DNA of 48,331 bases from an uncultured Gammaproteobacteria bacterium. Lineage in GTDB: Bacteria > Patescibacteriota > Patescibacteriia > Patescibacteriales > UBA12465. The stretch lies in NCBI GenBank assembly GCA_964539015.1, contig CAZIHD010000002.1, forward strand, positions 1 through 48,331, read 5' to 3'. The translations under genes and the position numbers were made by a program. A model generated the notes under the pieces. It was not told where the DNA came from, did not search any database, and was given only the letters and a program-made list of their open reading frames with translations. Every line of letters begins with the position of its first letter. The stretch's first letter is position 1. Of this stretch, positions 1-48,331 are shown piece by piece.

Positions 1-2
1 GC

Positions 3-47
3 AAAATTAACTATTTAATCCCTTCAAAACTGTTTGACAAAGGGGAC
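3..47. repeat. Copy A of a 45-bp interspersed repeat (partner at 30880-30924)
   Basis: The 27-mer aaaattaactatttaatcccttcaaaa is identical at 3-29 and 30880-30906. The next 18 nt have 5 mismatches. Confidence 0.85.
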
Positions 48-214
48 CGGTATACCCTATGACATTATCACTTTGCGGGGACATATTGAGGTTCATTCAA
101 ATAATCAGATTTTTGAGCAACTCTATACAAGACTCTTACATTTAAGACCATTTGAAGGCAGGGTAAATTAAAGCTTTTATTGGCCAAATTTACATATTAT
201 AGTAATATAAAAAA

Positions 215-748
215 TCAAAGATTTAAGTTATAAAAGTGCAAATCAATCGGAATGCCTTTAATTTTCGCTTTTTCCATAGTATCAACCGTTCCTAGTCCTT
301 CACTGTCTTTAGTTTTAACCCAAAACGCAACGAGTCCGTCTGACGCCGCGACAATATCCGAATTTTCCTCATAATAACACTTAAGTTTATTCTCTTCAGT
401 AAAATTGGTATCAGGATTTTCAATTAAAGCTACTGGATTTATTCTTTTTAATTCGGTTAATTGGTTAATAAGAGCTTCTGCTTGATTTTCGGTAATATCT
501 CCGAGCTCAACATATTTATGATAATTTTCAATATATTTACTCAGAGTAGTGGGAAGAAAAACTTTGATTCGCTCACAGAAACTATCATGCCTCATAGCCT
601 CATCAAGAGCGATGGAATCGACATTGAAAGCCCCGCCGGAGACAATACCATCCCCGCGTTGCATAATCTCTGCCACAACTCGGCGGACATCATTTTTAAT
701 TTTTTTATCAATAAGATGCCAGCCGCCGCTGATACCAATCCATTTCAT
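215..748 (-). CDS. SLOG / DprA-Smf / LOG-superfamily-like Rossmann protein (177 aa)
   Basis: ATG start and TGA stop. Gly-rich loops GISGGW and IVSGGAFNVDS, plus a C-terminal SDGLVAFW...GLGTVDTMEKAKIKGIPI, resemble the DprA/LOG Rossmann pattern. Assignment is by motif only. Confidence 0.45.
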   Translation of the reverse strand: MKWIGISGGWHLIDKKIKNDVRRVVAEIMQRGDGIVSGGAFNVDSIALDEAMRHDSFCERIKVFLPTTLSKYIENYHKYVELGDITENQAEALINQLTELKRINPVALIENPDTNFTEENKLKCYYEENSDIVAASDGLVAFWVKTKDSEGLGTVDTMEKAKIKGIPIDLHFYNLNL

Positions 749-788
749 AAACCTTTATATTTTATACACGAAATTGTTTTTTTGAATA

Positions 789-1541
789 TTATTTCAAAGT
801 TTTAATAATTTTTAAATCAAAAATATCTTCTTTTATTTTCAATTTTTTTAACAATTTTCTGGCATTCACCTCCCCGCCGACATAATTAAACAGCTTTTTA
901 ACATTTCTCCCGTATCGTGGTTCTTTCAAGCCAGCCAAACTTTTTAATAATAAATTTATTTCAGCTGGCTCCGGCTGTTTAAAACCCAAAGACATAAATC
1001 TCAGGCAAGCGAATAAATTGGCCGGATGGCTTAGTTGATTTAACTTTAATCGTTTGTTTTTTAAATCAGTTAAAGCGCCCGGCAAAGAGATTAATTTGTC
1101 AAACCAATCTTCTCTAAAAATATCTTTTAACGATATGGTTGAACCGTTAATGGTAAAATTAGAATTTTTAGCTAAGTTTTTTAAGGCGCTTTTTTCTTCC
1201 GAGATATGAATATCTAAATACAGATAATCATTATGAATATGTATTGGTTTTGGAGTCCGCTTCATTTTTACCACCACCTCATGTTTTCTCTTGATTTTGC
1301 CGTAGACAAAACCGTTGCTTCTCAAATTTTTTATAAAACCATCTTGGTCGCCAATTAACATTATATCAAAATCTCTCCGGGGCAATTCTTTTTTAAAATA
1401 TTTGTAATAAATGGCGTTTCTAACAGCGCCGCCTACCAAATAAGCCTTGGTGCCTTTGGGAATTGAGGCCACGACGATTTTAAATATTTCATTAGTTTTT
1501 TCATCTTGAAGAAAAAGCGGTAATTTTTTATTGATTGGCAT
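789..1541 (-). CDS. Short CCA-adding enzyme / poly(A) polymerase family nucleotidyltransferase (head+neck only, 250 aa)
   Basis: The head motif LVGGAVRNAIYY...PRRDFDIML matches GGxVRD...DxD. A degenerate motif LFACLRFMSLGF is present. It is too short to carry the tRNA-binding body and tail. Confidence 0.55.
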   Translation of the reverse strand: MPINKKLPLFLQDEKTNEIFKIVVASIPKGTKAYLVGGAVRNAIYYKYFKKELPRRDFDIMLIGDQDGFIKNLRSNGFVYGKIKRKHEVVVKMKRTPKPIHIHNDYLYLDIHISEEKSALKNLAKNSNFTINGSTISLKDIFREDWFDKLISLPGALTDLKNKRLKLNQLSHPANLFACLRFMSLGFKQPEPAEINLLLKSLAGLKEPRYGRNVKKLFNYVGGEVNARKLLKKLKIKEDIFDLKIIKTLK

Positions 1542-1550
1542 AATATTTGT

Positions 1551-2024
1551 TCACTTAGAGCTATTGCCTTCAAGCTCTTTTTCTCGAAAAGTTTGAATTT
1601 TAACTAAATAATCTTTGTCTTTTTGCCGATCATATCTCTTAACCATTTCTTTCTTCCAATCTTCAACTATATCTAAATTGGCGAATTTAAATCCATCGAC
1701 AATCATAGGATTGCTTCTAATTTTATCTAAAAAATCTCCGTAGCCAGGCCAGGATATCCCAATATCGACCCCCATGTCATCAATAAATATTTTATATAAT
1801 TTTTGATCTTGATTTTTATGAAAAGTGACTTCTTGGGCATCACCAGGAACGACGGATCTATCAAAAACATTAACATCCAAATCGTTAATCTTCCCAGAAA
1901 AATCTACCACCCCCAATAAATAAAGCGGAGCTGAACCAAAAACGATAAAATCATTACCAATTTTATCTCGAAGTTTGATTAAATATGGTTTGATATAATT
2001 AAAAAAATCTTGGTTGATTTCCAT
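1551..2024 (-). CDS. Minimal Pol-beta-fold nucleotidyltransferase (157 aa)
   Basis: FGSAPLYLLGVVDFSGKINDLDVNV matches the GS...DxD signature. Only 9 nt separate it from the next gene. Confidence 0.5.
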   Translation of the reverse strand: MEINQDFFNYIKPYLIKLRDKIGNDFIVFGSAPLYLLGVVDFSGKINDLDVNVFDRSVVPGDAQEVTFHKNQDQKLYKIFIDDMGVDIGISWPGYGDFLDKIRSNPMIVDGFKFANLDIVEDWKKEMVKRYDRQKDKDYLVKIQTFREKELEGNSSK

Positions 2025-2032
2025 ATAAGTTA

Positions 2033-2041
2033 ATTATAGCT
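2033..2041 (-). promoter_or_regulatory. -10 box AGCTATAAT, 8 nt upstream of the ATG at 2024 (near-leaderless)
   Basis: The reverse complement of attatagct at 2033-2041 gives AGCTATAAT. It is a variant of the recurrent TGCTATAAT box. Confidence 0.45.
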
Positions 2042-2156
2042 TAAAAACTCTGAGTTTAAAAACAGTTGGTAGAATTTAAACTAATTTTAGTTAATAAAAA
2101 TAAGCTAATTGGTTAAAATAATAAATTGACAGCCAATTTTTTAACTATTTTCCCTA

Positions 2157-2185
2157 ATGAAAACGAGCCTTTCGGCTCATTTTTT
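2157..2185. terminator. Orphan terminator-like hairpin in a divergent intergenic region
   Basis: gagcc-tttc-ggctc is flanked by an A-run and a T-run (atgaaaacgagcctttcggctcatttttt). No upstream gene on either strand needs it. Confidence 0.35.
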
Positions 2186-2325
2186 GTATATTTGCTCATT
2201 TGGAGGAGCTGCTTTTGAACTTTATTTGCGAAAATATTAACAAACCAAGACATTGACTAAATTAAATAAACATTGTAACATAAAAAATCAATCAAATAAA
2301 TTGTCGAACCTTTAAAACTTAATAA

Positions 2326-3153
2326 ATGGAACATGCACAGGAAAATTTTGTTTTAAATATTAATAATGACGAATCCCCCATAATCATCACCGTACCTCAT
2401 GGGGGTATGAATAATTCTTATGGATCATGGCTAGAATCCTTATTTCAAAAAAGAACTAAGTCGGACAATCCAGAAGAAAATATTATTCAAGGAGAAAAAA
2501 TAGTTCTCGGAGGAGACAATCAAATAATGCATGTGGTTGCCGATGTTTTAAGGGAATATCAAGCAAATGTTATTATTGGTCTCTTGCCAAGAACATTTAT
2601 TGACTATAATCGCTTTGTTCCAGAAGTAGCTTATGTGGATAAAGGGTTAAAGCCATTCTATGAATCTTATCATCAAACAATTTCGGAGACTATAGAAAGG
2701 TTGAAGAAAAAATGGGGTTTAGTATTTCTGTTCGATTTTCATGGTTTTGGCAAACAACCAATCGAAGGCAAAGAATTCGATATTATTCTAGGAACCAACG
2801 GAGAGTCAAGCCCATATAAAACTGACAGATTTTTCTTTAATTCCCTGAAAAATGAATATCAGATATTTTGTGCTGGCGCAGATGGTATGTCAATAATTGA
2901 AACCAATCTCTATAAAGGTGATACTACGAATCTATTTTATTATAAAAAATACGGTATAGATGCATTACTTGTAGAAATATCATCAAAATTCAGGAGTTCA
3001 AAAAATACAAATTCCAAAGAACTTGGTAAAAAACTTGCCAAAGATTTAGGCTTATTTTTTAATAGACTAGATAAAAAAGCAAAAGAGATACAAATGGACA
3101 TTAACGGCCTATCGTCTAGCGGATCAAATCTGTATTTATTGAAAGACTTCTAA
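2326..3153 (+). CDS. N-formylglutamate amidohydrolase (FGase) family hydrolase
   Basis: The N-terminal ITVPHGG, IDYNR and FDFHGFG motifs are typical of the FGase fold. It is the only plus-strand gene in island 1. Confidence 0.5.
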   Translation: MEHAQENFVLNINNDESPIIITVPHGGMNNSYGSWLESLFQKRTKSDNPEENIIQGEKIVLGGDNQIMHVVADVLREYQANVIIGLLPRTFIDYNRFVPEVAYVDKGLKPFYESYHQTISETIERLKKKWGLVFLFDFHGFGKQPIEGKEFDIILGTNGESSPYKTDRFFFNSLKNEYQIFCAGADGMSIIETNLYKGDTTNLFYYKKYGIDALLVEISSKFRSSKNTNSKELGKKLAKDLGLFFNRLDKKAKEIQMDINGLSSSGSNLYLLKDF

Positions 3154-3251
3154 TAATTTTAAAGAGTAGTAAACCTACTCTTTTTATTTTTAAAATTGTT
3201 TTTTTAATGATTAGGAACGTGGATAATATTAGAAATTAAAATAATATAATT

Positions 3252-3869
3252 TTACTCTTGAGCGATTAATTTTACTATCTTAAATATAATATCGTCGGCT
3301 TCAGTTTCATCAATAATTTTTCCGACTTTATTCTGATTAATTTTATCAAAAAAGTTATCTACTCCGGCTTTTTTCAAAGCGATAATTTCTTCCTTAGCTG
3401 TGGCTTCGTCGCCAAGATTTTCTAAAGCTTGGTTTATAATTATCGAACCCTTTAAAAAATCATATAAATCTTTAAAGGAATCGAAATCTTTAATTTTCTG
3501 CTTTTGTTTATATTCTTTAAAATTCAATTCCAAATTATTTAAAAATTCCGGATAATATTTATTTAACCTCGCCCACCCTCTATTATAAGCGTCTTTTTCT
3601 TTTTGGATATTTTTATTTTCATTTTGATCAAAATCAATAAATTCATCCTGCCTTAAATGTCCTAATTCATGAATAATTACAGCCATAGAAAAAAATTTAT
3701 CTCCTTTAGGATACCGGATCTCAAAATTATTGTTCTCCATAGTTCTGCCCGTTCCTTGAATTTCTAATGGCCAATTTAACTCTTTAAACAATTCCGTTCT
3801 TTCTTCGAAAGGCATTAAGGCTTTCAGGGGGATAATATTTTCTTTTATAATAAATTTTCTCTCATCCAT
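3252..3869 (-). CDS. Putative Zn metallopeptidase (HExxH)
   Basis: IIHELGHLRQDE is followed about 20 residues later by EKDAYNRG, which could be a gluzincin third-ligand motif like E-x-x-A-D in M48/M78 peptidases. The family is uncertain. Confidence 0.4.
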   Translation of the reverse strand: MDERKFIIKENIIPLKALMPFEERTELFKELNWPLEIQGTGRTMENNNFEIRYPKGDKFFSMAVIIHELGHLRQDEFIDFDQNENKNIQKEKDAYNRGWARLNKYYPEFLNNLELNFKEYKQKQKIKDFDSFKDLYDFLKGSIIINQALENLGDEATAKEEIIALKKAGVDNFFDKINQNKVGKIIDETEADDIIFKIVKLIAQE

Positions 3870-3903
3870 ATATTAAAGCTATTTTTAAATCACTTTAAAG
3901 TCT

Positions 3904-4305
3904 TTAACGGCAGTCCTCTTGGCAGCTGCAATGATTTTCCCCATATTGAGCTTCGCATTTGCCATTACCACAAGGGGCGCATAAGCTGTTGCCGCCAGAT
4001 TGATAGCCGCAGACATTCTTATTATTTGGATCAACGATGCCAGTAATGGCTTTTAAGCCGGCGCAGCAAGCTTTCCCGCCCGGTACTAATTTACCGGTGC
4101 TTTTATCAATTAAATTCGGCGTCTCTCCTATCTTTGCGCAATCGGCTGTTTCATTAATCGGCGGCGATTGATCTTTATTTGTATTGCCGGTCGGAATAAC
4201 GTTATTATCTTTGATTAACGGCTCAGAATTTTTGTTTATTGTACATCCTGAGGTTAATAATAGACAAAACACAAAACTTAAAACAAAAAAATAACCTTTT
4301 TTCAT
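3904..4305 (-). CDS. Secreted cysteine-rich lipoprotein
   Basis: The lipobox LLLTSGC follows a hydrophobic signal. The C-terminal half has many Cys residues and ends in CGNGKCEAQYGENHCSCQEDC. Confidence 0.6.
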   Translation of the reverse strand: MKKGYFFVLSFVFCLLLTSGCTINKNSEPLIKDNNVIPTGNTNKDQSPPINETADCAKIGETPNLIDKSTGKLVPGGKACCAGLKAITGIVDPNNKNVCGYQSGGNSLCAPCGNGKCEAQYGENHCSCQEDCR

Positions 4306-4360
4306 AATTTTAATTTTTAATAGAATTTAATTTAAAATTAATTATATAAATATGGGTTGT

Positions 4361-5407
4361 TTATTTAAAATAATTATTGACGGCATCTTCAAACTGATCA
4401 ATAAACATTTGTTTAAAATAAGAAATATTATTTAATTCGTAAAATAATATAACCGCCTTTTTATATTCCTCGACATCCACAATTCGATAGGAAAGCGGAA
4501 TTGAATTATGCGCCAACAAAAGAGCATTAGAAAGCATCCGAGAGGTTCTTTTGTTGCCATCTTCAAAAATTTGGATATAGGCGATAAGAATTGAAACTAA
4601 AAACGCTTTTTCAAAAAATGATTCTTTTTTATTAATCAGACCAACCATATTTTGCATCGCTTCCTTAATTTGCGGCTCATTATCCAAAGGTCGATACTTT
4701 GTACCAGTAATTCCAACGCCTTCTTTTCTAATATTTTTCGTAATTCCCAGTTTTTTAGTCAAAACAGAATGAATATATTCAATATCACTAGAACGTAATT
4801 TAATAAATCGTTCTCTGCTTTGAATGGCTTCATTAAAAGCATCTTTATGATTAAGAATCATCTGTGTTTCTTCTTTTGTCTTTCCATATCCTACAACATT
4901 ATTTTTTATTAAGGCCTCGGTGCCTAAAAGCGAATAAGTATTTCCTTCAATTGCTGAGGATTTCCAAGAAAACTCAATCATTATTCTCTCAAACTCCTTA
5001 TTAATAATAGTTTGACTGTCGTATTTGGAAAAGTTTTTAACAAATTCTCTTTGCAGGTTTTCTAGTTTTTCTTTCTCTTCAGCCGTAAAAATATCATTAC
5101 TCAAAATATTAAATATTTCAAAATTAAAATTTTCTTTTACTTCTCTGTCTAAATAAGGAATATCGAAATATTCTTTGATATTAACCGATAAAGATATTTT
5201 ATTTATTTCGGTAATAGAATAAACCGTACCTCTACCAGAACCAGATTTTATAATCAAACCCTTTTTTTGCAAAAAATTTAAATCTCTTTGGAGGGTTGTT
5301 CTTTCAATAACATCACCAAGAAAATCTAAAATATCGGAGTTAGATACTTCACTTTTGCTCTGAATAAAATTAATGATATTTTGTTGTCTTTCTTGTTTCT
5401 TGCTCAT
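4361..5407 (-). CDS. DeoR-type wHTH fused to a Fic/Doc domain with a degenerate active-site motif
   Basis: The N-terminus ERTTLQRDLNFLQKKGLIIKSGSGRG is a DeoR-like HTH. The Fic core reads QIFEDGNKRTSR instead of HPFxDGNGRxxR. An inhibitory-helix-like SSAIEGN is present. Confidence 0.7.
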   Translation of the reverse strand: MSKKQERQQNIINFIQSKSEVSNSDILDFLGDVIERTTLQRDLNFLQKKGLIIKSGSGRGTVYSITEINKISLSVNIKEYFDIPYLDREVKENFNFEIFNILSNDIFTAEEKEKLENLQREFVKNFSKYDSQTIINKEFERIMIEFSWKSSAIEGNTYSLLGTEALIKNNVVGYGKTKEETQMILNHKDAFNEAIQSRERFIKLRSSDIEYIHSVLTKKLGITKNIRKEGVGITGTKYRPLDNEPQIKEAMQNMVGLINKKESFFEKAFLVSILIAYIQIFEDGNKRTSRMLSNALLLAHNSIPLSYRIVDVEEYKKAVILFYELNNISYFKQMFIDQFEDAVNNYFK

Positions 5408-5413
5408 GTTTTT

Positions 5414-5441
5414 ATTATAGCATTTAATTGCTGCATTTCAA
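5414..5441 (-). promoter_or_regulatory. Strong sigma70-type promoter predicting a leaderless Fic mRNA
   Basis: On the minus strand: -35 TTGAAA (5441-5436), a 16-nt spacer, then TGCTATAAT (5422-5414), then 6 nt, then the ATG at 5407. Confidence 0.6.
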
Positions 5442-5536
5442 ATGCTTTATTGCTGCATTTTATCAAAAATCCTCAAAAAGTCAAGTAAATTCACATTTAA
5501 TTGCTGCATTTTATCGAGCATTATTGCGACATTTTT
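5421..5536. repeat. Four operator-like direct repeats (core TTGCTGCATTT)
   Basis: The core occurs at 5428-5438, 5450-5460 and 5500-5510, with the variant ttgcgacattt at 5524-5534. All lie upstream of, or overlap, the Fic promoter. Confidence 0.7.
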
Positions 5537-5643
5537 CAAGTCTATTTGCGGCTTAAATATTAAAACTACCGATATTTTCTCCAACGCATTTATTATACTG
5601 CGCCCAAACCCTTCCCTTGGTTCGAGTCCGTCCTGTAATAAAT

Positions 5644-5670
5644 AAAATCACACCCAATGAGTGTGATTTT
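5644..5670. terminator. Bidirectional hairpin terminator downstream of tRNA-Gln
   Basis: aaaatcacac / gtgtgatttt forms a 10-bp stem with a 7-nt loop. Confidence 0.6.
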
Positions 5671-5678
5671 ATTTAGTG

Positions 5679-5749
5679 CTCGGGGACGTGGACTCGAACC
5701 ACGATTAACAGGACCAGAACCTGTCGTCCTACCATTAGACGATCCCCGA
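5679..5749 (-). tRNA. tRNA-Gln (anticodon CTG)
   Basis: Manual cloverleaf: acceptor TCGGGGA/TCCCCGA (U1-A72), D stem GTCT/GGAC, anticodon stem ACAGG/CCTGT with loop TTCTGGT, and T arm CGTGG-TTCGAGT-CCACG. No CCA is encoded. Confidence 0.9.
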
Positions 5750-5755
5750 ATAATA

Positions 5756-6193
5756 TTATTTTTTCCTAATTTCCCAATCAGCTATCTTCCCTGCTTCTAC
5801 TTTAAACAAAATATGGCTAACCGGCTTAACAATTTTTCTTAACTCTTCAAAACGTTTCTTATCGCGCTTAGCCAGCTTGACCAACAAATGTTGAAATTCG
5901 TATTCTAGCTGGCCACTGCTTACTTTAATATTTTTTAATTTTTTTTTCAAGGGGTTGATTTTTGATTGATCAAAATTATAACCTCGCCCCAAAGCTTCGC
6001 GATAAATCCCTTCTAAATAAGCATTAATATAATCCAGCGGCTTTTCTTGTTCTTTAAATCTAAGAAGCTGGGGGTGATTTCGATATCCTTTTGTTTTTCC
6101 GGCCAAAACTTTTTTGGCCAATAATCCTTCCCGCCAAACAGCCAAAAGTCCCGACCGGTCTAAATATTCCGGAGACAGGCTCCAAAGGCGCAT
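5756..6193 (-). CDS. Pyrimidine dimer DNA glycosylase / endonuclease V family
   Basis: The N-terminus MRLWSLSPEYLDRSGLLAVWREGLLAKKVL...GYRNHPQLLRF is characteristic of this family. Confidence 0.7.
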   Translation of the reverse strand: MRLWSLSPEYLDRSGLLAVWREGLLAKKVLAGKTKGYRNHPQLLRFKEQEKPLDYINAYLEGIYREALGRGYNFDQSKINPLKKKLKNIKVSSGQLEYEFQHLLVKLAKRDKKRFEELRKIVKPVSHILFKVEAGKIADWEIRKK

Positions 6194-6194
6194 A

Positions 6195-7685
6195 TTATTT
6201 TAAATCTTCTTTTTCTATCTTTGGCCTCATTAACGGGAACAAAGTCGTTTCTCGAAGCGGTTTATCCGCCATAAAAGCAAATAAGCGTTCACCAAAACCG
6301 AAACCGCAAGTCGGTGGCATCCCGTGTTCCAGCATTTCGACAAATTCCCAATCCGGCATCATCGCTTCTTTATCACCTCGGTCAATTAAGCGCTGTTGCA
6401 ATTCAAAGCGCTGGCGCTGATCCACTGGATCGTTAAGTTCCGAAAAACCATTGCCGACCTCGCTGCCGGCGATAATTATCTGAAAACGCTCGGTCAATTC
6501 CGGGTTGGCGGGATTGGCCTTGGATAATGGTGAAACTAATTTAGGATGATTAACAAGAAAAACCGGACCGGTAATCGTGCGGCGGCAATATTTCCACAGC
6601 GTATCCATCAAACGTTCGCGATTATCGCCTTCATATTTAACTTCCAGCTCATCAAGTTTTGTTTTCATTTCTTGTTCCGTCGCTTTCAAAACATCGATTC
6701 CGGTAAGCCTTAAAATTTCCCCGCAATAATCTAATCGCGGCCACTCGCCGGCCAAGTCATATTCCATGCCCTTGGTGGTAAATTTCGTCTTATTAAACAC
6801 TTTTAAGGCAATCTCCTGATACAATTCCTGTGTTAATTTCATGCCTGATTCATAATCGGCGTAAGCCCAATAAAATTCCAGATTGGTAAATTCCTGCAGA
6901 TGATCCGGACTGGAGCCTTCGTTGCGATAGACGCGGCCGATTTCAAAAACCTTCTCAAAGCCGGCGGCCATCAAGCGTTTCTGCCACAGTTCACCGACGG
7001 AAATACGCAGATAAACATCCAAGTCAAAATCATCGTGATGAGTTTTAAACGGATTAGCTTCGGCGCCGCCGGTCGTTGTTTCCAGGGTTGGTGTTTCTAC
7101 CTCAAAAAAACCGTGCCGTTTCATAAAATCGCGAGCCACTTCCCAGAACAAAGCTTTTTTATAAAACAATTCCCGTGTTTCCGGATGTAAAAGAATATCC
7201 AAATAACGCTGGCGATAGCGTTCGTCTTCGTCTTTCAGCCCATACCAGGCATCAGGAATTGGCGCAATCGCTTTGGCTAAAACAGCCCAAGCGGATACCA
7301 TTAAGCTCTTTTCATCGGTATGGGTCAGAAAAACACTGCCGGTTGCTTCAATAAAATCGCCCGCATCAATTAATTTCACTAAAAGTTTATAACTCTCATC
7401 GCCTAATTCTTTTTTGGAAAAAGCCAGCTGGATTTGACCGGAAGCATCCTCTAAATTTGCGAAAGTCAGATTACCATGGCCGCGCAAGCTGCGCAGGCGT
7501 CCGGCCACAGTTATTTTCGTCTTATTTGCAACTAAATTTTCAAAATCAGAAAAGACGCCGGCAATCTCATGATCGCGATGAGTGGCGGCCGGATAAGGAT
7601 TAACGCCCGCCTCTTTTAAGGCGGCTAATTTTTTCAAGCGTTCTTCCCTTTCACTGCCGGGAGCCATAATCTTTTCCTCGGACAT
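6195..7685 (-). CDS. lysS: Lysine--tRNA ligase, class II
   Basis: Class II motifs are present (VYRNEGSSPDH, GFGFGERL), together with an OB-fold N-terminus and a typical length. Confidence 0.95.
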   Translation of the reverse strand: MSEEKIMAPGSEREERLKKLAALKEAGVNPYPAATHRDHEIAGVFSDFENLVANKTKITVAGRLRSLRGHGNLTFANLEDASGQIQLAFSKKELGDESYKLLVKLIDAGDFIEATGSVFLTHTDEKSLMVSAWAVLAKAIAPIPDAWYGLKDEDERYRQRYLDILLHPETRELFYKKALFWEVARDFMKRHGFFEVETPTLETTTGGAEANPFKTHHDDFDLDVYLRISVGELWQKRLMAAGFEKVFEIGRVYRNEGSSPDHLQEFTNLEFYWAYADYESGMKLTQELYQEIALKVFNKTKFTTKGMEYDLAGEWPRLDYCGEILRLTGIDVLKATEQEMKTKLDELEVKYEGDNRERLMDTLWKYCRRTITGPVFLVNHPKLVSPLSKANPANPELTERFQIIIAGSEVGNGFSELNDPVDQRQRFELQQRLIDRGDKEAMMPDWEFVEMLEHGMPPTCGFGFGERLFAFMADKPLRETTLFPLMRPKIEKEDLK

Positions 7686-7690
7686 ATTTT

Positions 7691-8149
7691 TTAATCAATT
7701 TTTACAATCTTGTATTCCACAATTCCGCGAGGCGTTTCCACATTTACGGTCGCTCCCTTCTTTTTGCCCAAAAAAGCTACGCCTAATGGTGATTCGTTAG
7801 AAATTTTACCATTCAACGGATCCGCTTCGTTAAAACTGACAATCATATACTGTTTTTCTTTGCCGTCATTCTTTACTGTAACATGCGAACCCATGGTAAC
7901 CTCGTCCTGCCCGCCATGATTATCAACTACCGTGACGTTTTTCAAAATATTCGTTAATTCTAGGACACGGCCTTCATTCAAGGCCTGAGCATCTTTGGCT
8001 TCACTGTATTCGGCATTCTCGCTTAAATCGCCTAATTCCTTAGCCCGTTCAATTCTTTCTGCAATTTCTCGGCGTTTTGTGGTACTGAGATAATTAAGCT
8101 CATCTTGTAATTTATCATAGCCCTCTTGGGTGATAATTTGATCAGACAT
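7691..8149 (-). CDS. greA: Transcription elongation factor GreA
   Basis: The coiled-coil N-terminus reads GYDKLQDEL...GDLSENAEYSEAKD. It is 152 aa. Confidence 0.95.
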   Translation of the reverse strand: MSDQIITQEGYDKLQDELNYLSTTKRREIAERIERAKELGDLSENAEYSEAKDAQALNEGRVLELTNILKNVTVVDNHGGQDEVTMGSHVTVKNDGKEKQYMIVSFNEADPLNGKISNESPLGVAFLGKKKGATVNVETPRGIVEYKIVKID

Positions 8150-8170
8150 AAAGAAAAATTAAAGATTAAA

Positions 8171-8199
8171 GCGTCCGGTTGAAAATTCAGCCCGGACGC
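8171..8199 (-). terminator. Hairpin terminator after the Wzy-like gene
   Basis: gcgtccgg / ccggacgc is an 8-bp GC stem followed by a T-rich run on the minus strand. Confidence 0.5.
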
Positions 8200-8214
8200 G
8201 GCAATTAGTATGTA

Positions 8215-9690
8215 TTATATAGACTTTTTTTGAAAAAAACAAGAGGAAAAAAGCAAGAAGCTCAAACCGAGAGGATGATTAAGATAAGGTGTAAAAACAT
8301 TAACAATCATTAAAAAGAAGAGGCTGGAAGCTAGAGCTAAATAAAGGCCGGTACCGCGGCGGCGCTCTTGCTGGCAAAGACCGGAGATTAAATAAACAAG
8401 CCAAACCAAATAAGGCAAAAGACCAAATAATCCGATTTTTAACCAGGTATCAAGATAAGCCCATTCAAAAGCATAAGTTGTGTACCAGCCATCGGGATTA
8501 TTTATCAAGACGCGCGGATCGCGAGAATAATAGCTAACGGTGGTGCCGAAACCTTGGCCGAAGAACGGCGCTTTTTTTATCTCCTGCCAGAGATTAGGCA
8601 AAAGTGCCCAGCGAGAAGCGACAGCCGCTTCATCCTTATCCATATTTAAGCGTTCCGTTAAAGCTTCGGCAGATAATCCGGCTTGTTGATTAGGATAAGG
8701 AAATTTAACAACAATAAATATTAAAAAAGTAGCCGCCAAGAGAGCGGCGGCTATATAGCCGCCGGCACGGAGATAAGAACGCCAAGCGCGTCCCCAGCCG
8801 GCAATAATCGCTATGGCGCCAGCAACGATGAAGGCGAGCCAGAAACTTCGGGACATGCTGATAATAATTACCGCCAAAAGAATAGCTAAAGCCGCCACCA
8901 TTAATCTTTTTTTACCTCGGCTCCAATCCTTGGCTTTCATTAACGGCCAAAGAATTAAAAAGAAAGCGATCGGCGCGTAGACTTGAGATTGGATAAAAAC
9001 GCGATACCAGCCGCCGCCCATAGCTGTAATTTCACCGATACCGCTGCGCCGAACCCAAAGATAAATATCAGGAACAATAGCCAGATTATGAGAAAAGATA
9101 AATAAGAGCGCCAAAGTCTTAAAACTCAACCAACCGACCGCCAAGAAAAAAACTGACAACAGCCGTTTTTGTTTTTCTGCCGCCGCCGGCTGATAAACTA
9201 AAAGTATCGGCAGAATCAGGGTTAAATATAGCCAAGCATTGCCATCAGCTAAAATATCGGCTGGCGCATGTCGGTTAATTAATCCCTGACCAAAAGCTAG
9301 GGCAATAAAAGCGGACAAAATTAACAAAGGTTTCCAAAAATGATAAGACTGTCCGTGTTCGCGCCAGCAGGCTCGTCCACCTTTTCTGATAATGAAAATC
9401 AAACTGGCAAGCATCAAGGCTGACCAGATAGCCAAACGCAAAGAAGCCGGAAAACCGAAAATATCGGCTGAAAAAAGATGACCCTTGGAACCGATCACTA
9501 ATTCCACCACGGCGGTCAGCAAGCCTAATTCTAAATTGAATAAACTTAATAAAAAAACCGCCAGGAAAGAAGCGGCGAGAAGATAAGGCTGGAGCCAGGG
9601 AAAAAAATAAGCGGCGAAAGATAATAATTCCGCCAAAATAATCAGGTTAGCGGCAAAAAAGTATGGATAGCGAGGTTTAAATAAAGACAT
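8215..9690 (-). CDS. O-antigen ligase / Wzy_C family polytopic membrane protein
   Basis: It has many TM helices and the central ISMSRSFWLAFIVAG motif. Confidence 0.7.
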   Translation of the reverse strand: MSLFKPRYPYFFAANLIILAELLSFAAYFFPWLQPYLLAASFLAVFLLSLFNLELGLLTAVVELVIGSKGHLFSADIFGFPASLRLAIWSALMLASLIFIIRKGGRACWREHGQSYHFWKPLLILSAFIALAFGQGLINRHAPADILADGNAWLYLTLILPILLVYQPAAAEKQKRLLSVFFLAVGWLSFKTLALLFIFSHNLAIVPDIYLWVRRSGIGEITAMGGGWYRVFIQSQVYAPIAFFLILWPLMKAKDWSRGKKRLMVAALAILLAVIIISMSRSFWLAFIVAGAIAIIAGWGRAWRSYLRAGGYIAAALLAATFLIFIVVKFPYPNQQAGLSAEALTERLNMDKDEAAVASRWALLPNLWQEIKKAPFFGQGFGTTVSYYSRDPRVLINNPDGWYTTYAFEWAYLDTWLKIGLFGLLPYLVWLVYLISGLCQQERRRGTGLYLALASSLFFLMIVNVFTPYLNHPLGLSFLLFSSCFFQKKSI

Positions 9691-9693
9691 AGT

Positions 9694-10152
9694 TTACCAA
9701 GAAATTTCACTGCCTACCCCTAAACGGCAAGCGTAAGCTTGGCCGGCGGGAATTTCTAAGACAGCATCAGCCGAGCCGCCGCTGTGATAGGAAATGGTCG
9801 GCTTCTTACCTTCCGGCGGCAAATTGTGATACAAATTTATTACGCGATGATTGCGGATAAAAATTATATCCAAAGGAAAATGCATGCGCCTCATGACAAA
9901 AACACGATCAGCGGCATCTTTAAAGAGAAAAAGCATACCTTGGCCGGGAGCTATTTTTTTTCTATCCGATAAACCTTGATATTGCTGAAAGGCGCTAACG
10001 GCGGTTTCGGTTTTAAAAACACAATTGCCGGCCTGGACTGCTCGCCCTTCTTTTTCAAAAAGGCAGAAAAAAATGATAGCCCCGGCAATAATTATTAATC
10101 CCGGCAGCAAGAGAGTATGCTCGTATTTTTTTATTTTTCTAAGCCAAACCAT
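9694..10152 (-). CDS. DUF192 domain protein
   Basis: GLSDRKKIAPGQGMLFLF...MHFPLDIIFI matches DUF192. The ATG at 10152 (MVWLRK + TM) is preferred to the longer 10299 ORF. It overlaps the upstream GT2 gene by 14 nt. Confidence 0.7.
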   Translation of the reverse strand: MVWLRKIKKYEHTLLLPGLIIIAGAIIFFCLFEKEGRAVQAGNCVFKTETAVSAFQQYQGLSDRKKIAPGQGMLFLFKDAADRVFVMRRMHFPLDIIFIRNHRVINLYHNLPPEGKKPTISYHSGGSADAVLEIPAGQAYACRLGVGSEISW

Positions 10153-10840
10153 GTTTCTGTTTGATAATTGCCATGGCCGCCTTATATTTTTTAACGCTCG
10201 GCAAAAAAGGCAAAAGTTTATAAGCAAAGGCCGGCAGCCAGGAGCTGATAGTGCCGCCGGTGGCGATCTGAAATAAAACTTTATCCACCCAGACGCCACT
10301 CTTGCCGGCAGCGAGCATGGTCAGCCATAAATCCCAATCTTGAAATTTACGAATACTTTCGTCCCAGCCTTTTTCAGGAAAATCGGAGCGTTTAATCAGC
10401 GCCATCGTGTGGATATAAGGGCCGGCTTGAAGCTTATTCGGATCGAAGGGTCCGACTTTGAATAATTTGCGCCCCCAGCGGAAAGAGGGATAAGCATAGC
10501 TAGCCTCAGGACAAGCTTGCAGGGCGTGCCCTAATTCATTTAAAGCTTCCGGCTTTAAATCAGCGTCGGCATCGCAAAAAAATAAATAATCGCCTTGAGC
10601 TTCGCGATAACCGCGATTTCTCGCCGCCGGCGCGCCTTGGTTGGTCTGATTAAGAAAAACGAAACGATTATCCAAATTATTCTTTTGAACAAATTCAGTA
10701 AAAGCTTGCTCGGGATTATCTTTAGAACCGTCGTTAACGATAATTACTTCCCAATCGCGATATTCCTGCTTGGCGATACTGTTTAAAGCGACGGTTAATT
10801 TTTTGGCTTGGTTATAAACCGGGATGATAATAGAAATCAT
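10139..10840 (-). CDS. Glycosyltransferase family 2
   Basis: Motifs present: IIIPVYNQ, NDGSKD and FCDADAD. Confidence 0.85.
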   Translation of the reverse strand: MISIIIPVYNQAKKLTVALNSIAKQEYRDWEVIIVNDGSKDNPEQAFTEFVQKNNLDNRFVFLNQTNQGAPAARNRGYREAQGDYLFFCDADADLKPEALNELGHALQACPEASYAYPSFRWGRKLFKVGPFDPNKLQAGPYIHTMALIKRSDFPEKGWDESIRKFQDWDLWLTMLAAGKSGVWVDKVLFQIATGGTISSWLPAFAYKLLPFLPSVKKYKAAMAIIKQKHGLA

Positions 10841-10859
10841 AGAATAAGATTCAAAATAT

Positions 10860-11930
10860 TCAGATTAATTTTTTATAAAGTTTATCGGCTTGACCGGCCC
10901 AAGAAAAATCCCGCTCCGCCCTGTCTTTGCCTGCTCGGCCTAAACGTTTTGCTTCCTCGGGATTATTTAATAAACGCATAATGGCCGCGGCAATTGCGGT
11001 CGGATTTTCAGGGTCAACCAATAGACCGTTGACGCCGGGGATAACAGCATCAGCCACGCCGCCGGAGGCGCCGGCAATTACCGGTTTGCCCATCAGATTC
11101 GCTTCCAGATAAACAATTCCAAAACCTTCGAAGTCGCCGTCTAAATCGCGGGAAGTCGTTATAAATATATCACATAAATTCAGACAAGACCACTTCTCTT
11201 TTTCGGTCAAGGATCCGGTAAAAATTATCTGTTTGGCATATGGACTTTGCGCCGCCAGATTTTTTAAAGAGGCGGCTTCCGGACCGTCGCCGGCCAGCAG
11301 ATAACGCCAATCTTTATTATCTACCAAATTTAAGGCGCGTATAACTTGATCAAAGCCTTTACGTTTGACTAAACGGCCGATAGAAAAAATAATTTTCTTC
11401 CCGTTCAAATCATAACTCTGGTGAAAAGCTTCAATTATTTTTGAATCGGAAGCGATAGCGGTCGCCCCCGGATGAAGTAAAATTATTTTATCAGCCAGCT
11501 TCGGCCAAGCGGCAAGCAAAATTTCTTTAACATGGGAATTGACACAGACAATAATTTTGGCCCGCCGGCAAGTCAGCCCGGTTAAAAAACGCTTACGGGG
11601 CGTTTTCAGAGCGAAGGTTAAATCCATGCCGTGAAAAAAAACGCCGAACTTAAAAGGCGAAAAAAGATTCGCCAATAAAGCTGCCGGACCTAAAGGTAAA
11701 ATCTGGCCCAAAAAAATTAAATCTGGCTTATTCAAACGATTGGCCTTAATCAAAGCGGCTATTGCCCGCCGCCAGCGCCAAGGTCCGGTTTTAGTTAATA
11801 AAGCTTCTTGATTATTATCTAAAACCGTCCAGGCTCCCGCTTCCGGCCAGGACTTGATCAAATTTTCGTAATAAGTTGCCACCCCGCCGAGACGAGGAGG
11901 ATAATCAAGCGTGCAGAGTAGTAATTTCAT
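10860..11930 (-). CDS. Glycosyltransferase family 4 (GT1 fold)
   Basis: The C-terminal EGFGIVYLEANLMGKPVIAGASGG is the E-x7-E region. Confidence 0.85.
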   Translation of the reverse strand: MKLLLCTLDYPPRLGGVATYYENLIKSWPEAGAWTVLDNNQEALLTKTGPWRWRRAIAALIKANRLNKPDLIFLGQILPLGPAALLANLFSPFKFGVFFHGMDLTFALKTPRKRFLTGLTCRRAKIIVCVNSHVKEILLAAWPKLADKIILLHPGATAIASDSKIIEAFHQSYDLNGKKIIFSIGRLVKRKGFDQVIRALNLVDNKDWRYLLAGDGPEAASLKNLAAQSPYAKQIIFTGSLTEKEKWSCLNLCDIFITTSRDLDGDFEGFGIVYLEANLMGKPVIAGASGGVADAVIPGVNGLLVDPENPTAIAAAIMRLLNNPEEAKRLGRAGKDRAERDFSWAGQADKLYKKLI

Positions 11931-11945
11931 AATTTAATTTTTTAT

Positions 11946-13376
11946 TTAAGCGCGGCGGAAAGAGGCGGCGATACTGAGTATATCTGTTTTCTTTAAGCCG
12001 CCGAGAGCAATCAAGCCGGCAAAATATATCAAACCGCCGGCAATGACGGCGGCAAAAATATTAATATATTGTTTGCCCCAGAAAATAACCGCCGCCATCA
12101 GCAAAGAAGCGGCCAAAGCTTTAAGTAAAATTTTTACATTCTTGCGCGGGTGATAAACAATTAAGCCGCGTAAAGAAAAAATGCCGAGAACAAGCATTAA
12201 AGTATTACTGATCAAAACGGTCAGACTAGCACCCAGCGCCTGCCACCGCGGAATTAGGAGCAAGTTTAAAAGAACGCTGACAAGCATGGTAATCGCCATA
12301 TTAACCGTATTGCGCCGCTGGCGATCGCAGGCATTAAGCAGCGAGCCGACCGGAAAATTCAAGAAAATAAAAAACAAAGCGAAGATAGATATGCGCAGCG
12401 GCCAAACTGCCTCCGAACCGGCCTTAAATAAAGGCACAATCTTGTCCGCTAAAGCGGAAATACCAAAAATAATCGGCAAAGAAATAATAATTAAATAATT
12501 CAAAGCTCGTTCGAAAGTAATCTGCAATTGACTGCGATTATTCAGCCAATAAGCGCTCATGGCGGGATAAAGCGAAGCCGTAAAGGCCATCGGCAAAAAC
12601 TGCAAAGCGTTAATTATCTTAAAAGCAATCTGATAAAGGCCGACCTGTCCGTAGCCGGCAATAAATCCTAAAAGCAAAGAATCGAGATAGGTAAAAAGAC
12701 GTTGAAAAACATTATAGAGGGCGAAAGGCCAGCTGATATTAAAAACCAGCTTAACCAGAGATTGATTCCATTGCGGCCTGATGGATAAGCCGAGCCGGCG
12801 CTTGACGATTAAAGCAGAATAGAAAAAATTAAAGAAGCTGGCAAGCACCAAGGTTCCCAAAAGAGCGGCTAAAGAACCATGGTCGCGCAAAACTAAATAA
12901 CCGGCGACCAAAACAATCAATTGAAAAATAACGGAAGAGATGCTTTCATATTTTAAATTATGAAAACCGCGGACAACCGCAAAAAAAGTGGCTGTAAAAG
13001 AATCAAGTACCATGGAAATCGCAGAAACGGCAATCAAAATTAATAATATCGGGTTGTAAGAAAAGGCGGCGATTGCCAAGACAAGAATAACCGTCCCGGC
13101 CGCCAAGACTAATTTCATGGCTAAAACCGCCCGCAACCAGTCGGAAGCGCGCTGTTGATCCTTGGCCACTTCCCTGGTCAAGGCATTAGCGAAACCAAGA
13201 TCAATAAAAATGGCAAAAATAGTGGTAAAAGAAATAGCAGTATAATACTGCCCTAACGCCTCCAAGCCCAAAAAACGAGCCAAGAGAATAAAATAAGCAA
13301 AAGAGATTATTTTTTGAATAATCAGCGCCAAAGTAAGATAAGAAGTATTTTTTGCAATATTCGCTACTTTATTCAT
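11946..13376 (-). CDS. Polysaccharide/oligosaccharide flippase (Wzx, MOP superfamily)
   Basis: It is about 14 TM helices in 476 aa, and it heads the glycan operon. Confidence 0.75.
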   Translation of the reverse strand: MNKVANIAKNTSYLTLALIIQKIISFAYFILLARFLGLEALGQYYTAISFTTIFAIFIDLGFANALTREVAKDQQRASDWLRAVLAMKLVLAAGTVILVLAIAAFSYNPILLILIAVSAISMVLDSFTATFFAVVRGFHNLKYESISSVIFQLIVLVAGYLVLRDHGSLAALLGTLVLASFFNFFYSALIVKRRLGLSIRPQWNQSLVKLVFNISWPFALYNVFQRLFTYLDSLLLGFIAGYGQVGLYQIAFKIINALQFLPMAFTASLYPAMSAYWLNNRSQLQITFERALNYLIIISLPIIFGISALADKIVPLFKAGSEAVWPLRISIFALFFIFLNFPVGSLLNACDRQRRNTVNMAITMLVSVLLNLLLIPRWQALGASLTVLISNTLMLVLGIFSLRGLIVYHPRKNVKILLKALAASLLMAAVIFWGKQYINIFAAVIAGGLIYFAGLIALGGLKKTDILSIAASFRRA

Positions 13377-13410
13377 ATTTTTTGCCTAAAGAGTCAAATG
13401 ATATGCCCCT

Positions 13411-13419
13411 AGTATAACA
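13411..13419 (-). promoter_or_regulatory. Extended -10 TGTTATACT for the flippase operon
   Basis: This is the reverse complement of agtataaca, 34 nt upstream of the ATG at 13376. Confidence 0.4.
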
Positions 13420-13423
13420 GGTA

Positions 13424-13452
13424 TTGATTATTTTTTAAAGTTATGATATTAT
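13424..13452 (+). promoter_or_regulatory. rpmE promoter
   Basis: -35 TTGATT (13424-13429), a 17-nt spacer containing TG, then -10 TATTAT (13447-13452). Confidence 0.5.
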
Positions 13453-13547
13453 CGTAATAACAAAGAAAAAAATCAATTTTCTTTTTTTGTGCCTTTATCG
13501 CAAGATTAGAAAAAATTCGAGGCAGTTCCAGCCTCTCTTTAAATTTT

Positions 13548-13889
13548 ATGAAAAAAGACATTCATCCTCAGTATTATCCCGATTGCCAAGTGACTTGTGT
13601 CTGCGGCAATACTTTTACCACCGGTTCTACCGTGCCCGAAATTAAAGTAGAGCTTTGTTCGGTTTGCCACCCCTTCTACACAGGCAAACAGAAATTAGTC
13701 GACACCGCCCGCCGAGTAGAAAAATTCGGGGCTAAGTTAGCGGCTAAAGATGCGGCTTCCGTCGGCAAAAAAGGCAAGAAAGTGAAGAAAGCGGAGCGGG
13801 CAGAAGCAAAAGCAAAGAAAGAAGTAACCGTTAAGACCAAAGATATCAAGAAAATTGCTCAGGTCACCCTTGGTAAGACAAAAAAATAA
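13548..13889 (+). CDS. rpmE: 50S ribosomal protein L31 (Zn-ribbon type) with Lys-rich C-terminal extension
   Basis: MKKDIHPQY, the Cys pairs CQVTCVC / [10 protein letters not shown], and a tail of about 45 aa rich in K/A/E. Confidence 0.9.
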
Positions 13890-13985
13890 ATATTCAAGCA
13901 TTAAAGATAATTAGCTCTTAATTATTCAGGCTTTTCCAGAGCGGGATAATTAGAAAAAGGGGCTAATTATTTTTTATCAACGCGT

Positions 13986-15023
13986 ATGTACGCAGAAATC
14001 AAAGAAAAATTTGCCGATCTGGAAAAAAAATTAGCTGATCCCGAGCTTTTAAAACAACCTCAGGAAATGATTAAAATTTCCCAAGCGCATGCTGCTCTGA
14101 AAAATTTGATCCGTCTGATTGCGGAAGCCGAAAATTTAGAAAAAGAAATTGAAGATAACCGCTCCCTACTCCTTCAAGAAAATGATCCGGAGTTCAAATC
14201 TTTGGCCGAAGAAGAGCTTAACGCCGCCTTGATTAAATTAGAAAAAATAAAAGAAGAAATTGAAGAAGAACAGCATCCGCAAGGGCCGAATGACAATAAA
14301 AATGCAATCATAGAAATCCGCGCCGGCGCCGGCGGCGATGAAGCCGCTCTGTTTGCCGGCGACCTTTTTCGGATGTATTCCCGTTTTTGTGAACGCCGAG
14401 GCTGGAAAACGGAGATGATTAGCGCCAATATTCTCGGCATTGGCGGCTTTAAGGAAATTATCTTCACCATTAAAGGCCGCGGCGCTTTCGGTTTTTTGAA
14501 ATATGAAGCCGGCACTCATCGCGTCCAGCGCGTTCCGGAAACAGAAAAACAAGGCCGCGTCCACACTTCCACGGCCACAGTCGTAGTTTTGCCGGAAGCG
14601 GAAGAAGTCGATGTTGAAATCAATCCCGCCGACATCCGAATTGATACTTTCTGTTCCAGCGGACCGGGCGGACAAAGCGTCAACACCACTTATTCAGCTA
14701 TCCGTATTCTCCACCTGCCCACCGGTTTAATCGTTAGTTGTCAGGATCAAAAATCCCAGCATCAAAATAAAGAAAAAGCTTTGCAAGTTCTGCGTTCCCG
14801 CTTATTGGCGCGGCAGGAAGAAGAGCGGATGGCGGCCGAGTCCAGCGCGCGCAAAGATCAAGTCGGTGCCGGCGATCGCAGCGATAAGATCAGAACTTAC
14901 AATTTTTCCCAAGATCGGCTGACCGATCATCGCCTCGGCCAATCTTGGCATAACCTCAGCGCCATTATGGATGGTGATTTGGAAGAAATTATCAAAACCG
15001 TAAAAAAGGCTTTACGCGCCTAA
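13986..15023 (+). CDS. prfA: Peptide chain release factor 1
   Basis: GGQ motif ([10 protein letters not shown]) and a P-x-T type tripeptide (VPETE). Confidence 0.93.
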
Positions 15024-15027
15024 AATT

Positions 15028-15894
15028 ATGGCGACTATCGGCCAACATCTGACTGCTAATCCTGCTTTTTGCCGGGAGACCGCCAATCTCCTGGCTTTTG
15101 TTTGCCGGCGTAATTTAAGCTGGCTGCTGGCTCATCCCGAATATCGCCTTTCGCCCGCGCAAGAAAAAAAATTTCAACAAAAATATAAACACTGGCAAAC
15201 CGGCGAACCCTTAGCTTATGTTATCGGTTATCAAGATTTTTACGACTATCGCTTCCGAGTATCGCCGGCGGTATTGATTCCCCGCCCGGAAAGCGAATTG
15301 ATTGTTGATGCCGGCTTAGCTTACGCCCGGCTAACCGCCGGCAAAAAATTAACTTTTTTAGATGTCGGCACCGGCTCCGGCGCTTTGATTATTTCTTTCG
15401 CTAAAAGTTTAAAAGAAAAAATTCCGGCCGCTTATCGCCAAGCTGAATTTATGGCCAGCGATATTTCGACGACGGCTCTTAGAATTGCCCGCGCCAATGC
15501 TCACGCCTATCGTTTGGATCGAAAAATAATTTTTCGACTCGGCGATTTATTAACTCCCTGGCGGAAAATTTTCAATCAACAATTAAATCCGCTTTTCATT
15601 GCCGCTAATCTGCCTTATCTTACTCCGAAAGAACGCCGGAGCGAACCGAGCCTCGCTCAAGAACCGGATTTAGCCCTGCTTGGCGGCCGCGATGGTTTAA
15701 GTTTATATCGCCGCTTTTTACCTATGATGAATAATCTCCTTCAAAATCGGCCTTTCTGCCTGCTCATGGAAATTAATCCGGAACAAGCACCGGCCTTAAT
15801 AAAACTGGCCGGTAAATATTTTACTGATGATGAAATAAAAAAAATGCCCGACCTGAGCGGCCGAACGCGTTTTATTAAAATTCAAAGAGATTAA
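15028..15894 (+). CDS. prmC: Release factor glutamine N5-methyltransferase PrmC/HemK
   Basis: SAM motif DVGTGSGAL and the catalytic ANLPY (an NPPY variant). It lies immediately after prfA. Confidence 0.85.
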   Translation: MATIGQHLTANPAFCRETANLLAFVCRRNLSWLLAHPEYRLSPAQEKKFQQKYKHWQTGEPLAYVIGYQDFYDYRFRVSPAVLIPRPESELIVDAGLAYARLTAGKKLTFLDVGTGSGALIISFAKSLKEKIPAAYRQAEFMASDISTTALRIARANAHAYRLDRKIIFRLGDLLTPWRKIFNQQLNPLFIAANLPYLTPKERRSEPSLAQEPDLALLGGRDGLSLYRRFLPMMNNLLQNRPFCLLMEINPEQAPALIKLAGKYFTDDEIKKMPDLSGRTRFIKIQRD

Positions 15895-15899
15895 GCCTT

Positions 15900-16988
15900 T
15901 TAATCGACCGCTGTATTTTCATCCGCCACTTCAATCCAAGTAATACCCGGATTGAATTTTACTTCTTCACCGTCCGCATAATAATAACGCGTCCGTTCTG
16001 ATCCTGATTTTTTCCAAACACCTGGCTGGCAGACGCCGTCCAAACAAATCTTGGCGCGTCCGTTGCCGGTTACCCCTAAACGCAGACGGCCGTAATCGTC
16101 AACAATTTGGCTGTCAAGATAATGGATAATAATATTTTTTGCTTTGATATCTGCGCCTTCATCCCGGCCCTTATCACCGTTAAAGAAACGCTGATAATCG
16201 TTAGTGGCCGCTTGATAACGCCAGAGCGCTCGGAAATTGTCACTAAAACGAAGATTAATGTCCGGCGAAGACGAAGCGTGCTCGCCCTCTTCTTTGAACA
16301 ACCAAGCCGCCGCTTTATCCTCAGCCAAACCCCGTTCATTCAAATAAGAACGCCAATTATCGCCGCTGGTCAAAAGATTATGGGGAGCAGTGCGACCGGA
16401 GTTTTCCCGCCAAAAATAACGGCTGTTATAAAATTCATTCAGGTCGTAAAGCGAAGCTTTTTTTAATTGGGCCAAGGCTTCCTGGCTGCCGCCGCAATGA
16501 ATATAAAGAGCATGTAATTCTTCCGCCCAGGATACGAAATAAGGCCGCGCACTGCGCACCGGCCCGACAGCGGCTAAATCAGCGTCAGCCGGAAAAATCG
16601 CCAAATATCGAGTCATACCGCCTTCTACCGGCGCTTCAAAAACTAAAGAAGCCTGAGATAAGCCGGCTTGCGGACGAGCTAAAACATCATTATCAATCAT
16701 AATGGCCACCGGAAAAGCCGCCGCTTTTTCAGCCGGCACGGCCACGCCGTCCAACCAGCGCGGCTGGCAATTAACGCAGATATTTTCCGGCACAGCCGGC
16801 GAAGACGAGGCGTTGCCGACACTGGCAGTCTGATCAACATTTTTATCTGCTCCGAACTTCAACCAGGACCAATCAGGAGAAAAAATATAATAGTATAAAC
16901 CGGCTCCGGAAAAAAATAACACAAAAAGGGAGGCGATAACAATCGTCCTTCCCTTTTTTGAAAAAGATTTTTTATTTTTTTCCTCCAT
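15900..16988 (-). CDS. DUF3048 domain protein (membrane-anchored)
   Basis: IMIDNDVLARPQAGLSQASLVFEAPVEGGMTRYLAIF matches DUF3048. The ATG at 16988 is preferred over the TTG at 16997. Confidence 0.7.
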   Translation of the reverse strand: MEEKNKKSFSKKGRTIVIASLFVLFFSGAGLYYYIFSPDWSWLKFGADKNVDQTASVGNASSSPAVPENICVNCQPRWLDGVAVPAEKAAAFPVAIMIDNDVLARPQAGLSQASLVFEAPVEGGMTRYLAIFPADADLAAVGPVRSARPYFVSWAEELHALYIHCGGSQEALAQLKKASLYDLNEFYNSRYFWRENSGRTAPHNLLTSGDNWRSYLNERGLAEDKAAAWLFKEEGEHASSSPDINLRFSDNFRALWRYQAATNDYQRFFNGDKGRDEGADIKAKNIIIHYLDSQIVDDYGRLRLGVTGNGRAKICLDGVCQPGVWKKSGSERTRYYYADGEEVKFNPGITWIEVADENTAVD

Positions 16989-17012
16989 ATATAACAAACG
17001 GCGGGAACGGTT

Positions 17013-17651
17013 TTATTTCTTTTCCGCAGCGGCCGGTTTCGCTTCCGCTCCTGCTTTAGCGGCCTCAGCGGCCGGGGTTTCAGCGGCCGGGGTGGCTACC
17101 GGTTCTTCTTCCACTTTCTTCGGTTCTTCAACGCCGCAAATTACCTCATTGCTTTCATGCATCAATTCCATACCCTTAGGCACTTTAATCTCATGCAAAC
17201 GGATAACATCGCCGAACTCTGTTAAAGCAGAAATGTCCACATCGATATGATCGACTAAATCACCAGGCAAACATTCGACGGCGATAGCATCAATGTTAGC
17301 AATAAAGACACCGCCCAATTCCTTTACCGCCTTTGATTCACCGATAAATTCCAAGGGGATTTCCGTCTTTACTTTTTCTTTCATATTCACCTGATAAAAA
17401 TCCGCATGGATAAAAGTATTTTTCAAAGCGTCTTTCTGTGTTTCTTTAACTAAAACCGGAATAATCTGATCCCCAAGGTTTAAATTAATTAAATTAGATT
17501 CACCGGCCTCTTCAAAAAGCTTAACAAAATCATTGTAATTAAACTTTAAGGAACGAGCTTCAACGCCTTTGCCATAAAGCACGCCCGCCAGGGATTTGCT
17601 GTCCAATTTTTCATTCTTTGACCGAATTTCGGCTGATAATTTTAATTCCAT
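17013..17651 (-). CDS. rplY: 50S ribosomal protein L25 / Ctc
   Basis: The N-terminal L25 fold begins MELKLSAEIRS...GVLYGKG. The tail is rich in A/E/K/P. Confidence 0.85.
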   Translation of the reverse strand: MELKLSAEIRSKNEKLDSKSLAGVLYGKGVEARSLKFNYNDFVKLFEEAGESNLINLNLGDQIIPVLVKETQKDALKNTFIHADFYQVNMKEKVKTEIPLEFIGESKAVKELGGVFIANIDAIAVECLPGDLVDHIDVDISALTEFGDVIRLHEIKVPKGMELMHESNEVICGVEEPKKVEEEPVATPAAETPAAEAAKAGAEAKPAAAEKK

Positions 17652-17701
17652 AATTGTATTTAGCTCACCTTAGCTAAAAATACTCTCCAGCAGGCAGGCG
17701 G

Positions 17702-18808
17702 CTAATAATTAATTTTTGATTTGATAATAATATTTTCAATAATACCGGTTAAAATAAACAAGGAAAAAATCGAACTGCCGCCGTAACTGATGAATGGCAG
17801 CGACAAACCGACCACTGGCATCATCCCGATATTCATACCAATATTAATAAACATTTGAATAAAAATCAAGCCCGCCGACCCAAGAACGAAATAAATACTA
17901 AAATCATCAGGCAAGCGCTTGACCGCCGTTAAACAGCGGCCAAAGAACAAAGCAAAGAAAAGCAAAACTAAACTTACTCCAAAAAAACCTAATTCTTCAG
18001 CAATAACCGCAAAAATAAAGTCATTTTGCGCTTCTGGTAGGAACTTCAACTGCGATTGCGAACCAAAACCAACTCCTTTACCATGCCAAGAACCGGAGCC
18101 GACGGCAATGATTGCCTGAGAAATATTGTATCCTTCGGCCAAGGAATTTTCACCCGGCCGGAGAAAAGTCATTACTCTTTGTTTTTGATAATCTTTAAAG
18201 AAAAAAGACCAAGCTAAAACCAAAATTATCAAAGAAGCGCCTAAGACCGCCAATAAATACTTTTTCGGAAAGCCGGCTAGAATTACCATAATCAGCCAGA
18301 TAACGCCCAACATTAAAGCGGAACCGAAATCCGGCTGTAAAAGCACTAAAAACATTAAAAAGCCGGCAGTCAAAGCGGAAATAAAAAAATGGCGCAAAGT
18401 CTTAACGTGGGTCGCTAAATCGGCAAAATAACCGGCCAAAAAAATCAACAAAATAATTTTAATCAGTTCGACCGGCTGAATACCAAAACCGCCGATGTAG
18501 AACCAGCCCCTAGTGCCGCGGATACTTGAACCTAAAACCAAGACCGCTCCTAAAATCAAAACGCCGAACGCATAAAGATAACGGCGCAAACTTTTTAAGA
18601 AGCGATAATCAATTAAAGAAAAAGTAAATAAAAGAACCAAACCGATAACAATAAATAAAATCTGCTTATAAAAATTAATCAAATCAAGGTTGCCCTGGCC
18701 GAGAGCGACGCTATAAATTTCCATTAAACCAAAAACGGACAATAAAACTACCGCCGCCAGAAGCAGCCAATCAAATTCTTTAAGATAAAGCTTAACTCGC
18801 GACCACAT
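17702..18808 (-). CDS. SEDS family peptidoglycan glycosyltransferase (FtsW/RodA)
   Basis: It has 10 TM helices. Motifs present: GTRGWF, QPVELIKI and LPFISYGGSS. Confidence 0.9.
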   Translation of the reverse strand: MWSRVKLYLKEFDWLLLAAVVLLSVFGLMEIYSVALGQGNLDLINFYKQILFIVIGLVLLFTFSLIDYRFLKSLRRYLYAFGVLILGAVLVLGSSIRGTRGWFYIGGFGIQPVELIKIILLIFLAGYFADLATHVKTLRHFFISALTAGFLMFLVLLQPDFGSALMLGVIWLIMVILAGFPKKYLLAVLGASLIILVLAWSFFFKDYQKQRVMTFLRPGENSLAEGYNISQAIIAVGSGSWHGKGVGFGSQSQLKFLPEAQNDFIFAVIAEELGFFGVSLVLLFFALFFGRCLTAVKRLPDDFSIYFVLGSAGLIFIQMFINIGMNIGMMPVVGLSLPFISYGGSSIFSLFILTGIIENIIIKSKINY

Positions 18809-18811
18809 AAA

Positions 18812-19741
18812 TTATTTAGTGCTGGTGCCGCTAACACCGGTATAAGGCAGATAAATCTGGCCATCAAGAATATTAAGATCGGGCGTTATTTCTACACGGC
18901 TGGCGCGCTCGCTGCCGGCCGGCCAAGATATGCTTATCGTCCGGCTTTCTGCCGACATAAAATTGTCGATATTATAAGAATTAACACCTACCGGCGAATT
19001 TCCGCTGAACAGGATAATATCTACAGGCACGCGGGTGTAATTATAGGGGGTATTATTAATAATCTTAAAGCTTAAAGCATGGAAAGAAGTTTTGGCGCCG
19101 CCGCTCGGAGCCGAATATTTAATATCGCTGACCGGCAGGTCAAGGCGCGAACGGGCATAGCTCGTCCAATCAGGAATTGAATGCGCATCCAAGCGCTGCC
19201 AGAAATTATTGGTCAGCACCAGTTTAGCTTCATTCGGAACGCTGTCCAATTCTTTCCCGGCTAAGAGCAGATATTTTTCTTCACCCGGCAAGATAAAGTT
19301 GGCGCCGCAGACGATATTTTGGCCGGCGGCAGTTTGCAGGCAATAATTAAAATTACTGAAGTGCTTATCGTTTAAATTTTTAAGACGGATTAAAAAATCA
19401 TATTTTCCTTGGACGGAAAAAATAGAAACAGCTCCGATTTCCATCTCTTTCGGAGTATTGGCGTCACGATAATTCTGGCTTTCCACCTGGCTGGACGCTA
19501 AGCTGGCGGCTAATTCTTGATCGGCTTGGCGGCCATACAAAAAATAAAAGATGTAATTATAAGTTGAATAAATAAACATCGCCGCCGAAGCGACAATCAA
19601 GATAATTATGATGGCTTTAATAATTTTGCGGCGGTTAAGCGAAAGCCAAAGGCCGAAATGCATCCTCTGCAAAGTTAAGCCGTTCGGATCTTCGTATTTT
19701 TTTAAATCAAGGCCGGGCTTCGCCCTATCTTTCTGTTCCAT
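18812..19741 (-). CDS. Hypothetical membrane-anchored protein
   Basis: It has one N-terminal TM helix. No family was recognised. It is tightly coupled to the SEDS gene. Confidence 0.5.
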   Translation of the reverse strand: MEQKDRAKPGLDLKKYEDPNGLTLQRMHFGLWLSLNRRKIIKAIIIILIVASAAMFIYSTYNYIFYFLYGRQADQELAASLASSQVESQNYRDANTPKEMEIGAVSIFSVQGKYDFLIRLKNLNDKHFSNFNYCLQTAAGQNIVCGANFILPGEEKYLLLAGKELDSVPNEAKLVLTNNFWQRLDAHSIPDWTSYARSRLDLPVSDIKYSAPSGGAKTSFHALSFKIINNTPYNYTRVPVDIILFSGNSPVGVNSYNIDNFMSAESRTISISWPAGSERASRVEITPDLNILDGQIYLPYTGVSGTSTK

Positions 19742-19746
19742 AAATA

Positions 19747-19755
19747 TGATATAAT
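19747..19755 (+). promoter_or_regulatory. Extended -10 TGATATAAT (aldolase gene)
   Basis: An exact TGnTATAAT box 51 nt upstream of the ATG at 19807. Confidence 0.5.
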
Positions 19756-19768
19756 TAAGAATAATCTG

Positions 19769-19777
19769 ATTATAGCA
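19769..19777 (-). promoter_or_regulatory. Extended -10 TGCTATAAT (18812-19741 operon)
   Basis: This is the reverse complement of attatagca, 27 nt upstream of the ATG at 19741. Confidence 0.5.
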
Positions 19778-19806
19778 TAACTTTTTAAGTTTTTAAATTA
19801 AATCGT

Positions 19807-20763
19807 ATGAAAAATTTTTCCGTGCCCTTATCCGTGCCGGCCAGCCAGCGCCGCACCTATCGCCAAAACTTTTCTTTAGCGACGCAAGGCAGTGGCCGCC
19901 TTTTCTTATTCGCCGGCGACCAGAAAGTTGAACATCTTAACGATGATTTTTACGGATCCGGGATTACAGCCGAAGACGCTTCGCCCGAACATTTATTCCA
20001 AATCGCTTCGCAAGTTCCCGACGCCGTCTTAGCCGCTCATCTCGGCTTATTATCCCGCTACGGTCAAGATTATCGCCAGCTGCCTTTTATTCTAAAAATT
20101 AACGGCAAGACTTCCCTTTCCGGAGAAAAAGATGAATTATATAGCGGCGCTTGGCTGGATATGGCAGAATTTATCCGTTTCCAAAAACAAAGCGGTCTGA
20201 AAATTGTCGGTTTTGGCTATACGATTTATCTCGGCAGCCGCCAGGAAGCGCGGATGCTTAAAGAAGCGGCGGCCATGGTTCAAGCTGCCCACCAAGCCGG
20301 TTTGCTCGCCGTCATTTGGATGTATCCGCGCAATTCAAAAATAAAAAATGATGAAGATTGGCATCTGCTCGCGGGCGGTGCCGGTGTCGCCGCTTGTTTG
20401 GATGCGGATTTTGTTAAAATAAAATATCCTTATCATACGGCTAATACCGATAAAAAAGCGGAGGCGTTTCAGGAAGTTATCCAAGCCGCCGGCCGTACGC
20501 GCGTTATCTGCGTCGGCGGTAGCCGCCAGCCGGCTGAAGATTTGCTTAAACATCTGACCAGACAAATTAAAAACGGTTCTTCCGGCTTAGCCATCGGCCG
20601 CAATCTTCACCAACGCCCTCTTAAAGAAGCAGTGGTTTTAGGCCGCGCCATCGGCGCAATCCTGCATCAAAATATTGATTATCAGTCCGCGTGTAAACTT
20701 TTAAAAAAACAGCCGGTCGGAAAGAAAGTAATTCGAAAAAATAAAATTCTCGGTTTGTTTTAA
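19807..20763 (+). CDS. Class I aldolase, DhnA/FbaB (DeoC/LacD-like) family
   Basis: It has a TIM-barrel aldolase pattern with DADFVKIKYP, the candidate Schiff-base Lys region. It is 318 aa. Confidence 0.6.
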   Translation: MKNFSVPLSVPASQRRTYRQNFSLATQGSGRLFLFAGDQKVEHLNDDFYGSGITAEDASPEHLFQIASQVPDAVLAAHLGLLSRYGQDYRQLPFILKINGKTSLSGEKDELYSGAWLDMAEFIRFQKQSGLKIVGFGYTIYLGSRQEARMLKEAAAMVQAAHQAGLLAVIWMYPRNSKIKNDEDWHLLAGGAGVAACLDADFVKIKYPYHTANTDKKAEAFQEVIQAAGRTRVICVGGSRQPAEDLLKHLTRQIKNGSSGLAIGRNLHQRPLKEAVVLGRAIGAILHQNIDYQSACKLLKKQPVGKKVIRKNKILGLF

Positions 20764-20783
20764 TCTATATTTTTTACTTATTT

Positions 20784-20811
20784 AAAAAAGGCGCTTTTAA
20801 GCGCCTTTTTT
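20784..20811. terminator. Bidirectional terminator between convergent genes
   Basis: aaaaaaggcgc-ttttaa-gcgcctttttt. Confidence 0.75.
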
Positions 20812-20830
20812 AAATAAAACATTTTAGTTT

Positions 20831-22303
20831 TTATTGTACCACCTCAACTTTAATCCGGTCAGCCAGACTGGGGGCACGATTGATAAAGCTTGGAGAAAAC
20901 TTTAATTCATAAGTTTCTATTTCCGGAAAAGTATGCAAGTATTCGGAAATCTGCGCCTGTTTTAGATTGACCAGTTTCCGCCGATCAACGATATCGGCAT
21001 CGGTGCGTAAAGACATACTGCTCTTAAAATCAGCGATTACGGTCGCGGTCTTCGCCGACACGTCAAAAGTTTCCAAACGATAATTTACCGCCTGGCTGTC
21101 AAAAGCGGAGAGTTCTTTGTCATCAGGCAAAAGAAAAGCTAATTTTGCTTTAACCAGCGCTTCCGCCTGTTTTTTGGAAAAAGAAGCAATGGTAATATTA
21201 TTTTCTGCAGATACTGTAAATTCCGCTTTTTCTTCTCCGACTTTGGCGCCGAGCTTGACGGTGGCGGCATCATCATCCAAAGAATAAGCAAAAGCTTTAG
21301 AATCGTCGCTCTTTCGTTCGGCCAAAAGATTATCTGCTTTCACGGCTAAAGTCTGTTTAATATCGCTAGTCGCCTGATCAAGATCGCTTTGTTTAACATA
21401 ATGCTTGACCTGATGGCGATATTCAAAAGCATCTTCGCTGGTCGCATAAATCTGATTCTGCAGGCCAAGCCAAAGGCCGGGAATAGTAAAACGAGTCGGG
21501 GCGATCGCCATCGCTTCCGTCGGCTGGTCGGCATACACTTCGGCTTTAACGGTGCCGCCGGCCGGAACATTAACCGCTTCTTTAAGGCGGAATAATTTAT
21601 TATCTTGGCTTAATAAGCGGGTTTTCGCCACTAAGGGCTGATCTTTAATATATTCGTTATGCAAAGTAACTTCTCCGGCCACTTCTTCGCCTAAAATTTC
21701 TTCACCGCTGGCTTCATAAACTTTTTCCGCGCTCACCGGAACTGTTTGAATGTCACCGGCTAAGAAACGCCCGCTCGTCGTGCTCACGGCCGATTGACCA
21801 TTGTCGGTCGGGGCGATATTAATGGTCAGGCTATCGGCAATCGCTTCCGCGCTAGGATGTAAAGTGATTTTTAAACTGGGCAGAAAAAAATAAGCGACGA
21901 CAAGGAATAAAAGAATAGTCAGTCCGACGAATTGGAAAGCAATCCGGCGGTATAGATTCAAAGATTTATGCGATTTAACTGTTTTATCTTCCGGGACGGT
22001 TGGTAATTTTCCGGTTAAAGAAAAATCGGCCTTCTTATCCTTCATTTCGGCCACGAGGTCGGAATAAAATTTCTGCCGGACATCCAAGCTCGCCCGCTCT
22101 TCGGCGTTGTCTTCGGGCAGGCCGCCGCCGGTCGGATTTTGAAAAAGCACCTCTTCATCATCAGCGATGACATCAACCGTAATCGGCCTGGCTTTCGGCC
22201 AAGGCTTATTTTTCTTTTCAATCTTTTCTGCTTTGTCCGCTTTTTTAACGCGCGGTTTTTTTACAGCCGTTTTTTTAACTGGCTCTTTTTTAAGTTTAGG
22301 CAT
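20831..22303 (-). CDS. Hypothetical Lys-rich, single-TM protein
   Basis: The ATG at 22303 is preceded by GGAGG (22318-22314) at 10-nt spacing. The ORF track's longer start at 22324 is TTG. No family was recognised. Confidence 0.55.
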   Translation of the reverse strand: MPKLKKEPVKKTAVKKPRVKKADKAEKIEKKNKPWPKARPITVDVIADDEEVLFQNPTGGGLPEDNAEERASLDVRQKFYSDLVAEMKDKKADFSLTGKLPTVPEDKTVKSHKSLNLYRRIAFQFVGLTILLFLVVAYFFLPSLKITLHPSAEAIADSLTINIAPTDNGQSAVSTTSGRFLAGDIQTVPVSAEKVYEASGEEILGEEVAGEVTLHNEYIKDQPLVAKTRLLSQDNKLFRLKEAVNVPAGGTVKAEVYADQPTEAMAIAPTRFTIPGLWLGLQNQIYATSEDAFEYRHQVKHYVKQSDLDQATSDIKQTLAVKADNLLAERKSDDSKAFAYSLDDDAATVKLGAKVGEEKAEFTVSAENNITIASFSKKQAEALVKAKLAFLLPDDKELSAFDSQAVNYRLETFDVSAKTATVIADFKSSMSLRTDADIVDRRKLVNLKQAQISEYLHTFPEIETYELKFSPSFINRAPSLADRIKVEVVQ

Positions 22304-22382
22304 AAGCTTGTTTCCTCCGGACAAGCCGGATATATAAAGAAGAATAATATCGCCTCCGATGAAGAGCGACTTGATCTTTTTT

Positions 22383-22391
22383 ATTATATCA
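22383..22391 (-). promoter_or_regulatory. Extended -10 TGATATAAT
   Basis: This is the reverse complement of attatatca, between the dnaE stop and the next gene. Confidence 0.4.
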
Positions 22392-22411
22392 GATTTTTAT
22401 CCGCCTCACAA

Positions 22412-25400
22412 TTATTTTTTATCTTCCGGCTCGACTACCTGCACTGAATCAGCCAATTCTAAGCGTAAACGGGCACGCAGATCCGAGCAATTATCAACTA
22501 AGAAAGCGGTTTTTAAAACATGGTCTTCCCTGCCTGCCGGCACGCGCAGATAAACCGGGTTGGAGCCGGGATAAGTTCTGAGAATGCTTTTTAAAATTGC
22601 CTGCTGTTCTGGACTGGGCGGACGCCGAAAAGCTAAGCGTAAAGACGGCTCCGAGATTATAACTTTTTTTTCTATTACCGGCGGTGTGAATTTAACCGGC
22701 GTCTTGGCTGGCGCCTTGGCGTAAGCCGTTGGCCGCGACCAAGTTTCGCCGCCGTTCTGAGCATGCCGCCAGCGATTATTTTCTTTATTGGCTAAAAGTG
22801 TTCGTTTAAAATTATCCAGAGATTCCTGGGGATTATCCGGCTGGAGCGGTCCGGCTTGATCAACTAAAATTTTTAAATCAGCATCTTTTTCCGATAAGCG
22901 GCCGCGGGCAATGACCAAACAGCCGTCTTTCCATAACTCTAAAGTATTTTTTAATAGCCCCGGAAAAACTAATAATTCCACGCTTCCACCCTTATCTTCA
23001 ATCTTAACAAAAAGCATTGATTCGCCCTTGCGGGTGATTATTTTTTTCAGGCTGGTGATAACGCCGGCCACCACGACATAATCATCGCCGCGATGCTGGC
23101 CGAGCCGCATTAAAGGAATACAAAAATCTTTCAAATAAGCGCTGAACATGGAGAGAGGGTTGTCGCTGATATAAAGGCCGAGCAATTCTTTTTCCCAAGA
23201 TAATTTTTCAATCGGAGCCGCCGGATCGGCCGGTGTCAATTGCGGCCGCGAGAGATTACTGAAACCGGAAGCATCGCTGAAAAGGCTGGCCTGACGGCTT
23301 TCCTGCTGCTTGGAAATTTCTTTGTTAAAAAGCAAGAACCTCTCCAAATTCGCCAAAAGCTGGCCGCGTTCGCCAAAGCTATCCAAAGCGCCGCTCTTCA
23401 TCAAGCTTTCCAGTGATTTCTTATTCAAATCTTTGTCATTTACTCTTTCCAGCAAATCAAAAATATCAGCATACGGTCCGTTCTGCTTGCGTTCCGCAAT
23501 AATGACTTCCACAATATGTTCGCCCAGATTTTTAATCGCGTTCAGCCCGAAGCGGATTGTGTCCACTTTCTCGCCGGCGGCGGCGATGCGATTTTCCTTA
23601 GTGCCGGCTGTAACGACGGTGAAAGAATCAAAAGATTCATTAAGATCCGGCGCCATCACCTTTAAGCCCATGCTCCGGCATTCTTCAATTTCAATCGCTA
23701 CCCGATCGCTATCATGCTGATCGGAGGTCAACAGAGCCGCCATGAACTCTACCGGCCAATGCGCCTTCAGATAAGCCGTCTGGTAGCCAATTAAGGCATA
23801 GCAGGCGGCGTGGCTGCGATTGAAGCCGTAACCGGCGAATGGTTCGATAAAAGAAAAAACTTTTTCTGCCAATTCTTTATAAATTCCATTTTTTACACAG
23901 CCGTCAATAAACTTCTCTTTCTGTTCAGCCAGTAAAGCGGCGATCTTTTTACCCATGGCTTTGCGCAAGACATCGGCTTGCCCGGGCGTAAAACCGGCGA
24001 GAGCGCGGGAAATCTGCATCACTTGTTCTTGATAGATGGCAACACCGTAGGTGCGCGCTAAAATCGGCTCCAGCTTTGGATGAAGGTAAACAACTTTTTT
24101 TGTTCCGTGCTTGCCGGCAATATAATCAGGAATCCACTCCATCGGCCCGGGGCGATAAAGAGCGACCATAGCGATAATATCTTCAAATTCATTCGGCTTA
24201 AGTTCGCGCAGATAACGCTTCATACCCGAAGATTCAAACTGAAAAACGCCGGTCGTTTCCCCTTGCTGGAATAAACGATAAGCGGCGGCATCATCTAAGG
24301 GCAGGTTATCAATATTTATTTCCAGCCCGCGCGTCTTCTTGATGATGCGCAAAGCTGATTCAATAATTGTTAAATTTTTCAAACCGAGAAAATCCATCTT
24401 TAAGAGTCCGAGATCTTCGACCGGATGCAAAGAATACTGGGAAATAATACTCTTATCGGACGAAGAAGCGTATTGGATCGGCACATATTCAGTTAAAGGC
24501 TTCGGCGTAATCAGAACACCGCAGGCATGCGTGGAAGAATGGCGGGCGACGCCCTCCAGGCGTTTGGCATAATCCAAAATCCGTTTCGCTTCCGGCTCGT
24601 TCTGATACATTTCCTTTACTTCCGGCACTTCTTTCAGAGCTTCGTCTAAAGAGGTGAACATCGGAATGCTTTTGGAAAGCCGATCGCAAAAATCATAAGG
24701 AATGCCGAGGACGCGGCCGACATCGCGGATTGCCGCTCGAGCCGCCATGGTACCGAAGGTAATAATCTGAGCAACATGATCTTGGCCGTATTTTTGACCG
24801 ACATAATCAAGCACATCGCCGCGGCGGATATCGGCGAAGTCCATATCGATATCCGGCATGGAAATACGATCCGGATTAAGAAAACGTTCAAACAGCAAAT
24901 CATACTGCAAAGGATCAAGATTGGTGATTCCGGTAAGGTAGCAGATCAAAGAACCGGCGGCGCTGCCGCGGCCCGGACCAACAACAATCTTATTGTCTTT
25001 AGCCCAATTAACAAAATCGGAAACGATTAAAAAATAAGAAGGCCAACCCATCTTCGTCACCACGCTAAGCTCATAATTCAAACGCTCTAAAATTTTTTCT
25101 TTGACCAAGCCTTGAGGCAAATCTTTATAGCCGGCAGACAGCTGATAATCATCGCCTGATTTTACTAAACCGTATTTTTTTTCCAAGCCGAGTTCGCAAA
25201 GATGGCGGAGATAAGTATTACCATCATAGCCTTCGGGCACCTCGAAATAAGGCAATTGAATTTCTCCAAGCGGAATTTCCAAATTGCACATCTCGGCAAT
25301 TTTAACAGTATTAGTGATTGCTTCCGGCACGTGGGCGAAAACGCGCTCCATTTCGGCGGCTGGACGCATGGAATAATCACCCTTGCCCATCATCCGCATC

Positions 25401-26101
25401 CGATCAACATCATCGACTTTCTTTTTATTCTGCAGACAAAGTAAAATATCCTGAGCTTCCGCATCTTCGGGTTTAAAATAATGAACATCGTTTGTTGCGA
25501 CCAGCGGCACCCCTAATTCTTTGGAAAAAGCGATTAATTGATTATTAATCTTATCCTGGCCTTCAAGTTCAGGATGATCCATTATTTCCAGATAATAATG
25601 ATCGGGACCGAAAAGTTCGCTATATTCCAAAATCCGCTTTTTTGCTTTATCTAGTTCACCATTTAAAATCAGCTGCGAAATCTCGCCGCCCAGGCAAGCG
25701 CTGGAAGCGATAATGCCTTCGTGATATTGAGTCAATAATTCCCAATCAAGGCGCGGTTTATAATAAAAACCCTCCAGGTGCGCGGCAGATACCAGCTTAA
25801 TCAGATTTTTATAACCGGTATTATTCTCGGCCAGCAGAAGTAAATGATAGCTGCGGCCGTCGGCGCGCGTATGCTTGTCAAAACGCGAGGCCGGCGCCAA
25901 ATAAGCTTCAACGCCGATAATCGGCTTTACCCCCGCTTTCTTGCATTTTTGATAAAATTCAATAACGCCATAAAGCACGCCGTGGTCGGTAATTGCCACC
26001 GCGTTCGAGCCTTCTTCTTTGGCTCGGTTAATCAGCTCGTCCAGCTTAGTCAGGCCGTCAAGCAAAGAATAATGAGTATGGTTGTGGAGATGGACAAACA
26101 T
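22412..26101 (-). CDS. dnaE: DNA polymerase III alpha subunit
   Basis: PHP domain HLHNHTHYSLLDG, polymerase core and OB fold. The ATG at 26101 is preferred because the candidate -10 at 26118-26126 lies inside the longer ORF, which reaches 26155. Confidence 0.95.
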   Translation of the reverse strand: MFVHLHNHTHYSLLDGLTKLDELINRAKEEGSNAVAITDHGVLYGVIEFYQKCKKAGVKPIIGVEAYLAPASRFDKHTRADGRSYHLLLLAENNTGYKNLIKLVSAAHLEGFYYKPRLDWELLTQYHEGIIASSACLGGEISQLILNGELDKAKKRILEYSELFGPDHYYLEIMDHPELEGQDKINNQLIAFSKELGVPLVATNDVHYFKPEDAEAQDILLCLQNKKKVDDVDRMRMMGKGDYSMRPAAEMERVFAHVPEAITNTVKIAEMCNLEIPLGEIQLPYFEVPEGYDGNTYLRHLCELGLEKKYGLVKSGDDYQLSAGYKDLPQGLVKEKILERLNYELSVVTKMGWPSYFLIVSDFVNWAKDNKIVVGPGRGSAAGSLICYLTGITNLDPLQYDLLFERFLNPDRISMPDIDMDFADIRRGDVLDYVGQKYGQDHVAQIITFGTMAARAAIRDVGRVLGIPYDFCDRLSKSIPMFTSLDEALKEVPEVKEMYQNEPEAKRILDYAKRLEGVARHSSTHACGVLITPKPLTEYVPIQYASSSDKSIISQYSLHPVEDLGLLKMDFLGLKNLTIIESALRIIKKTRGLEINIDNLPLDDAAAYRLFQQGETTGVFQFESSGMKRYLRELKPNEFEDIIAMVALYRPGPMEWIPDYIAGKHGTKKVVYLHPKLEPILARTYGVAIYQEQVMQISRALAGFTPGQADVLRKAMGKKIAALLAEQKEKFIDGCVKNGIYKELAEKVFSFIEPFAGYGFNRSHAACYALIGYQTAYLKAHWPVEFMAALLTSDQHDSDRVAIEIEECRSMGLKVMAPDLNESFDSFTVVTAGTKENRIAAAGEKVDTIRFGLNAIKNLGEHIVEVIIAERKQNGPYADIFDLLERVNDKDLNKKSLESLMKSGALDSFGERGQLLANLERFLLFNKEISKQQESRQASLFSDASGFSNLSRPQLTPADPAAPIEKLSWEKELLGLYISDNPLSMFSAYLKDFCIPLMRLGQHRGDDYVVVAGVITSLKKIITRKGESMLFVKIEDKGGSVELLVFPGLLKNTLELWKDGCLVIARGRLSEKDADLKILVDQAGPLQPDNPQESLDNFKRTLLANKENNRWRHAQNGGETWSRPTAYAKAPAKTPVKFTPPVIEKKVIISEPSLRLAFRRPPSPEQQAILKSILRTYPGSNPVYLRVPAGREDHVLKTAFLVDNCSDLRARLRLELADSVQVVEPEDKK

Positions 26102-26117
26102 ATATGATCTTAAATTG

Positions 26118-26126
26118 ACTATATCA
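26118..26126 (-). promoter_or_regulatory. Extended -10-like TGATATAGT upstream of dnaE
   Basis: This is the reverse complement of actatatca, 16 nt upstream of the ATG at 26101. Confidence 0.35.
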
Positions 26127-26228
26127 ATTTTAGCACCGCTCGACAATCTTGCCAAAGGATCGTAATTTTGTCTGAAACAGACAAAAAAAGAGGCTTAAAC
26201 CTCCTTTTCCGTATCTAAAAAATCACTA

Positions 26229-27107
26229 TTATTCTTCAATTTTTTCCAAAATATTGCCTAGCTCTTCTTCGCTATAAAAATCTAAAACGACGCGGCCGCC
26301 CCGGCCGGCGCGGATAATTTTAGCCTTAGTGCCGAAGAAGGAGCGCAATTTTTCTTCTTTGGCTTGATCGGCATAATTAATAATTACCCGAGCTGCTTTG
26401 GTGCCACCCAAACGCCTAGTTTCTTCCTGAGTTTGAGCCACGGACAGATTCTGATTGAGAATTTTTTTAAATAAAATTGCTTGCTGAGCGGGATTAGCAA
26501 TACCAAGCAGATATTTGGCGTGCGCCTCCGTAATACGGCCGGCGCTAAGAGCTTCCTGAATTTCTATCGGCAAATCCAAAAGACGCAAAGTATTGGCCAA
26601 GCTAGAGCGAGCTTTCCCTACTTTCTGTGCCGTTTCTTCCTGAGTAAGGTCAAATTCATCCATTAAACGGCGATAGGCGCGAGCCGTTTCTACCGGATCT
26701 AAATCTTGGCGCTGTAAATTTTCAATCAAAGCCAATTCTAATTTTTTCTGTTCGCTTGCCTCCCGAATCAAAGCCGGAACCGTTTTTAAACCTAAGGCTT
26801 TAGCGCTCCGCCAGCGGCGTTCGCCGGCAATCAATTCATAAGCATCGCCCTGGCGAGTGACAACGAGCGGCTGGAGGATGCCATGCTCTTTTATCGAATC
26901 CATTAATTCCCGCAAAGAAACTTCGCTGAAATTATGGCGCGGCTGATAAGGATTCATCACGATCTCATCCGGATTAATATGAAACACCCGGTCAGAATCG
27001 GCGATCACAATTTGCGGCAGCACTTCCGCCCCGCTATTGGTATTATCGGCATTGAAAGTTTTTTTGGGAATCAAGGAGCCTAAGCCCCGGCCTAAAGCTT
27101 GCGACAT
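26229..27107 (-). CDS. parB: Chromosome partitioning protein ParB
   Basis: Motifs present: GRGLGSLIP and GERRWRSAKALGL. The ATG at 27107 is preferred to the TTG at 27173. Confidence 0.9.
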   Translation of the reverse strand: MSQALGRGLGSLIPKKTFNADNTNSGAEVLPQIVIADSDRVFHINPDEIVMNPYQPRHNFSEVSLRELMDSIKEHGILQPLVVTRQGDAYELIAGERRWRSAKALGLKTVPALIREASEQKKLELALIENLQRQDLDPVETARAYRRLMDEFDLTQEETAQKVGKARSSLANTLRLLDLPIEIQEALSAGRITEAHAKYLLGIANPAQQAILFKKILNQNLSVAQTQEETRRLGGTKAARVIINYADQAKEEKLRSFFGTKAKIIRAGRGGRVVLDFYSEEELGNILEKIEE

Positions 27108-27173
27108 ATATTTTTTAGCTAAGATATTTTTTGATTGATAGTGGCGATTAAAACGTCTTTTAGAGCCATACAA

Positions 27174-27935
27174 TTATTCTAAAGCAATAACTTCCTGAGC
27201 TAAACTTTCATAAGCTTTGGCGCCGCTTGATTTGGGATCGTAATGGAGGATACTGCGGCCATAACTTGGAGCTTCGGCGAGCTTGACCCCGCGCGGAATA
27301 ATCGATTCAAAAATCTTGCCCGGAAAAAATTTATGCAGTTCTTCCAAAACCGCTCCGGACAATTTATTGCGCCGATCAAACATCGTTACCACCGCCCCCA
27401 TAATATTTAAGGACGGCTTCAAATTATCCTGCACTAATTTTACGGTTTCCAATAATTGTCCCAAACCTTCTAAGGCATAATATTCACTCTGGATCGGGAT
27501 TAAGACCGAGTCGGCCGCCACCAAACTATTCACCGTTAATAAACCAAGCGAAGGCGGGCCGTCCACGATGATATAATCATATTCTTTCCGTAACTCTTCC
27601 AATAATAAAGCCAGACGGAATTCACGGTTTTCCAAAGAAACCATCTCAATTCCGGCGCCAGCCAAAGAAACGGTGGCGGGAGCCACGCTATAATGGGGCT
27701 GAATCGTTCGTTTAATCACGGAATAAAGGGGCTTTTGCCCAAGTAAAGCCTCATAAATACCGGCTTCCAGTTTCTGGTGTTCAATACCAAGCCCGGAAGT
27801 GGCGTTAGCCTGCGGATCAAGGTCAACTAACAAAACCTCCTTGCCGGCAGCGGCCAAATAAGCGCCTAAATTGACGGCGGTTGTAGTTTTTCCCACTCCG
27901 CCTTTTTGATTAACAACGGCAATAATCTTTCCCAT
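27174..27935 (-). CDS. parA: Chromosome partitioning ATPase ParA/Soj
   Basis: It has the deviant Walker A motif KGGVGKTTTAVNL. Confidence 0.93.
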   Translation of the reverse strand: MGKIIAVVNQKGGVGKTTTAVNLGAYLAAAGKEVLLVDLDPQANATSGLGIEHQKLEAGIYEALLGQKPLYSVIKRTIQPHYSVAPATVSLAGAGIEMVSLENREFRLALLLEELRKEYDYIIVDGPPSLGLLTVNSLVAADSVLIPIQSEYYALEGLGQLLETVKLVQDNLKPSLNIMGAVVTMFDRRNKLSGAVLEELHKFFPGKIFESIIPRGVKLAEAPSYGRSILHYDPKSSGAKAYESLAQEVIALE

Positions 27936-28015
27936 ATAAGAAAAACGGCAATCTTAGTAAAAAATGGATAAAATTTAAATTCAAGACAAATTTATTATAT
28001 ATTAAATAAATGCCT

Positions 28016-28044
28016 TTGACAATTGATTCTATATTTATTATACT
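28016..28044 (+). promoter_or_regulatory. tRNA-Leu promoter
   Basis: -35 TTGACA (28016-28021), a 17-nt spacer, then -10 TATACT (28039-28044). It lies about 20 nt upstream of the tRNA. Confidence 0.6.
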
Positions 28045-28063
28045 AAATTTCGTAATTAATATG

Positions 28064-28147
28064 GCCGCGGTGGCGGAACTGGTAGACGCGCACGACTCAA
28101 ACTCGTGTGGGGGCGACTCCGTGAGGGTTCGATTCCCTCTCGCGGCA
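28064..28147 (+). tRNA. tRNA-Leu (anticodon CAA), type II with long variable arm
   Basis: Manual fold: acceptor GCCGCGG/TCGCGGC, anticodon stem CACGA/TCGTG with loop CTCAAAC, and T arm GAGGG-TTCGATT-CCCTC. The discriminator is A. Confidence 0.9.
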
Positions 28148-28220
28148 CAATAAAAGACTCCGAAAGGAGTCTTTTCTGTTAGTGCCAAGAGAGCGAGCCA
28201 CTAATGTGGCTCGCGTAGGG
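28131..28220 (+). repeat. Direct repeat copy A (tRNA-Leu 3' end + terminator + second hairpin)
   Basis: This 90-nt copy matches 28323-28413 apart from 2 substitutions and 1 extra T. Confidence 0.9.
28152..28175 (+). terminator. tRNA-Leu terminator hairpin (GAAA tetraloop)
   Basis: aaaagactcc-gaaa-ggagtctttt. An identical copy lies at 28344-28367. Confidence 0.7.
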
Positions 28221-28322
28221 AATCGAAAGCCGGAGCGATGTGCCGAAGGCACCGCGAGGCCGGGTCGGGGCGCTTGCTTTTCACTGAGTGAAACGAGAGT
28301 GAAAAGCTTAGCGACCGTGACC

Positions 28323-28413
28323 GATTCCCTCTCGCGGCACAATAAAAGACTCCGAAAGGAGTCTTTTTCTGTTAGTGCCAAGAGAGCGAGTCACTAATGT
28401 GGCTCGCTTAGGG
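28323..28413 (+). repeat. Direct repeat copy B (orphan tRNA-Leu 3' end)
   Basis: This 91-nt copy starts at gattccctctcgcggca. Weaker homology to the tRNA variable arm (gcgac-cgtga) lies just upstream. Confidence 0.9.
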
Positions 28414-28653
28414 TTTACCTATTTCTATGATTTCCATAGTTTGTATCTATTTAATTTATCAAGTATACAAAGTATACGAGTTTGTATATATCAAACCAAG
28501 AAACGTATACAAACTTTCGATTCAGAAAACAAAATTTAATTTTTTAAACATGATTTAATGTTAGCAAATTTACCACTTTTTCAGCTACAATAACATCACA
28601 ATTTTTTGTTTCGCTGGTAATACAAGAGGAAGTAATGAAATAAAGATTCAAAT

Positions 28654-29913
28654 TTATAACAATGATACCTGCTCTTTAAAAAAATTTGGCTCAACTAGCG
28701 TAGCCTTCTCCATTGTCTTGGGATCAAATTTTTTATTTAACATCCCAATAATACAACGACCAATGTGATACGCGAGATTTGTAGGAACGGCATTTCCAAT
28801 TTGTTTATATTGTGAACAAGTTGAACCGGAAAAATTCCAATCGTCCGGAAAAGTTTGTATTCTGGCGTATTCTCTAACCTTAAGAGGTCTGGTCTCTTCT
28901 GGGTGGCATCTTTCGGTTTGTTTCTGCGCCGGAGCACAAGTTAAGGTTAAACTAGGCTCATCCCATGACAACCTTCTTGCCATTCCGGTTTTTCCACCAC
29001 CCATATAAAAACTAGACATCATATATTCTTTTTGTAATTCTAACGGAAGGTCTCTCCAATAACCACCTGGCGGAACTAATTTTAAAATCTCTTTCTTTCT
29101 CTTAGGATATTCTTGACCAATCGAATCGGGACAATTTTCTAAAGCCTCACGTATTGAAATTGTATAATCTTTTTCTTTCGGGAAAAAGATCGGCAAATTC
29201 AAATCCTTTCTAACCGCTAAGATAATTAATCTCTCTCTTTTCTGCGGAACATCAAAATACTGAGCCCTAAGAACTTTAAAGGCAACATTATAGCCTAACT
29301 CAATTAAAACATTAAGAATTACTTTAAGAGTTTTGCCATTATCATGTTTTAAAAGCCCTCTTACATTTTCGCCCATTACTACTTTTGGCCTTACTTCCTT
29401 TACACAACGAGCCAATTCAAAAAACATTGTTCCTCTTACGTCTTCAAAGCCTAATTTTTTACCGGCAAAACTAAAAGTTTGGCACGGAAACCCTCCCTCA
29501 ACAACATCCGCTTTTATTCCTTTAAAATTTATCTCCCTGATATCTCCTTGAATAACATTCCATTTTGGTCGATTAGTTTTTAGAGTTTCAACAGCGTTTT
29601 TATCCCAATCCGTTAAAAGCGTATGTTTCAATCCGGCATTATCAAAGCCGATTGCGGTTCCACCCGCTCCAGCAAATAACTCAATTACTTTATAATTTGT
29701 TTTTTTAGCATTCTTCAATATTTTATAATTATTACCAACATGTTTGCCAGAAATTTTATTTTGGACTCTTATTAACTCATTCATATCGAAAAGACGATAG
29801 TTTAATTCCGATCGCTTGGCTTTAATCAAACCCTTCTTTTCCCATCTTCTTATTGTATCCGGCGACAAAGTTAATGTTTCTGCCGCTTCAAGAACCGTTG
29901 AATATGTATTCAT
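28654..29913 (-). CDS. DNA (cytosine-5)-methyltransferase with N-terminal MerR-like HTH
   Basis: m5C motifs are present: ELFAGAGG (I), GFPCQTFS (IV), ENV (VI), QKRERL (VIII) and GNAVP (X). The N-terminal HTH reads LSPDTIRRWEKKGLIKAKRSELNYRLF. Confidence 0.9.
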   Translation of the reverse strand: MNTYSTVLEAAETLTLSPDTIRRWEKKGLIKAKRSELNYRLFDMNELIRVQNKISGKHVGNNYKILKNAKKTNYKVIELFAGAGGTAIGFDNAGLKHTLLTDWDKNAVETLKTNRPKWNVIQGDIREINFKGIKADVVEGGFPCQTFSFAGKKLGFEDVRGTMFFELARCVKEVRPKVVMGENVRGLLKHDNGKTLKVILNVLIELGYNVAFKVLRAQYFDVPQKRERLIILAVRKDLNLPIFFPKEKDYTISIREALENCPDSIGQEYPKRKKEILKLVPPGGYWRDLPLELQKEYMMSSFYMGGGKTGMARRLSWDEPSLTLTCAPAQKQTERCHPEETRPLKVREYARIQTFPDDWNFSGSTCSQYKQIGNAVPTNLAYHIGRCIIGMLNKKFDPKTMEKATLVEPNFFKEQVSLL

Positions 29914-29938
29914 ATAAACTAATAAAAATTATGTTTTA

Positions 29939-29947
29939 ATTATAACA
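29939..29947 (-). promoter_or_regulatory. Extended -10 TGTTATAAT for the methyltransferase
   Basis: This is the reverse complement of attataaca, 25 nt upstream of the ATG at 29913. It abuts the palindrome. Confidence 0.5.
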
Positions 29948-29975
29948 ATAACCCTTGCATTATGCAAGGGTTATT
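29947..29975. promoter_or_regulatory. 29-bp perfect palindrome (candidate operator and/or R-gene terminator)
   Basis: aataacccttgcat-t-atgcaagggttatt has 14-bp arms. Confidence 0.6.
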
Positions 29976-30009
29976 AAATTATCTAATTTTATTGGTTTTT
30001 ATCTCTCTA

Positions 30010-30735
30010 CTAATCCTTATAAGCCTTGCTAAAAAGTTCTTTAAAAAATTTATCTTTAATTAAATATTTATGGTTCTTATTCAAAATTATTCCTATTACC
30101 GTTGGTAAAACATTATAAAGCATTCTGAGCGCATTTTTTTCTCCGGTTGCGTAAAAATAAAAACTATTACCATCAATTCTTCTTATTTTTTCAATTCCCT
30201 TTCGTCGTGTCTTAGTTTTATTATCCGACGGCGAAAATATATCATTATATTCTTTCTTATTTTGAGGAATAATTTCAACATAGTAGGCCGTATATCCTTT
30301 ATATTTATTTTTTAACTGCGACTCCAAATCATCATAGATAGCCACCTTATGATTTCCCTTGGTTGTGTTAAATTTATTTTTAACCTCAGCAATTATTTTT
30401 TTATTTTTATTAAGCAAATCAAATACGTGCCCCTTCCCCATATCTTCCCATCCATTGACACAACCCAATATTTTCTGGTGAAATTCGCCAATAGCATTCT
30501 GCATGGTTTTTTGTATCTGTCTTGAACCCTCTTGTTTAATCCATTGATTTAAAGATATATCTTGTATGAGAGCATCGAAAATTGCAGAAAATGGATCAAT
30601 CGCATTTTTATATAAATTCTTGTCACACATATTCACGGCGACCTGTGCTGAGATAATAACTTCCTCAACCTTATTAAACAAATCTTGATTGCTTATGTAC
30701 GGCAATAATTGTTTTGACGGTATTTTGTATGGCAT
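30010..30735 (-). CDS. Type II restriction endonuclease (possibly Eco47II-like)
   Basis: It is adjacent to, and co-oriented with, the m5C MTase. A PD-(D/E)xK-like signature is present: VFDLL...IIAEVKNK. The family name comes from memory only. Confidence 0.55.
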   Translation of the reverse strand: MPYKIPSKQLLPYISNQDLFNKVEEVIISAQVAVNMCDKNLYKNAIDPFSAIFDALIQDISLNQWIKQEGSRQIQKTMQNAIGEFHQKILGCVNGWEDMGKGHVFDLLNKNKKIIAEVKNKFNTTKGNHKVAIYDDLESQLKNKYKGYTAYYVEIIPQNKKEYNDIFSPSDNKTKTRRKGIEKIRRIDGNSFYFYATGEKNALRMLYNVLPTVIGIILNKNHKYLIKDKFFKELFSKAYKD

Positions 30736-30781
30736 GTTGTTTGCGGCTAATTGAATTAGATTTTAACTCTTACAAAAAAAA

Positions 30782-30790
30782 ATTATAGCA
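30782..30790 (-). promoter_or_regulatory. Extended -10 TGCTATAAT (restriction gene)
   Basis: This is the reverse complement of attatagca, 46 nt upstream of the ATG at 30735. Confidence 0.45.
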
Positions 30791-30879
30791 CAAAAAAAGT
30801 ATTCATAAAATCAAAATAAATTCATATAGATAGAAAATATTAATACCCTCATCACCCATTTATTAAATATAGCGTCGGA

Positions 30880-30924
30880 AAAATTAACTATTTAATCCCT
30901 TCAAAAATGTTTGGCAGGGGGCAC
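30880..30924. repeat. Copy B of the 45-bp interspersed repeat
   Basis: See copy A at 3-47. It lies 9 nt beyond the Fic stop codon. Confidence 0.85.
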
Positions 30925-30932
30925 TATAATAA

Positions 30933-32033
30933 TTATTTTCTAATTATTTTACGCAAATCAGAAAACCCGTAAATCTTATTACGTGCGTTATCTGGCGTCA
31001 AATCTTTAATAATATTTAGTTCCACAAATTTTTCGATTACCGAATATAAAGTCTGGTTATTAGAAATACCGGAAATACTCTTAATCGACCGAGCCATAAA
31101 AGTCGATTTTGTAAAAATTGAGTCCAAAAATGAATTAGCATATATCGAGCCGACCTTTGGCATTATTTCTTTAAGAGATTTATAGAGTTTTTCAATTTTT
31201 TCAACCCGATCAAGTGTAATCTTTGTTTGTTCGTAGATAGCGTCCAAAAAGAAGCTTATCCATGGTAACCAGGCTCCTTTTTCACTGACATCTCGCAATA
31301 ATTCATAATAAACGTTTCTGTGTTCTTCTAAATATTCACTGATATATATATTAGGATAAGATGTAACTTTATTTTCATACAAAAATAGTGGAACAAGCAG
31401 CCTGCCCACGCGGCCATTTCCATCCATAAAAGGATGAATAGCCTCAAACTGATAATGAGCCACAGCGATTTGGATAAGAGGATCCAGCACATCCTTAGTA
31501 TTAATATACTTCTCTAAATTAGAAAACAAACCGGGTATATGTTGCGGCTCCGGCGGAATAAACGTCGCTTGCTCAATAGTGGCGCCATAAGACCCGATGT
31601 AGACTTGATTCTTTCGAAATTCACCAGGATTTTTATTTTTACCACGGACAGAACTTAAAAGTATTTTATGTAAGTCTTTGACTACATTTTCGGCAATCGG
31701 CCTCTTTTCTAAAAATTCTTTTCCTTTTCTTATCGCTAAGCGATAATTAAAAATCTCTTGATAATCTTTTTCACTTTCGTTTTCTTCTGTTTTTGTATCT
31801 TTGGCGTCAAAAAGCAAGACCTCATCTAAAGTAGCCTGAGTTCCTTCAATTTTTGAACTTAAAACGGCCTCCTTTGTGGCAAAAGAGCGTTGAATAATAT
31901 CTGGATTTGGCAACCTTTTAACCGCCTCATCATAACGAGCAACAATATCTCTTGCTCTGATTATCTTGGTAAAAACAGAAGAATATTCTAATTTAGGCGG
32001 TAAAAACGGAGGAATAAATGACTTTTTTGGCAT
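30933..32033 (-). CDS. Fic family protein (canonical AMPylase-type motif)
   Basis: It has HPFMDGNGRVGR, an N-terminal Fic_N-like region and the inhibitory motif SSKIEGT. Confidence 0.9.
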   Translation of the reverse strand: MPKKSFIPPFLPPKLEYSSVFTKIIRARDIVARYDEAVKRLPNPDIIQRSFATKEAVLSSKIEGTQATLDEVLLFDAKDTKTEENESEKDYQEIFNYRLAIRKGKEFLEKRPIAENVVKDLHKILLSSVRGKNKNPGEFRKNQVYIGSYGATIEQATFIPPEPQHIPGLFSNLEKYINTKDVLDPLIQIAVAHYQFEAIHPFMDGNGRVGRLLVPLFLYENKVTSYPNIYISEYLEEHRNVYYELLRDVSEKGAWLPWISFFLDAIYEQTKITLDRVEKIEKLYKSLKEIMPKVGSIYANSFLDSIFTKSTFMARSIKSISGISNNQTLYSVIEKFVELNIIKDLTPDNARNKIYGFSDLRKIIRK

Positions 32034-32060
32034 ATATTTAGCTTAATTCTAATTAATAGA

Positions 32061-32069
32061 ATTATAGCA
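32061..32069 (-). promoter_or_regulatory. Extended -10 TGCTATAAT (Fic)
   Basis: This is the reverse complement of attatagca, 27 nt upstream of the ATG at 32033. Confidence 0.5.
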
Positions 32070-32328
32070 AATCTTATTCTAGTTTTCAAGTATTTACTGG
32101 AATAAGGCTTTTGTGTATTCCAAACGCTGGAATAAGGGATGTTATTATTCTACTTTATAAGGTTAATTAGAATAATTTAAGAAGATGTATACAAACTACT
32201 TTTATAATTTAAATTAATATATTATTCTATTCCATGAAGCATTTTTGAATACGAATCTTCAATATTCTGATATTTTAAATTATCAAAAATCAAATATCAC
32301 CAAACAACAAGTCTGATTCCAATACCCT

Positions 32329-32682
32329 CTATTTTACTTTCTGAAATCTGACGGTAAAAAGAGGTTCGTATTCAACCTGATTTTCATCAATTACCTTCAC
32401 TTCCTCTCCTTTTGTTAATTGCGTTAAAGCAATATCGCTCAACATCTGCTTATCGCCGGCGATATTCAGCTTTAAGCCTTCCAACTTGTCAAATTCTTCT
32501 TTTAAATCCGCTTTGACGCCCGTCTCAATCTGTTTCTTCTTTGTTTTTAAAGCTTCTAATTCTTCTAAAACTTCATGGTAATTGCCATTGACGGCCAAGG
32601 CGTCGCGATACATCTTTTTCAGATCGCGCTGAGTTCGCTGCTGTTCCTGCAAGCGCTTAAAAACTTCATTGAGTTGGGACAT
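32329..32682 (-). CDS. Hypothetical coiled-coil protein (117 aa)
   Basis: It is a charged heptad-like sequence with its own TGCTATAAT box. No family was recognised. Confidence 0.5.
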   Translation of the reverse strand: MSQLNEVFKRLQEQQRTQRDLKKMYRDALAVNGNYHEVLEELEALKTKKKQIETGVKADLKEEFDKLEGLKLNIAGDKQMLSDIALTQLTKGEEVKVIDENQVEYEPLFTVRFQKVK

Positions 32683-32714
32683 AAAGAAAAAAATTAAGAA
32701 TAAAGATAATCAAG

Positions 32715-32723
32715 ATTATAGCA
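32715..32723 (-). promoter_or_regulatory. Extended -10 TGCTATAAT
   Basis: This is the reverse complement of attatagca, 32 nt upstream of the ATG at 32682. Confidence 0.5.
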
Positions 32724-32740
32724 CGAACAAAATTAAAAAT

Positions 32741-32766
32741 AAAAAGAGCTTTAAAAGCCCTTTTTT
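32741..32766 (-). terminator. Terminator-like hairpin after mnmA
   Basis: aaagagc-tttaaaa-gcccttt has one mismatch and a flanking T-run. Confidence 0.4.
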
Positions 32767-32785
32767 ATTCAGTAAATTAAAAAAA

Positions 32786-33877
32786 TCAAGCAATGACGCC
32801 GCCGCCTAAAATTCGATTTCCCTGATAAAAAACCGCGCTCTGGCCGGGAGTAACCGCTCGTGTCGGCTGACGCAAGCTTACTTTTAATTCACCGCGGCGC
32901 TTCCCTGCTTCCACTAAACAAGAAACCGCGGGATGGCCGTAACGAATCACGACTTGACAGTGTAAAGGCAGGCGCGGGGCTTTTTTATCCAGCCAATTAA
33001 TTTTTTCCAAGATAAATTCGCGGCGATACAAAACTTGATCGTTCCAGGTTCTAACCACCCAGAGGGTATTGCTCGAATAATCGCTGGCGGCCACATAATA
33101 AGGGCCGGTGCCGCCGATTTCAATGCCCCGGCGCTGGCCGGGGGTATAAAGAGGCAAGCCTTGATGTTCGCCGATAACCAAGCCGTCTTCCCGGCGCTTA
33201 ATCGGCCCTGGTTTTAATTTTAAATATCGCTTTAAAAAATTATTATGCGGTCCGGACAGGAAACAAATATCCTGGCTTTCCGCTTTTGAAGCCGTAGGTA
33301 AGCCGAATTTCGCGGCTAAAGCGCGAACCTGCGGCTTTGTATAATTACCTAAGGGAAAATAGAAATGTTTTAATTCGGCTTGGCTGAAAGTATATAAAAA
33401 ATAAGATTGATCTTTATTCCGGTCTTTGGCGCGATAGACGCGCGCTTCGCCATCCTTGTCTAAACGCTTTAAATAATGGCCGCTGGCCACGCCGTCATAG
33501 CCTAACGCTCGGGCGTGCTTTAAGAGCAAGCCGAGTTTAATCTGCTTATTGCAGACGACGCAGGGATTCGGTGTCCGTCCGGACGCATACTCGGCTAAAA
33601 AATAATCAACAACGGCTTTTTTAAATTCCCGCGCAAAATTTAAAGAAAAAATCGGAATGCCGATCTTCGCCGCCACCGCCTTGGCATCCAAAAAAGATTC
33701 CAAGGAACAACACTTATTTTCCATTTTCTCCGGCGCTCGGTCATCTTTCCAAAAATGTAAAAAGACCCCCGTAACTTCATGCCCCTGGTCTTTCAATAAT
33801 CGTGCCGCTACCGACGAATCAACGCCGCCGGACATGGCCACTAAAATTTTCAATTTTTTCTTTTTAATCTGCCGCAT
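32786..33877 (-). CDS. mnmA: tRNA-specific 2-thiouridylase MnmA
   Basis: It has the PP-loop MSGGVDSSVAA plus the conserved Cys residues and C-terminal barrel region. Confidence 0.93.
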   Translation of the reverse strand: MRQIKKKKLKILVAMSGGVDSSVAARLLKDQGHEVTGVFLHFWKDDRAPEKMENKCCSLESFLDAKAVAAKIGIPIFSLNFAREFKKAVVDYFLAEYASGRTPNPCVVCNKQIKLGLLLKHARALGYDGVASGHYLKRLDKDGEARVYRAKDRNKDQSYFLYTFSQAELKHFYFPLGNYTKPQVRALAAKFGLPTASKAESQDICFLSGPHNNFLKRYLKLKPGPIKRREDGLVIGEHQGLPLYTPGQRRGIEIGGTGPYYVAASDYSSNTLWVVRTWNDQVLYRREFILEKINWLDKKAPRLPLHCQVVIRYGHPAVSCLVEAGKRRGELKVSLRQPTRAVTPGQSAVFYQGNRILGGGVIA

Positions 33878-33895
33878 ATGACCGTAATATAATCA

Positions 33896-34333
33896 TCACA
33901 GGTCGATAATAATCGTGGTCGGACCGTCATTCACCAGACTGATTTTCATGTGTTCACCAAAAGCGCCGACTACAACTTCCAGGCCGAAAGTACGCAAATT
34001 TTCCGCGACCTGATTAAATAAAAGCAAGGCCTGTTCTGGCCGGGCGGAATCAACAAAACTCGGACGATTTCCTCGAGAACAGTCGCCATAAAGGGTAAAT
34101 TGTGAAACGAGAAGAATACTTAATTTTAAATCAAGCAAAGACAAATTCATCTTCCCTTCCGTGTCTTGTAAAATCCGTAAATGAGCAATTTTTTCCGCCA
34201 TCTTTTGCGCCTGAATTTCACTATCGCCGACCTTAACGGCCAGCAATATTAAAAAACCGGCCGGGATGCGGCTGATTTCTCGATCATTAACGCTGACGGC
34301 GGCTTGGCTGACAACCTGGATAATGGCGCGCAT
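33896..34333 (-). CDS. dtd: D-aminoacyl-tRNA deacylase
   Basis: Motifs present: MRAIIQVV, SQFTLYGD and GNRPSF. It is 145 aa. Confidence 0.9.
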   Translation of the reverse strand: MRAIIQVVSQAAVSVNDREISRIPAGFLILLAVKVGDSEIQAQKMAEKIAHLRILQDTEGKMNLSLLDLKLSILLVSQFTLYGDCSRGNRPSFVDSARPEQALLLFNQVAENLRTFGLEVVVGAFGEHMKISLVNDGPTTIIIDL

Positions 34334-34336
34334 ATT

Positions 34337-35479
34337 TTATAAACTCTTAAATAATTCTAAATATTGCTTGGCGGTCTCTTCCCAAGAAAATTTTTGTGCT
34401 TGTTCCTTACCGGCCGCCATCAGGCGCGCCTTTAACTCGGGATTGGTAATAACTAGCTCCAAGGCTTTAGCAATCTCATTAATATCATAGGGATTGATGG
34501 TCAAGGCGGCGGCGCCGACCACTTCCGGCAAAGAAGAAACATTACTGGTAATCACCGGCAAGCGGCGAGCCATCGCTTCCAGAGGCGGCAAACCGAAACC
34601 TTCATAATAAGAAGGATAAACAAAGACTTCTGCTCGCTGGTAAAGCAATTCTTTTTCACGGGCGGAAAGATAGCCGACAAATTTGATATCGCGGCGATAA
34701 GGGGAATCTTCCCAAGCATGATAAATGCTGCGATTTTTCCAGCCGTCCGCTCCGGCCAGAACTAATTGCAAATCAACAAGATTGACATTATCATCTCGAA
34801 AACGATTATAAGCATAAATCAAACCGGTAATATTTTTGCGCGGCTCAATCGTGCCCAGATAAAGAATAAAGCGCTTCTTTAATTCGTGGCGGCGGAAAAA
34901 AAGCCGCTCTTCTTCCGGACCGGGCAAAGGTACGGCCGGCATTAAACCGGAATAAATTGTCTTGACCTTCGCTTCCGGAACATGCAAAAGTTCAATTATG
35001 TCCTGGCGCGTATTTTCCGAAACAGCAATTATAGCCGCGCAATCAGCAGTCAATCTTTTTAAATCTAAGGCCCGATGCCAGAAATTCTTCCGGCGGCTGA
35101 AAAATTCTGGATAATGGAGAAAGGAAATATCATGGATGGTCAGGACATGTTTGGTTTTTGAAGAAAAATGGCTGAAATTTATATGCGGCGACCAAAAAAC
35201 ATCAGCACCGCCGATTAATTGATCAAGCTTCGGCCAGGCTAAGCCTTTCTGTAAAAAATAATTAAAAAAACGATTTGGATAAGCCGTCCGTTTGATATTT
35301 AGATGCGGATGTTCAAAATTACCGATCCGCGCCCGGACATCATGAAAAGAATTATAAAAAAGACGATATTCATCATCCTTGTCTAGGCGCAAGAGCGTGC
35401 GCAATAAGACGGAGGTGTATTCGGAAACACCGCTGTATTGTTTATCCATTAAAACCCGGATATCGACGCCGATCTTCAT
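34337..35479 (-). CDS. Glycosyltransferase family 4
   Basis: It has a GT-B fold with [27 protein letters not shown]. Confidence 0.85.
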
Positions 35480-35487
35480 AAAAAAAT

Positions 35488-36624
35488 TTAAAGAAGTGCC
35501 TGCTTGGCCGCTATGAAAGCGCTGATTTGTTTTTTAAAATTCTCTACGGAATATTTTTCCGCGTGCTCTTTAATCCGCCGGCTATCCCAAACTTTTGTGC
35601 CGGTATCCAAATCTTCCAAGAAGCGGCGCACGCTGGCCATGATAGCCACCGGCGTTTGTTCCTGGAAAAAAAGACCGGTTTCGTTCTCTATTACTGTTTC
35701 CAAAGCACCGCCGCGGCGATAAGCGATTACCGGCCGGCCGGCCGCCATCGCCTCAACGACCGTAATTCCAAAATCTTCTTCTTGCGGATTAATAAAAGCC
35801 AGAGCCTGCGCATAGAGATCTGCCTTTTGCTCTTCGCTTACCCGTCCGATAAACTCAATATTCGGCGCATCACCGGCTAATTTCCGCAAACGCGGCAGAT
35901 CAATGCCGTCACCAAAAATTTTCAAATTAAAATCTGTTCCCAAAGCTTTAAAAGCCTGGACGACAATATCCACTCTTTTATAAGGCGCCAGGCGGCAGCC
36001 GATGAGAAAATAACGCTCTGAATGGCTTTGCCGGCTTAAATCGGAAATTTTAAATTTCTCCGTTTCCACGGGAGGATAAATTATTTCTGCTTCTCGGCGA
36101 TAGAATTTACTGATTCGTTGATGCACCGTCCGAGAATTAGCAATAAAATAATCAACCCGCTGAGCGGCGGCAAAATCCCAGATGCGCAGACGGCTGAGCG
36201 TCAAAGAAATTATTTTCTTGAACCATTTATTATATTTTAATTCATTAAGATATTGATGAGCGTCGCTCCAAAGATAGCGCGTTGGCGTATGGCAATAGCA
36301 AATATGGAGAGTATCGGGCGTCGTCACTACCCCCTTAGCAAAAGCGCTGGCATCGGAAATAACTAAATCATAAGGGCGCAAATCAAAAAACTCCACCGCC
36401 ATCGGCATAAAAAACAAATACCATTTATAATGGCGGACGCCCCCGGGTAAACGCTGAATAACCGAGGTTTCAATATGCCGGCCGGCAAAATTATCATCCA
36501 CATTCTTCTTTTCGTAAAGCAAAGTATAAATCGGCGCCTCGGGAAACATTTCCGCCAAAACTTGCAGGACTTTTTCCGCCCCGCCGCTCTGGGCGAGATG
36601 GTCATGGATTAAAGCGACTTTCAT
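35488..36624 (-). CDS. Glycosyltransferase family 4
   Basis: EDFGITVVEAMAAGRPVIAYRRGGALE. Confidence 0.85.
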   Translation of the reverse strand: MKVALIHDHLAQSGGAEKVLQVLAEMFPEAPIYTLLYEKKNVDDNFAGRHIETSVIQRLPGGVRHYKWYLFFMPMAVEFFDLRPYDLVISDASAFAKGVVTTPDTLHICYCHTPTRYLWSDAHQYLNELKYNKWFKKIISLTLSRLRIWDFAAAQRVDYFIANSRTVHQRISKFYRREAEIIYPPVETEKFKISDLSRQSHSERYFLIGCRLAPYKRVDIVVQAFKALGTDFNLKIFGDGIDLPRLRKLAGDAPNIEFIGRVSEEQKADLYAQALAFINPQEEDFGITVVEAMAAGRPVIAYRRGGALETVIENETGLFFQEQTPVAIMASVRRFLEDLDTGTKVWDSRRIKEHAEKYSVENFKKQISAFIAAKQALL

Positions 36625-36638
36625 AAAATAATTAAAAA

Positions 36639-38054
36639 TTATTCCGCTTCGCGGTGCTTTAAAACGGCAAAAGGCGTTTTTAGTAAAATGGAAATATCCA
36701 ACAATAAAGACCAGTTTTCCAGATAATAAACATCAAGCTTAACTTCTTCTTCAAAAAGCAGATCGCTGCGTCCGGAGACTTGCGCCATACCGGTGATGCC
36801 CGGTTTCACGGTTAAAACTTTTTTGTGATGATGTTCATATTTGGCCACTTCTTCCGGCAAGTGCGGACGCGGGCCGACTAAGCTCATCCGGCCGATAAAG
36901 ACTAAAAATAACTCCGAGAGTTCATCTAAAGACCAACGGCGGATAATTTTACCCACCCGGGTAACGCGGGGATCGTCTTTAATCTTAACTAAAGGCCCGT
37001 CCGTGCGCAGATTGCGATCCGCCAATTCTTTATAGCGCATGCTGTCGCAATTATCGATCATGGAACGGAATTTAAAATAACGGAAAGGCTGCCCGCCCTC
37101 GCCAACACGCGTGACCGGCGTGCCGTCATCGCGGCAGGAAAAAAAGACCGGCCCGCGCGAATCTAATTTTATGGCTACGGCGACGATTAACAAAATCGGA
37201 GAAAATATAATAATTAACAAGCCGGAACCGAAAATATCAAACAGGCGCTTCCAAATCCTTCCCCAACCGTCCAGAGTCGTCTTTTTAACTTCTACAATCG
37301 GGATACCGGCCAAATCCGTTACTTCCGTCCGCAAAACCTTCACTTCCAAAAGATCGGCCACATACTTATAGACAAGATGATGCTCGGCGGCAAAATCATA
37401 TAAACGCAGAGCTTCGGCTTTACTGAGATTCGGATCGCTTTGCATAATTTCTTCAACCGGTACCGAAGCCAACATTTCCGCCAATTCCTGGGCACTCTCC
37501 AAAGAAAAATCACGCAGACGCTTAGTGACGCTATAACCTAATTGCGGATTGACCGCAAATTCGGATAAGAGTTTGTCGGTCGTTTTGCTATTGCCGACCA
37601 AAACTAGATGGCGGATACCGATGCCGAAACGACAAAGACGACGGCGCAGCCAACGGATAAAAAGGCGGCCGGCGCTCACATAAACTATCGCCAAAAACCA
37701 GGCGGCAATCACGATAAAACGGGAATCAAAAAGACCGCGGCGGAAAAAGATAAAGATGGCGATTAAAGCCAGCCCGGTAGAACAAGCCAAAACGACACGG
37801 GCTAATTCCCGAGCTACATTTGCCGGCCGGCGGATTCGGTACATGCCGGCAAAAGCAAAAACCAAGAGCCACGCCAAAGCAATCAAGAAGACGAGCTCTA
37901 AATATTGATCAAACGGCAAATTAAAAATAATTGGCCGGATCCCGGTGGAAAAGCTCGAAAAACGAAGATGATAGGCGGAAATACCGGCCAAAACCAAGAG
38001 AGCGTAATCCAGCGGCACCAAGAGAAAACTGAAAAATAATTCAGGTTTTTTCAT
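36639..38054 (-). CDS. Polyprenyl-phosphate sugar phosphotransferase (WbaP/bacterial sugar transferase family)
   Basis: It has N-terminal TM helices and the C-terminal motifs LVGPRPHLPEEV and KPGITGMAQVSGRSDL. Confidence 0.88.
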   Translation of the reverse strand: MKKPELFFSFLLVPLDYALLVLAGISAYHLRFSSFSTGIRPIIFNLPFDQYLELVFLIALAWLLVFAFAGMYRIRRPANVARELARVVLACSTGLALIAIFIFFRRGLFDSRFIVIAAWFLAIVYVSAGRLFIRWLRRRLCRFGIGIRHLVLVGNSKTTDKLLSEFAVNPQLGYSVTKRLRDFSLESAQELAEMLASVPVEEIMQSDPNLSKAEALRLYDFAAEHHLVYKYVADLLEVKVLRTEVTDLAGIPIVEVKKTTLDGWGRIWKRLFDIFGSGLLIIIFSPILLIVAVAIKLDSRGPVFFSCRDDGTPVTRVGEGGQPFRYFKFRSMIDNCDSMRYKELADRNLRTDGPLVKIKDDPRVTRVGKIIRRWSLDELSELFLVFIGRMSLVGPRPHLPEEVAKYEHHHKKVLTVKPGITGMAQVSGRSDLLFEEEVKLDVYYLENWSLLLDISILLKTPFAVLKHREAE

Positions 38055-38111
38055 ATTTATATCAAGCTTAAATCAAGATAATCAATAATTTAAGTTCTAA
38101 AATAAAGTTAA

Positions 38112-38472
38112 GAGGGCAAGCGATAAGCCGGATTCTGTCGTGAGCGGCCATTTATCTAGCCTGGCTGTCGCCAGCCAGGTCAAGCGAGCTACTTTTTACC
38201 AAATAAGCGCTTGCGCGCCCATCCGGCTTTGCTCTTGCTTCAGGCAGGGTTTACCGCGGACACGCCGTTACCGGCGGCCGAAGCCTGTAGCCCCGAAGAA
38301 CACCAGGCGACTTTTCACCTTTCTCCGCCCGAGAGCGGATAGTATTGTCTCTGTGGCACTTTCCCTAAGATTGCTCTTGGCGGACGTTATCCGCTGCCCT
38401 TTTTTGTGAAGTCCGGACTTTCCTCTCCTTGGCGTCAAATAACGCAAAAGAGCGGCCGCTTACTTGCCCCGA
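38112..38472 (-). ncRNA. rnpB: RNase P RNA, bacterial type A
   Basis: The minus strand contains GAGGAAAGUCCGGAC (P4 5'), ACAGAAUCCGGCUUAUCG (P4 3') and GGUAAACCCUGCCUGAAGCAAG. P1 pairs GGGCAAG (38469-38463) with CUUGCCC (38120-38114). The ends are approximate. Confidence 0.9.
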
Positions 38473-38483
38473 TTAACCCTTTT

Positions 38484-38512
38484 ATCGTACAAGAAAAGTC
38501 GGAAAAAATCAA
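38484..38512 (-). promoter_or_regulatory. Candidate rnpB promoter
   Basis: On the minus strand: TTGATT (38512-38507), a 17-nt spacer, then TACGAT (38489-38484). It lies about 12 nt upstream of P1. Confidence 0.4.
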
Positions 38513-38546
38513 ATTAAAAAGATATCATCCCCTTTTTAATCTAATC

Positions 38547-38573
38547 TTGACAAAATATTAATAATGTTATAAA
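38547..38573 (+). promoter_or_regulatory. Candidate promoter of the small ORF
   Basis: TTGACA (38547-38552), then TG-T-TATAAA (38565-38573). The spacer is 15 nt. Confidence 0.4.
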
Positions 38574-38597
38574 AAGATAATACCAAAACCGTTCCTT

Positions 38598-38765
38598 ATG
38601 AAAAAAATAAATTTGGGAATATTGATTCTGTTCAGTATTCCCGTCTTTGCCAATGACCAAAAACCAACAACGGATTGGACAGCGTTTCTACCATTACTGA
38701 CACTGTTGGTGGTAGTAGGGATTTCCTTGTTGGCGATCAGATTGCTAAAAGGCAAAGACAAATAA
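38598..38765 (+). CDS. Small (55 aa) signal-peptide plus C-terminal TM-anchor protein, absent from the ORF track
   Basis: Hand translation gives MKKINLGILILFSIPVFANDQKPTTDWTAFLPLLTLLVVVGISLLAIRLLKGKDK*. It is followed directly by a terminator. Confidence 0.5.
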   Translation: MKKINLGILILFSIPVFANDQKPTTDWTAFLPLLTLLVVVGISLLAIRLLKGKDK

Positions 38766-38770
38766 AAAAA

Positions 38771-38792
38771 ACCGGGAAAAATATCTCCCGGT
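38771..38792. terminator. Bidirectional terminator between convergent genes
   Basis: accggga-aaaatatc-tcccggt is flanked by an A-run and a T-run. Confidence 0.7.
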
Positions 38793-38824
38793 TTTTTCAT
38801 ATCTTTTTATTTTTTCTCCTTCTT

Positions 38825-41800
38825 CTATTGCGGTTTCTCGGCTTCATATTCAGATAAAACTTTGGCCGCATCCAGACTTCCCTGCCAAAGCTTTAAATTA
38901 TCTAATTTAAAACCGGTAACCTCGGTCGCCAAAGACAAACCGTCTAAATTAGTAATATCCAAAGGTAAATCTTGTTTTTCCAGTTTAAGCTTGCCATCAA
39001 CAAATAATTGCCAGCGATAGCGATAATCATCATAAACCAAGGCTAAATGGTGCCAAAGATCATCTTTGGGCAAAACTTCATATCCTTCCGACCAAATATT
39101 GCCGTTTAACTGCTGGCGCCAATTATTCATGGAAAAATTAACCGGACTCTCATCCCCTTCTTTTAAAAGTAATTGCATTCGGCCGCTAAAACCCGCCGGG
39201 GCGGTATTCTGCCACCACCAAGAAGCGGAAAAATCATCAGCCGCCCAAGCCGGCAGCGATAGCTGATATTTAGTATCTAAAGGCGGCCAATCTAAACCAC
39301 GGCCGCTTAAGCCGTCATAAACAAGCGCATTGGCCGGCAAAGACCAATCTAAACCGCCGACACTATCATGGGCGACCGTACCACTGGCTTCATCAAAATT
39401 CCAAGCATGAAGTAACTGCAATTCTGAGGGTGTTTCTCTTTCGGGCTGGGGATTAAACGGCTGAGCGGCAACAGCCAAATTTTTAATTTCAGCCTGACTT
39501 AAAGCCCGATTCCACAGCGCCACGTCATCAATCAGGGTGAGTCCGGCGACCGCACCGATGGTCAATCGATTAAAACCGGGCGCTAAACCGCTAAAATCCT
39601 GATGAAAAATTTCCTGTCCGTCAAAAGATAAAGACCAATAACCGCCGCCGGCATTCCAGACCAGCACACCCTGATGCCAGGCATTATCCATATAACTAGA
39701 ACAATCGTAACGCCCTTCCAAACCGGGAAAACCGTGGAATTCCATCATCGTATTATAAAGATATAATTGTAAAGCGATATTTTCTTCAGTGTTGCTTAAA
39801 TAAAAATAAGGATTAGCGTAATCGCCATCACCTTTGAATTGAAAAGCGAGAGTAAAAGTTTCACCGCTCAAAAGCGGATCTAAATCAGCTTCCAAAGCTG
39901 TCGGCCGATAAGGCGGCGCTTGGGCGCAACCCCAGCGGCCAACTGTCCAAGTTCCCGGCGTGCTTAAGGCGGCACTCATCTTTCCGCTAATCATTTCCGC
40001 CGTACTGCTGCCGCGGCATTCTTCAAACGACCAGAGACGCCACAAGCCGGAACTGTCAACTCCCGGCAAAAGAGTAAAGGGCGTACTGCTGGCACTATTA
40101 CCCTGTTCATTATTATTATCCTCATCAACATTATCATCTTCGTCTTCACCGTCTTCTTCATCTTCTTCGACCGGCTCCGGAATCACTCCGCCTAAAGGCC
40201 AGAGAAGCCAGTCGCGGCTATTATTATTACTATCATAAAGCGGCGGCCAATTCGCCTTCTCGCCGTCTGCCAAAATTTCCGCCAGCTGCGTTCCAGCGTC
40301 GGCTTTGCGCCGCAACAAATAGCCGGTGATATCGGCCGGCGCGGAAGCGGCGCCTTCAAAGTATTTTGCCTGGCCATAGCCGACAAAATCAATAATGTCC
40401 GCATCATTTGCGCTGCTTACCGGTCCGGAAGCCAGATAAATCGTATAGCCACTATCAGCCAGATTGAAATCGGTGCGTGAAGCGATGGCCTGTGCCGCCG
40501 CTCGTAAATCAGCGGCCGCTTTATTACGGACGATTCGATAACCCTCCCCGGCGCGAATCACTTTTCCGCCCGGGAAAGAAGCATCGGTGCCGACATCAAA
40601 CCGTAAAATAATACCCGGATCGGCAGCTGTCCTGCTTTTTTCCAAACGAACTTTACGCGCGGCTAAATCGATATCTTCTTCACCATAATTCCAAATTTCC
40701 AGCCAATCATCATCACCAATTGTATAAAGGCGGCTGATAACTAAAGTTAAAGGCGCTTCGGTCTTCGTTTTAACCGTGCTCGTCGCTTTAGGCTTAGTTT
40801 TTTTAGTGTCAGTGGTGGTAGTTTTGGCGGTGGTGCTGGTTAATTTAGCGGCCACCGGCGACCAGAGGGCGACATTCTTTTTGCTCGCCGCTGTCTTAAC
40901 GGGAATGGAGGCGGAAGAATTTGTCTGGCTGTTAACAGCCGCCGTATCAGTATTCTTCTGACTATCGGCAACCGCGGGGCGAGCAGTGCTGAAAATATCT
41001 TGTCCGGAAGAAATTGAAGCCGGTTCGGAACCAACCAACGATTGATTATTCTTGTCCGCAGTAACGGCCGCAACTGTTTTTTTATTTTTCGCCGTTGTTT
41101 TTTTAATTGTTTTTGCCGGCAGAGTCGTGCTTAACGCCGGATTAACGGCGGCTGAAAAAGAAGATTTATTTGCATCAGCAGCCTCAATGTTTTCATTTCC
41201 GGAAATTGTTTCTGATTGGAGTTTAAGAGCCGAGGCCGGCGACTCATCCCAAGTTAATTCTTCCGTCTGTTTTTTATCGGAAAATAAATCATTCCAGCCT
41301 TCCACAAAAACACCGGCAATCTTTTTTACGCTCGAAACCGGATTATTAATCAGGCTCCATTTTAAGATAAGCCCGAGATTACTAACTTTCCCGCGTATGG
41401 CTTCTTCCGGAAAAACACTGCTTAAATCAATATCGACCGTCTCATCTTTCAAGCTTGTTTGTAAAGCCTGGGTATAGGGAATAAAAATATAACGATCGCC
41501 ATTATATTCCTTGCCGGCATCATAACCGATTTTTTCCGGAGCGGGTAAAAGAATATCGCTCCGGCGGGCGATGCGCGAAAATTCCCGCCGTGTAGAAAAA
41601 CAATCGCCTTGATCATTATATAAGCTGTCCCGATCATAACCGTCGGGCGTAATATTGACGGCGTAATATTGCTGATTATATTCCAGCGCGCCGAGACGTT
41701 CCGGATTATCGGCGTTAGCGCTTTCATATAATTTCTCGGTCAAGCCGACGCAAGTCCAGTCGCCGCTGCCCGGCCCTTTTTGGGCAGAAAAATCAAAATC

Positions 41801-42205
41801 ATAGCCTAAATCGGCGCTGGCCAGGTATTTGGCCAGAGCCACCGCTTTCGCCCGCTGCCAAGAAGTGGCTTTCGTTGGAATCTTGGCGGCCACTAGTTTT
41901 TCGCCATTATTTTCATTAACAAAATATTGAGCCGGCGTCTTGACGATGCCGTTGCCTAAAGCCTCCACCACATAATCAACCCCTTCTTCTTGACCGATAT
42001 AAATACCGGCGTGGCCGGAATAAATATTTGTGATCAGACCGAACTTTTCTTTAAGCAGATCCCGGCTGCTATAACCATACATCTGGCCATGACTGGAAGT
42101 ACGATAAAGGAGCGTCCCCGGCATCATTGCCGCTGCCGGACGGCAGATTAATAAATAACCGGCAAGAAAAAAACCGATTAATAATTTTATTTTATAAAGC
42201 CGCAT
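38825..42205 (-). CDS. Giant secreted multidomain protein: permuted NlpC/P60 (YiiX-like) amidase + Lamin-tail domain + acidic linker + two LamG/ConA-like domains
   Basis: It has a signal peptide. The His-then-Cys order (SGHAGIYIG ... DWTCVGLTEKLYE) indicates a permuted papain fold. The LTD region reads VISRLYTIGDDDWLEIWNYGEEDIDL. The two LamG domains end in DDVALWNRALSQAEI and LDNLKLWQGSLDAAKV. Confidence 0.7.
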   Translation of the reverse strand: MRLYKIKLLIGFFLAGYLLICRPAAAMMPGTLLYRTSSHGQMYGYSSRDLLKEKFGLITNIYSGHAGIYIGQEEGVDYVVEALGNGIVKTPAQYFVNENNGEKLVAAKIPTKATSWQRAKAVALAKYLASADLGYDFDFSAQKGPGSGDWTCVGLTEKLYESANADNPERLGALEYNQQYYAVNITPDGYDRDSLYNDQGDCFSTRREFSRIARRSDILLPAPEKIGYDAGKEYNGDRYIFIPYTQALQTSLKDETVDIDLSSVFPEEAIRGKVSNLGLILKWSLINNPVSSVKKIAGVFVEGWNDLFSDKKQTEELTWDESPASALKLQSETISGNENIEAADANKSSFSAAVNPALSTTLPAKTIKKTTAKNKKTVAAVTADKNNQSLVGSEPASISSGQDIFSTARPAVADSQKNTDTAAVNSQTNSSASIPVKTAASKKNVALWSPVAAKLTSTTAKTTTTDTKKTKPKATSTVKTKTEAPLTLVISRLYTIGDDDWLEIWNYGEEDIDLAARKVRLEKSRTAADPGIILRFDVGTDASFPGGKVIRAGEGYRIVRNKAAADLRAAAQAIASRTDFNLADSGYTIYLASGPVSSANDADIIDFVGYGQAKYFEGAASAPADITGYLLRRKADAGTQLAEILADGEKANWPPLYDSNNNSRDWLLWPLGGVIPEPVEEDEEDGEDEDDNVDEDNNNEQGNSASSTPFTLLPGVDSSGLWRLWSFEECRGSSTAEMISGKMSAALSTPGTWTVGRWGCAQAPPYRPTALEADLDPLLSGETFTLAFQFKGDGDYANPYFYLSNTEENIALQLYLYNTMMEFHGFPGLEGRYDCSSYMDNAWHQGVLVWNAGGGYWSLSFDGQEIFHQDFSGLAPGFNRLTIGAVAGLTLIDDVALWNRALSQAEIKNLAVAAQPFNPQPERETPSELQLLHAWNFDEASGTVAHDSVGGLDWSLPANALVYDGLSGRGLDWPPLDTKYQLSLPAWAADDFSASWWWQNTAPAGFSGRMQLLLKEGDESPVNFSMNNWRQQLNGNIWSEGYEVLPKDDLWHHLALVYDDYRYRWQLFVDGKLKLEKQDLPLDITNLDGLSLATEVTGFKLDNLKLWQGSLDAAKVLSEYEAEKPQ

Positions 42206-43148
42206 AAAAATTTTGCCATTCCTGCGCCGACGGGTCAGGCGTCTTAATATCTAAAGCAAATAATGTCCGCAAAGCTTCCGCCGCCAAGCCGCGGCTGAGA
42301 TTATCCAAGTCGGTGGCGCCGGCCAAAGACGTTAGCAGCGGCCGTAAAATTTCCGGCTGATTCTTGCCGACTTCGCTAAGCAGCCATAAGCGCCGCCAGC
42401 GGCCTGGGCCAAACGGTTCTTTCTTGATAAGAGCCGATAAAAGTTCAAGATCGGACGCCGGCCAATTAATCGTTCCCTCCGGCCAGGACGAAGCGAGCTG
42501 GAGGGCGGCAGTCAGAAGTTCGGTCTCAGTCTGATTTAAAATTAATTTTTTTACTAAGGCCGCATTATCCGCCTGCGGAAAAGAAGCAAGCAAGCGCAGG
42601 GCGTAAATCCGATCTGCCAAGGCCGCCTTTCCGTCTTCAACCTGCGCCCTTATCTGTACCAGCCAAGATTCATCTTTAAAAGCAGCCGGAAAAAAAGTAA
42701 CAATCAAGCGCTTATTCTCTGCCGAAGCCTGAGGATCGGCGATAATTTCCGCCAGCAAAGGCGGCAAAGCTTGAGAATTATTATCAGCGGCCATAATCTT
42801 AATCAAAGCGGCCTGTAAATCCGCATCGCTGCCTTGAAAAACTTGGCGAAAATTCTTGGCGACTGCTTCCGGATGCGCCTGATAATAAGGACGCCAAAGA
42901 GAAGCGTAGGCCTGCCGCGTGGCTAAACATTCTTCCCGACAAACGCCCTGGAAAGATGCTTGGAAATGCCGCCAAGCAATTTCCGCCCGCAAGGCTTCGG
43001 GATAATGCGTCCAAGAGCGGAAGAGACAAGGCGATAATAAAACCAAAATTAAAATCAGAAAAAAACCGCCGAGAGCCAGCGGCCAATAACGGCGGCAGCG
43101 GCGCTGCCAGACTGACAACGGTTTTTTAAGCAATAAAGGTTTAAGCAT
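42192..43148 (-). CDS. Hypothetical membrane-anchored alpha-helical repeat protein
   Basis: The ATG at 43148 precedes a TM helix. The ORF track's start at 43220 is TTG and remains possible. It overlaps the downstream gene by 14 nt. Confidence 0.5.
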   Translation of the reverse strand: MLKPLLLKKPLSVWQRRCRRYWPLALGGFFLILILVLLSPCLFRSWTHYPEALRAEIAWRHFQASFQGVCREECLATRQAYASLWRPYYQAHPEAVAKNFRQVFQGSDADLQAALIKIMAADNNSQALPPLLAEIIADPQASAENKRLIVTFFPAAFKDESWLVQIRAQVEDGKAALADRIYALRLLASFPQADNAALVKKLILNQTETELLTAALQLASSWPEGTINWPASDLELLSALIKKEPFGPGRWRRLWLLSEVGKNQPEILRPLLTSLAGATDLDNLSRGLAAEALRTLFALDIKTPDPSAQEWQNFYAAL

Positions 43149-43363
43149 AAATTTTAGTTGTCCGGATTCCTTCCGTCCCAGGTCCGGCGCGTGGATCCGA
43201 GACGGAAGGCAATCCGACAAATTAAATTGGCACCGCTATCAGCATAGCAAAAACCGGCTGAAGGCAGCTGAAAATAAAATTCAGAAAAAACTGAAGATTA
43301 AAATCAAAAAAACGCCCGTAAATACAGACGTTTTTTGTAAAAAATGAAACTGATTATTTTTTC

Positions 43364-45634
43364 TTATTTTTCCGCTCCGGTCGAACTGGCGGAATCAGTC
43401 GATACGGTCGAACTGGCCTCCTGAATGCTCTTTAAAAAAGTCTGGATGGCCGGGCGTAAAGAAGAATCAATGTCTCCGGCTTTAATAGACGCATTCAAAG
43501 CTTCATTGACGTTGCCGGCCGCCAATTCGGCTTTGGCCAGATTAACATAAAGCAAAGCATCGTTCGGATTTTGTTGAACCAAGAGGCGATAGGCCAAAAG
43601 CAAGCGGGTGCTGTCTTTTGTGTCTTGATAATGCTTAACGGCCGCCGTTAAAACATCGCCGAGCAGATTCTTGCCGCCGCGATCAAGACAACCATCGACA
43701 TAAGGCTGATATTTATTGCTCTTTGCCAAAAAATAATAATTTCCCAGCTGACAATTTGCCTCTACATAATTAGGATTTAAGTCGTAGGCTGTTAAGAAAG
43801 ATTTTTCTGCCCCGGCCATATCGCCGCGGTTAGCTTGAATTTGAGCCAGAATAAAATAAACAGGAACACGGCGCGGACTGGCAGCCAAAGATTTTTCCGC
43901 CGCCGCCAGCGCTTTATCCGAATAAGATTTAAATAAAGCCGGCTGTTGTGAATAATAGCGGGAAGCAACATCATAAAGCTGAGCCATCTGCATCTGCGCC
44001 AAACTATCTTGCTGGTTATAAACCAAATTCTTTTCCCCTAAATCAAGGACGTAATTTAAAGAATCCTGGATATTATCGGCGGGCAGCCGGGTAAAGAGAG
44101 TCGGATTGCCGATGACCAGATTAATCAGAGTAGTTCGGCCGTCGCGATCCAAAGGGGTTTTTAAAGCGAAGGCTTGGCGATAGGCCAGAAAGCCGGAAGA
44201 CATTTGGCCGCTGGCGATACCAGAATAGCCTTTAATCACGCCGGTCAACATGCGCCAAGGCCGGATATTAAAACTAAAAATTATAATTAAAACCAAGACG
44301 CTGGTAACCCCGAACCCGATCCATTCTTTCCAATCCGGAAAATTATTATTAACCGTCTCAATTTCTTCTTCATCTTCAATTTCCTCCGGTTGTGACAGAA
44401 AAATCAGATAAGCCAGCGTCAGCATTAAACCCATATAAGTGGCCAGAGAATCAAAAACGGCCAGATTTTGAATAAAATAAGCAGCGATAAGAGCGGCCAA
44501 AACCAGCAACTCCCGCACCGGACGCCCTTCCGCCCCCGGTTTGATCCGACCGCCGCGGCGGCGTAAAGAACGATACCAATCACGCGCGGCAAAAACAAAG
44601 ATACTTAAATAAGCCAGCAAGCCGAGAGCGCCGGTCGTAGAGGTGATATCGATTAAATTATTATGCGCCCGATCAAAATAAGTTTCGGTCGTAGAATAAT
44701 TAAAAAATTCCGGATTGAATTGGCGGTCAAAGATAATGGCATAATTGCCAAAACCGGTACCGAGCCAAGGATGAAGGTAAAAATCGCGGGCTGCGCCTTC
44801 CCAGGACAAACGCCGCGTCTGAAAAGTACTTTTATAAATACTAAGATTATGCAGATGTTTATTTTCCTGAAACCAAGGCTGTTTATATTGAGAAAAGAGC
44901 GTAATAACGCCGATTAATGCGATACCGAAAACCAGAAGCGCTGTCCGGCGCCAGCGGCGTCGGGAAGCGCATAAACCCATCAAAAAAAGAAGGAGAAGCA
45001 GGCTCGCGCTCAAACCGATAATCGCCCCGGAAGTGTTCGCCTTTAAAAAAGCAACCAGCATCAAGATAATGGCGAGATAAAAAGGCCATTGCCAGCGCCA
45101 AGGAGTATGTAAAAGAAGAATCAAGGCAAAATATATATTAAAAATCATGTATCCGCTGACGTAAGCGGTATTGCCGATTGTGCCGATATGAGTGCCGCTA
45201 AAGGTACAGAGAGCTTCTATGGCCGCGACCAAAACCGAAGCGCTGAGCAACCAATACCAATCTTCTTTATTTCGGAAAGCGGTAATAAGATAGAGGTAAA
45301 AAAGAAAAAAATGAAAGATATGAAAAAATCCCAGCAAACGTTCAACGTCGCCCCAGAAACTAAGATTAAAATCAACACCGGTGAAACAAGAAATCAAAAT
45401 AATGGCCAGATAAGCAAATAATCCCCAAGTAATCAATGAACGCTGCGGCCGAAATTTTGGAAATTTCCAAATCAGAATCAGCCAGAATGGCAGTAACAGC
45501 TCCATTAAAATATTAAAGGTCAGCTGCTTGGAGGAGATGTAAGGAAAAAGAAGGTTGCCGAAGAGTAAAAAAATTACCCCCAAGGAAGCAAAAATTCCAA
45601 TCTGTAAAATGCGCTGATAAGTTTTAGCGGACAT
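43364..45634 (-). CDS. Wzy_C / O-antigen-ligase-like membrane protein with C-terminal TPR repeats
   Basis: It is polytopic, with the RAHNNLIDITSTTGALGLLAYL motif and a TPR-like C-terminal third. Confidence 0.7.
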   Translation of the reverse strand: MSAKTYQRILQIGIFASLGVIFLLFGNLLFPYISSKQLTFNILMELLLPFWLILIWKFPKFRPQRSLITWGLFAYLAIILISCFTGVDFNLSFWGDVERLLGFFHIFHFFLFYLYLITAFRNKEDWYWLLSASVLVAAIEALCTFSGTHIGTIGNTAYVSGYMIFNIYFALILLLHTPWRWQWPFYLAIILMLVAFLKANTSGAIIGLSASLLLLLFLMGLCASRRRWRRTALLVFGIALIGVITLFSQYKQPWFQENKHLHNLSIYKSTFQTRRLSWEGAARDFYLHPWLGTGFGNYAIIFDRQFNPEFFNYSTTETYFDRAHNNLIDITSTTGALGLLAYLSIFVFAARDWYRSLRRRGGRIKPGAEGRPVRELLVLAALIAAYFIQNLAVFDSLATYMGLMLTLAYLIFLSQPEEIEDEEEIETVNNNFPDWKEWIGFGVTSVLVLIIIFSFNIRPWRMLTGVIKGYSGIASGQMSSGFLAYRQAFALKTPLDRDGRTTLINLVIGNPTLFTRLPADNIQDSLNYVLDLGEKNLVYNQQDSLAQMQMAQLYDVASRYYSQQPALFKSYSDKALAAAEKSLAASPRRVPVYFILAQIQANRGDMAGAEKSFLTAYDLNPNYVEANCQLGNYYFLAKSNKYQPYVDGCLDRGGKNLLGDVLTAAVKHYQDTKDSTRLLLAYRLLVQQNPNDALLYVNLAKAELAAGNVNEALNASIKAGDIDSSLRPAIQTFLKSIQEASSTVSTDSASSTGAEK

Positions 45635-45666
45635 AAAATCTATGATTTAATAAATAAACTTCTTTT

Positions 45667-45675
45667 ATTATAGCA
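45667..45675 (-). promoter_or_regulatory. Extended -10 TGCTATAAT
   Basis: This is the reverse complement of attatagca, 32 nt upstream of the ATG at 45634. Confidence 0.5.
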
Positions 45676-45716
45676 GAAAAGCAAGAAAATAATAAAGTGG
45701 CTCGGATTGGAAAAAT

Positions 45717-45740
45717 AAGAGCCCCGATAACGGAGCTCTT
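45717..45740 (-). terminator. Terminator hairpin after the beta-helix gene
   Basis: aagagc-c-ccg-ataa-cgg-a-gctctt is followed by a T5 run on the minus strand. Confidence 0.5.
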
Positions 45741-45763
45741 AAAGAATAAATAAAGGCTTTTTT

Positions 45764-47902
45764 TTATTTTATATTAATTTCGCCGACCGGAATCTTATAA
45801 ATATTAACATTAGAGACACCGAGAGCCAGACTGCGGAAAAGAGTCATTAAGCTCTCTTGGCTGACATCATGGCGATAACCGTCAACATCCACATAACTGA
45901 TATTACCGCTCTTCTCTACCCTCAACAGAAATTTACCGGCCAAGCGCTTGCGTAAAACCGTATCGCCTTTAACTCCGCTTTCTTTGGTCGGAATCTTATT
46001 TAAATTTGCTTCGCTGATGCCGATTGAAAATTTACGGAATAAAGCCAAAGCATTGCTCTGCGTCACCAAATAACGCTGGCCATTAATTACGTACCAAATA
46101 TTACCTTTATTTTCAACCTGCAAAAGCAGGCGGCCGGTCAAACGAGTAATTAATTTAGAATCGGCGGCCAGGCTCGCTTTCTTTTCGGCGGCAATAATAT
46201 TGGCCGTTGTATCTTCATTGCGGGTAATGGTAACTGCCACCGGCTGGCTGGTCTGACCGCTGACTTGATCATAAGCGTTAAATTGCCAGGAGTTCTTGCC
46301 TAAGCTCAAACTTAACGTATAAGTCCAGTCGGTATCGCTGTTAGCCGGAATAATCTCTTTGCCGTCAAGCAAAAGACTGCTGTTGGCCGGTTTGACTCCT
46401 TTCAAAATAACTTGGCTGGCCGTGGTGGTCTTGGCATAAGTTTCAACGGCTAAAGAACCGATGGCGGCAAAGCGATTAATCGCAATCTTTTGGCTGGCGC
46501 CGGCATTGCCGCTTTCATCTTTATAATAAATATTAAAAGTATTGCTACCGATATCCAGATCCGTCTGATATGACCAGCTGATACTATTTACATCGGCCTT
46601 AGTGTCTTCATCATTGACAAATACGGAAGTGCCGAAAGGCTTTAAGCCGGAAAGATAGACTCGGGAAACGGTCGTCGTCCCGTCAAAAGTATCTAGAATC
46701 GGCGCGATAATACTATCAACATAAGCTTCCTGCTTTAAAAAAGGATTGTATTTTACCGGATAGCTGACAGTGGTGCTGGCCGTCCCGGAAGCGATAGCGG
46801 TGGTTAAAAAGCTCTTTTCGATAGCATTGGCCGTCGTCCCTCCCCAATAATTGCCGGTGGCCGGTAAATTATAAACCAGATTATAAAGATTATGGGTCTT
46901 GTTATTAAAAATGTTATTGGCGGTTAACAGTAAAGGCGTCTGACTGATTTGCAAACCGGTATCGGCGTTATTTTTAATATTATTCTGAATAACGGCCGTT
47001 TCCATAGCCGAGAGAGCCAGGCCGACATTATTATTATTCAAATCATTATTTTGGACGACATGGCCGCGTCCGGCCGCCAAAAAGATGGCGGTGCCGGAAT
47101 TATAACGGATGGTGTTGTCGGTAATGATAACGTTATCGCCGTTAGCGGCCTGGATGCCGATTGAACTGCCGCTAATCGTATTCTTATCAATGTAAGCGGT
47201 TATTACCTTATTACCGATATAAGAATAACCGACCGGCGTAATTACATAATCCTGGCCGTTATTACGGTTAACGGCAATACCAATACCGTTATCACTGAAA
47301 GTGTTGCCGGAGACATACATCGGTGTAACCCTGGAATCATTATTACTCGTAGCCGCGGAACCGAGAATCAGACCGCCGACAGAGCTCGAAGTACCGGTAA
47401 TATATAAACCGACGGAATTATTAACAAATTGACTGGCGGTGATATAAGGGCTGGCGTCATTACATTTTACCCCTTCGCTAAATTTAATGATTGCATTTTT
47501 GATAATGCTGCCGTTAATGTAATTGCCGTTGCTAAAATCAGCGCTGACGGCATTGGTACCGAATTCAATTCCGCCCCAAAGTCCGGAAGTAGACGTGGCG
47601 GAAGATAAAGAGTTAAGAGTTAACATTACCGGATCGGCGGCGGTGCCGAGGATATCCAGCTCGCCGTTAACCAAAAGTTTGGCGCCGGGGCTGAAACGGA
47701 CTTCCGTGCCGGCATTGATTTTCAGGGTTGCTCCCTTGGCCACCTCTAAAGTTCCGGTAATCAGATACGGGCTTTCTTCCGGAGTCCAGATGGGATTAGT
47801 AATGCTGCCGCTGGAGACATTGGTATCGGCCGCCGCCCGGTTCCAAGGAATAAGGCAAAAGCAAGCCAATATTAATAAGGAAAACTTGGCATTTTTAAAC
47901 AT
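45764..47902 (-). CDS. Secreted right-handed parallel beta-helix (PbH1/NosD-like) protein with duplicated C-terminal domain
   Basis: It has a signal peptide and repeated N-x-I/F-x-x-N-x-x-G-I turns (NTFSDNGIGIAV, NTISGSSIGIQA, NNIKNNADTGLQI). Two modules of about 55 aa (GRLLLQVENKGNIWYV / GKFLLRVEKSGNISYV) lie at 45767-46144. Confidence 0.7.
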   Translation of the reverse strand: MFKNAKFSLLILACFCLIPWNRAAADTNVSSGSITNPIWTPEESPYLITGTLEVAKGATLKINAGTEVRFSPGAKLLVNGELDILGTAADPVMLTLNSLSSATSTSGLWGGIEFGTNAVSADFSNGNYINGSIIKNAIIKFSEGVKCNDASPYITASQFVNNSVGLYITGTSSSVGGLILGSAATSNNDSRVTPMYVSGNTFSDNGIGIAVNRNNGQDYVITPVGYSYIGNKVITAYIDKNTISGSSIGIQAANGDNVIITDNTIRYNSGTAIFLAAGRGHVVQNNDLNNNNVGLALSAMETAVIQNNIKNNADTGLQISQTPLLLTANNIFNNKTHNLYNLVYNLPATGNYWGGTTANAIEKSFLTTAIASGTASTTVSYPVKYNPFLKQEAYVDSIIAPILDTFDGTTTVSRVYLSGLKPFGTSVFVNDEDTKADVNSISWSYQTDLDIGSNTFNIYYKDESGNAGASQKIAINRFAAIGSLAVETYAKTTTASQVILKGVKPANSSLLLDGKEIIPANSDTDWTYTLSLSLGKNSWQFNAYDQVSGQTSQPVAVTITRNEDTTANIIAAEKKASLAADSKLITRLTGRLLLQVENKGNIWYVINGQRYLVTQSNALALFRKFSIGISEANLNKIPTKESGVKGDTVLRKRLAGKFLLRVEKSGNISYVDVDGYRHDVSQESLMTLFRSLALGVSNVNIYKIPVGEINIK

Positions 47903-47930
47903 ATTTTTATTAGTTGAATTATTTGTTTAA

Positions 47931-47939
47931 ATTATAGCA
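47931..47939 (-). promoter_or_regulatory. Extended -10 TGCTATAAT
   Basis: This is the reverse complement of attatagca, 28 nt upstream of the ATG at 47902. Confidence 0.5.
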
Positions 47940-48331
47940 CGATTCCTTATTTTTCTTCAATAAAAAAACAGATATAAAAAAACCGACTCCTTAAAGGGGT
48001 TGATCTTTTTTCTCGTATTTGCAAAATTGTAAAATCCGATAAGCACTTTCTAACTGCCGGCCATATTCATCAAAAAACTTTTTCTCGTCCAGATCTTTCA
48101 ATTACCCGGCTAATTAATCAGCAAAATCGGTGGCTTTAACCTGTACTTTAATAATTTCATTTATATAAGTTCAGGGTTTTATTTTTTCAGTTAAATTCTT
48201 GCTTCGCCATTTCCCAAATATATCTGATGTTTAAAGTTATGATATAAGGCACTAATCATAGGCGTATTGTCAGAAGATGTTTGACGGATTAATAATTTCT
48301 GTAAATTTCTAGCCCAAAATTTTTGTGAAGC

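Follow-up and report, generated by a model that had tools for sequence, protein, structure and literature searches.

In nucleotide-second-messenger conflict systems, a cGAS/DncV-like (SMODS) nucleotidyltransferase (NTase) is paired with a SLOG, SAVED or TIR sensor-effector. SLOG domains have been proposed to sense or process nucleotides in conflict systems (PMC9503650). The DprA-like proteins ShosA and PsyrA are reported to serve as the antitoxins of other systems (PMC11961720, PMC12961424), and the toxin partner of the DprA-like antitoxin in ShosTA is reported to be a phosphoribosyltransferase (PMC11961720). NTases are also found as toxins of the MenT/AbiEii type. DUF1814 toxins have specific C-terminal motifs III and IV, and the antitoxins of MenT proteins are diverse (PMC10435456).

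The window analysed here (the whole stretch of DNA, 48,331 nt) carries three neighbouring minus-strand open reading frames, g1, g2 and g3, encoding two NTases and a SLOG protein, which the original prediction had proposed as a candidate three-gene conflict module. As in CBASS-type systems, an NTase gene adjoins a SLOG-domain gene, but the NTases of this locus are CCA-type and MenT-like, with no cGAS/DncV-like match in PADLOC or Pfam, no effector domain is fused to g3, and the adjacency of g2 and g3 is absent in 33 g2 and 80 g3 loci. A check against PADLOC models of defence systems likewise went against the module: none matches g1 or g2, and those for PsyrA (E = 3e-4) and ShosA (E = 0.011) match g3 only weakly and over a short segment, residues 19-56, that spans the shared SLOG loop only. 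Unlike ShosTA and PsyrTA, the locus contains no phosphoribosyltransferase, its other two genes encode NTases, and g3 usually occurs without a conserved partner.

Gene layout, transcription signals and genomic setting

All three genes are read from the minus strand. g1 (1551-2024) encodes a 157-aa minimal stand-alone Pol-beta NTase, g2 (789-1541) a 250-aa class II NTase (CCA/A-adding, poly(A)-polymerase type) consisting of head and neck only, and g3 (215-748) a 177-aa stand-alone DprA/YpsA-like SLOG Rossmannoid protein, with gaps of 9 nt between g1 and g2 (1542-1550) and of 40 nt between g2 and g3 (749-788). A sigma-70-like promoter candidate on the minus strand (2060..2033; TTTAAA-16 nt-TATAAT, 10 of 12 matches) is the top-scoring site in 1-2400 and is kept in a relative (L001) that is 94-98% identical. 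Its -10 box, AGCTATAAT, ends 8 nt before the ATG of g1, which would give the transcript hardly any leader. The coordinates, the two gaps, the near-leaderless promoter box and the motifs quoted in the original prediction (GS...DLD in g1; GGAVRNAIYY...RRDFDIML in g2; GISGGW and IVSGGAFNVDS in g3) were all found as described. Judged from sequence, g1, g2 and g3 are real genes; each has homologues in dozens to hundreds, and synonymous versus non-synonymous codon differences to L001 number 14 versus 5, 26 versus 13 and 9 versus 9 in the three genes.

Directly upstream of the promoter candidate, a GC-rich hairpin (GAGCC-loop-GGCTC; 2165-2178, unstranded) with A and T runs on either side has the appearance of a bidirectional terminator between the trio unit and the upstream genes; in L001 its stem is conserved and its loop is inverted. 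With so little space between them, one good promoter in front and a terminator-like hairpin further upstream, g1, g2 and g3 are probably co-transcribed in this lineage from the promoter before g1. That they share a direction and are separated by short gaps is usual for the contig and statistically not distinctive: of the 41 genes predicted in the window, 35 are on the minus strand, and one in two gaps between same-strand neighbours measures at most 40 nt.

The trio lies in a low-GC flexible region (1-5683, unstranded) of this Patescibacteria contig, which was delimited by the GC profile and by the end of L001 homology at 5683. The region is cut by the contig end at 1, and its other boundary is the 3' end of a tRNA-Gln gene (CTG anticodon; 5678-5749, minus strand). 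GC is ~0.30-0.33 in 1-6000 versus ~0.44 elsewhere, in keeping with the low-GC, tRNA-flanking island originally described. On the core-genome side of tRNA-Gln lie a Wzy-like gene, GreA, a class II aaRS and Pyr_excise. In two relatives, L127 and L128, unrelated cargo comes after this core locus (Wzy-like gene, GreA, aaRS, tRNA-Gln); of the trio genes it holds g1 alone in L127 and g3 alone in L128, and the region next to tRNA-Gln is a flexible hot spot. In L127 g1 is preceded by a 208-aa gene and in L128 g3 by a 213-aa gene; the 205-aa gene upstream of the trio in the window was considered as a clade-conserved neighbour and rejected, as it is not homologous to the L127/L128 genes.

Besides g1, g2 and g3, the cargo of the region comprises this 205-aa HExxH protein, a 133-aa Cys-rich lipoprotein-like gene, an N-formylglutamate-amidohydrolase-like gene (FGase; 2326-3153, plus strand), which is absent at that place in L001 and makes the two loci differ by a whole-gene indel, and an HTH-Fic gene (4361-5407, minus strand; Pfam Fic E = 8e-14). 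The last gives the region's sole match to a known defence model (PADLOC SoFic, E = 1.3e-19); the Fic neighbourhood predicted for the trio is therefore there, although with one Fic gene rather than several. No integrase, restriction or other defence genes besides the SoFic-like gene were seen in the region, an Rfam scan of 1-6300 returned tRNA only, and a search of the same stretch for att-like copies of the 3' end of tRNA-Gln in direct repeat gave none, the far end of the island lying beyond the contig.

The three protein families

The family assignments of the original prediction hold up, namely a minimal NTase for g1, a CCA/poly(A)-polymerase-type NTase too short for body and tail for g2, and a SLOG/DprA-like protein for g3. 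For g1, the AlphaFold2 model (pLDDT 92.6) has as its top Foldseek match in the PDB the MenT1 toxin (8an5_B; probability 1.0, E = 7.6e-3), a likeness that is moderate only (TM 0.54), followed by class I CCA enzyme, PolX, TUT7 and SpoT, and the modelled fold is that of a compact Pol-beta NTase. Like MenT1 (Rv0078A) and the MenT/AbiEii proteins, g1 combines a small Pol-beta NTase core with a C-terminal helical subdomain and carries the Pol-beta motifs I (hG[GS]) and II (DxD); in the family alignment, F29-G30-S31 and D48-L-D50 do not vary among 48 homologues, and D87 as well as K124/R133/K135 in the C-terminal helices are also conserved. Unlike these toxins, none of the 48 family members matches a Pfam nucleotidyltransferase or DUF1814/AbiEii model at E<=1, the family giving otherwise only scattered chance-level Pfam matches to unrelated families (E>=0.0075), and PDB sequence searches with the g1 protein and the family profile found nothing. 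Furthermore, no conserved antitoxin gene adjoins g1 in six g1 loci, and fusions with GNAT or CYTH domains occur in some relatives. Only 52 g1 representatives among 1.84 billion reach E<=1e-3; the named homologues are all Patescibacteria, and a scan of viral contigs with the g1 alignment gave no relatives. The structural relatives of g1 include uncharacterised jumbo-phage proteins.

By its fold g1 is a MenT1-like minimal NTase, in which G30-S31, D48/D50 and D87 may bind Mg-NTP and pass the NMP to a hydroxyl group. RNA 3' ends would be the likeliest acceptors, with a small molecule as the alternative suggested by the GNAT fusions and by the neighbours. It would not appear to work as a toxin paired with a cognate antitoxin.

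The predicted structure of g2 (pLDDT 94.2) matches class II enzymes in Foldseek, namely the Aquifex A-adding enzyme, the Thermotoga CCA enzyme, a CC-adding enzyme and PcnB, with E between 3e-10, for Aquifex, and 1e-7 and with TM reaching 0.68; the alignments cover ~235-250 columns of targets of 410-460 aa, with target-normalised TM of 0.36-0.44. In sequence, the head-domain model PF01743 is matched by 20 of 49 family members (E<=0.01), the window protein itself scores 19.1 bits, under the gathering threshold of 23, and a plain PDB sequence search with g2 returned nothing useful. g2 shares with CCA-, CC- and A-adding enzymes and PcnB the head and neck fold, and with class II enzymes the GGxVR(D/N) motif and the DxD catalytic carboxylates: G37-G38-A-V-R41-N42 and D57-x-D59 are kept across 49 homologues, and GGAVRN aligns to the motif of the Aquifex enzyme. 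On the other hand, class II enzymes are 370-460 aa long as against the 250 aa of g2, which lacks the tRNA-binding body and tail. In class II enzymes the nucleotide (CTP, ATP) is selected by motif B (RRD) and the templating motif D (EDxxR). g2 has neither: motif B is replaced by N126-S127-N128, ahead of a conserved FTIN, and motif D by S171-H172-P173-A174-N175 (family consensus HPxN), ahead of LFAxLRF. Without body, tail, RRD and EDxxR, g2 cannot work as an ordinary CCA-, CC- or A-adding enzyme. With its catalytic centre intact and the tRNA-measuring body and tail absent, it would most likely add nucleotides to another acceptor, or do so with a different nucleotide specificity. Because the 3' CCA is not encoded in the tRNA-Gln gene, g2 was also weighed as the organism's own CCA-adding enzyme, a reading rejected on account of the missing domains and motifs and of the rare, patchy occurrence of the family. 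Whereas class II enzymes are universal, the g2 family is rare and patchy and found in CPR bacteria as well as in DPANN archaea, between which it has apparently been transferred.

At the sequence level, g3 belongs to the SLOG superfamily: DprA (PF02481) is matched by 48 of 48 family members (best E = 2.9e-10), other SLOG matches among them being to cpYpsA (28), YpsA (4) and YAcAr (1), and the family profile matches H. pylori DprA with E = 1.4e-4. The window protein alone reaches 17.8 bits against Pfam DprA, under the gathering threshold of 29.6. The conserved elements are GISGGW, SGGAxxVD and GxGTxDT, and the place of the GISGGW loop, directly behind the N-terminal strand, is consistent with a Rossmannoid three-layer fold that has its ligand loop after strand 1. 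With DprA/Smf and YpsA, g3 has in common the SGGAxGxD nucleotide-loop region and the C-terminal GxGT; however, it is only 177 aa long and lacks the extra domains of DprA, the significant alignment to DprA spans ~32-37 residues only, and a helical insert at approximately residues 70-135 has no counterpart in the matches. An assignment as DprA proper (the recombination mediator) was rejected, since the match to TIGR00732 is short and partial (residues 16-56 on model positions 58-98 of 220; 16 bits versus a cut-off of 191) and the accessory domains are absent. An NCBIfam search with the trio proteins gave only chance-level matches, and a plain PDB sequence search with g3 nothing useful. Mean column identity is 70% among the closest homologues of g3 (top-scoring, 56-80% identical to the window protein); the family is widespread in CPR, and its named homologues are all Patescibacteria. 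Nudix hydrolases show a weak tendency to adjoin g3 homologues, and g3 may bind or cleave a nucleotide-derived ligand. The folds of all three trio proteins are nucleotide-related, which is thematically suggestive and, like the tight packing behind one promoter and the SoFic-like gene of the region, sits uneasily with a reading of the genes as independent.

Neighbourhood conservation and competing explanations

The predicted three-gene operon does not extend beyond the closest relatives of the locus. In 33 species-representative genomes with a g2 homologue, examined with flanks of up to 6 kb, g3 was present in 0 of 33 and g1 in 1 of 33, in which the two genes are 1.9 kb apart and not adjacent, and no recurrent gene family stands beside g2 in the 33 loci. 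Among 80 metagenome loci with a g3 homologue, only 33 of which have at least 1.5 kb on both sides, g2 occurred in none and g1 in one. Six loci found via g1 itself have six different neighbour sets and neither partner. These samples come from pattern-based scans and include many short contigs. The intact trio was seen only in L001 and L002, where g2 is 95% identical, and is already dissolved at 82-87% g2 identity (L003, L006 and L131); a conserved three-gene neighbourhood, on which the conflict-module prediction was staked, is thus absent.

Some loci bring the families near each other in other arrangements. On one contig, g2 and g1 are ~13 kb apart, and in L007, L070 and L130 g1 lies less than 2 kb from g2 or g3 in different gene orders; in L130 (23525 nt), for example, a 1.4-kb interval that includes two unrelated genes separates g3 from g1, and the order is reversed. 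This proximity of g1 might point to some weak functional affinity instead of a common location in variable parts of the genome. Two further candidates for co-location were rejected, a 2876-nt contig (L131), which holds g2 only, and a 3520-nt contig, which holds g1 only. Elsewhere the neighbours of g1, g2 and g3 are mostly ordinary small enzymes and transporters.

Since each gene occurs alone in other genomes, with differing surroundings, the trio is most likely a lineage-specific juxtaposition. We consider it probable that g1, g2 and g3 are independent, dispensable accessory genes that have come together in a flexible region and form no conserved functional system. They would stand side by side by chance in one narrow Patescibacteria (CPR) lineage, and their co-transcription would be incidental in a compact genome with nearly all genes in one direction. 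The distributions of the families also differ, g2 being found in CPR and DPANN, and g1 and g3 having named homologues in Patescibacteria only.

The alternative that survives best, although unlikely, is a defence-type island in which g1, g2 and g3 would each be a stand-alone defence or counter-defence factor, gathered independently. The variable low-GC region beside a tRNA gene and the SoFic match of the neighbouring HTH-Fic gene (E = 1.3e-19) point this way, as do the tRNA-modifying toxin that is the nearest solved fold of g1, its jumbo-phage structural relatives, and the short matches of g3 to the DprA-like antitoxins PsyrA and ShosA. However, g1 and g2 have no PADLOC model, the region holds none of the integrase, restriction or additional defence genes looked for, and the neighbours of the three genes elsewhere are mostly of the ordinary kind mentioned above; moreover, the strong conservation of g3 (70% mean column identity among its closest homologues) and its spread in CPR suggest a metabolic or housekeeping role more than an arms-race gene.

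Somewhat less likely still is a new, lineage-specific operon, amounting to the predicted conflict module confined to a single clade, in which one or both NTases would make a nucleotide or modify RNA and the SLOG protein would sense or process the product. The single promoter, tight spacing and upstream terminator-like hairpin, in a layout kept in L001, would fit such an operon, and so would the nucleotide-handling folds of all three proteins and the proposed sensing or processing role of SLOG domains in conflict systems (PMC9503650). The trio is nevertheless conserved no further than the relative with 95% identical g2, the two NTases do not belong to the signal-generating cGAS/DncV-like type and have no PADLOC match, each family is well conserved and evidently functional alone in many genomes, and the spacing and orientation are typical of the entire contig.

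We regard as very improbable the related proposal that the locus is an emerging conflict or regulatory module centred on nucleotides and seen just as it arises in one Patescibacteria lineage. In such a module the MenT-like and truncated CCA-type NTases would act on an RNA end or form a nucleotide product, with the SLOG protein binding or cleaving what they produce. It is likelier that g2 stands for a head-plus-neck class II family, so far uncharacterised, whose nucleotide-selection motifs are altered and which is exchanged between CPR and DPANN. Finally, a toxin-antitoxin system in which g1, as a MenT/AbiEii-like tRNA nucleotidyltransferase toxin, would be neutralised by g2 or g3 draws on MenT1, from the MenAT1 complex, as the closest structural counterpart of g1, on the diversity of MenT antitoxins (PMC10435456) and on the reported antitoxin role of ShosA and PsyrA elsewhere (PMC11961720, PMC12961424), but is very unlikely given six independently sampled g1 loci without g2, g3 or any conserved neighbour, Pfam AbiEii/DUF1814 in 0 of 48 g1 members, g2 and g3 each occurring far more often without g1, and a structural likeness that is moderate (TM 0.54, E = 7.6e-3).

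Significance for the accessory gene pool

The trio fails as a candidate for a new defence or toxin-antitoxin system, which spares toxicity and rescue experiments on the unit. What is left are three uncharacterised small enzyme families that are typical of the accessory pool of ultrasmall symbiotic bacteria. Two of these, g1 and g2, are reasonable targets for biochemical characterisation, although neither alters current understanding. g1 stretches the MenT-like fold to solitary genes without an antitoxin, and in g2 a class II catalytic core persists without the tRNA-binding domains or the residues that template CTP and ATP. The interest of the locus thus rests on the single uncharacterised families, especially g2, which is common to CPR bacteria and DPANN archaea.

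Conservation of the three-gene neighborhood

The three adjacent minus-strand genes under study encode a minimal Pol-beta nucleotidyltransferase (NTase) of 157 aa (g1, 1551-2024), an NTase of the CCA-adding/poly(A)-polymerase type of 250 aa (g2, 789-1541), and a protein of the Smf/DprA-LOG (SLOG) superfamily of 177 aa (g3, 215-748). These assignments, made in the original prediction, are borne out by structural models for g1 and g2 and by family matches for g2 and g3. The prediction also proposed a conflict module, with neighborhood conservation as its own criterion; the neighborhood is not conserved, and the module is therefore refuted as a conserved system. Within flanks of up to 6 kb around g2 in 33 species-representative genomes, g3 was never found and g1 was found once, 1.9 kb away and nonadjacent (locus L007). 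The 80 metagenome loci retrieved with g3 contained no g2 and a single g1 (L070), and the six retrieved with g1 contained neither partner and showed six unrelated sets of neighbors. No recurring gene family was detected beside g2 in its sampled loci, and the neighbors of g1 elsewhere include hydrolases, a Band_7 protein, a histidine phosphatase, YecM, an HTH-Fic pair, and GNAT, among others. On a 189-kb contig, g1 and g2 are about 13 kb apart. The distribution also differs by family: g2 homologs occur in Patescibacteria (CPR) and DPANN archaea, whereas all named g1 and g3 homologs are from Patescibacteria (Parcubacteria and Paceibacterota among the names). There is a good likelihood that the trio is an incidental juxtaposition of genes, probably cotranscribed from the g1 promoter.

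The low-GC region beside tRNA-Gln

The window, apparently a full contig of 48,331 bp, has a GC content of ~0.30-0.33 over 1-6000 against ~0.44 elsewhere, with a tRNA-Gln gene (5678-5749) at the boundary; this confirms the low-GC, tRNA-flanking setting originally described for the trio. A core block upstream of the region (a Wzy-like gene, GreA, a class II aaRS, and tRNA-Gln) is found again in two relatives, L127 and L128, in which entirely different cargo follows tRNA-Gln (2715-2786 and 2769-2840, respectively), with g1 alone in the former, g3 alone in the latter, and accompanying genes showing no homology to those of the window. The block common to the window and its near-identical relative L001 stops exactly at the tRNA-Gln 3' end (5683 in the window; 1824 in L001), where L001 lacks the tRNA and has an aldehyde dehydrogenase gene. 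The window also has an extra FGase-like gene (2326-3153), on the opposite strand to the trio, that is absent at the matching L001 position (4255-4518) amid flanking DNA of 94-98% identity and thus represents a recent single-gene indel. The tRNA-Gln site has the appearance of a hot spot for tRNA-linked insertion, although a search for an integrase or att repeats found neither. The region is flexible, tRNA-bounded, and low in GC, with small accessory genes being shuffled, and g1, g2, and g3 are in that mobile pool.

The three genes might instead act as independent defense genes within a defense-type island, which we consider unlikely. The sole gene of the region matching a defense model encodes a 348-aa HTH-Fic protein (4361-5407; PADLOC SoFic, E = 1.3e-19), a single-gene system. 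Directly upstream of it (5421-5515), and also in L001, are repeats of CATTTAATTGCTGCATTT with related TTGCTGCATTTTATC copies, which resemble operators at which the N-terminal HTH domain would act in autoregulation. The neighboring genes at 3252-3869 and 3904-4305, found only in L001 and L002 among the loci fetched, gave no Pfam match; they encode a 205-aa protein with a metalloprotease-like HELGH (HExxH) motif and a 133-aa, Cys-rich protein with a lipoprotein-like signal peptide. A second low-GC patch (28001-32000, GC 0.33-0.37) adjoins tRNA-Leu (28064-28148) and may be another tRNA-linked flexible region.

It is very unlikely that the trio is a functional operon specific to its lineage. The layout first described is accurate, with gaps of 9 nt (g1/g2) and 40 nt (g2/g3) and a promoter box before g1: the top-scoring promoter-like site in 1-2400 (TTTAAA-16 nt-TATAAT, minus strand, 2060..2033) ends 8 nt ahead of the g1 ATG, and a GC-rich hairpin lies just upstream (2165-2178). 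Hairpin, promoter, and g1 start codon are all kept in L001. However, codirectionality and tight spacing say little, because the minus strand carries 35 of the contig's 41 predicted genes, and gaps of ≤40 nt make up half of those between same-strand genes. The intact trio is confined to L001 and L002 (g2 95% identical, DNA 94.5-98.2% identical), and g2 stands alone in relatives in which it is 82-87% identical (L003, L006, and L131). The hairpin is terminator-like; its stem is identical in the window and L001 (around 4390), and its loop is reverse-complemented between them (GAAA versus TTTC), as an inverted palindrome would yield.

The minimal NTase g1 and the SLOG protein g3

Fold and motifs were established for g1 and g2, and family and motifs for g3; chemistry and substrates are predicted. 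No member of the g1 family matches Pfam NTase or DUF1814/AbiEii families, the matches being to unrelated families at chance level, and a PDB sequence search with g1 gave no match. An AlphaFold2 model built with 48 homologs as input is confident (pLDDT 92.6); among solved structures it matches the MenT1 toxin of the MenAT1 complex best (8an5_B, probability 1.0, TM 0.54), ahead of other Pol-beta NTases (class I CCA enzyme, PolX, TUT7, and SpoT). Invariant G30-S31, D48-x-D50, and D87 agree with the Pol-beta catalytic set, and K124, R133, and K135 sit on a basic C-terminal helix. The protein would carry out Mg-dependent NMP transfer at a center formed by GS, DxD, and D87. The MenT1-like fold favors an RNA 3' end as the acceptor, and GNAT fusions and neighbors leave a small-molecule acceptor open. 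The family is narrow (52 representatives at E ≤ 1e-3 among 1.84 billion), and its fold is common to uncharacterized jumbo-phage proteins. A few relatives are extended at the C terminus by a GNAT acetyltransferase, and one distant relative at the N terminus by a CYTH domain (P0268, P0269, P0271, and P0303 being such GNAT or CYTH fusions). In locus L132 (2078-3116), a GNAT gene ends 4 nt ahead of g1, and its product shares 74% identity with a GNAT encoded in L003, where it lies two genes upstream of g2. A MenT-like toxin-antitoxin system is most improbable: the fold is alike, but g1 differs from MenT1 in lacking a DUF1814 match, and a toxin paired with an antitoxin is disfavored because g1 has no conserved neighbor in the six loci sampled through it.

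All 48 aligned g3 homologs match Pfam DprA (best E = 2.9e-10), and other SLOG families are also matched (cpYpsA by 28, YpsA by 4, and YAcAr by 1), mainly over the SGGAxxVD loop region; the family profile finds Helicobacter pylori DprA at 1.4e-4. Although a member of the SLOG superfamily, g3 is not DprA itself; it is predicted to be a nucleotide-ligand binder or N-glycosidase of the SLOG type. PADLOC gave only short, weak matches of g3 to the DprA-like antitoxins PsyrA and ShosA; the trio is not ShosTA/PsyrTA, because a phosphoribosyltransferase is absent, nor a CBASS-type system, because it has no cGAS/DncV-like enzyme and its linkage is not conserved. The sole recurrent neighbor of g3 is a Nudix hydrolase, with same-strand Nudix-box ORFs within 1.5 kb in 10 of the 80 loci (some near-duplicates). 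Their density is 0.056 per kb within this distance versus 0.016 per kb further out (~3.5-fold), and 0.023 per kb around g2. This proximity, which also concerns L130 (78-557) and L001 (8121-8837), is in line with a report that SLOG and Nudix domains tend to occur together in DNA-virus genomes (PMC9503650) and weakly points to a possible functional SLOG-Nudix link. On one high-GC metagenome contig (L088, 1134-2978), a g3 homolog runs into sequence resembling ProA (glutamate-5-semialdehyde dehydrogenase) in a single 615-codon open frame; either a fusion or a stop codon that was missed could account for this.

The truncated class II NTase g2

Against the Pfam poly(A)-polymerase/CCA head domain, the g2 of the window falls just short of the threshold (19.1 versus 23 bits); 20 of its 49 homologs match the domain. 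Its confident model (pLDDT 94.2) superposes on class II tRNA NTases, including the Aquifex A-adding enzyme (E = 3e-10) and the Thermotoga CCA enzyme (TM 0.68), with further matches to a CC-adding enzyme and PcnB. These enzymes have 370-460 residues, and the alignments span only about 235-250 columns of them; g2 therefore consists of head and neck and, as predicted from its length, is too short for the tRNA-binding body and tail. Class II enzymes use RRD and EDxxR to select the ribose and to template CTP/ATP. The g2 family keeps GGAVRN and D57-x-D59, but in the window protein the RRD position before FTIN is N-S-N and the EDxxR position is S-H-P-A-N (family consensus HPxN), so that g2 falls outside the ordinary CCA-, CC-, and A-adding enzymes. 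It is predicted to work like the CCA- and A-adding enzymes but is not one of them, departing in motif B, motif D, and the body and tail; its class II core would be catalytically competent yet unable to measure tRNA or template C/A, and its probable activity is nucleotide addition to another acceptor or with another specificity. The tRNA-Gln gene has no encoded 3' CCA, CACTAAAT coming after the acceptor stem, so that in this organism CCA must be added by an enzyme; the window encodes no canonical GGxVRD-type enzyme besides g2.

Archaea account for about 13 of the 33 g2 species loci, one of them in the complete genome CP010426 (archaeon GW2011_AR20). A class II-type core is unexpected there, because the CCA enzymes of archaea are normally class I. 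Bin taxonomy and a rough neighbor-joining tree, built without support values, in which archaeal and bacterial members are intermixed, suggest repeated transfer of g2 between CPR and DPANN. Together, the outcome is three new members of known superfamilies rather than a new system, and among the by-products the g2 family stands out most, as a truncated class II NTase with altered specificity motifs.

Follow-up and report, generated by a model that had tools for sequence, protein, structure and literature searches.

The direct duplication of the tRNA-Leu(CAA) 3' end in the window, the whole stretch of 48,331 nucleotides analyzed here, consists of one complete unit (28130-28321, 192 nt) followed by the first 92 nt of a second unit, and this unit belongs to a dispersed, protein-less and highly structured family of cassettes anchored at the 3' ends of tRNA genes. 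It is routine to interpret duplicated tRNA tails as scars left by an integrase and to set the limits of genomic islands by them; many such repeats in these reduced Patescibacteria genomes instead bracket a conserved, folded, gene-less cassette. We consider a cassette family spreading by host recombination to be the best explanation overall, and hold it with moderate confidence. Full-text literature searches yielded no description of such a cassette family, and it is apparently undescribed. It constitutes a compact, abundant and covarying RNA or single-stranded DNA fold associated with the tRNA genes of a major uncultured lineage.

The repeat at tRNA-Leu(CAA)

A self-comparison of the window places the direct repeats at 28130-28220 (copy A) and 28322-28413 (copy B), with two substitutions and one T as the only differences between them. 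The two copies are 100% identical over 46 nt (28130-28175 versus 28322-28367) and 96% identical across the 49 nt of 28172-28220 and 28365-28413; the start-to-start spacings of these blocks are 192 and 193, and copy B therefore contains one extra T. The 19-mer CGATTCCCTCTCGCGGCAC of the tRNA tail occurs exactly twice in the window, against a chance expectation of 0.01. One substitution (28215 G to 28408 T) lies near the end of the repeat. The other (28198 C to 28391 T) sits in a 9-bp hairpin, GCGAGCCAC/GTGGCTCGC, where it turns a C-G pair into U-G, on the plus strand only. The original prediction, made from the sequence alone, had described a 90-bp duplication of the tRNA-Leu 3' end in which copy A completes a functional tRNA, copy B differs by two substitutions and one T, and the change in the second hairpin keeps pairing as G-U in plus-strand RNA only. 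Each of these observations holds: the duplication is real, with both junctions found in independent contigs, the tRNA gene completed by copy A is tRNA-Leu(CAA) at 28064-28148, the alignment bears out the differences, and the strand-specific G-U pair agrees with the plus-strand fold evidence of the whole family.

It is hardly conceivable that the duplication is an assembly artefact caused by a mis-joined or expanded repeat, even though other copies of the element coincide with contig breaks in the same genome. Exact unitigs of DNA run X1 cross both 28146-28252, from the copy A trailer into the core, and 28338-28500, from the copy B trailer into the adjacent island, at the depth of the flanks. 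Moreover, the variants that distinguish copies A and B are real and present in reads. A second strain of ~94% (X2) likewise has the second hairpin joined to the island, and a 41-kb JGI contig that may derive from the same sample is 99.99% identical and includes both copies. The same unitigs, strain and contig speak against the mis-assembled or collapsed repeat that had been named beforehand as a possible refutation. The read data were Logan contigs, in which a tandem junction and a circle junction look alike.

Organization of the locus

A promoter scan identified TTGACA-17-TATACT (28016..28044, plus strand) as the sole sigma-70-like plus-strand promoter placed to drive both the tRNA and the cassette. 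The tRNA-Leu(CAA) gene (28064..28148, plus strand; covariance/Rfam match) does not encode CCA, and its last 19 nt, starting from C56 of the T-loop (28130-28148), form the tRNA part of copy A. In the trailer of unit 1 (28149..28181, plus strand), the hairpin GACTCC-GAAA-GGAGTC at 28156-28171 is followed by 4 T only. The terminator scan gave no terminator call for this hairpin, so read-through is likely.

Downstream of the trailer, and also on the plus strand, the anti-acceptor segment GTGCCAAGAG (28182..28191) matches the reverse complement of the acceptor 3' strand except at 2 positions, in a layout that recurs at other loci of the element. Hairpin 2, GCGAGCCAC-TAAT-GTGGCTCGC (28193..28214), is a conserved element hairpin located between the two antisense segments. 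The second of these, the anti-T segment AGGGAATCGAA (28217..28227), is the reverse complement of the local T-loop and T-stem 3' strand and pairs with copy B to form helix A. The conserved core (28228..28321, plus strand) comprises helices B and C and ends in GTGAC. Helix B is built from GCC/GGC, a tandem G.A and a variable hairpin, while helix C (GGTCGGGGCGCT / AGCGACCGTGACC) is capped by the variable hairpin of module 2.

The tRNA part of copy B (28322..28340, plus strand), running from tRNA position 56 to the 3' end, is both the closing strand of the unit 1 fold and the start of unit 2. The remainder of the truncated unit 2 (28341..28413, plus strand) contains a trailer hairpin with 5 T, an anti-acceptor segment, hairpin 2' carrying the C>T change that gives U-G, and TTAGGG. 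Unit 2 is broken off at 28413, inside its anti-T segment, and the low-GC island (28414..32320, GC 0.30-0.35), which is missing from the empty sites of relatives, starts there. It was correctly noted before that this island lies outside the repeats and begins directly after copy B. Its minus strand encodes an HTH-m5C methyltransferase (28654-29913), an Eco47II-like endonuclease (30010-30735) and a Fic protein (30933-32033). At the right edge of the island, GTCTGATTCCAATACCCTCT (32311..32330, plus strand) is a weak echo of the core end and tRNA tail (..GTGACCGATTCCCTCT), a likeness that may be due to chance. The native gene of 117 aa at 32329..32682 (minus strand) directly follows the tRNA-Leu(CAA) terminator in relatives and therefore marks the far side of the insertion.

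A short stretch upstream of copy B (gcgac-cgtga) had been read as a decayed trace of the tRNA variable arm. It is in fact the conserved 3' end of the element core, corresponding to the invariant 3' end of helix C; it is also found at Pro, Ala, Gln and Ser tRNAs, and is present behind class I tRNAs too. A variable-arm remnant was rejected, as the score of a local alignment between the core and tRNA positions 1-55 was matched by 211 of 500 shuffles and is thus within chance.

A dispersed cassette family at tRNA 3' ends

The 101-nt spacer between the repeats is the core of a dispersed element present at 4-5 tRNA genes of its own genome (G000; 760 kb, 59 contigs). Elsewhere in this genome the spacer matches contigs C20 (86%), C44, C28 and C12, and every match adjoins a tRNA: a copy behind tRNA-Leu(TAA) begins on C20 and is carried on in C12, another is located behind tRNA-Pro(GGG) on C44, and a remnant stands behind tRNA-Pro(TGG) on C28. 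Judging from the ends of C20 and C12, tRNA-Leu(TAA) may likewise be followed by an additional partial unit. Three of the places of recurrence are at contig ends, the contigs breaking within the element. Such breakage of assemblies at cassettes has practical consequences, with only 27 tRNAs recovered in G000, several of them at contig ends.

A BLAST search with the spacer was positive in 11 of 61 relatives. Using a covariance model (R1) built from 15 copies, the element was found in 72 of 301 genomes across the order, representing 23 of 96 genera, with 1-10 copies each and at least 12 tRNA types as targets. The window copy scores 136.7 bits against this model (E 6e-36), contains the conserved core GGCCGGGTCGGGGCGCTT ... 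AGCGACCGTGAC and adopts the three-way-junction core fold; it stands directly after a tRNA, with the anti-T segment upstream of the core and a sense tail from C56 downstream. The core pattern was also scanned against genome contigs, but is too short and GC-rich for this purpose, most matches being chance ones in high-GC genomes. A search of Rfam 15 matched only the tRNA itself; the cassette matched no tRNA-like or other Rfam family, and 28176-28345 remained without a match even at E up to 10.

Read along the tRNA strand, each copy of the element has its parts arranged in the order tRNA, trailer hairpin, antisense tail, three-way-junction core and sense tail from T-loop position 56. The antisense segment complementary to the T-stem 3' strand and T-loop measures 11-15 nt and is separated by AAA from helix B of the ~95-nt core. 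An antisense copy of the acceptor 3' strand and the conserved hairpin occur in many copies only. Pairing between the distal tail copy and the antisense segment closes the fold. Where a tRNA was detected upstream, at 24 loci, the sense copy invariably begins at C56, and these tRNAs comprise Ser (GCT, GGA, TGA), Leu (CAA, TAA), Ala (TGC, GGC), Pro (GGG, TGG), Gln, Asn and Cys. The family provides a natural example of arms matching whichever tRNA lies upstream.

A sister cassette family with a different core (GGGGATTCGAA-CAAGCGGCGAGCGAGAC...) was also observed. Cassettes of two different families occur in series behind one tRNA in relatives and, where insertions at one tRNA are serial, the most diverged tail copy sits furthest from the tRNA.

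Secondary structure and strand

For 40 copies, standard pairs make up 98.6% of cells, and compensatory changes, affecting both sides of the pair, were found in 18 of 30 pairs. The observed values for pairing and covariation were reached by none of 500 shuffles, and slid controls showed pairing at 30-41% only. Folding of 28176-28345 gave a minimum free energy of -90.4 kcal/mol (z -8.1) for the plus strand, reproducing the inferred fold, and of -81.9 kcal/mol for the minus strand. One G.U pair is invariant across the 40 copies, and the G.A and G.U features make sense on the tRNA strand only. The tandem G.A motif points to a possible protein-binding site. Use as single-stranded DNA instead of RNA would fit the fold equally well.

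At two loci (L069 and L079) the antisense segment fits its own distal tail copy and not the upstream tRNA, and at a third (L064) the tail copy is reduced to its T part alone, suggesting that the clamp helix is itself under selection. At L079, the clamp is a non-cognate one, standing behind tRNA-Gln.

Insertion at empty sites and tandem units

A conserved ParA/tRNA-Leu(CAA) locus is present in every one of the 16 genus genomes. Five of them (G009, G005, G015, G010 and G011) have a homologue of 32329-32682 within ~30-50 nt downstream of tRNA-Leu(CAA) and a single terminator hairpin. As these sister species have an empty tRNA-Leu(CAA) site, both the cassette (28149-28413) and the island (28414 to ~32320) are extra here; relative to the sister species, the cassette and the R-M/Fic island are both insertions. 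The comparison with related genomes that had been suggested along with the original prediction thus upholds its insertion at the tRNA tail.

A single-unit insertion can be read directly from the spacer between tRNA-Leu(TAA) and tRNA-Gly(GCC), which is empty in G002 and filled in G006, the difference being exactly one unit. The G006 insertion is a ~190-nt unit made up of ~170 nt and a 19(+4)-nt tail repeat, and the native trailer has been left behind the distal tail copy.

The repeat measures 19-23 nt at most loci, within a full range of 11 to 120 nt, longer repeats arising because units are in tandem. Behind tRNA-Ala(GGC), G267 has 2.3 perfect units of 182 nt; tandem pairs with a spacing of ~181-183 nt are also present in G241 and G123, and wider-spaced pairs (~350-400 nt) in G283, G147, G137 and G216. 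The window contains 1.5 units, and its trailer hairpin resembles the native terminators of relatives, which fits a local tandem duplication of the inserted unit that was later cut by the island or by an adjacent deletion. A tandem attachment-site array, one of two scenarios offered for the short distance between the repeats, agrees with a full unit plus 92 nt of a second and with the perfect tandem units of other genomes. The other scenario, serial integration and deletion, fares well in its first part only: serial insertions do occur in relatives, but the 101 nt are a conserved core and not a deletion remnant.

Homogenization of core modules

Module 1 is 98% identical between the Pro-GGG and Leu-TAA copies of G003 and 94% identical between the Leu-TAA and Pro-GGG copies of G006, whereas module 1 orthologues in different genomes share only 73-88% identity. 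Likewise, module 2 of the G000 Leu-TAA copy is 94% identical to that of the G000 Leu-CAA copy versus 37% to its G003 orthologue. The Leu-CAA and Leu-TAA copies differ exactly at tRNA-specific positions. This comparison of sequences indicates that core modules are homogenized among copies at different tRNAs of one genome; since modules are shared more within genomes than between orthologues, cores would exchange by gene conversion while the antisense segments stay locus-specific.

The 36-nt 'truncated' copy on C28 behind tRNA-Pro(TGG) was considered as a product of target-primed reverse transcription, which was rejected in favor of a deletion between two 14-mers. Such a deletion explains this copy because Pro tRNAs of the group have GAGTGAAACGAG(A/G)AG as their native trailer, and the same 14-mer forms the module-2 loop.

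Expression and the adjoining island

The trailer hairpins of the locus carry 4-5 T. In wastewater libraries designated 'METAGENOMIC RNA-Seq', exact contigs from two samples span 28236-28480, including the core, but these contigs are unstranded and of low depth, which makes the RNA evidence weak. The flanking genes and nearly all of 20001-40000, RNase P RNA included, are uncovered in the same libraries. A true metatranscriptome contains a related copy of the element.

Low-GC DNA is located distal to the cassette at 11 of 25 loci and proximal at none. Together with the occurrence of two cassette families in series, this suggests that tRNA tails act as stacking sites. As many such repeats bracket cassettes and not islands, island callers would mis-set their boundaries. 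The Eco47II-like endonuclease is found in one other genome among 148 of the family, where neither a tRNA nor a cassette is nearby; an island travelling with the cassette was rejected on this ground.

Search for a mobilizing enzyme

Profiles of four enzyme families were searched in the 16 genomes of the genus, a survey that an enzyme brought in transiently by a phage or plasmid would escape. A single Xer-like tyrosine recombinase gene is shared by all 16 genomes and is the only one in G000, G006, G010 and G015; in G000 it maps to C4:20130-20666. This leaves the dedicated integrase implied by the original prediction without a counterpart, the one tyrosine recombinase of G000 being the Xer-like gene common to the genus. 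Three reverse transcriptase genes are present in G000 and none in G006, G015 and G003. Large serine recombinases number three in G000, where the ORF of one extends into the 3' end of tRNA-Ser(GGA); G015 and G011 have none, and the element-free G004 and G007 have many. No Y1 transposase (PF01797) was found in G000, G003, G006 or G015. Within the 16-genome genus, element presence is tracked by no integrase, reverse transcriptase, serine recombinase or Y1 transposase, and a partner enzyme from these families was consequently rejected.

Additionally, ORF clustering within 1.5 kb on either side of 38 copies yielded syntenic housekeeping genes only, with no recurring recombinase or reverse transcriptase, and the genes of the island (28414..32320) include no recombinase. 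The core had no match in IMG/VR (pattern scan), INPHARED and PLSDB, and a phage or plasmid origin was rejected.

Origin and spread of the cassettes

We propose that the unit would be read through from the tRNA promoter as a plus-strand RNA, that selection would maintain the folded clamp and the core, and that the family would persist and spread with no dedicated enzyme. Once DNA has been taken up, host recombination would find its homology arms in the conserved tRNA gene at one end and the 19-nt tail repeat at the other end. Tandem units would be gained or lost by unequal crossover at the tail repeats, and gene conversion among cores would generate the mosaic pattern. In the window, the unit would have been duplicated in tandem, after which arrival of the island or a neighboring deletion would have cut unit 2 at 28413. 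If so, the family is a test case for the spread of a cassette through host recombination and tRNA conservation alone. Because no enzyme tracks the element and none recurs beside it, host homologous recombination is favored, with a trans-acting T-loop recombinase as its main rival. However, a right homology arm of 19 nt is short for RecA-type recombination, and a junction fixed at position 56 is equally expected from a site-specific crossover in the T-loop. Moreover, the match of the antisense clamp to each new tRNA is explained neither by host recombination alone nor by a trans-acting recombinase.

In the main rival explanation, the cassette is a miniature non-autonomous integrative element that moves as a unit circle, with the tail as attP, through a recombinase supplied in trans and acting at T-loop position 55/56; a large serine recombinase, a phage integrase and the host Xer come into consideration for this role. 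Tandem arrays would then arise from recurrent integration, which would also displace older inserts, such as the island, to a more distal position. The junction invariant at C56 and the clean insertion of one unit with a 19(+4)-nt direct repeat speak for such an element, as do the perfect tandem units, the succession of two cassette families behind a single tRNA, where the outermost tail copy is the most diverged, and the enrichment of low-GC DNA on the distal side of the cassette (11 of 25 loci, none with the reverse arrangement); G000 moreover has its three large serine recombinases, one with an ORF running into the tRNA-Ser(GGA) 3' end. On the other hand, G015 harbors 5 copies with the universal Xer-like gene only (0 serine recombinase, 0 Y1), G006 lacks any additional tyrosine recombinase, the 1.5-kb surroundings of 38 copies share no recurrent recombinase gene, and the core is missing from viral, phage and plasmid collections. 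All in all, we regard this explanation, which likewise leaves the need for an antisense clamp unaccounted for, as possible but doubtful. Far less credible is a classical att scar, with the repeats as attL/attR remains of serially integrated integrase islands, nearly all of which was deleted to leave 102 nt. Although the repeat begins in the T-loop, as in known tRNA-integrating islands, and the island adjoins the repeats while relatives have empty sites, this island lies outside the repeats and is devoid of an integrase, and the sole tyrosine recombinase is universal in the genus. Above all, the 101 nt are a conserved covarying structure found at no fewer than 12 tRNA types in 72 genomes, which contradicts an att scar because independent deletions would not leave the same sequence. 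The integrase footprint originally seen here therefore survives as an insertion at the tRNA tail, but what it brackets is a conserved, structured and protein-less core.

A retroelement-type insertion, in which the RNA is reverse transcribed after priming at a T-loop nick or from a tRNA-like 3' end, predicts a fixed 3' junction and variable target duplications. Such a junction is indeed accompanied by duplications of 11 to 120 nt, the antisense tail resembles a primer-binding site, and G000 has three reverse transcriptase genes; nevertheless, the long duplications are accounted for by tandem units, and G006, G015 and G003 are element-positive yet free of reverse transcriptase, and we judge this mode of insertion very improbable. 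A vertically inherited, immobile functional RNA gene, for instance a tRNA-tail-matched regulator or processing module whose patchiness reflects repeated loss, is also unlikely. It would account for the orthologous copies at the Leu-TAA/Gly-GCC and Pro-GGG loci across species, the strong covariation, the signs of expression, and a clamp that is complementary to its own tail copy even where the tail has diverged from the tRNA (L069, L079). It is, however, at odds with the Leu-CAA copy, which is present in G000 and absent from those genus genomes whose site was read, BLAST and the covariance model finding the core at the Leu-CAA site in no other genome of the genus. The diversity of tRNA targets, a copy number ranging from 0 to 10 among close relatives and the non-cognate clamp at L079 argue in the same direction.

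A more far-reaching and only tentative interpretation is that the cassettes and the sister family represent a new class of tRNA-matched, protein-less modules, with the clamp as a programmable address for the T-arm of one tRNA. Through its anti-T and anti-acceptor segments, the folded RNA or single-stranded DNA may pick a tRNA gene or transcript, either for insertion or for processing, protection or decoy purposes, and retargeting may consist of rewriting the clamp around a constant hairpin and core. If true, a clamp acting as addressing device would amount to a new principle for targeting tRNA genes or tRNAs.

Comparison with known systems

Like the tRNA attL/attR sites of T-loop islands and prophages, the cassettes show a direct repeat of the tRNA 3' part from the T-loop with the tRNA left intact, empty sites in sister genomes, and several inserts stackable at one tRNA. 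They differ in that the insert is ~170 nt long, non-coding and conserved over many tRNA types, in that an antisense copy of the tail is added, and in that an integrase is neither in, near nor tracking the cassette. With respect to the T-loop att class, the window has a tail repeat from the T-loop flanking an insert that is missing in relatives; no integrase is found inside or at the edge, the 101 nt being non-coding and the island being without recombinase.

With REP/REPIN, BOX, ERIC and Correia-type repeats, the cassettes have in common that they are short, GC-rich, hairpin-forming, intergenic, multi-copy, patchy between relatives and probably co-transcribed with neighboring genes. Unlike the cassettes, REP, BOX, ERIC and Correia repeats have no tie to tRNA tails and no target-matched arms. 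Furthermore, REPINs need a RAYT (Y1) transposase, as a single-copy gene in each carrier genome, and PF01797 is absent from the four element-positive genomes named above. Regarding MITE features, the inverted arms of the cassette correspond to the local tRNA tail and are not element-specific, the repeat is at least 19 nt, and an autonomous partner was not found. As for retrons, which have a reverse transcriptase downstream of the ncRNA, 0 reverse transcriptase genes lie within 1.5 kb of 38 copies, while flanking inverted repeats do exist.

The minimal mobile elements of Neisseria, which are cassettes passed on by transformation and recombined through conserved flanks, resemble the present ones in their proposed enzyme-free spread and in clean boundaries within conserved flanks; the cassette, in contrast, is non-coding and structured, and one of its flanks is the 19-nt tail repeat only. 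Plant mitochondrial t-elements, mascRNA and tmRNA-type domains also bring far-apart 5' and 3' segments together in an acceptor/T-stem-like helix, which adjoins or is part of a transcript produced with tRNAs. In the cassette, however, the T-loop is replaced by an extended helix and the core, and the elbow read by tRNA enzymes is therefore missing. Finally, in integron attC sites and the folded attP of CTX phage, as in the cassette, a single strand folds through an imperfect inverted repeat into a duplex copying a chromosomal target, and structure is conserved more than sequence in the arms. The cassette differs from these in that its genome is without IntI and in that the core between the arms is highly conserved, with RNA-type features (an invariant G.U and a tandem G.A).

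Low-GC islands of the window

The minus-strand tRNA-Gln(CTG) gene (5678-5749) is followed, past its terminator and within 5560-5680, by an inverted copy of its tail (CAGGACGGACTCGAACC), and the low-GC island 1 (1-5600) starts about 20 nt beyond this copy. The inverted copy may represent a truncated remnant of the cassette, the structured, protein-less unit (family 1) found behind tRNA genes, lying beside an island in parallel to the tRNA-Leu case. A Fic-family gene is present in each of the two low-GC islands, at 4361-5407 in island 1 and at 30933-32033 in the island spanning 28414-32320, and both islands contain a 45-nt repeat (3-47 versus 30880-30924; 40 of 45 positions identical). Both lack a recombinase.

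At the left edge of the second island, RNA-library contigs cover 28341-28480, running past copy B, the trailer hairpin and hairpin 2' and entering the island by about 70 nt. Such coverage points to one of two sources: transcription reading through from the cassette, or a transcript at the island's left edge, on either strand, that has not been mapped.

Other possible occupants of tRNA genes and their tails

Elsewhere in the 760-kb genome to which the window belongs (G000), the 3' end of a minus-strand tRNA-Ser(GGA) gene (contig C27:2726-2813) is overlapped by a plus-strand ORF encoding a large serine recombinase of 512 aa (C27:1224-2762). The segment C27:1224-2813 looks like another tRNA-tail insertion, here with its own recombinase; the tRNA-Ser(GGA) tail has no second copy in the G000 genome. 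The same genome carries three reverse-transcriptase genes (PF00078), located at C1:24707-25315, C29:1155-1790 and C39:3758-4444.

In the related genome G002 (locus L032), the ORF immediately 3' of tRNA-Leu(CAA) encodes a LAGLIDADG-type motif (..VIGVAIGDGNLS..); the site occupied by the cassette in G000 is here taken up by a homing-endonuclease-like gene. The tRNA-Leu(CAA) gene of another relative (locus L082, genome G106) is interrupted near its anticodon arm by additional palindromic sequence (ctgcctgcgtaccgcaggtaggcagg), possibly an intron or else an insertion, and a cassette lies downstream of this gene.

Divergent cassettes and a sister family

Behind tRNA-Gln(CTG) in genome G284 (locus L079), the antisense segment and the tail copy (CGAATCCCGCCTTCGGAGCC) of the cassette match each other and mismatch the tRNA. 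Either the cassette is a non-cognate one, or recombination between cores rearranged the locus; both are possible readings. A degenerate cassette in genome G011 (L015/L226, contig C2:42186-43835) has a gene for a Y1 (IS200/IS605-type) transposase at a distance of about 1.2 kb, the sole such case seen; the Y1 family is absent from the other element-positive genomes.

A second cassette family, with a core unlike that of family 1, was observed in G000 (contig C51:2340-2488) and at the related loci L069, L083 and L076. Its layout comprises an antisense T segment plus CAAGCGGCGAGCGAGAC, about 150 nt, and GGCGGAA, with the tail copy beginning at approximately position 58-59 of the tRNA. The G000 copy is situated behind tRNA-Asn at the contig end, and in relatives this sister family and family 1 occur in series behind tRNA-Ser or tRNA-Ala.
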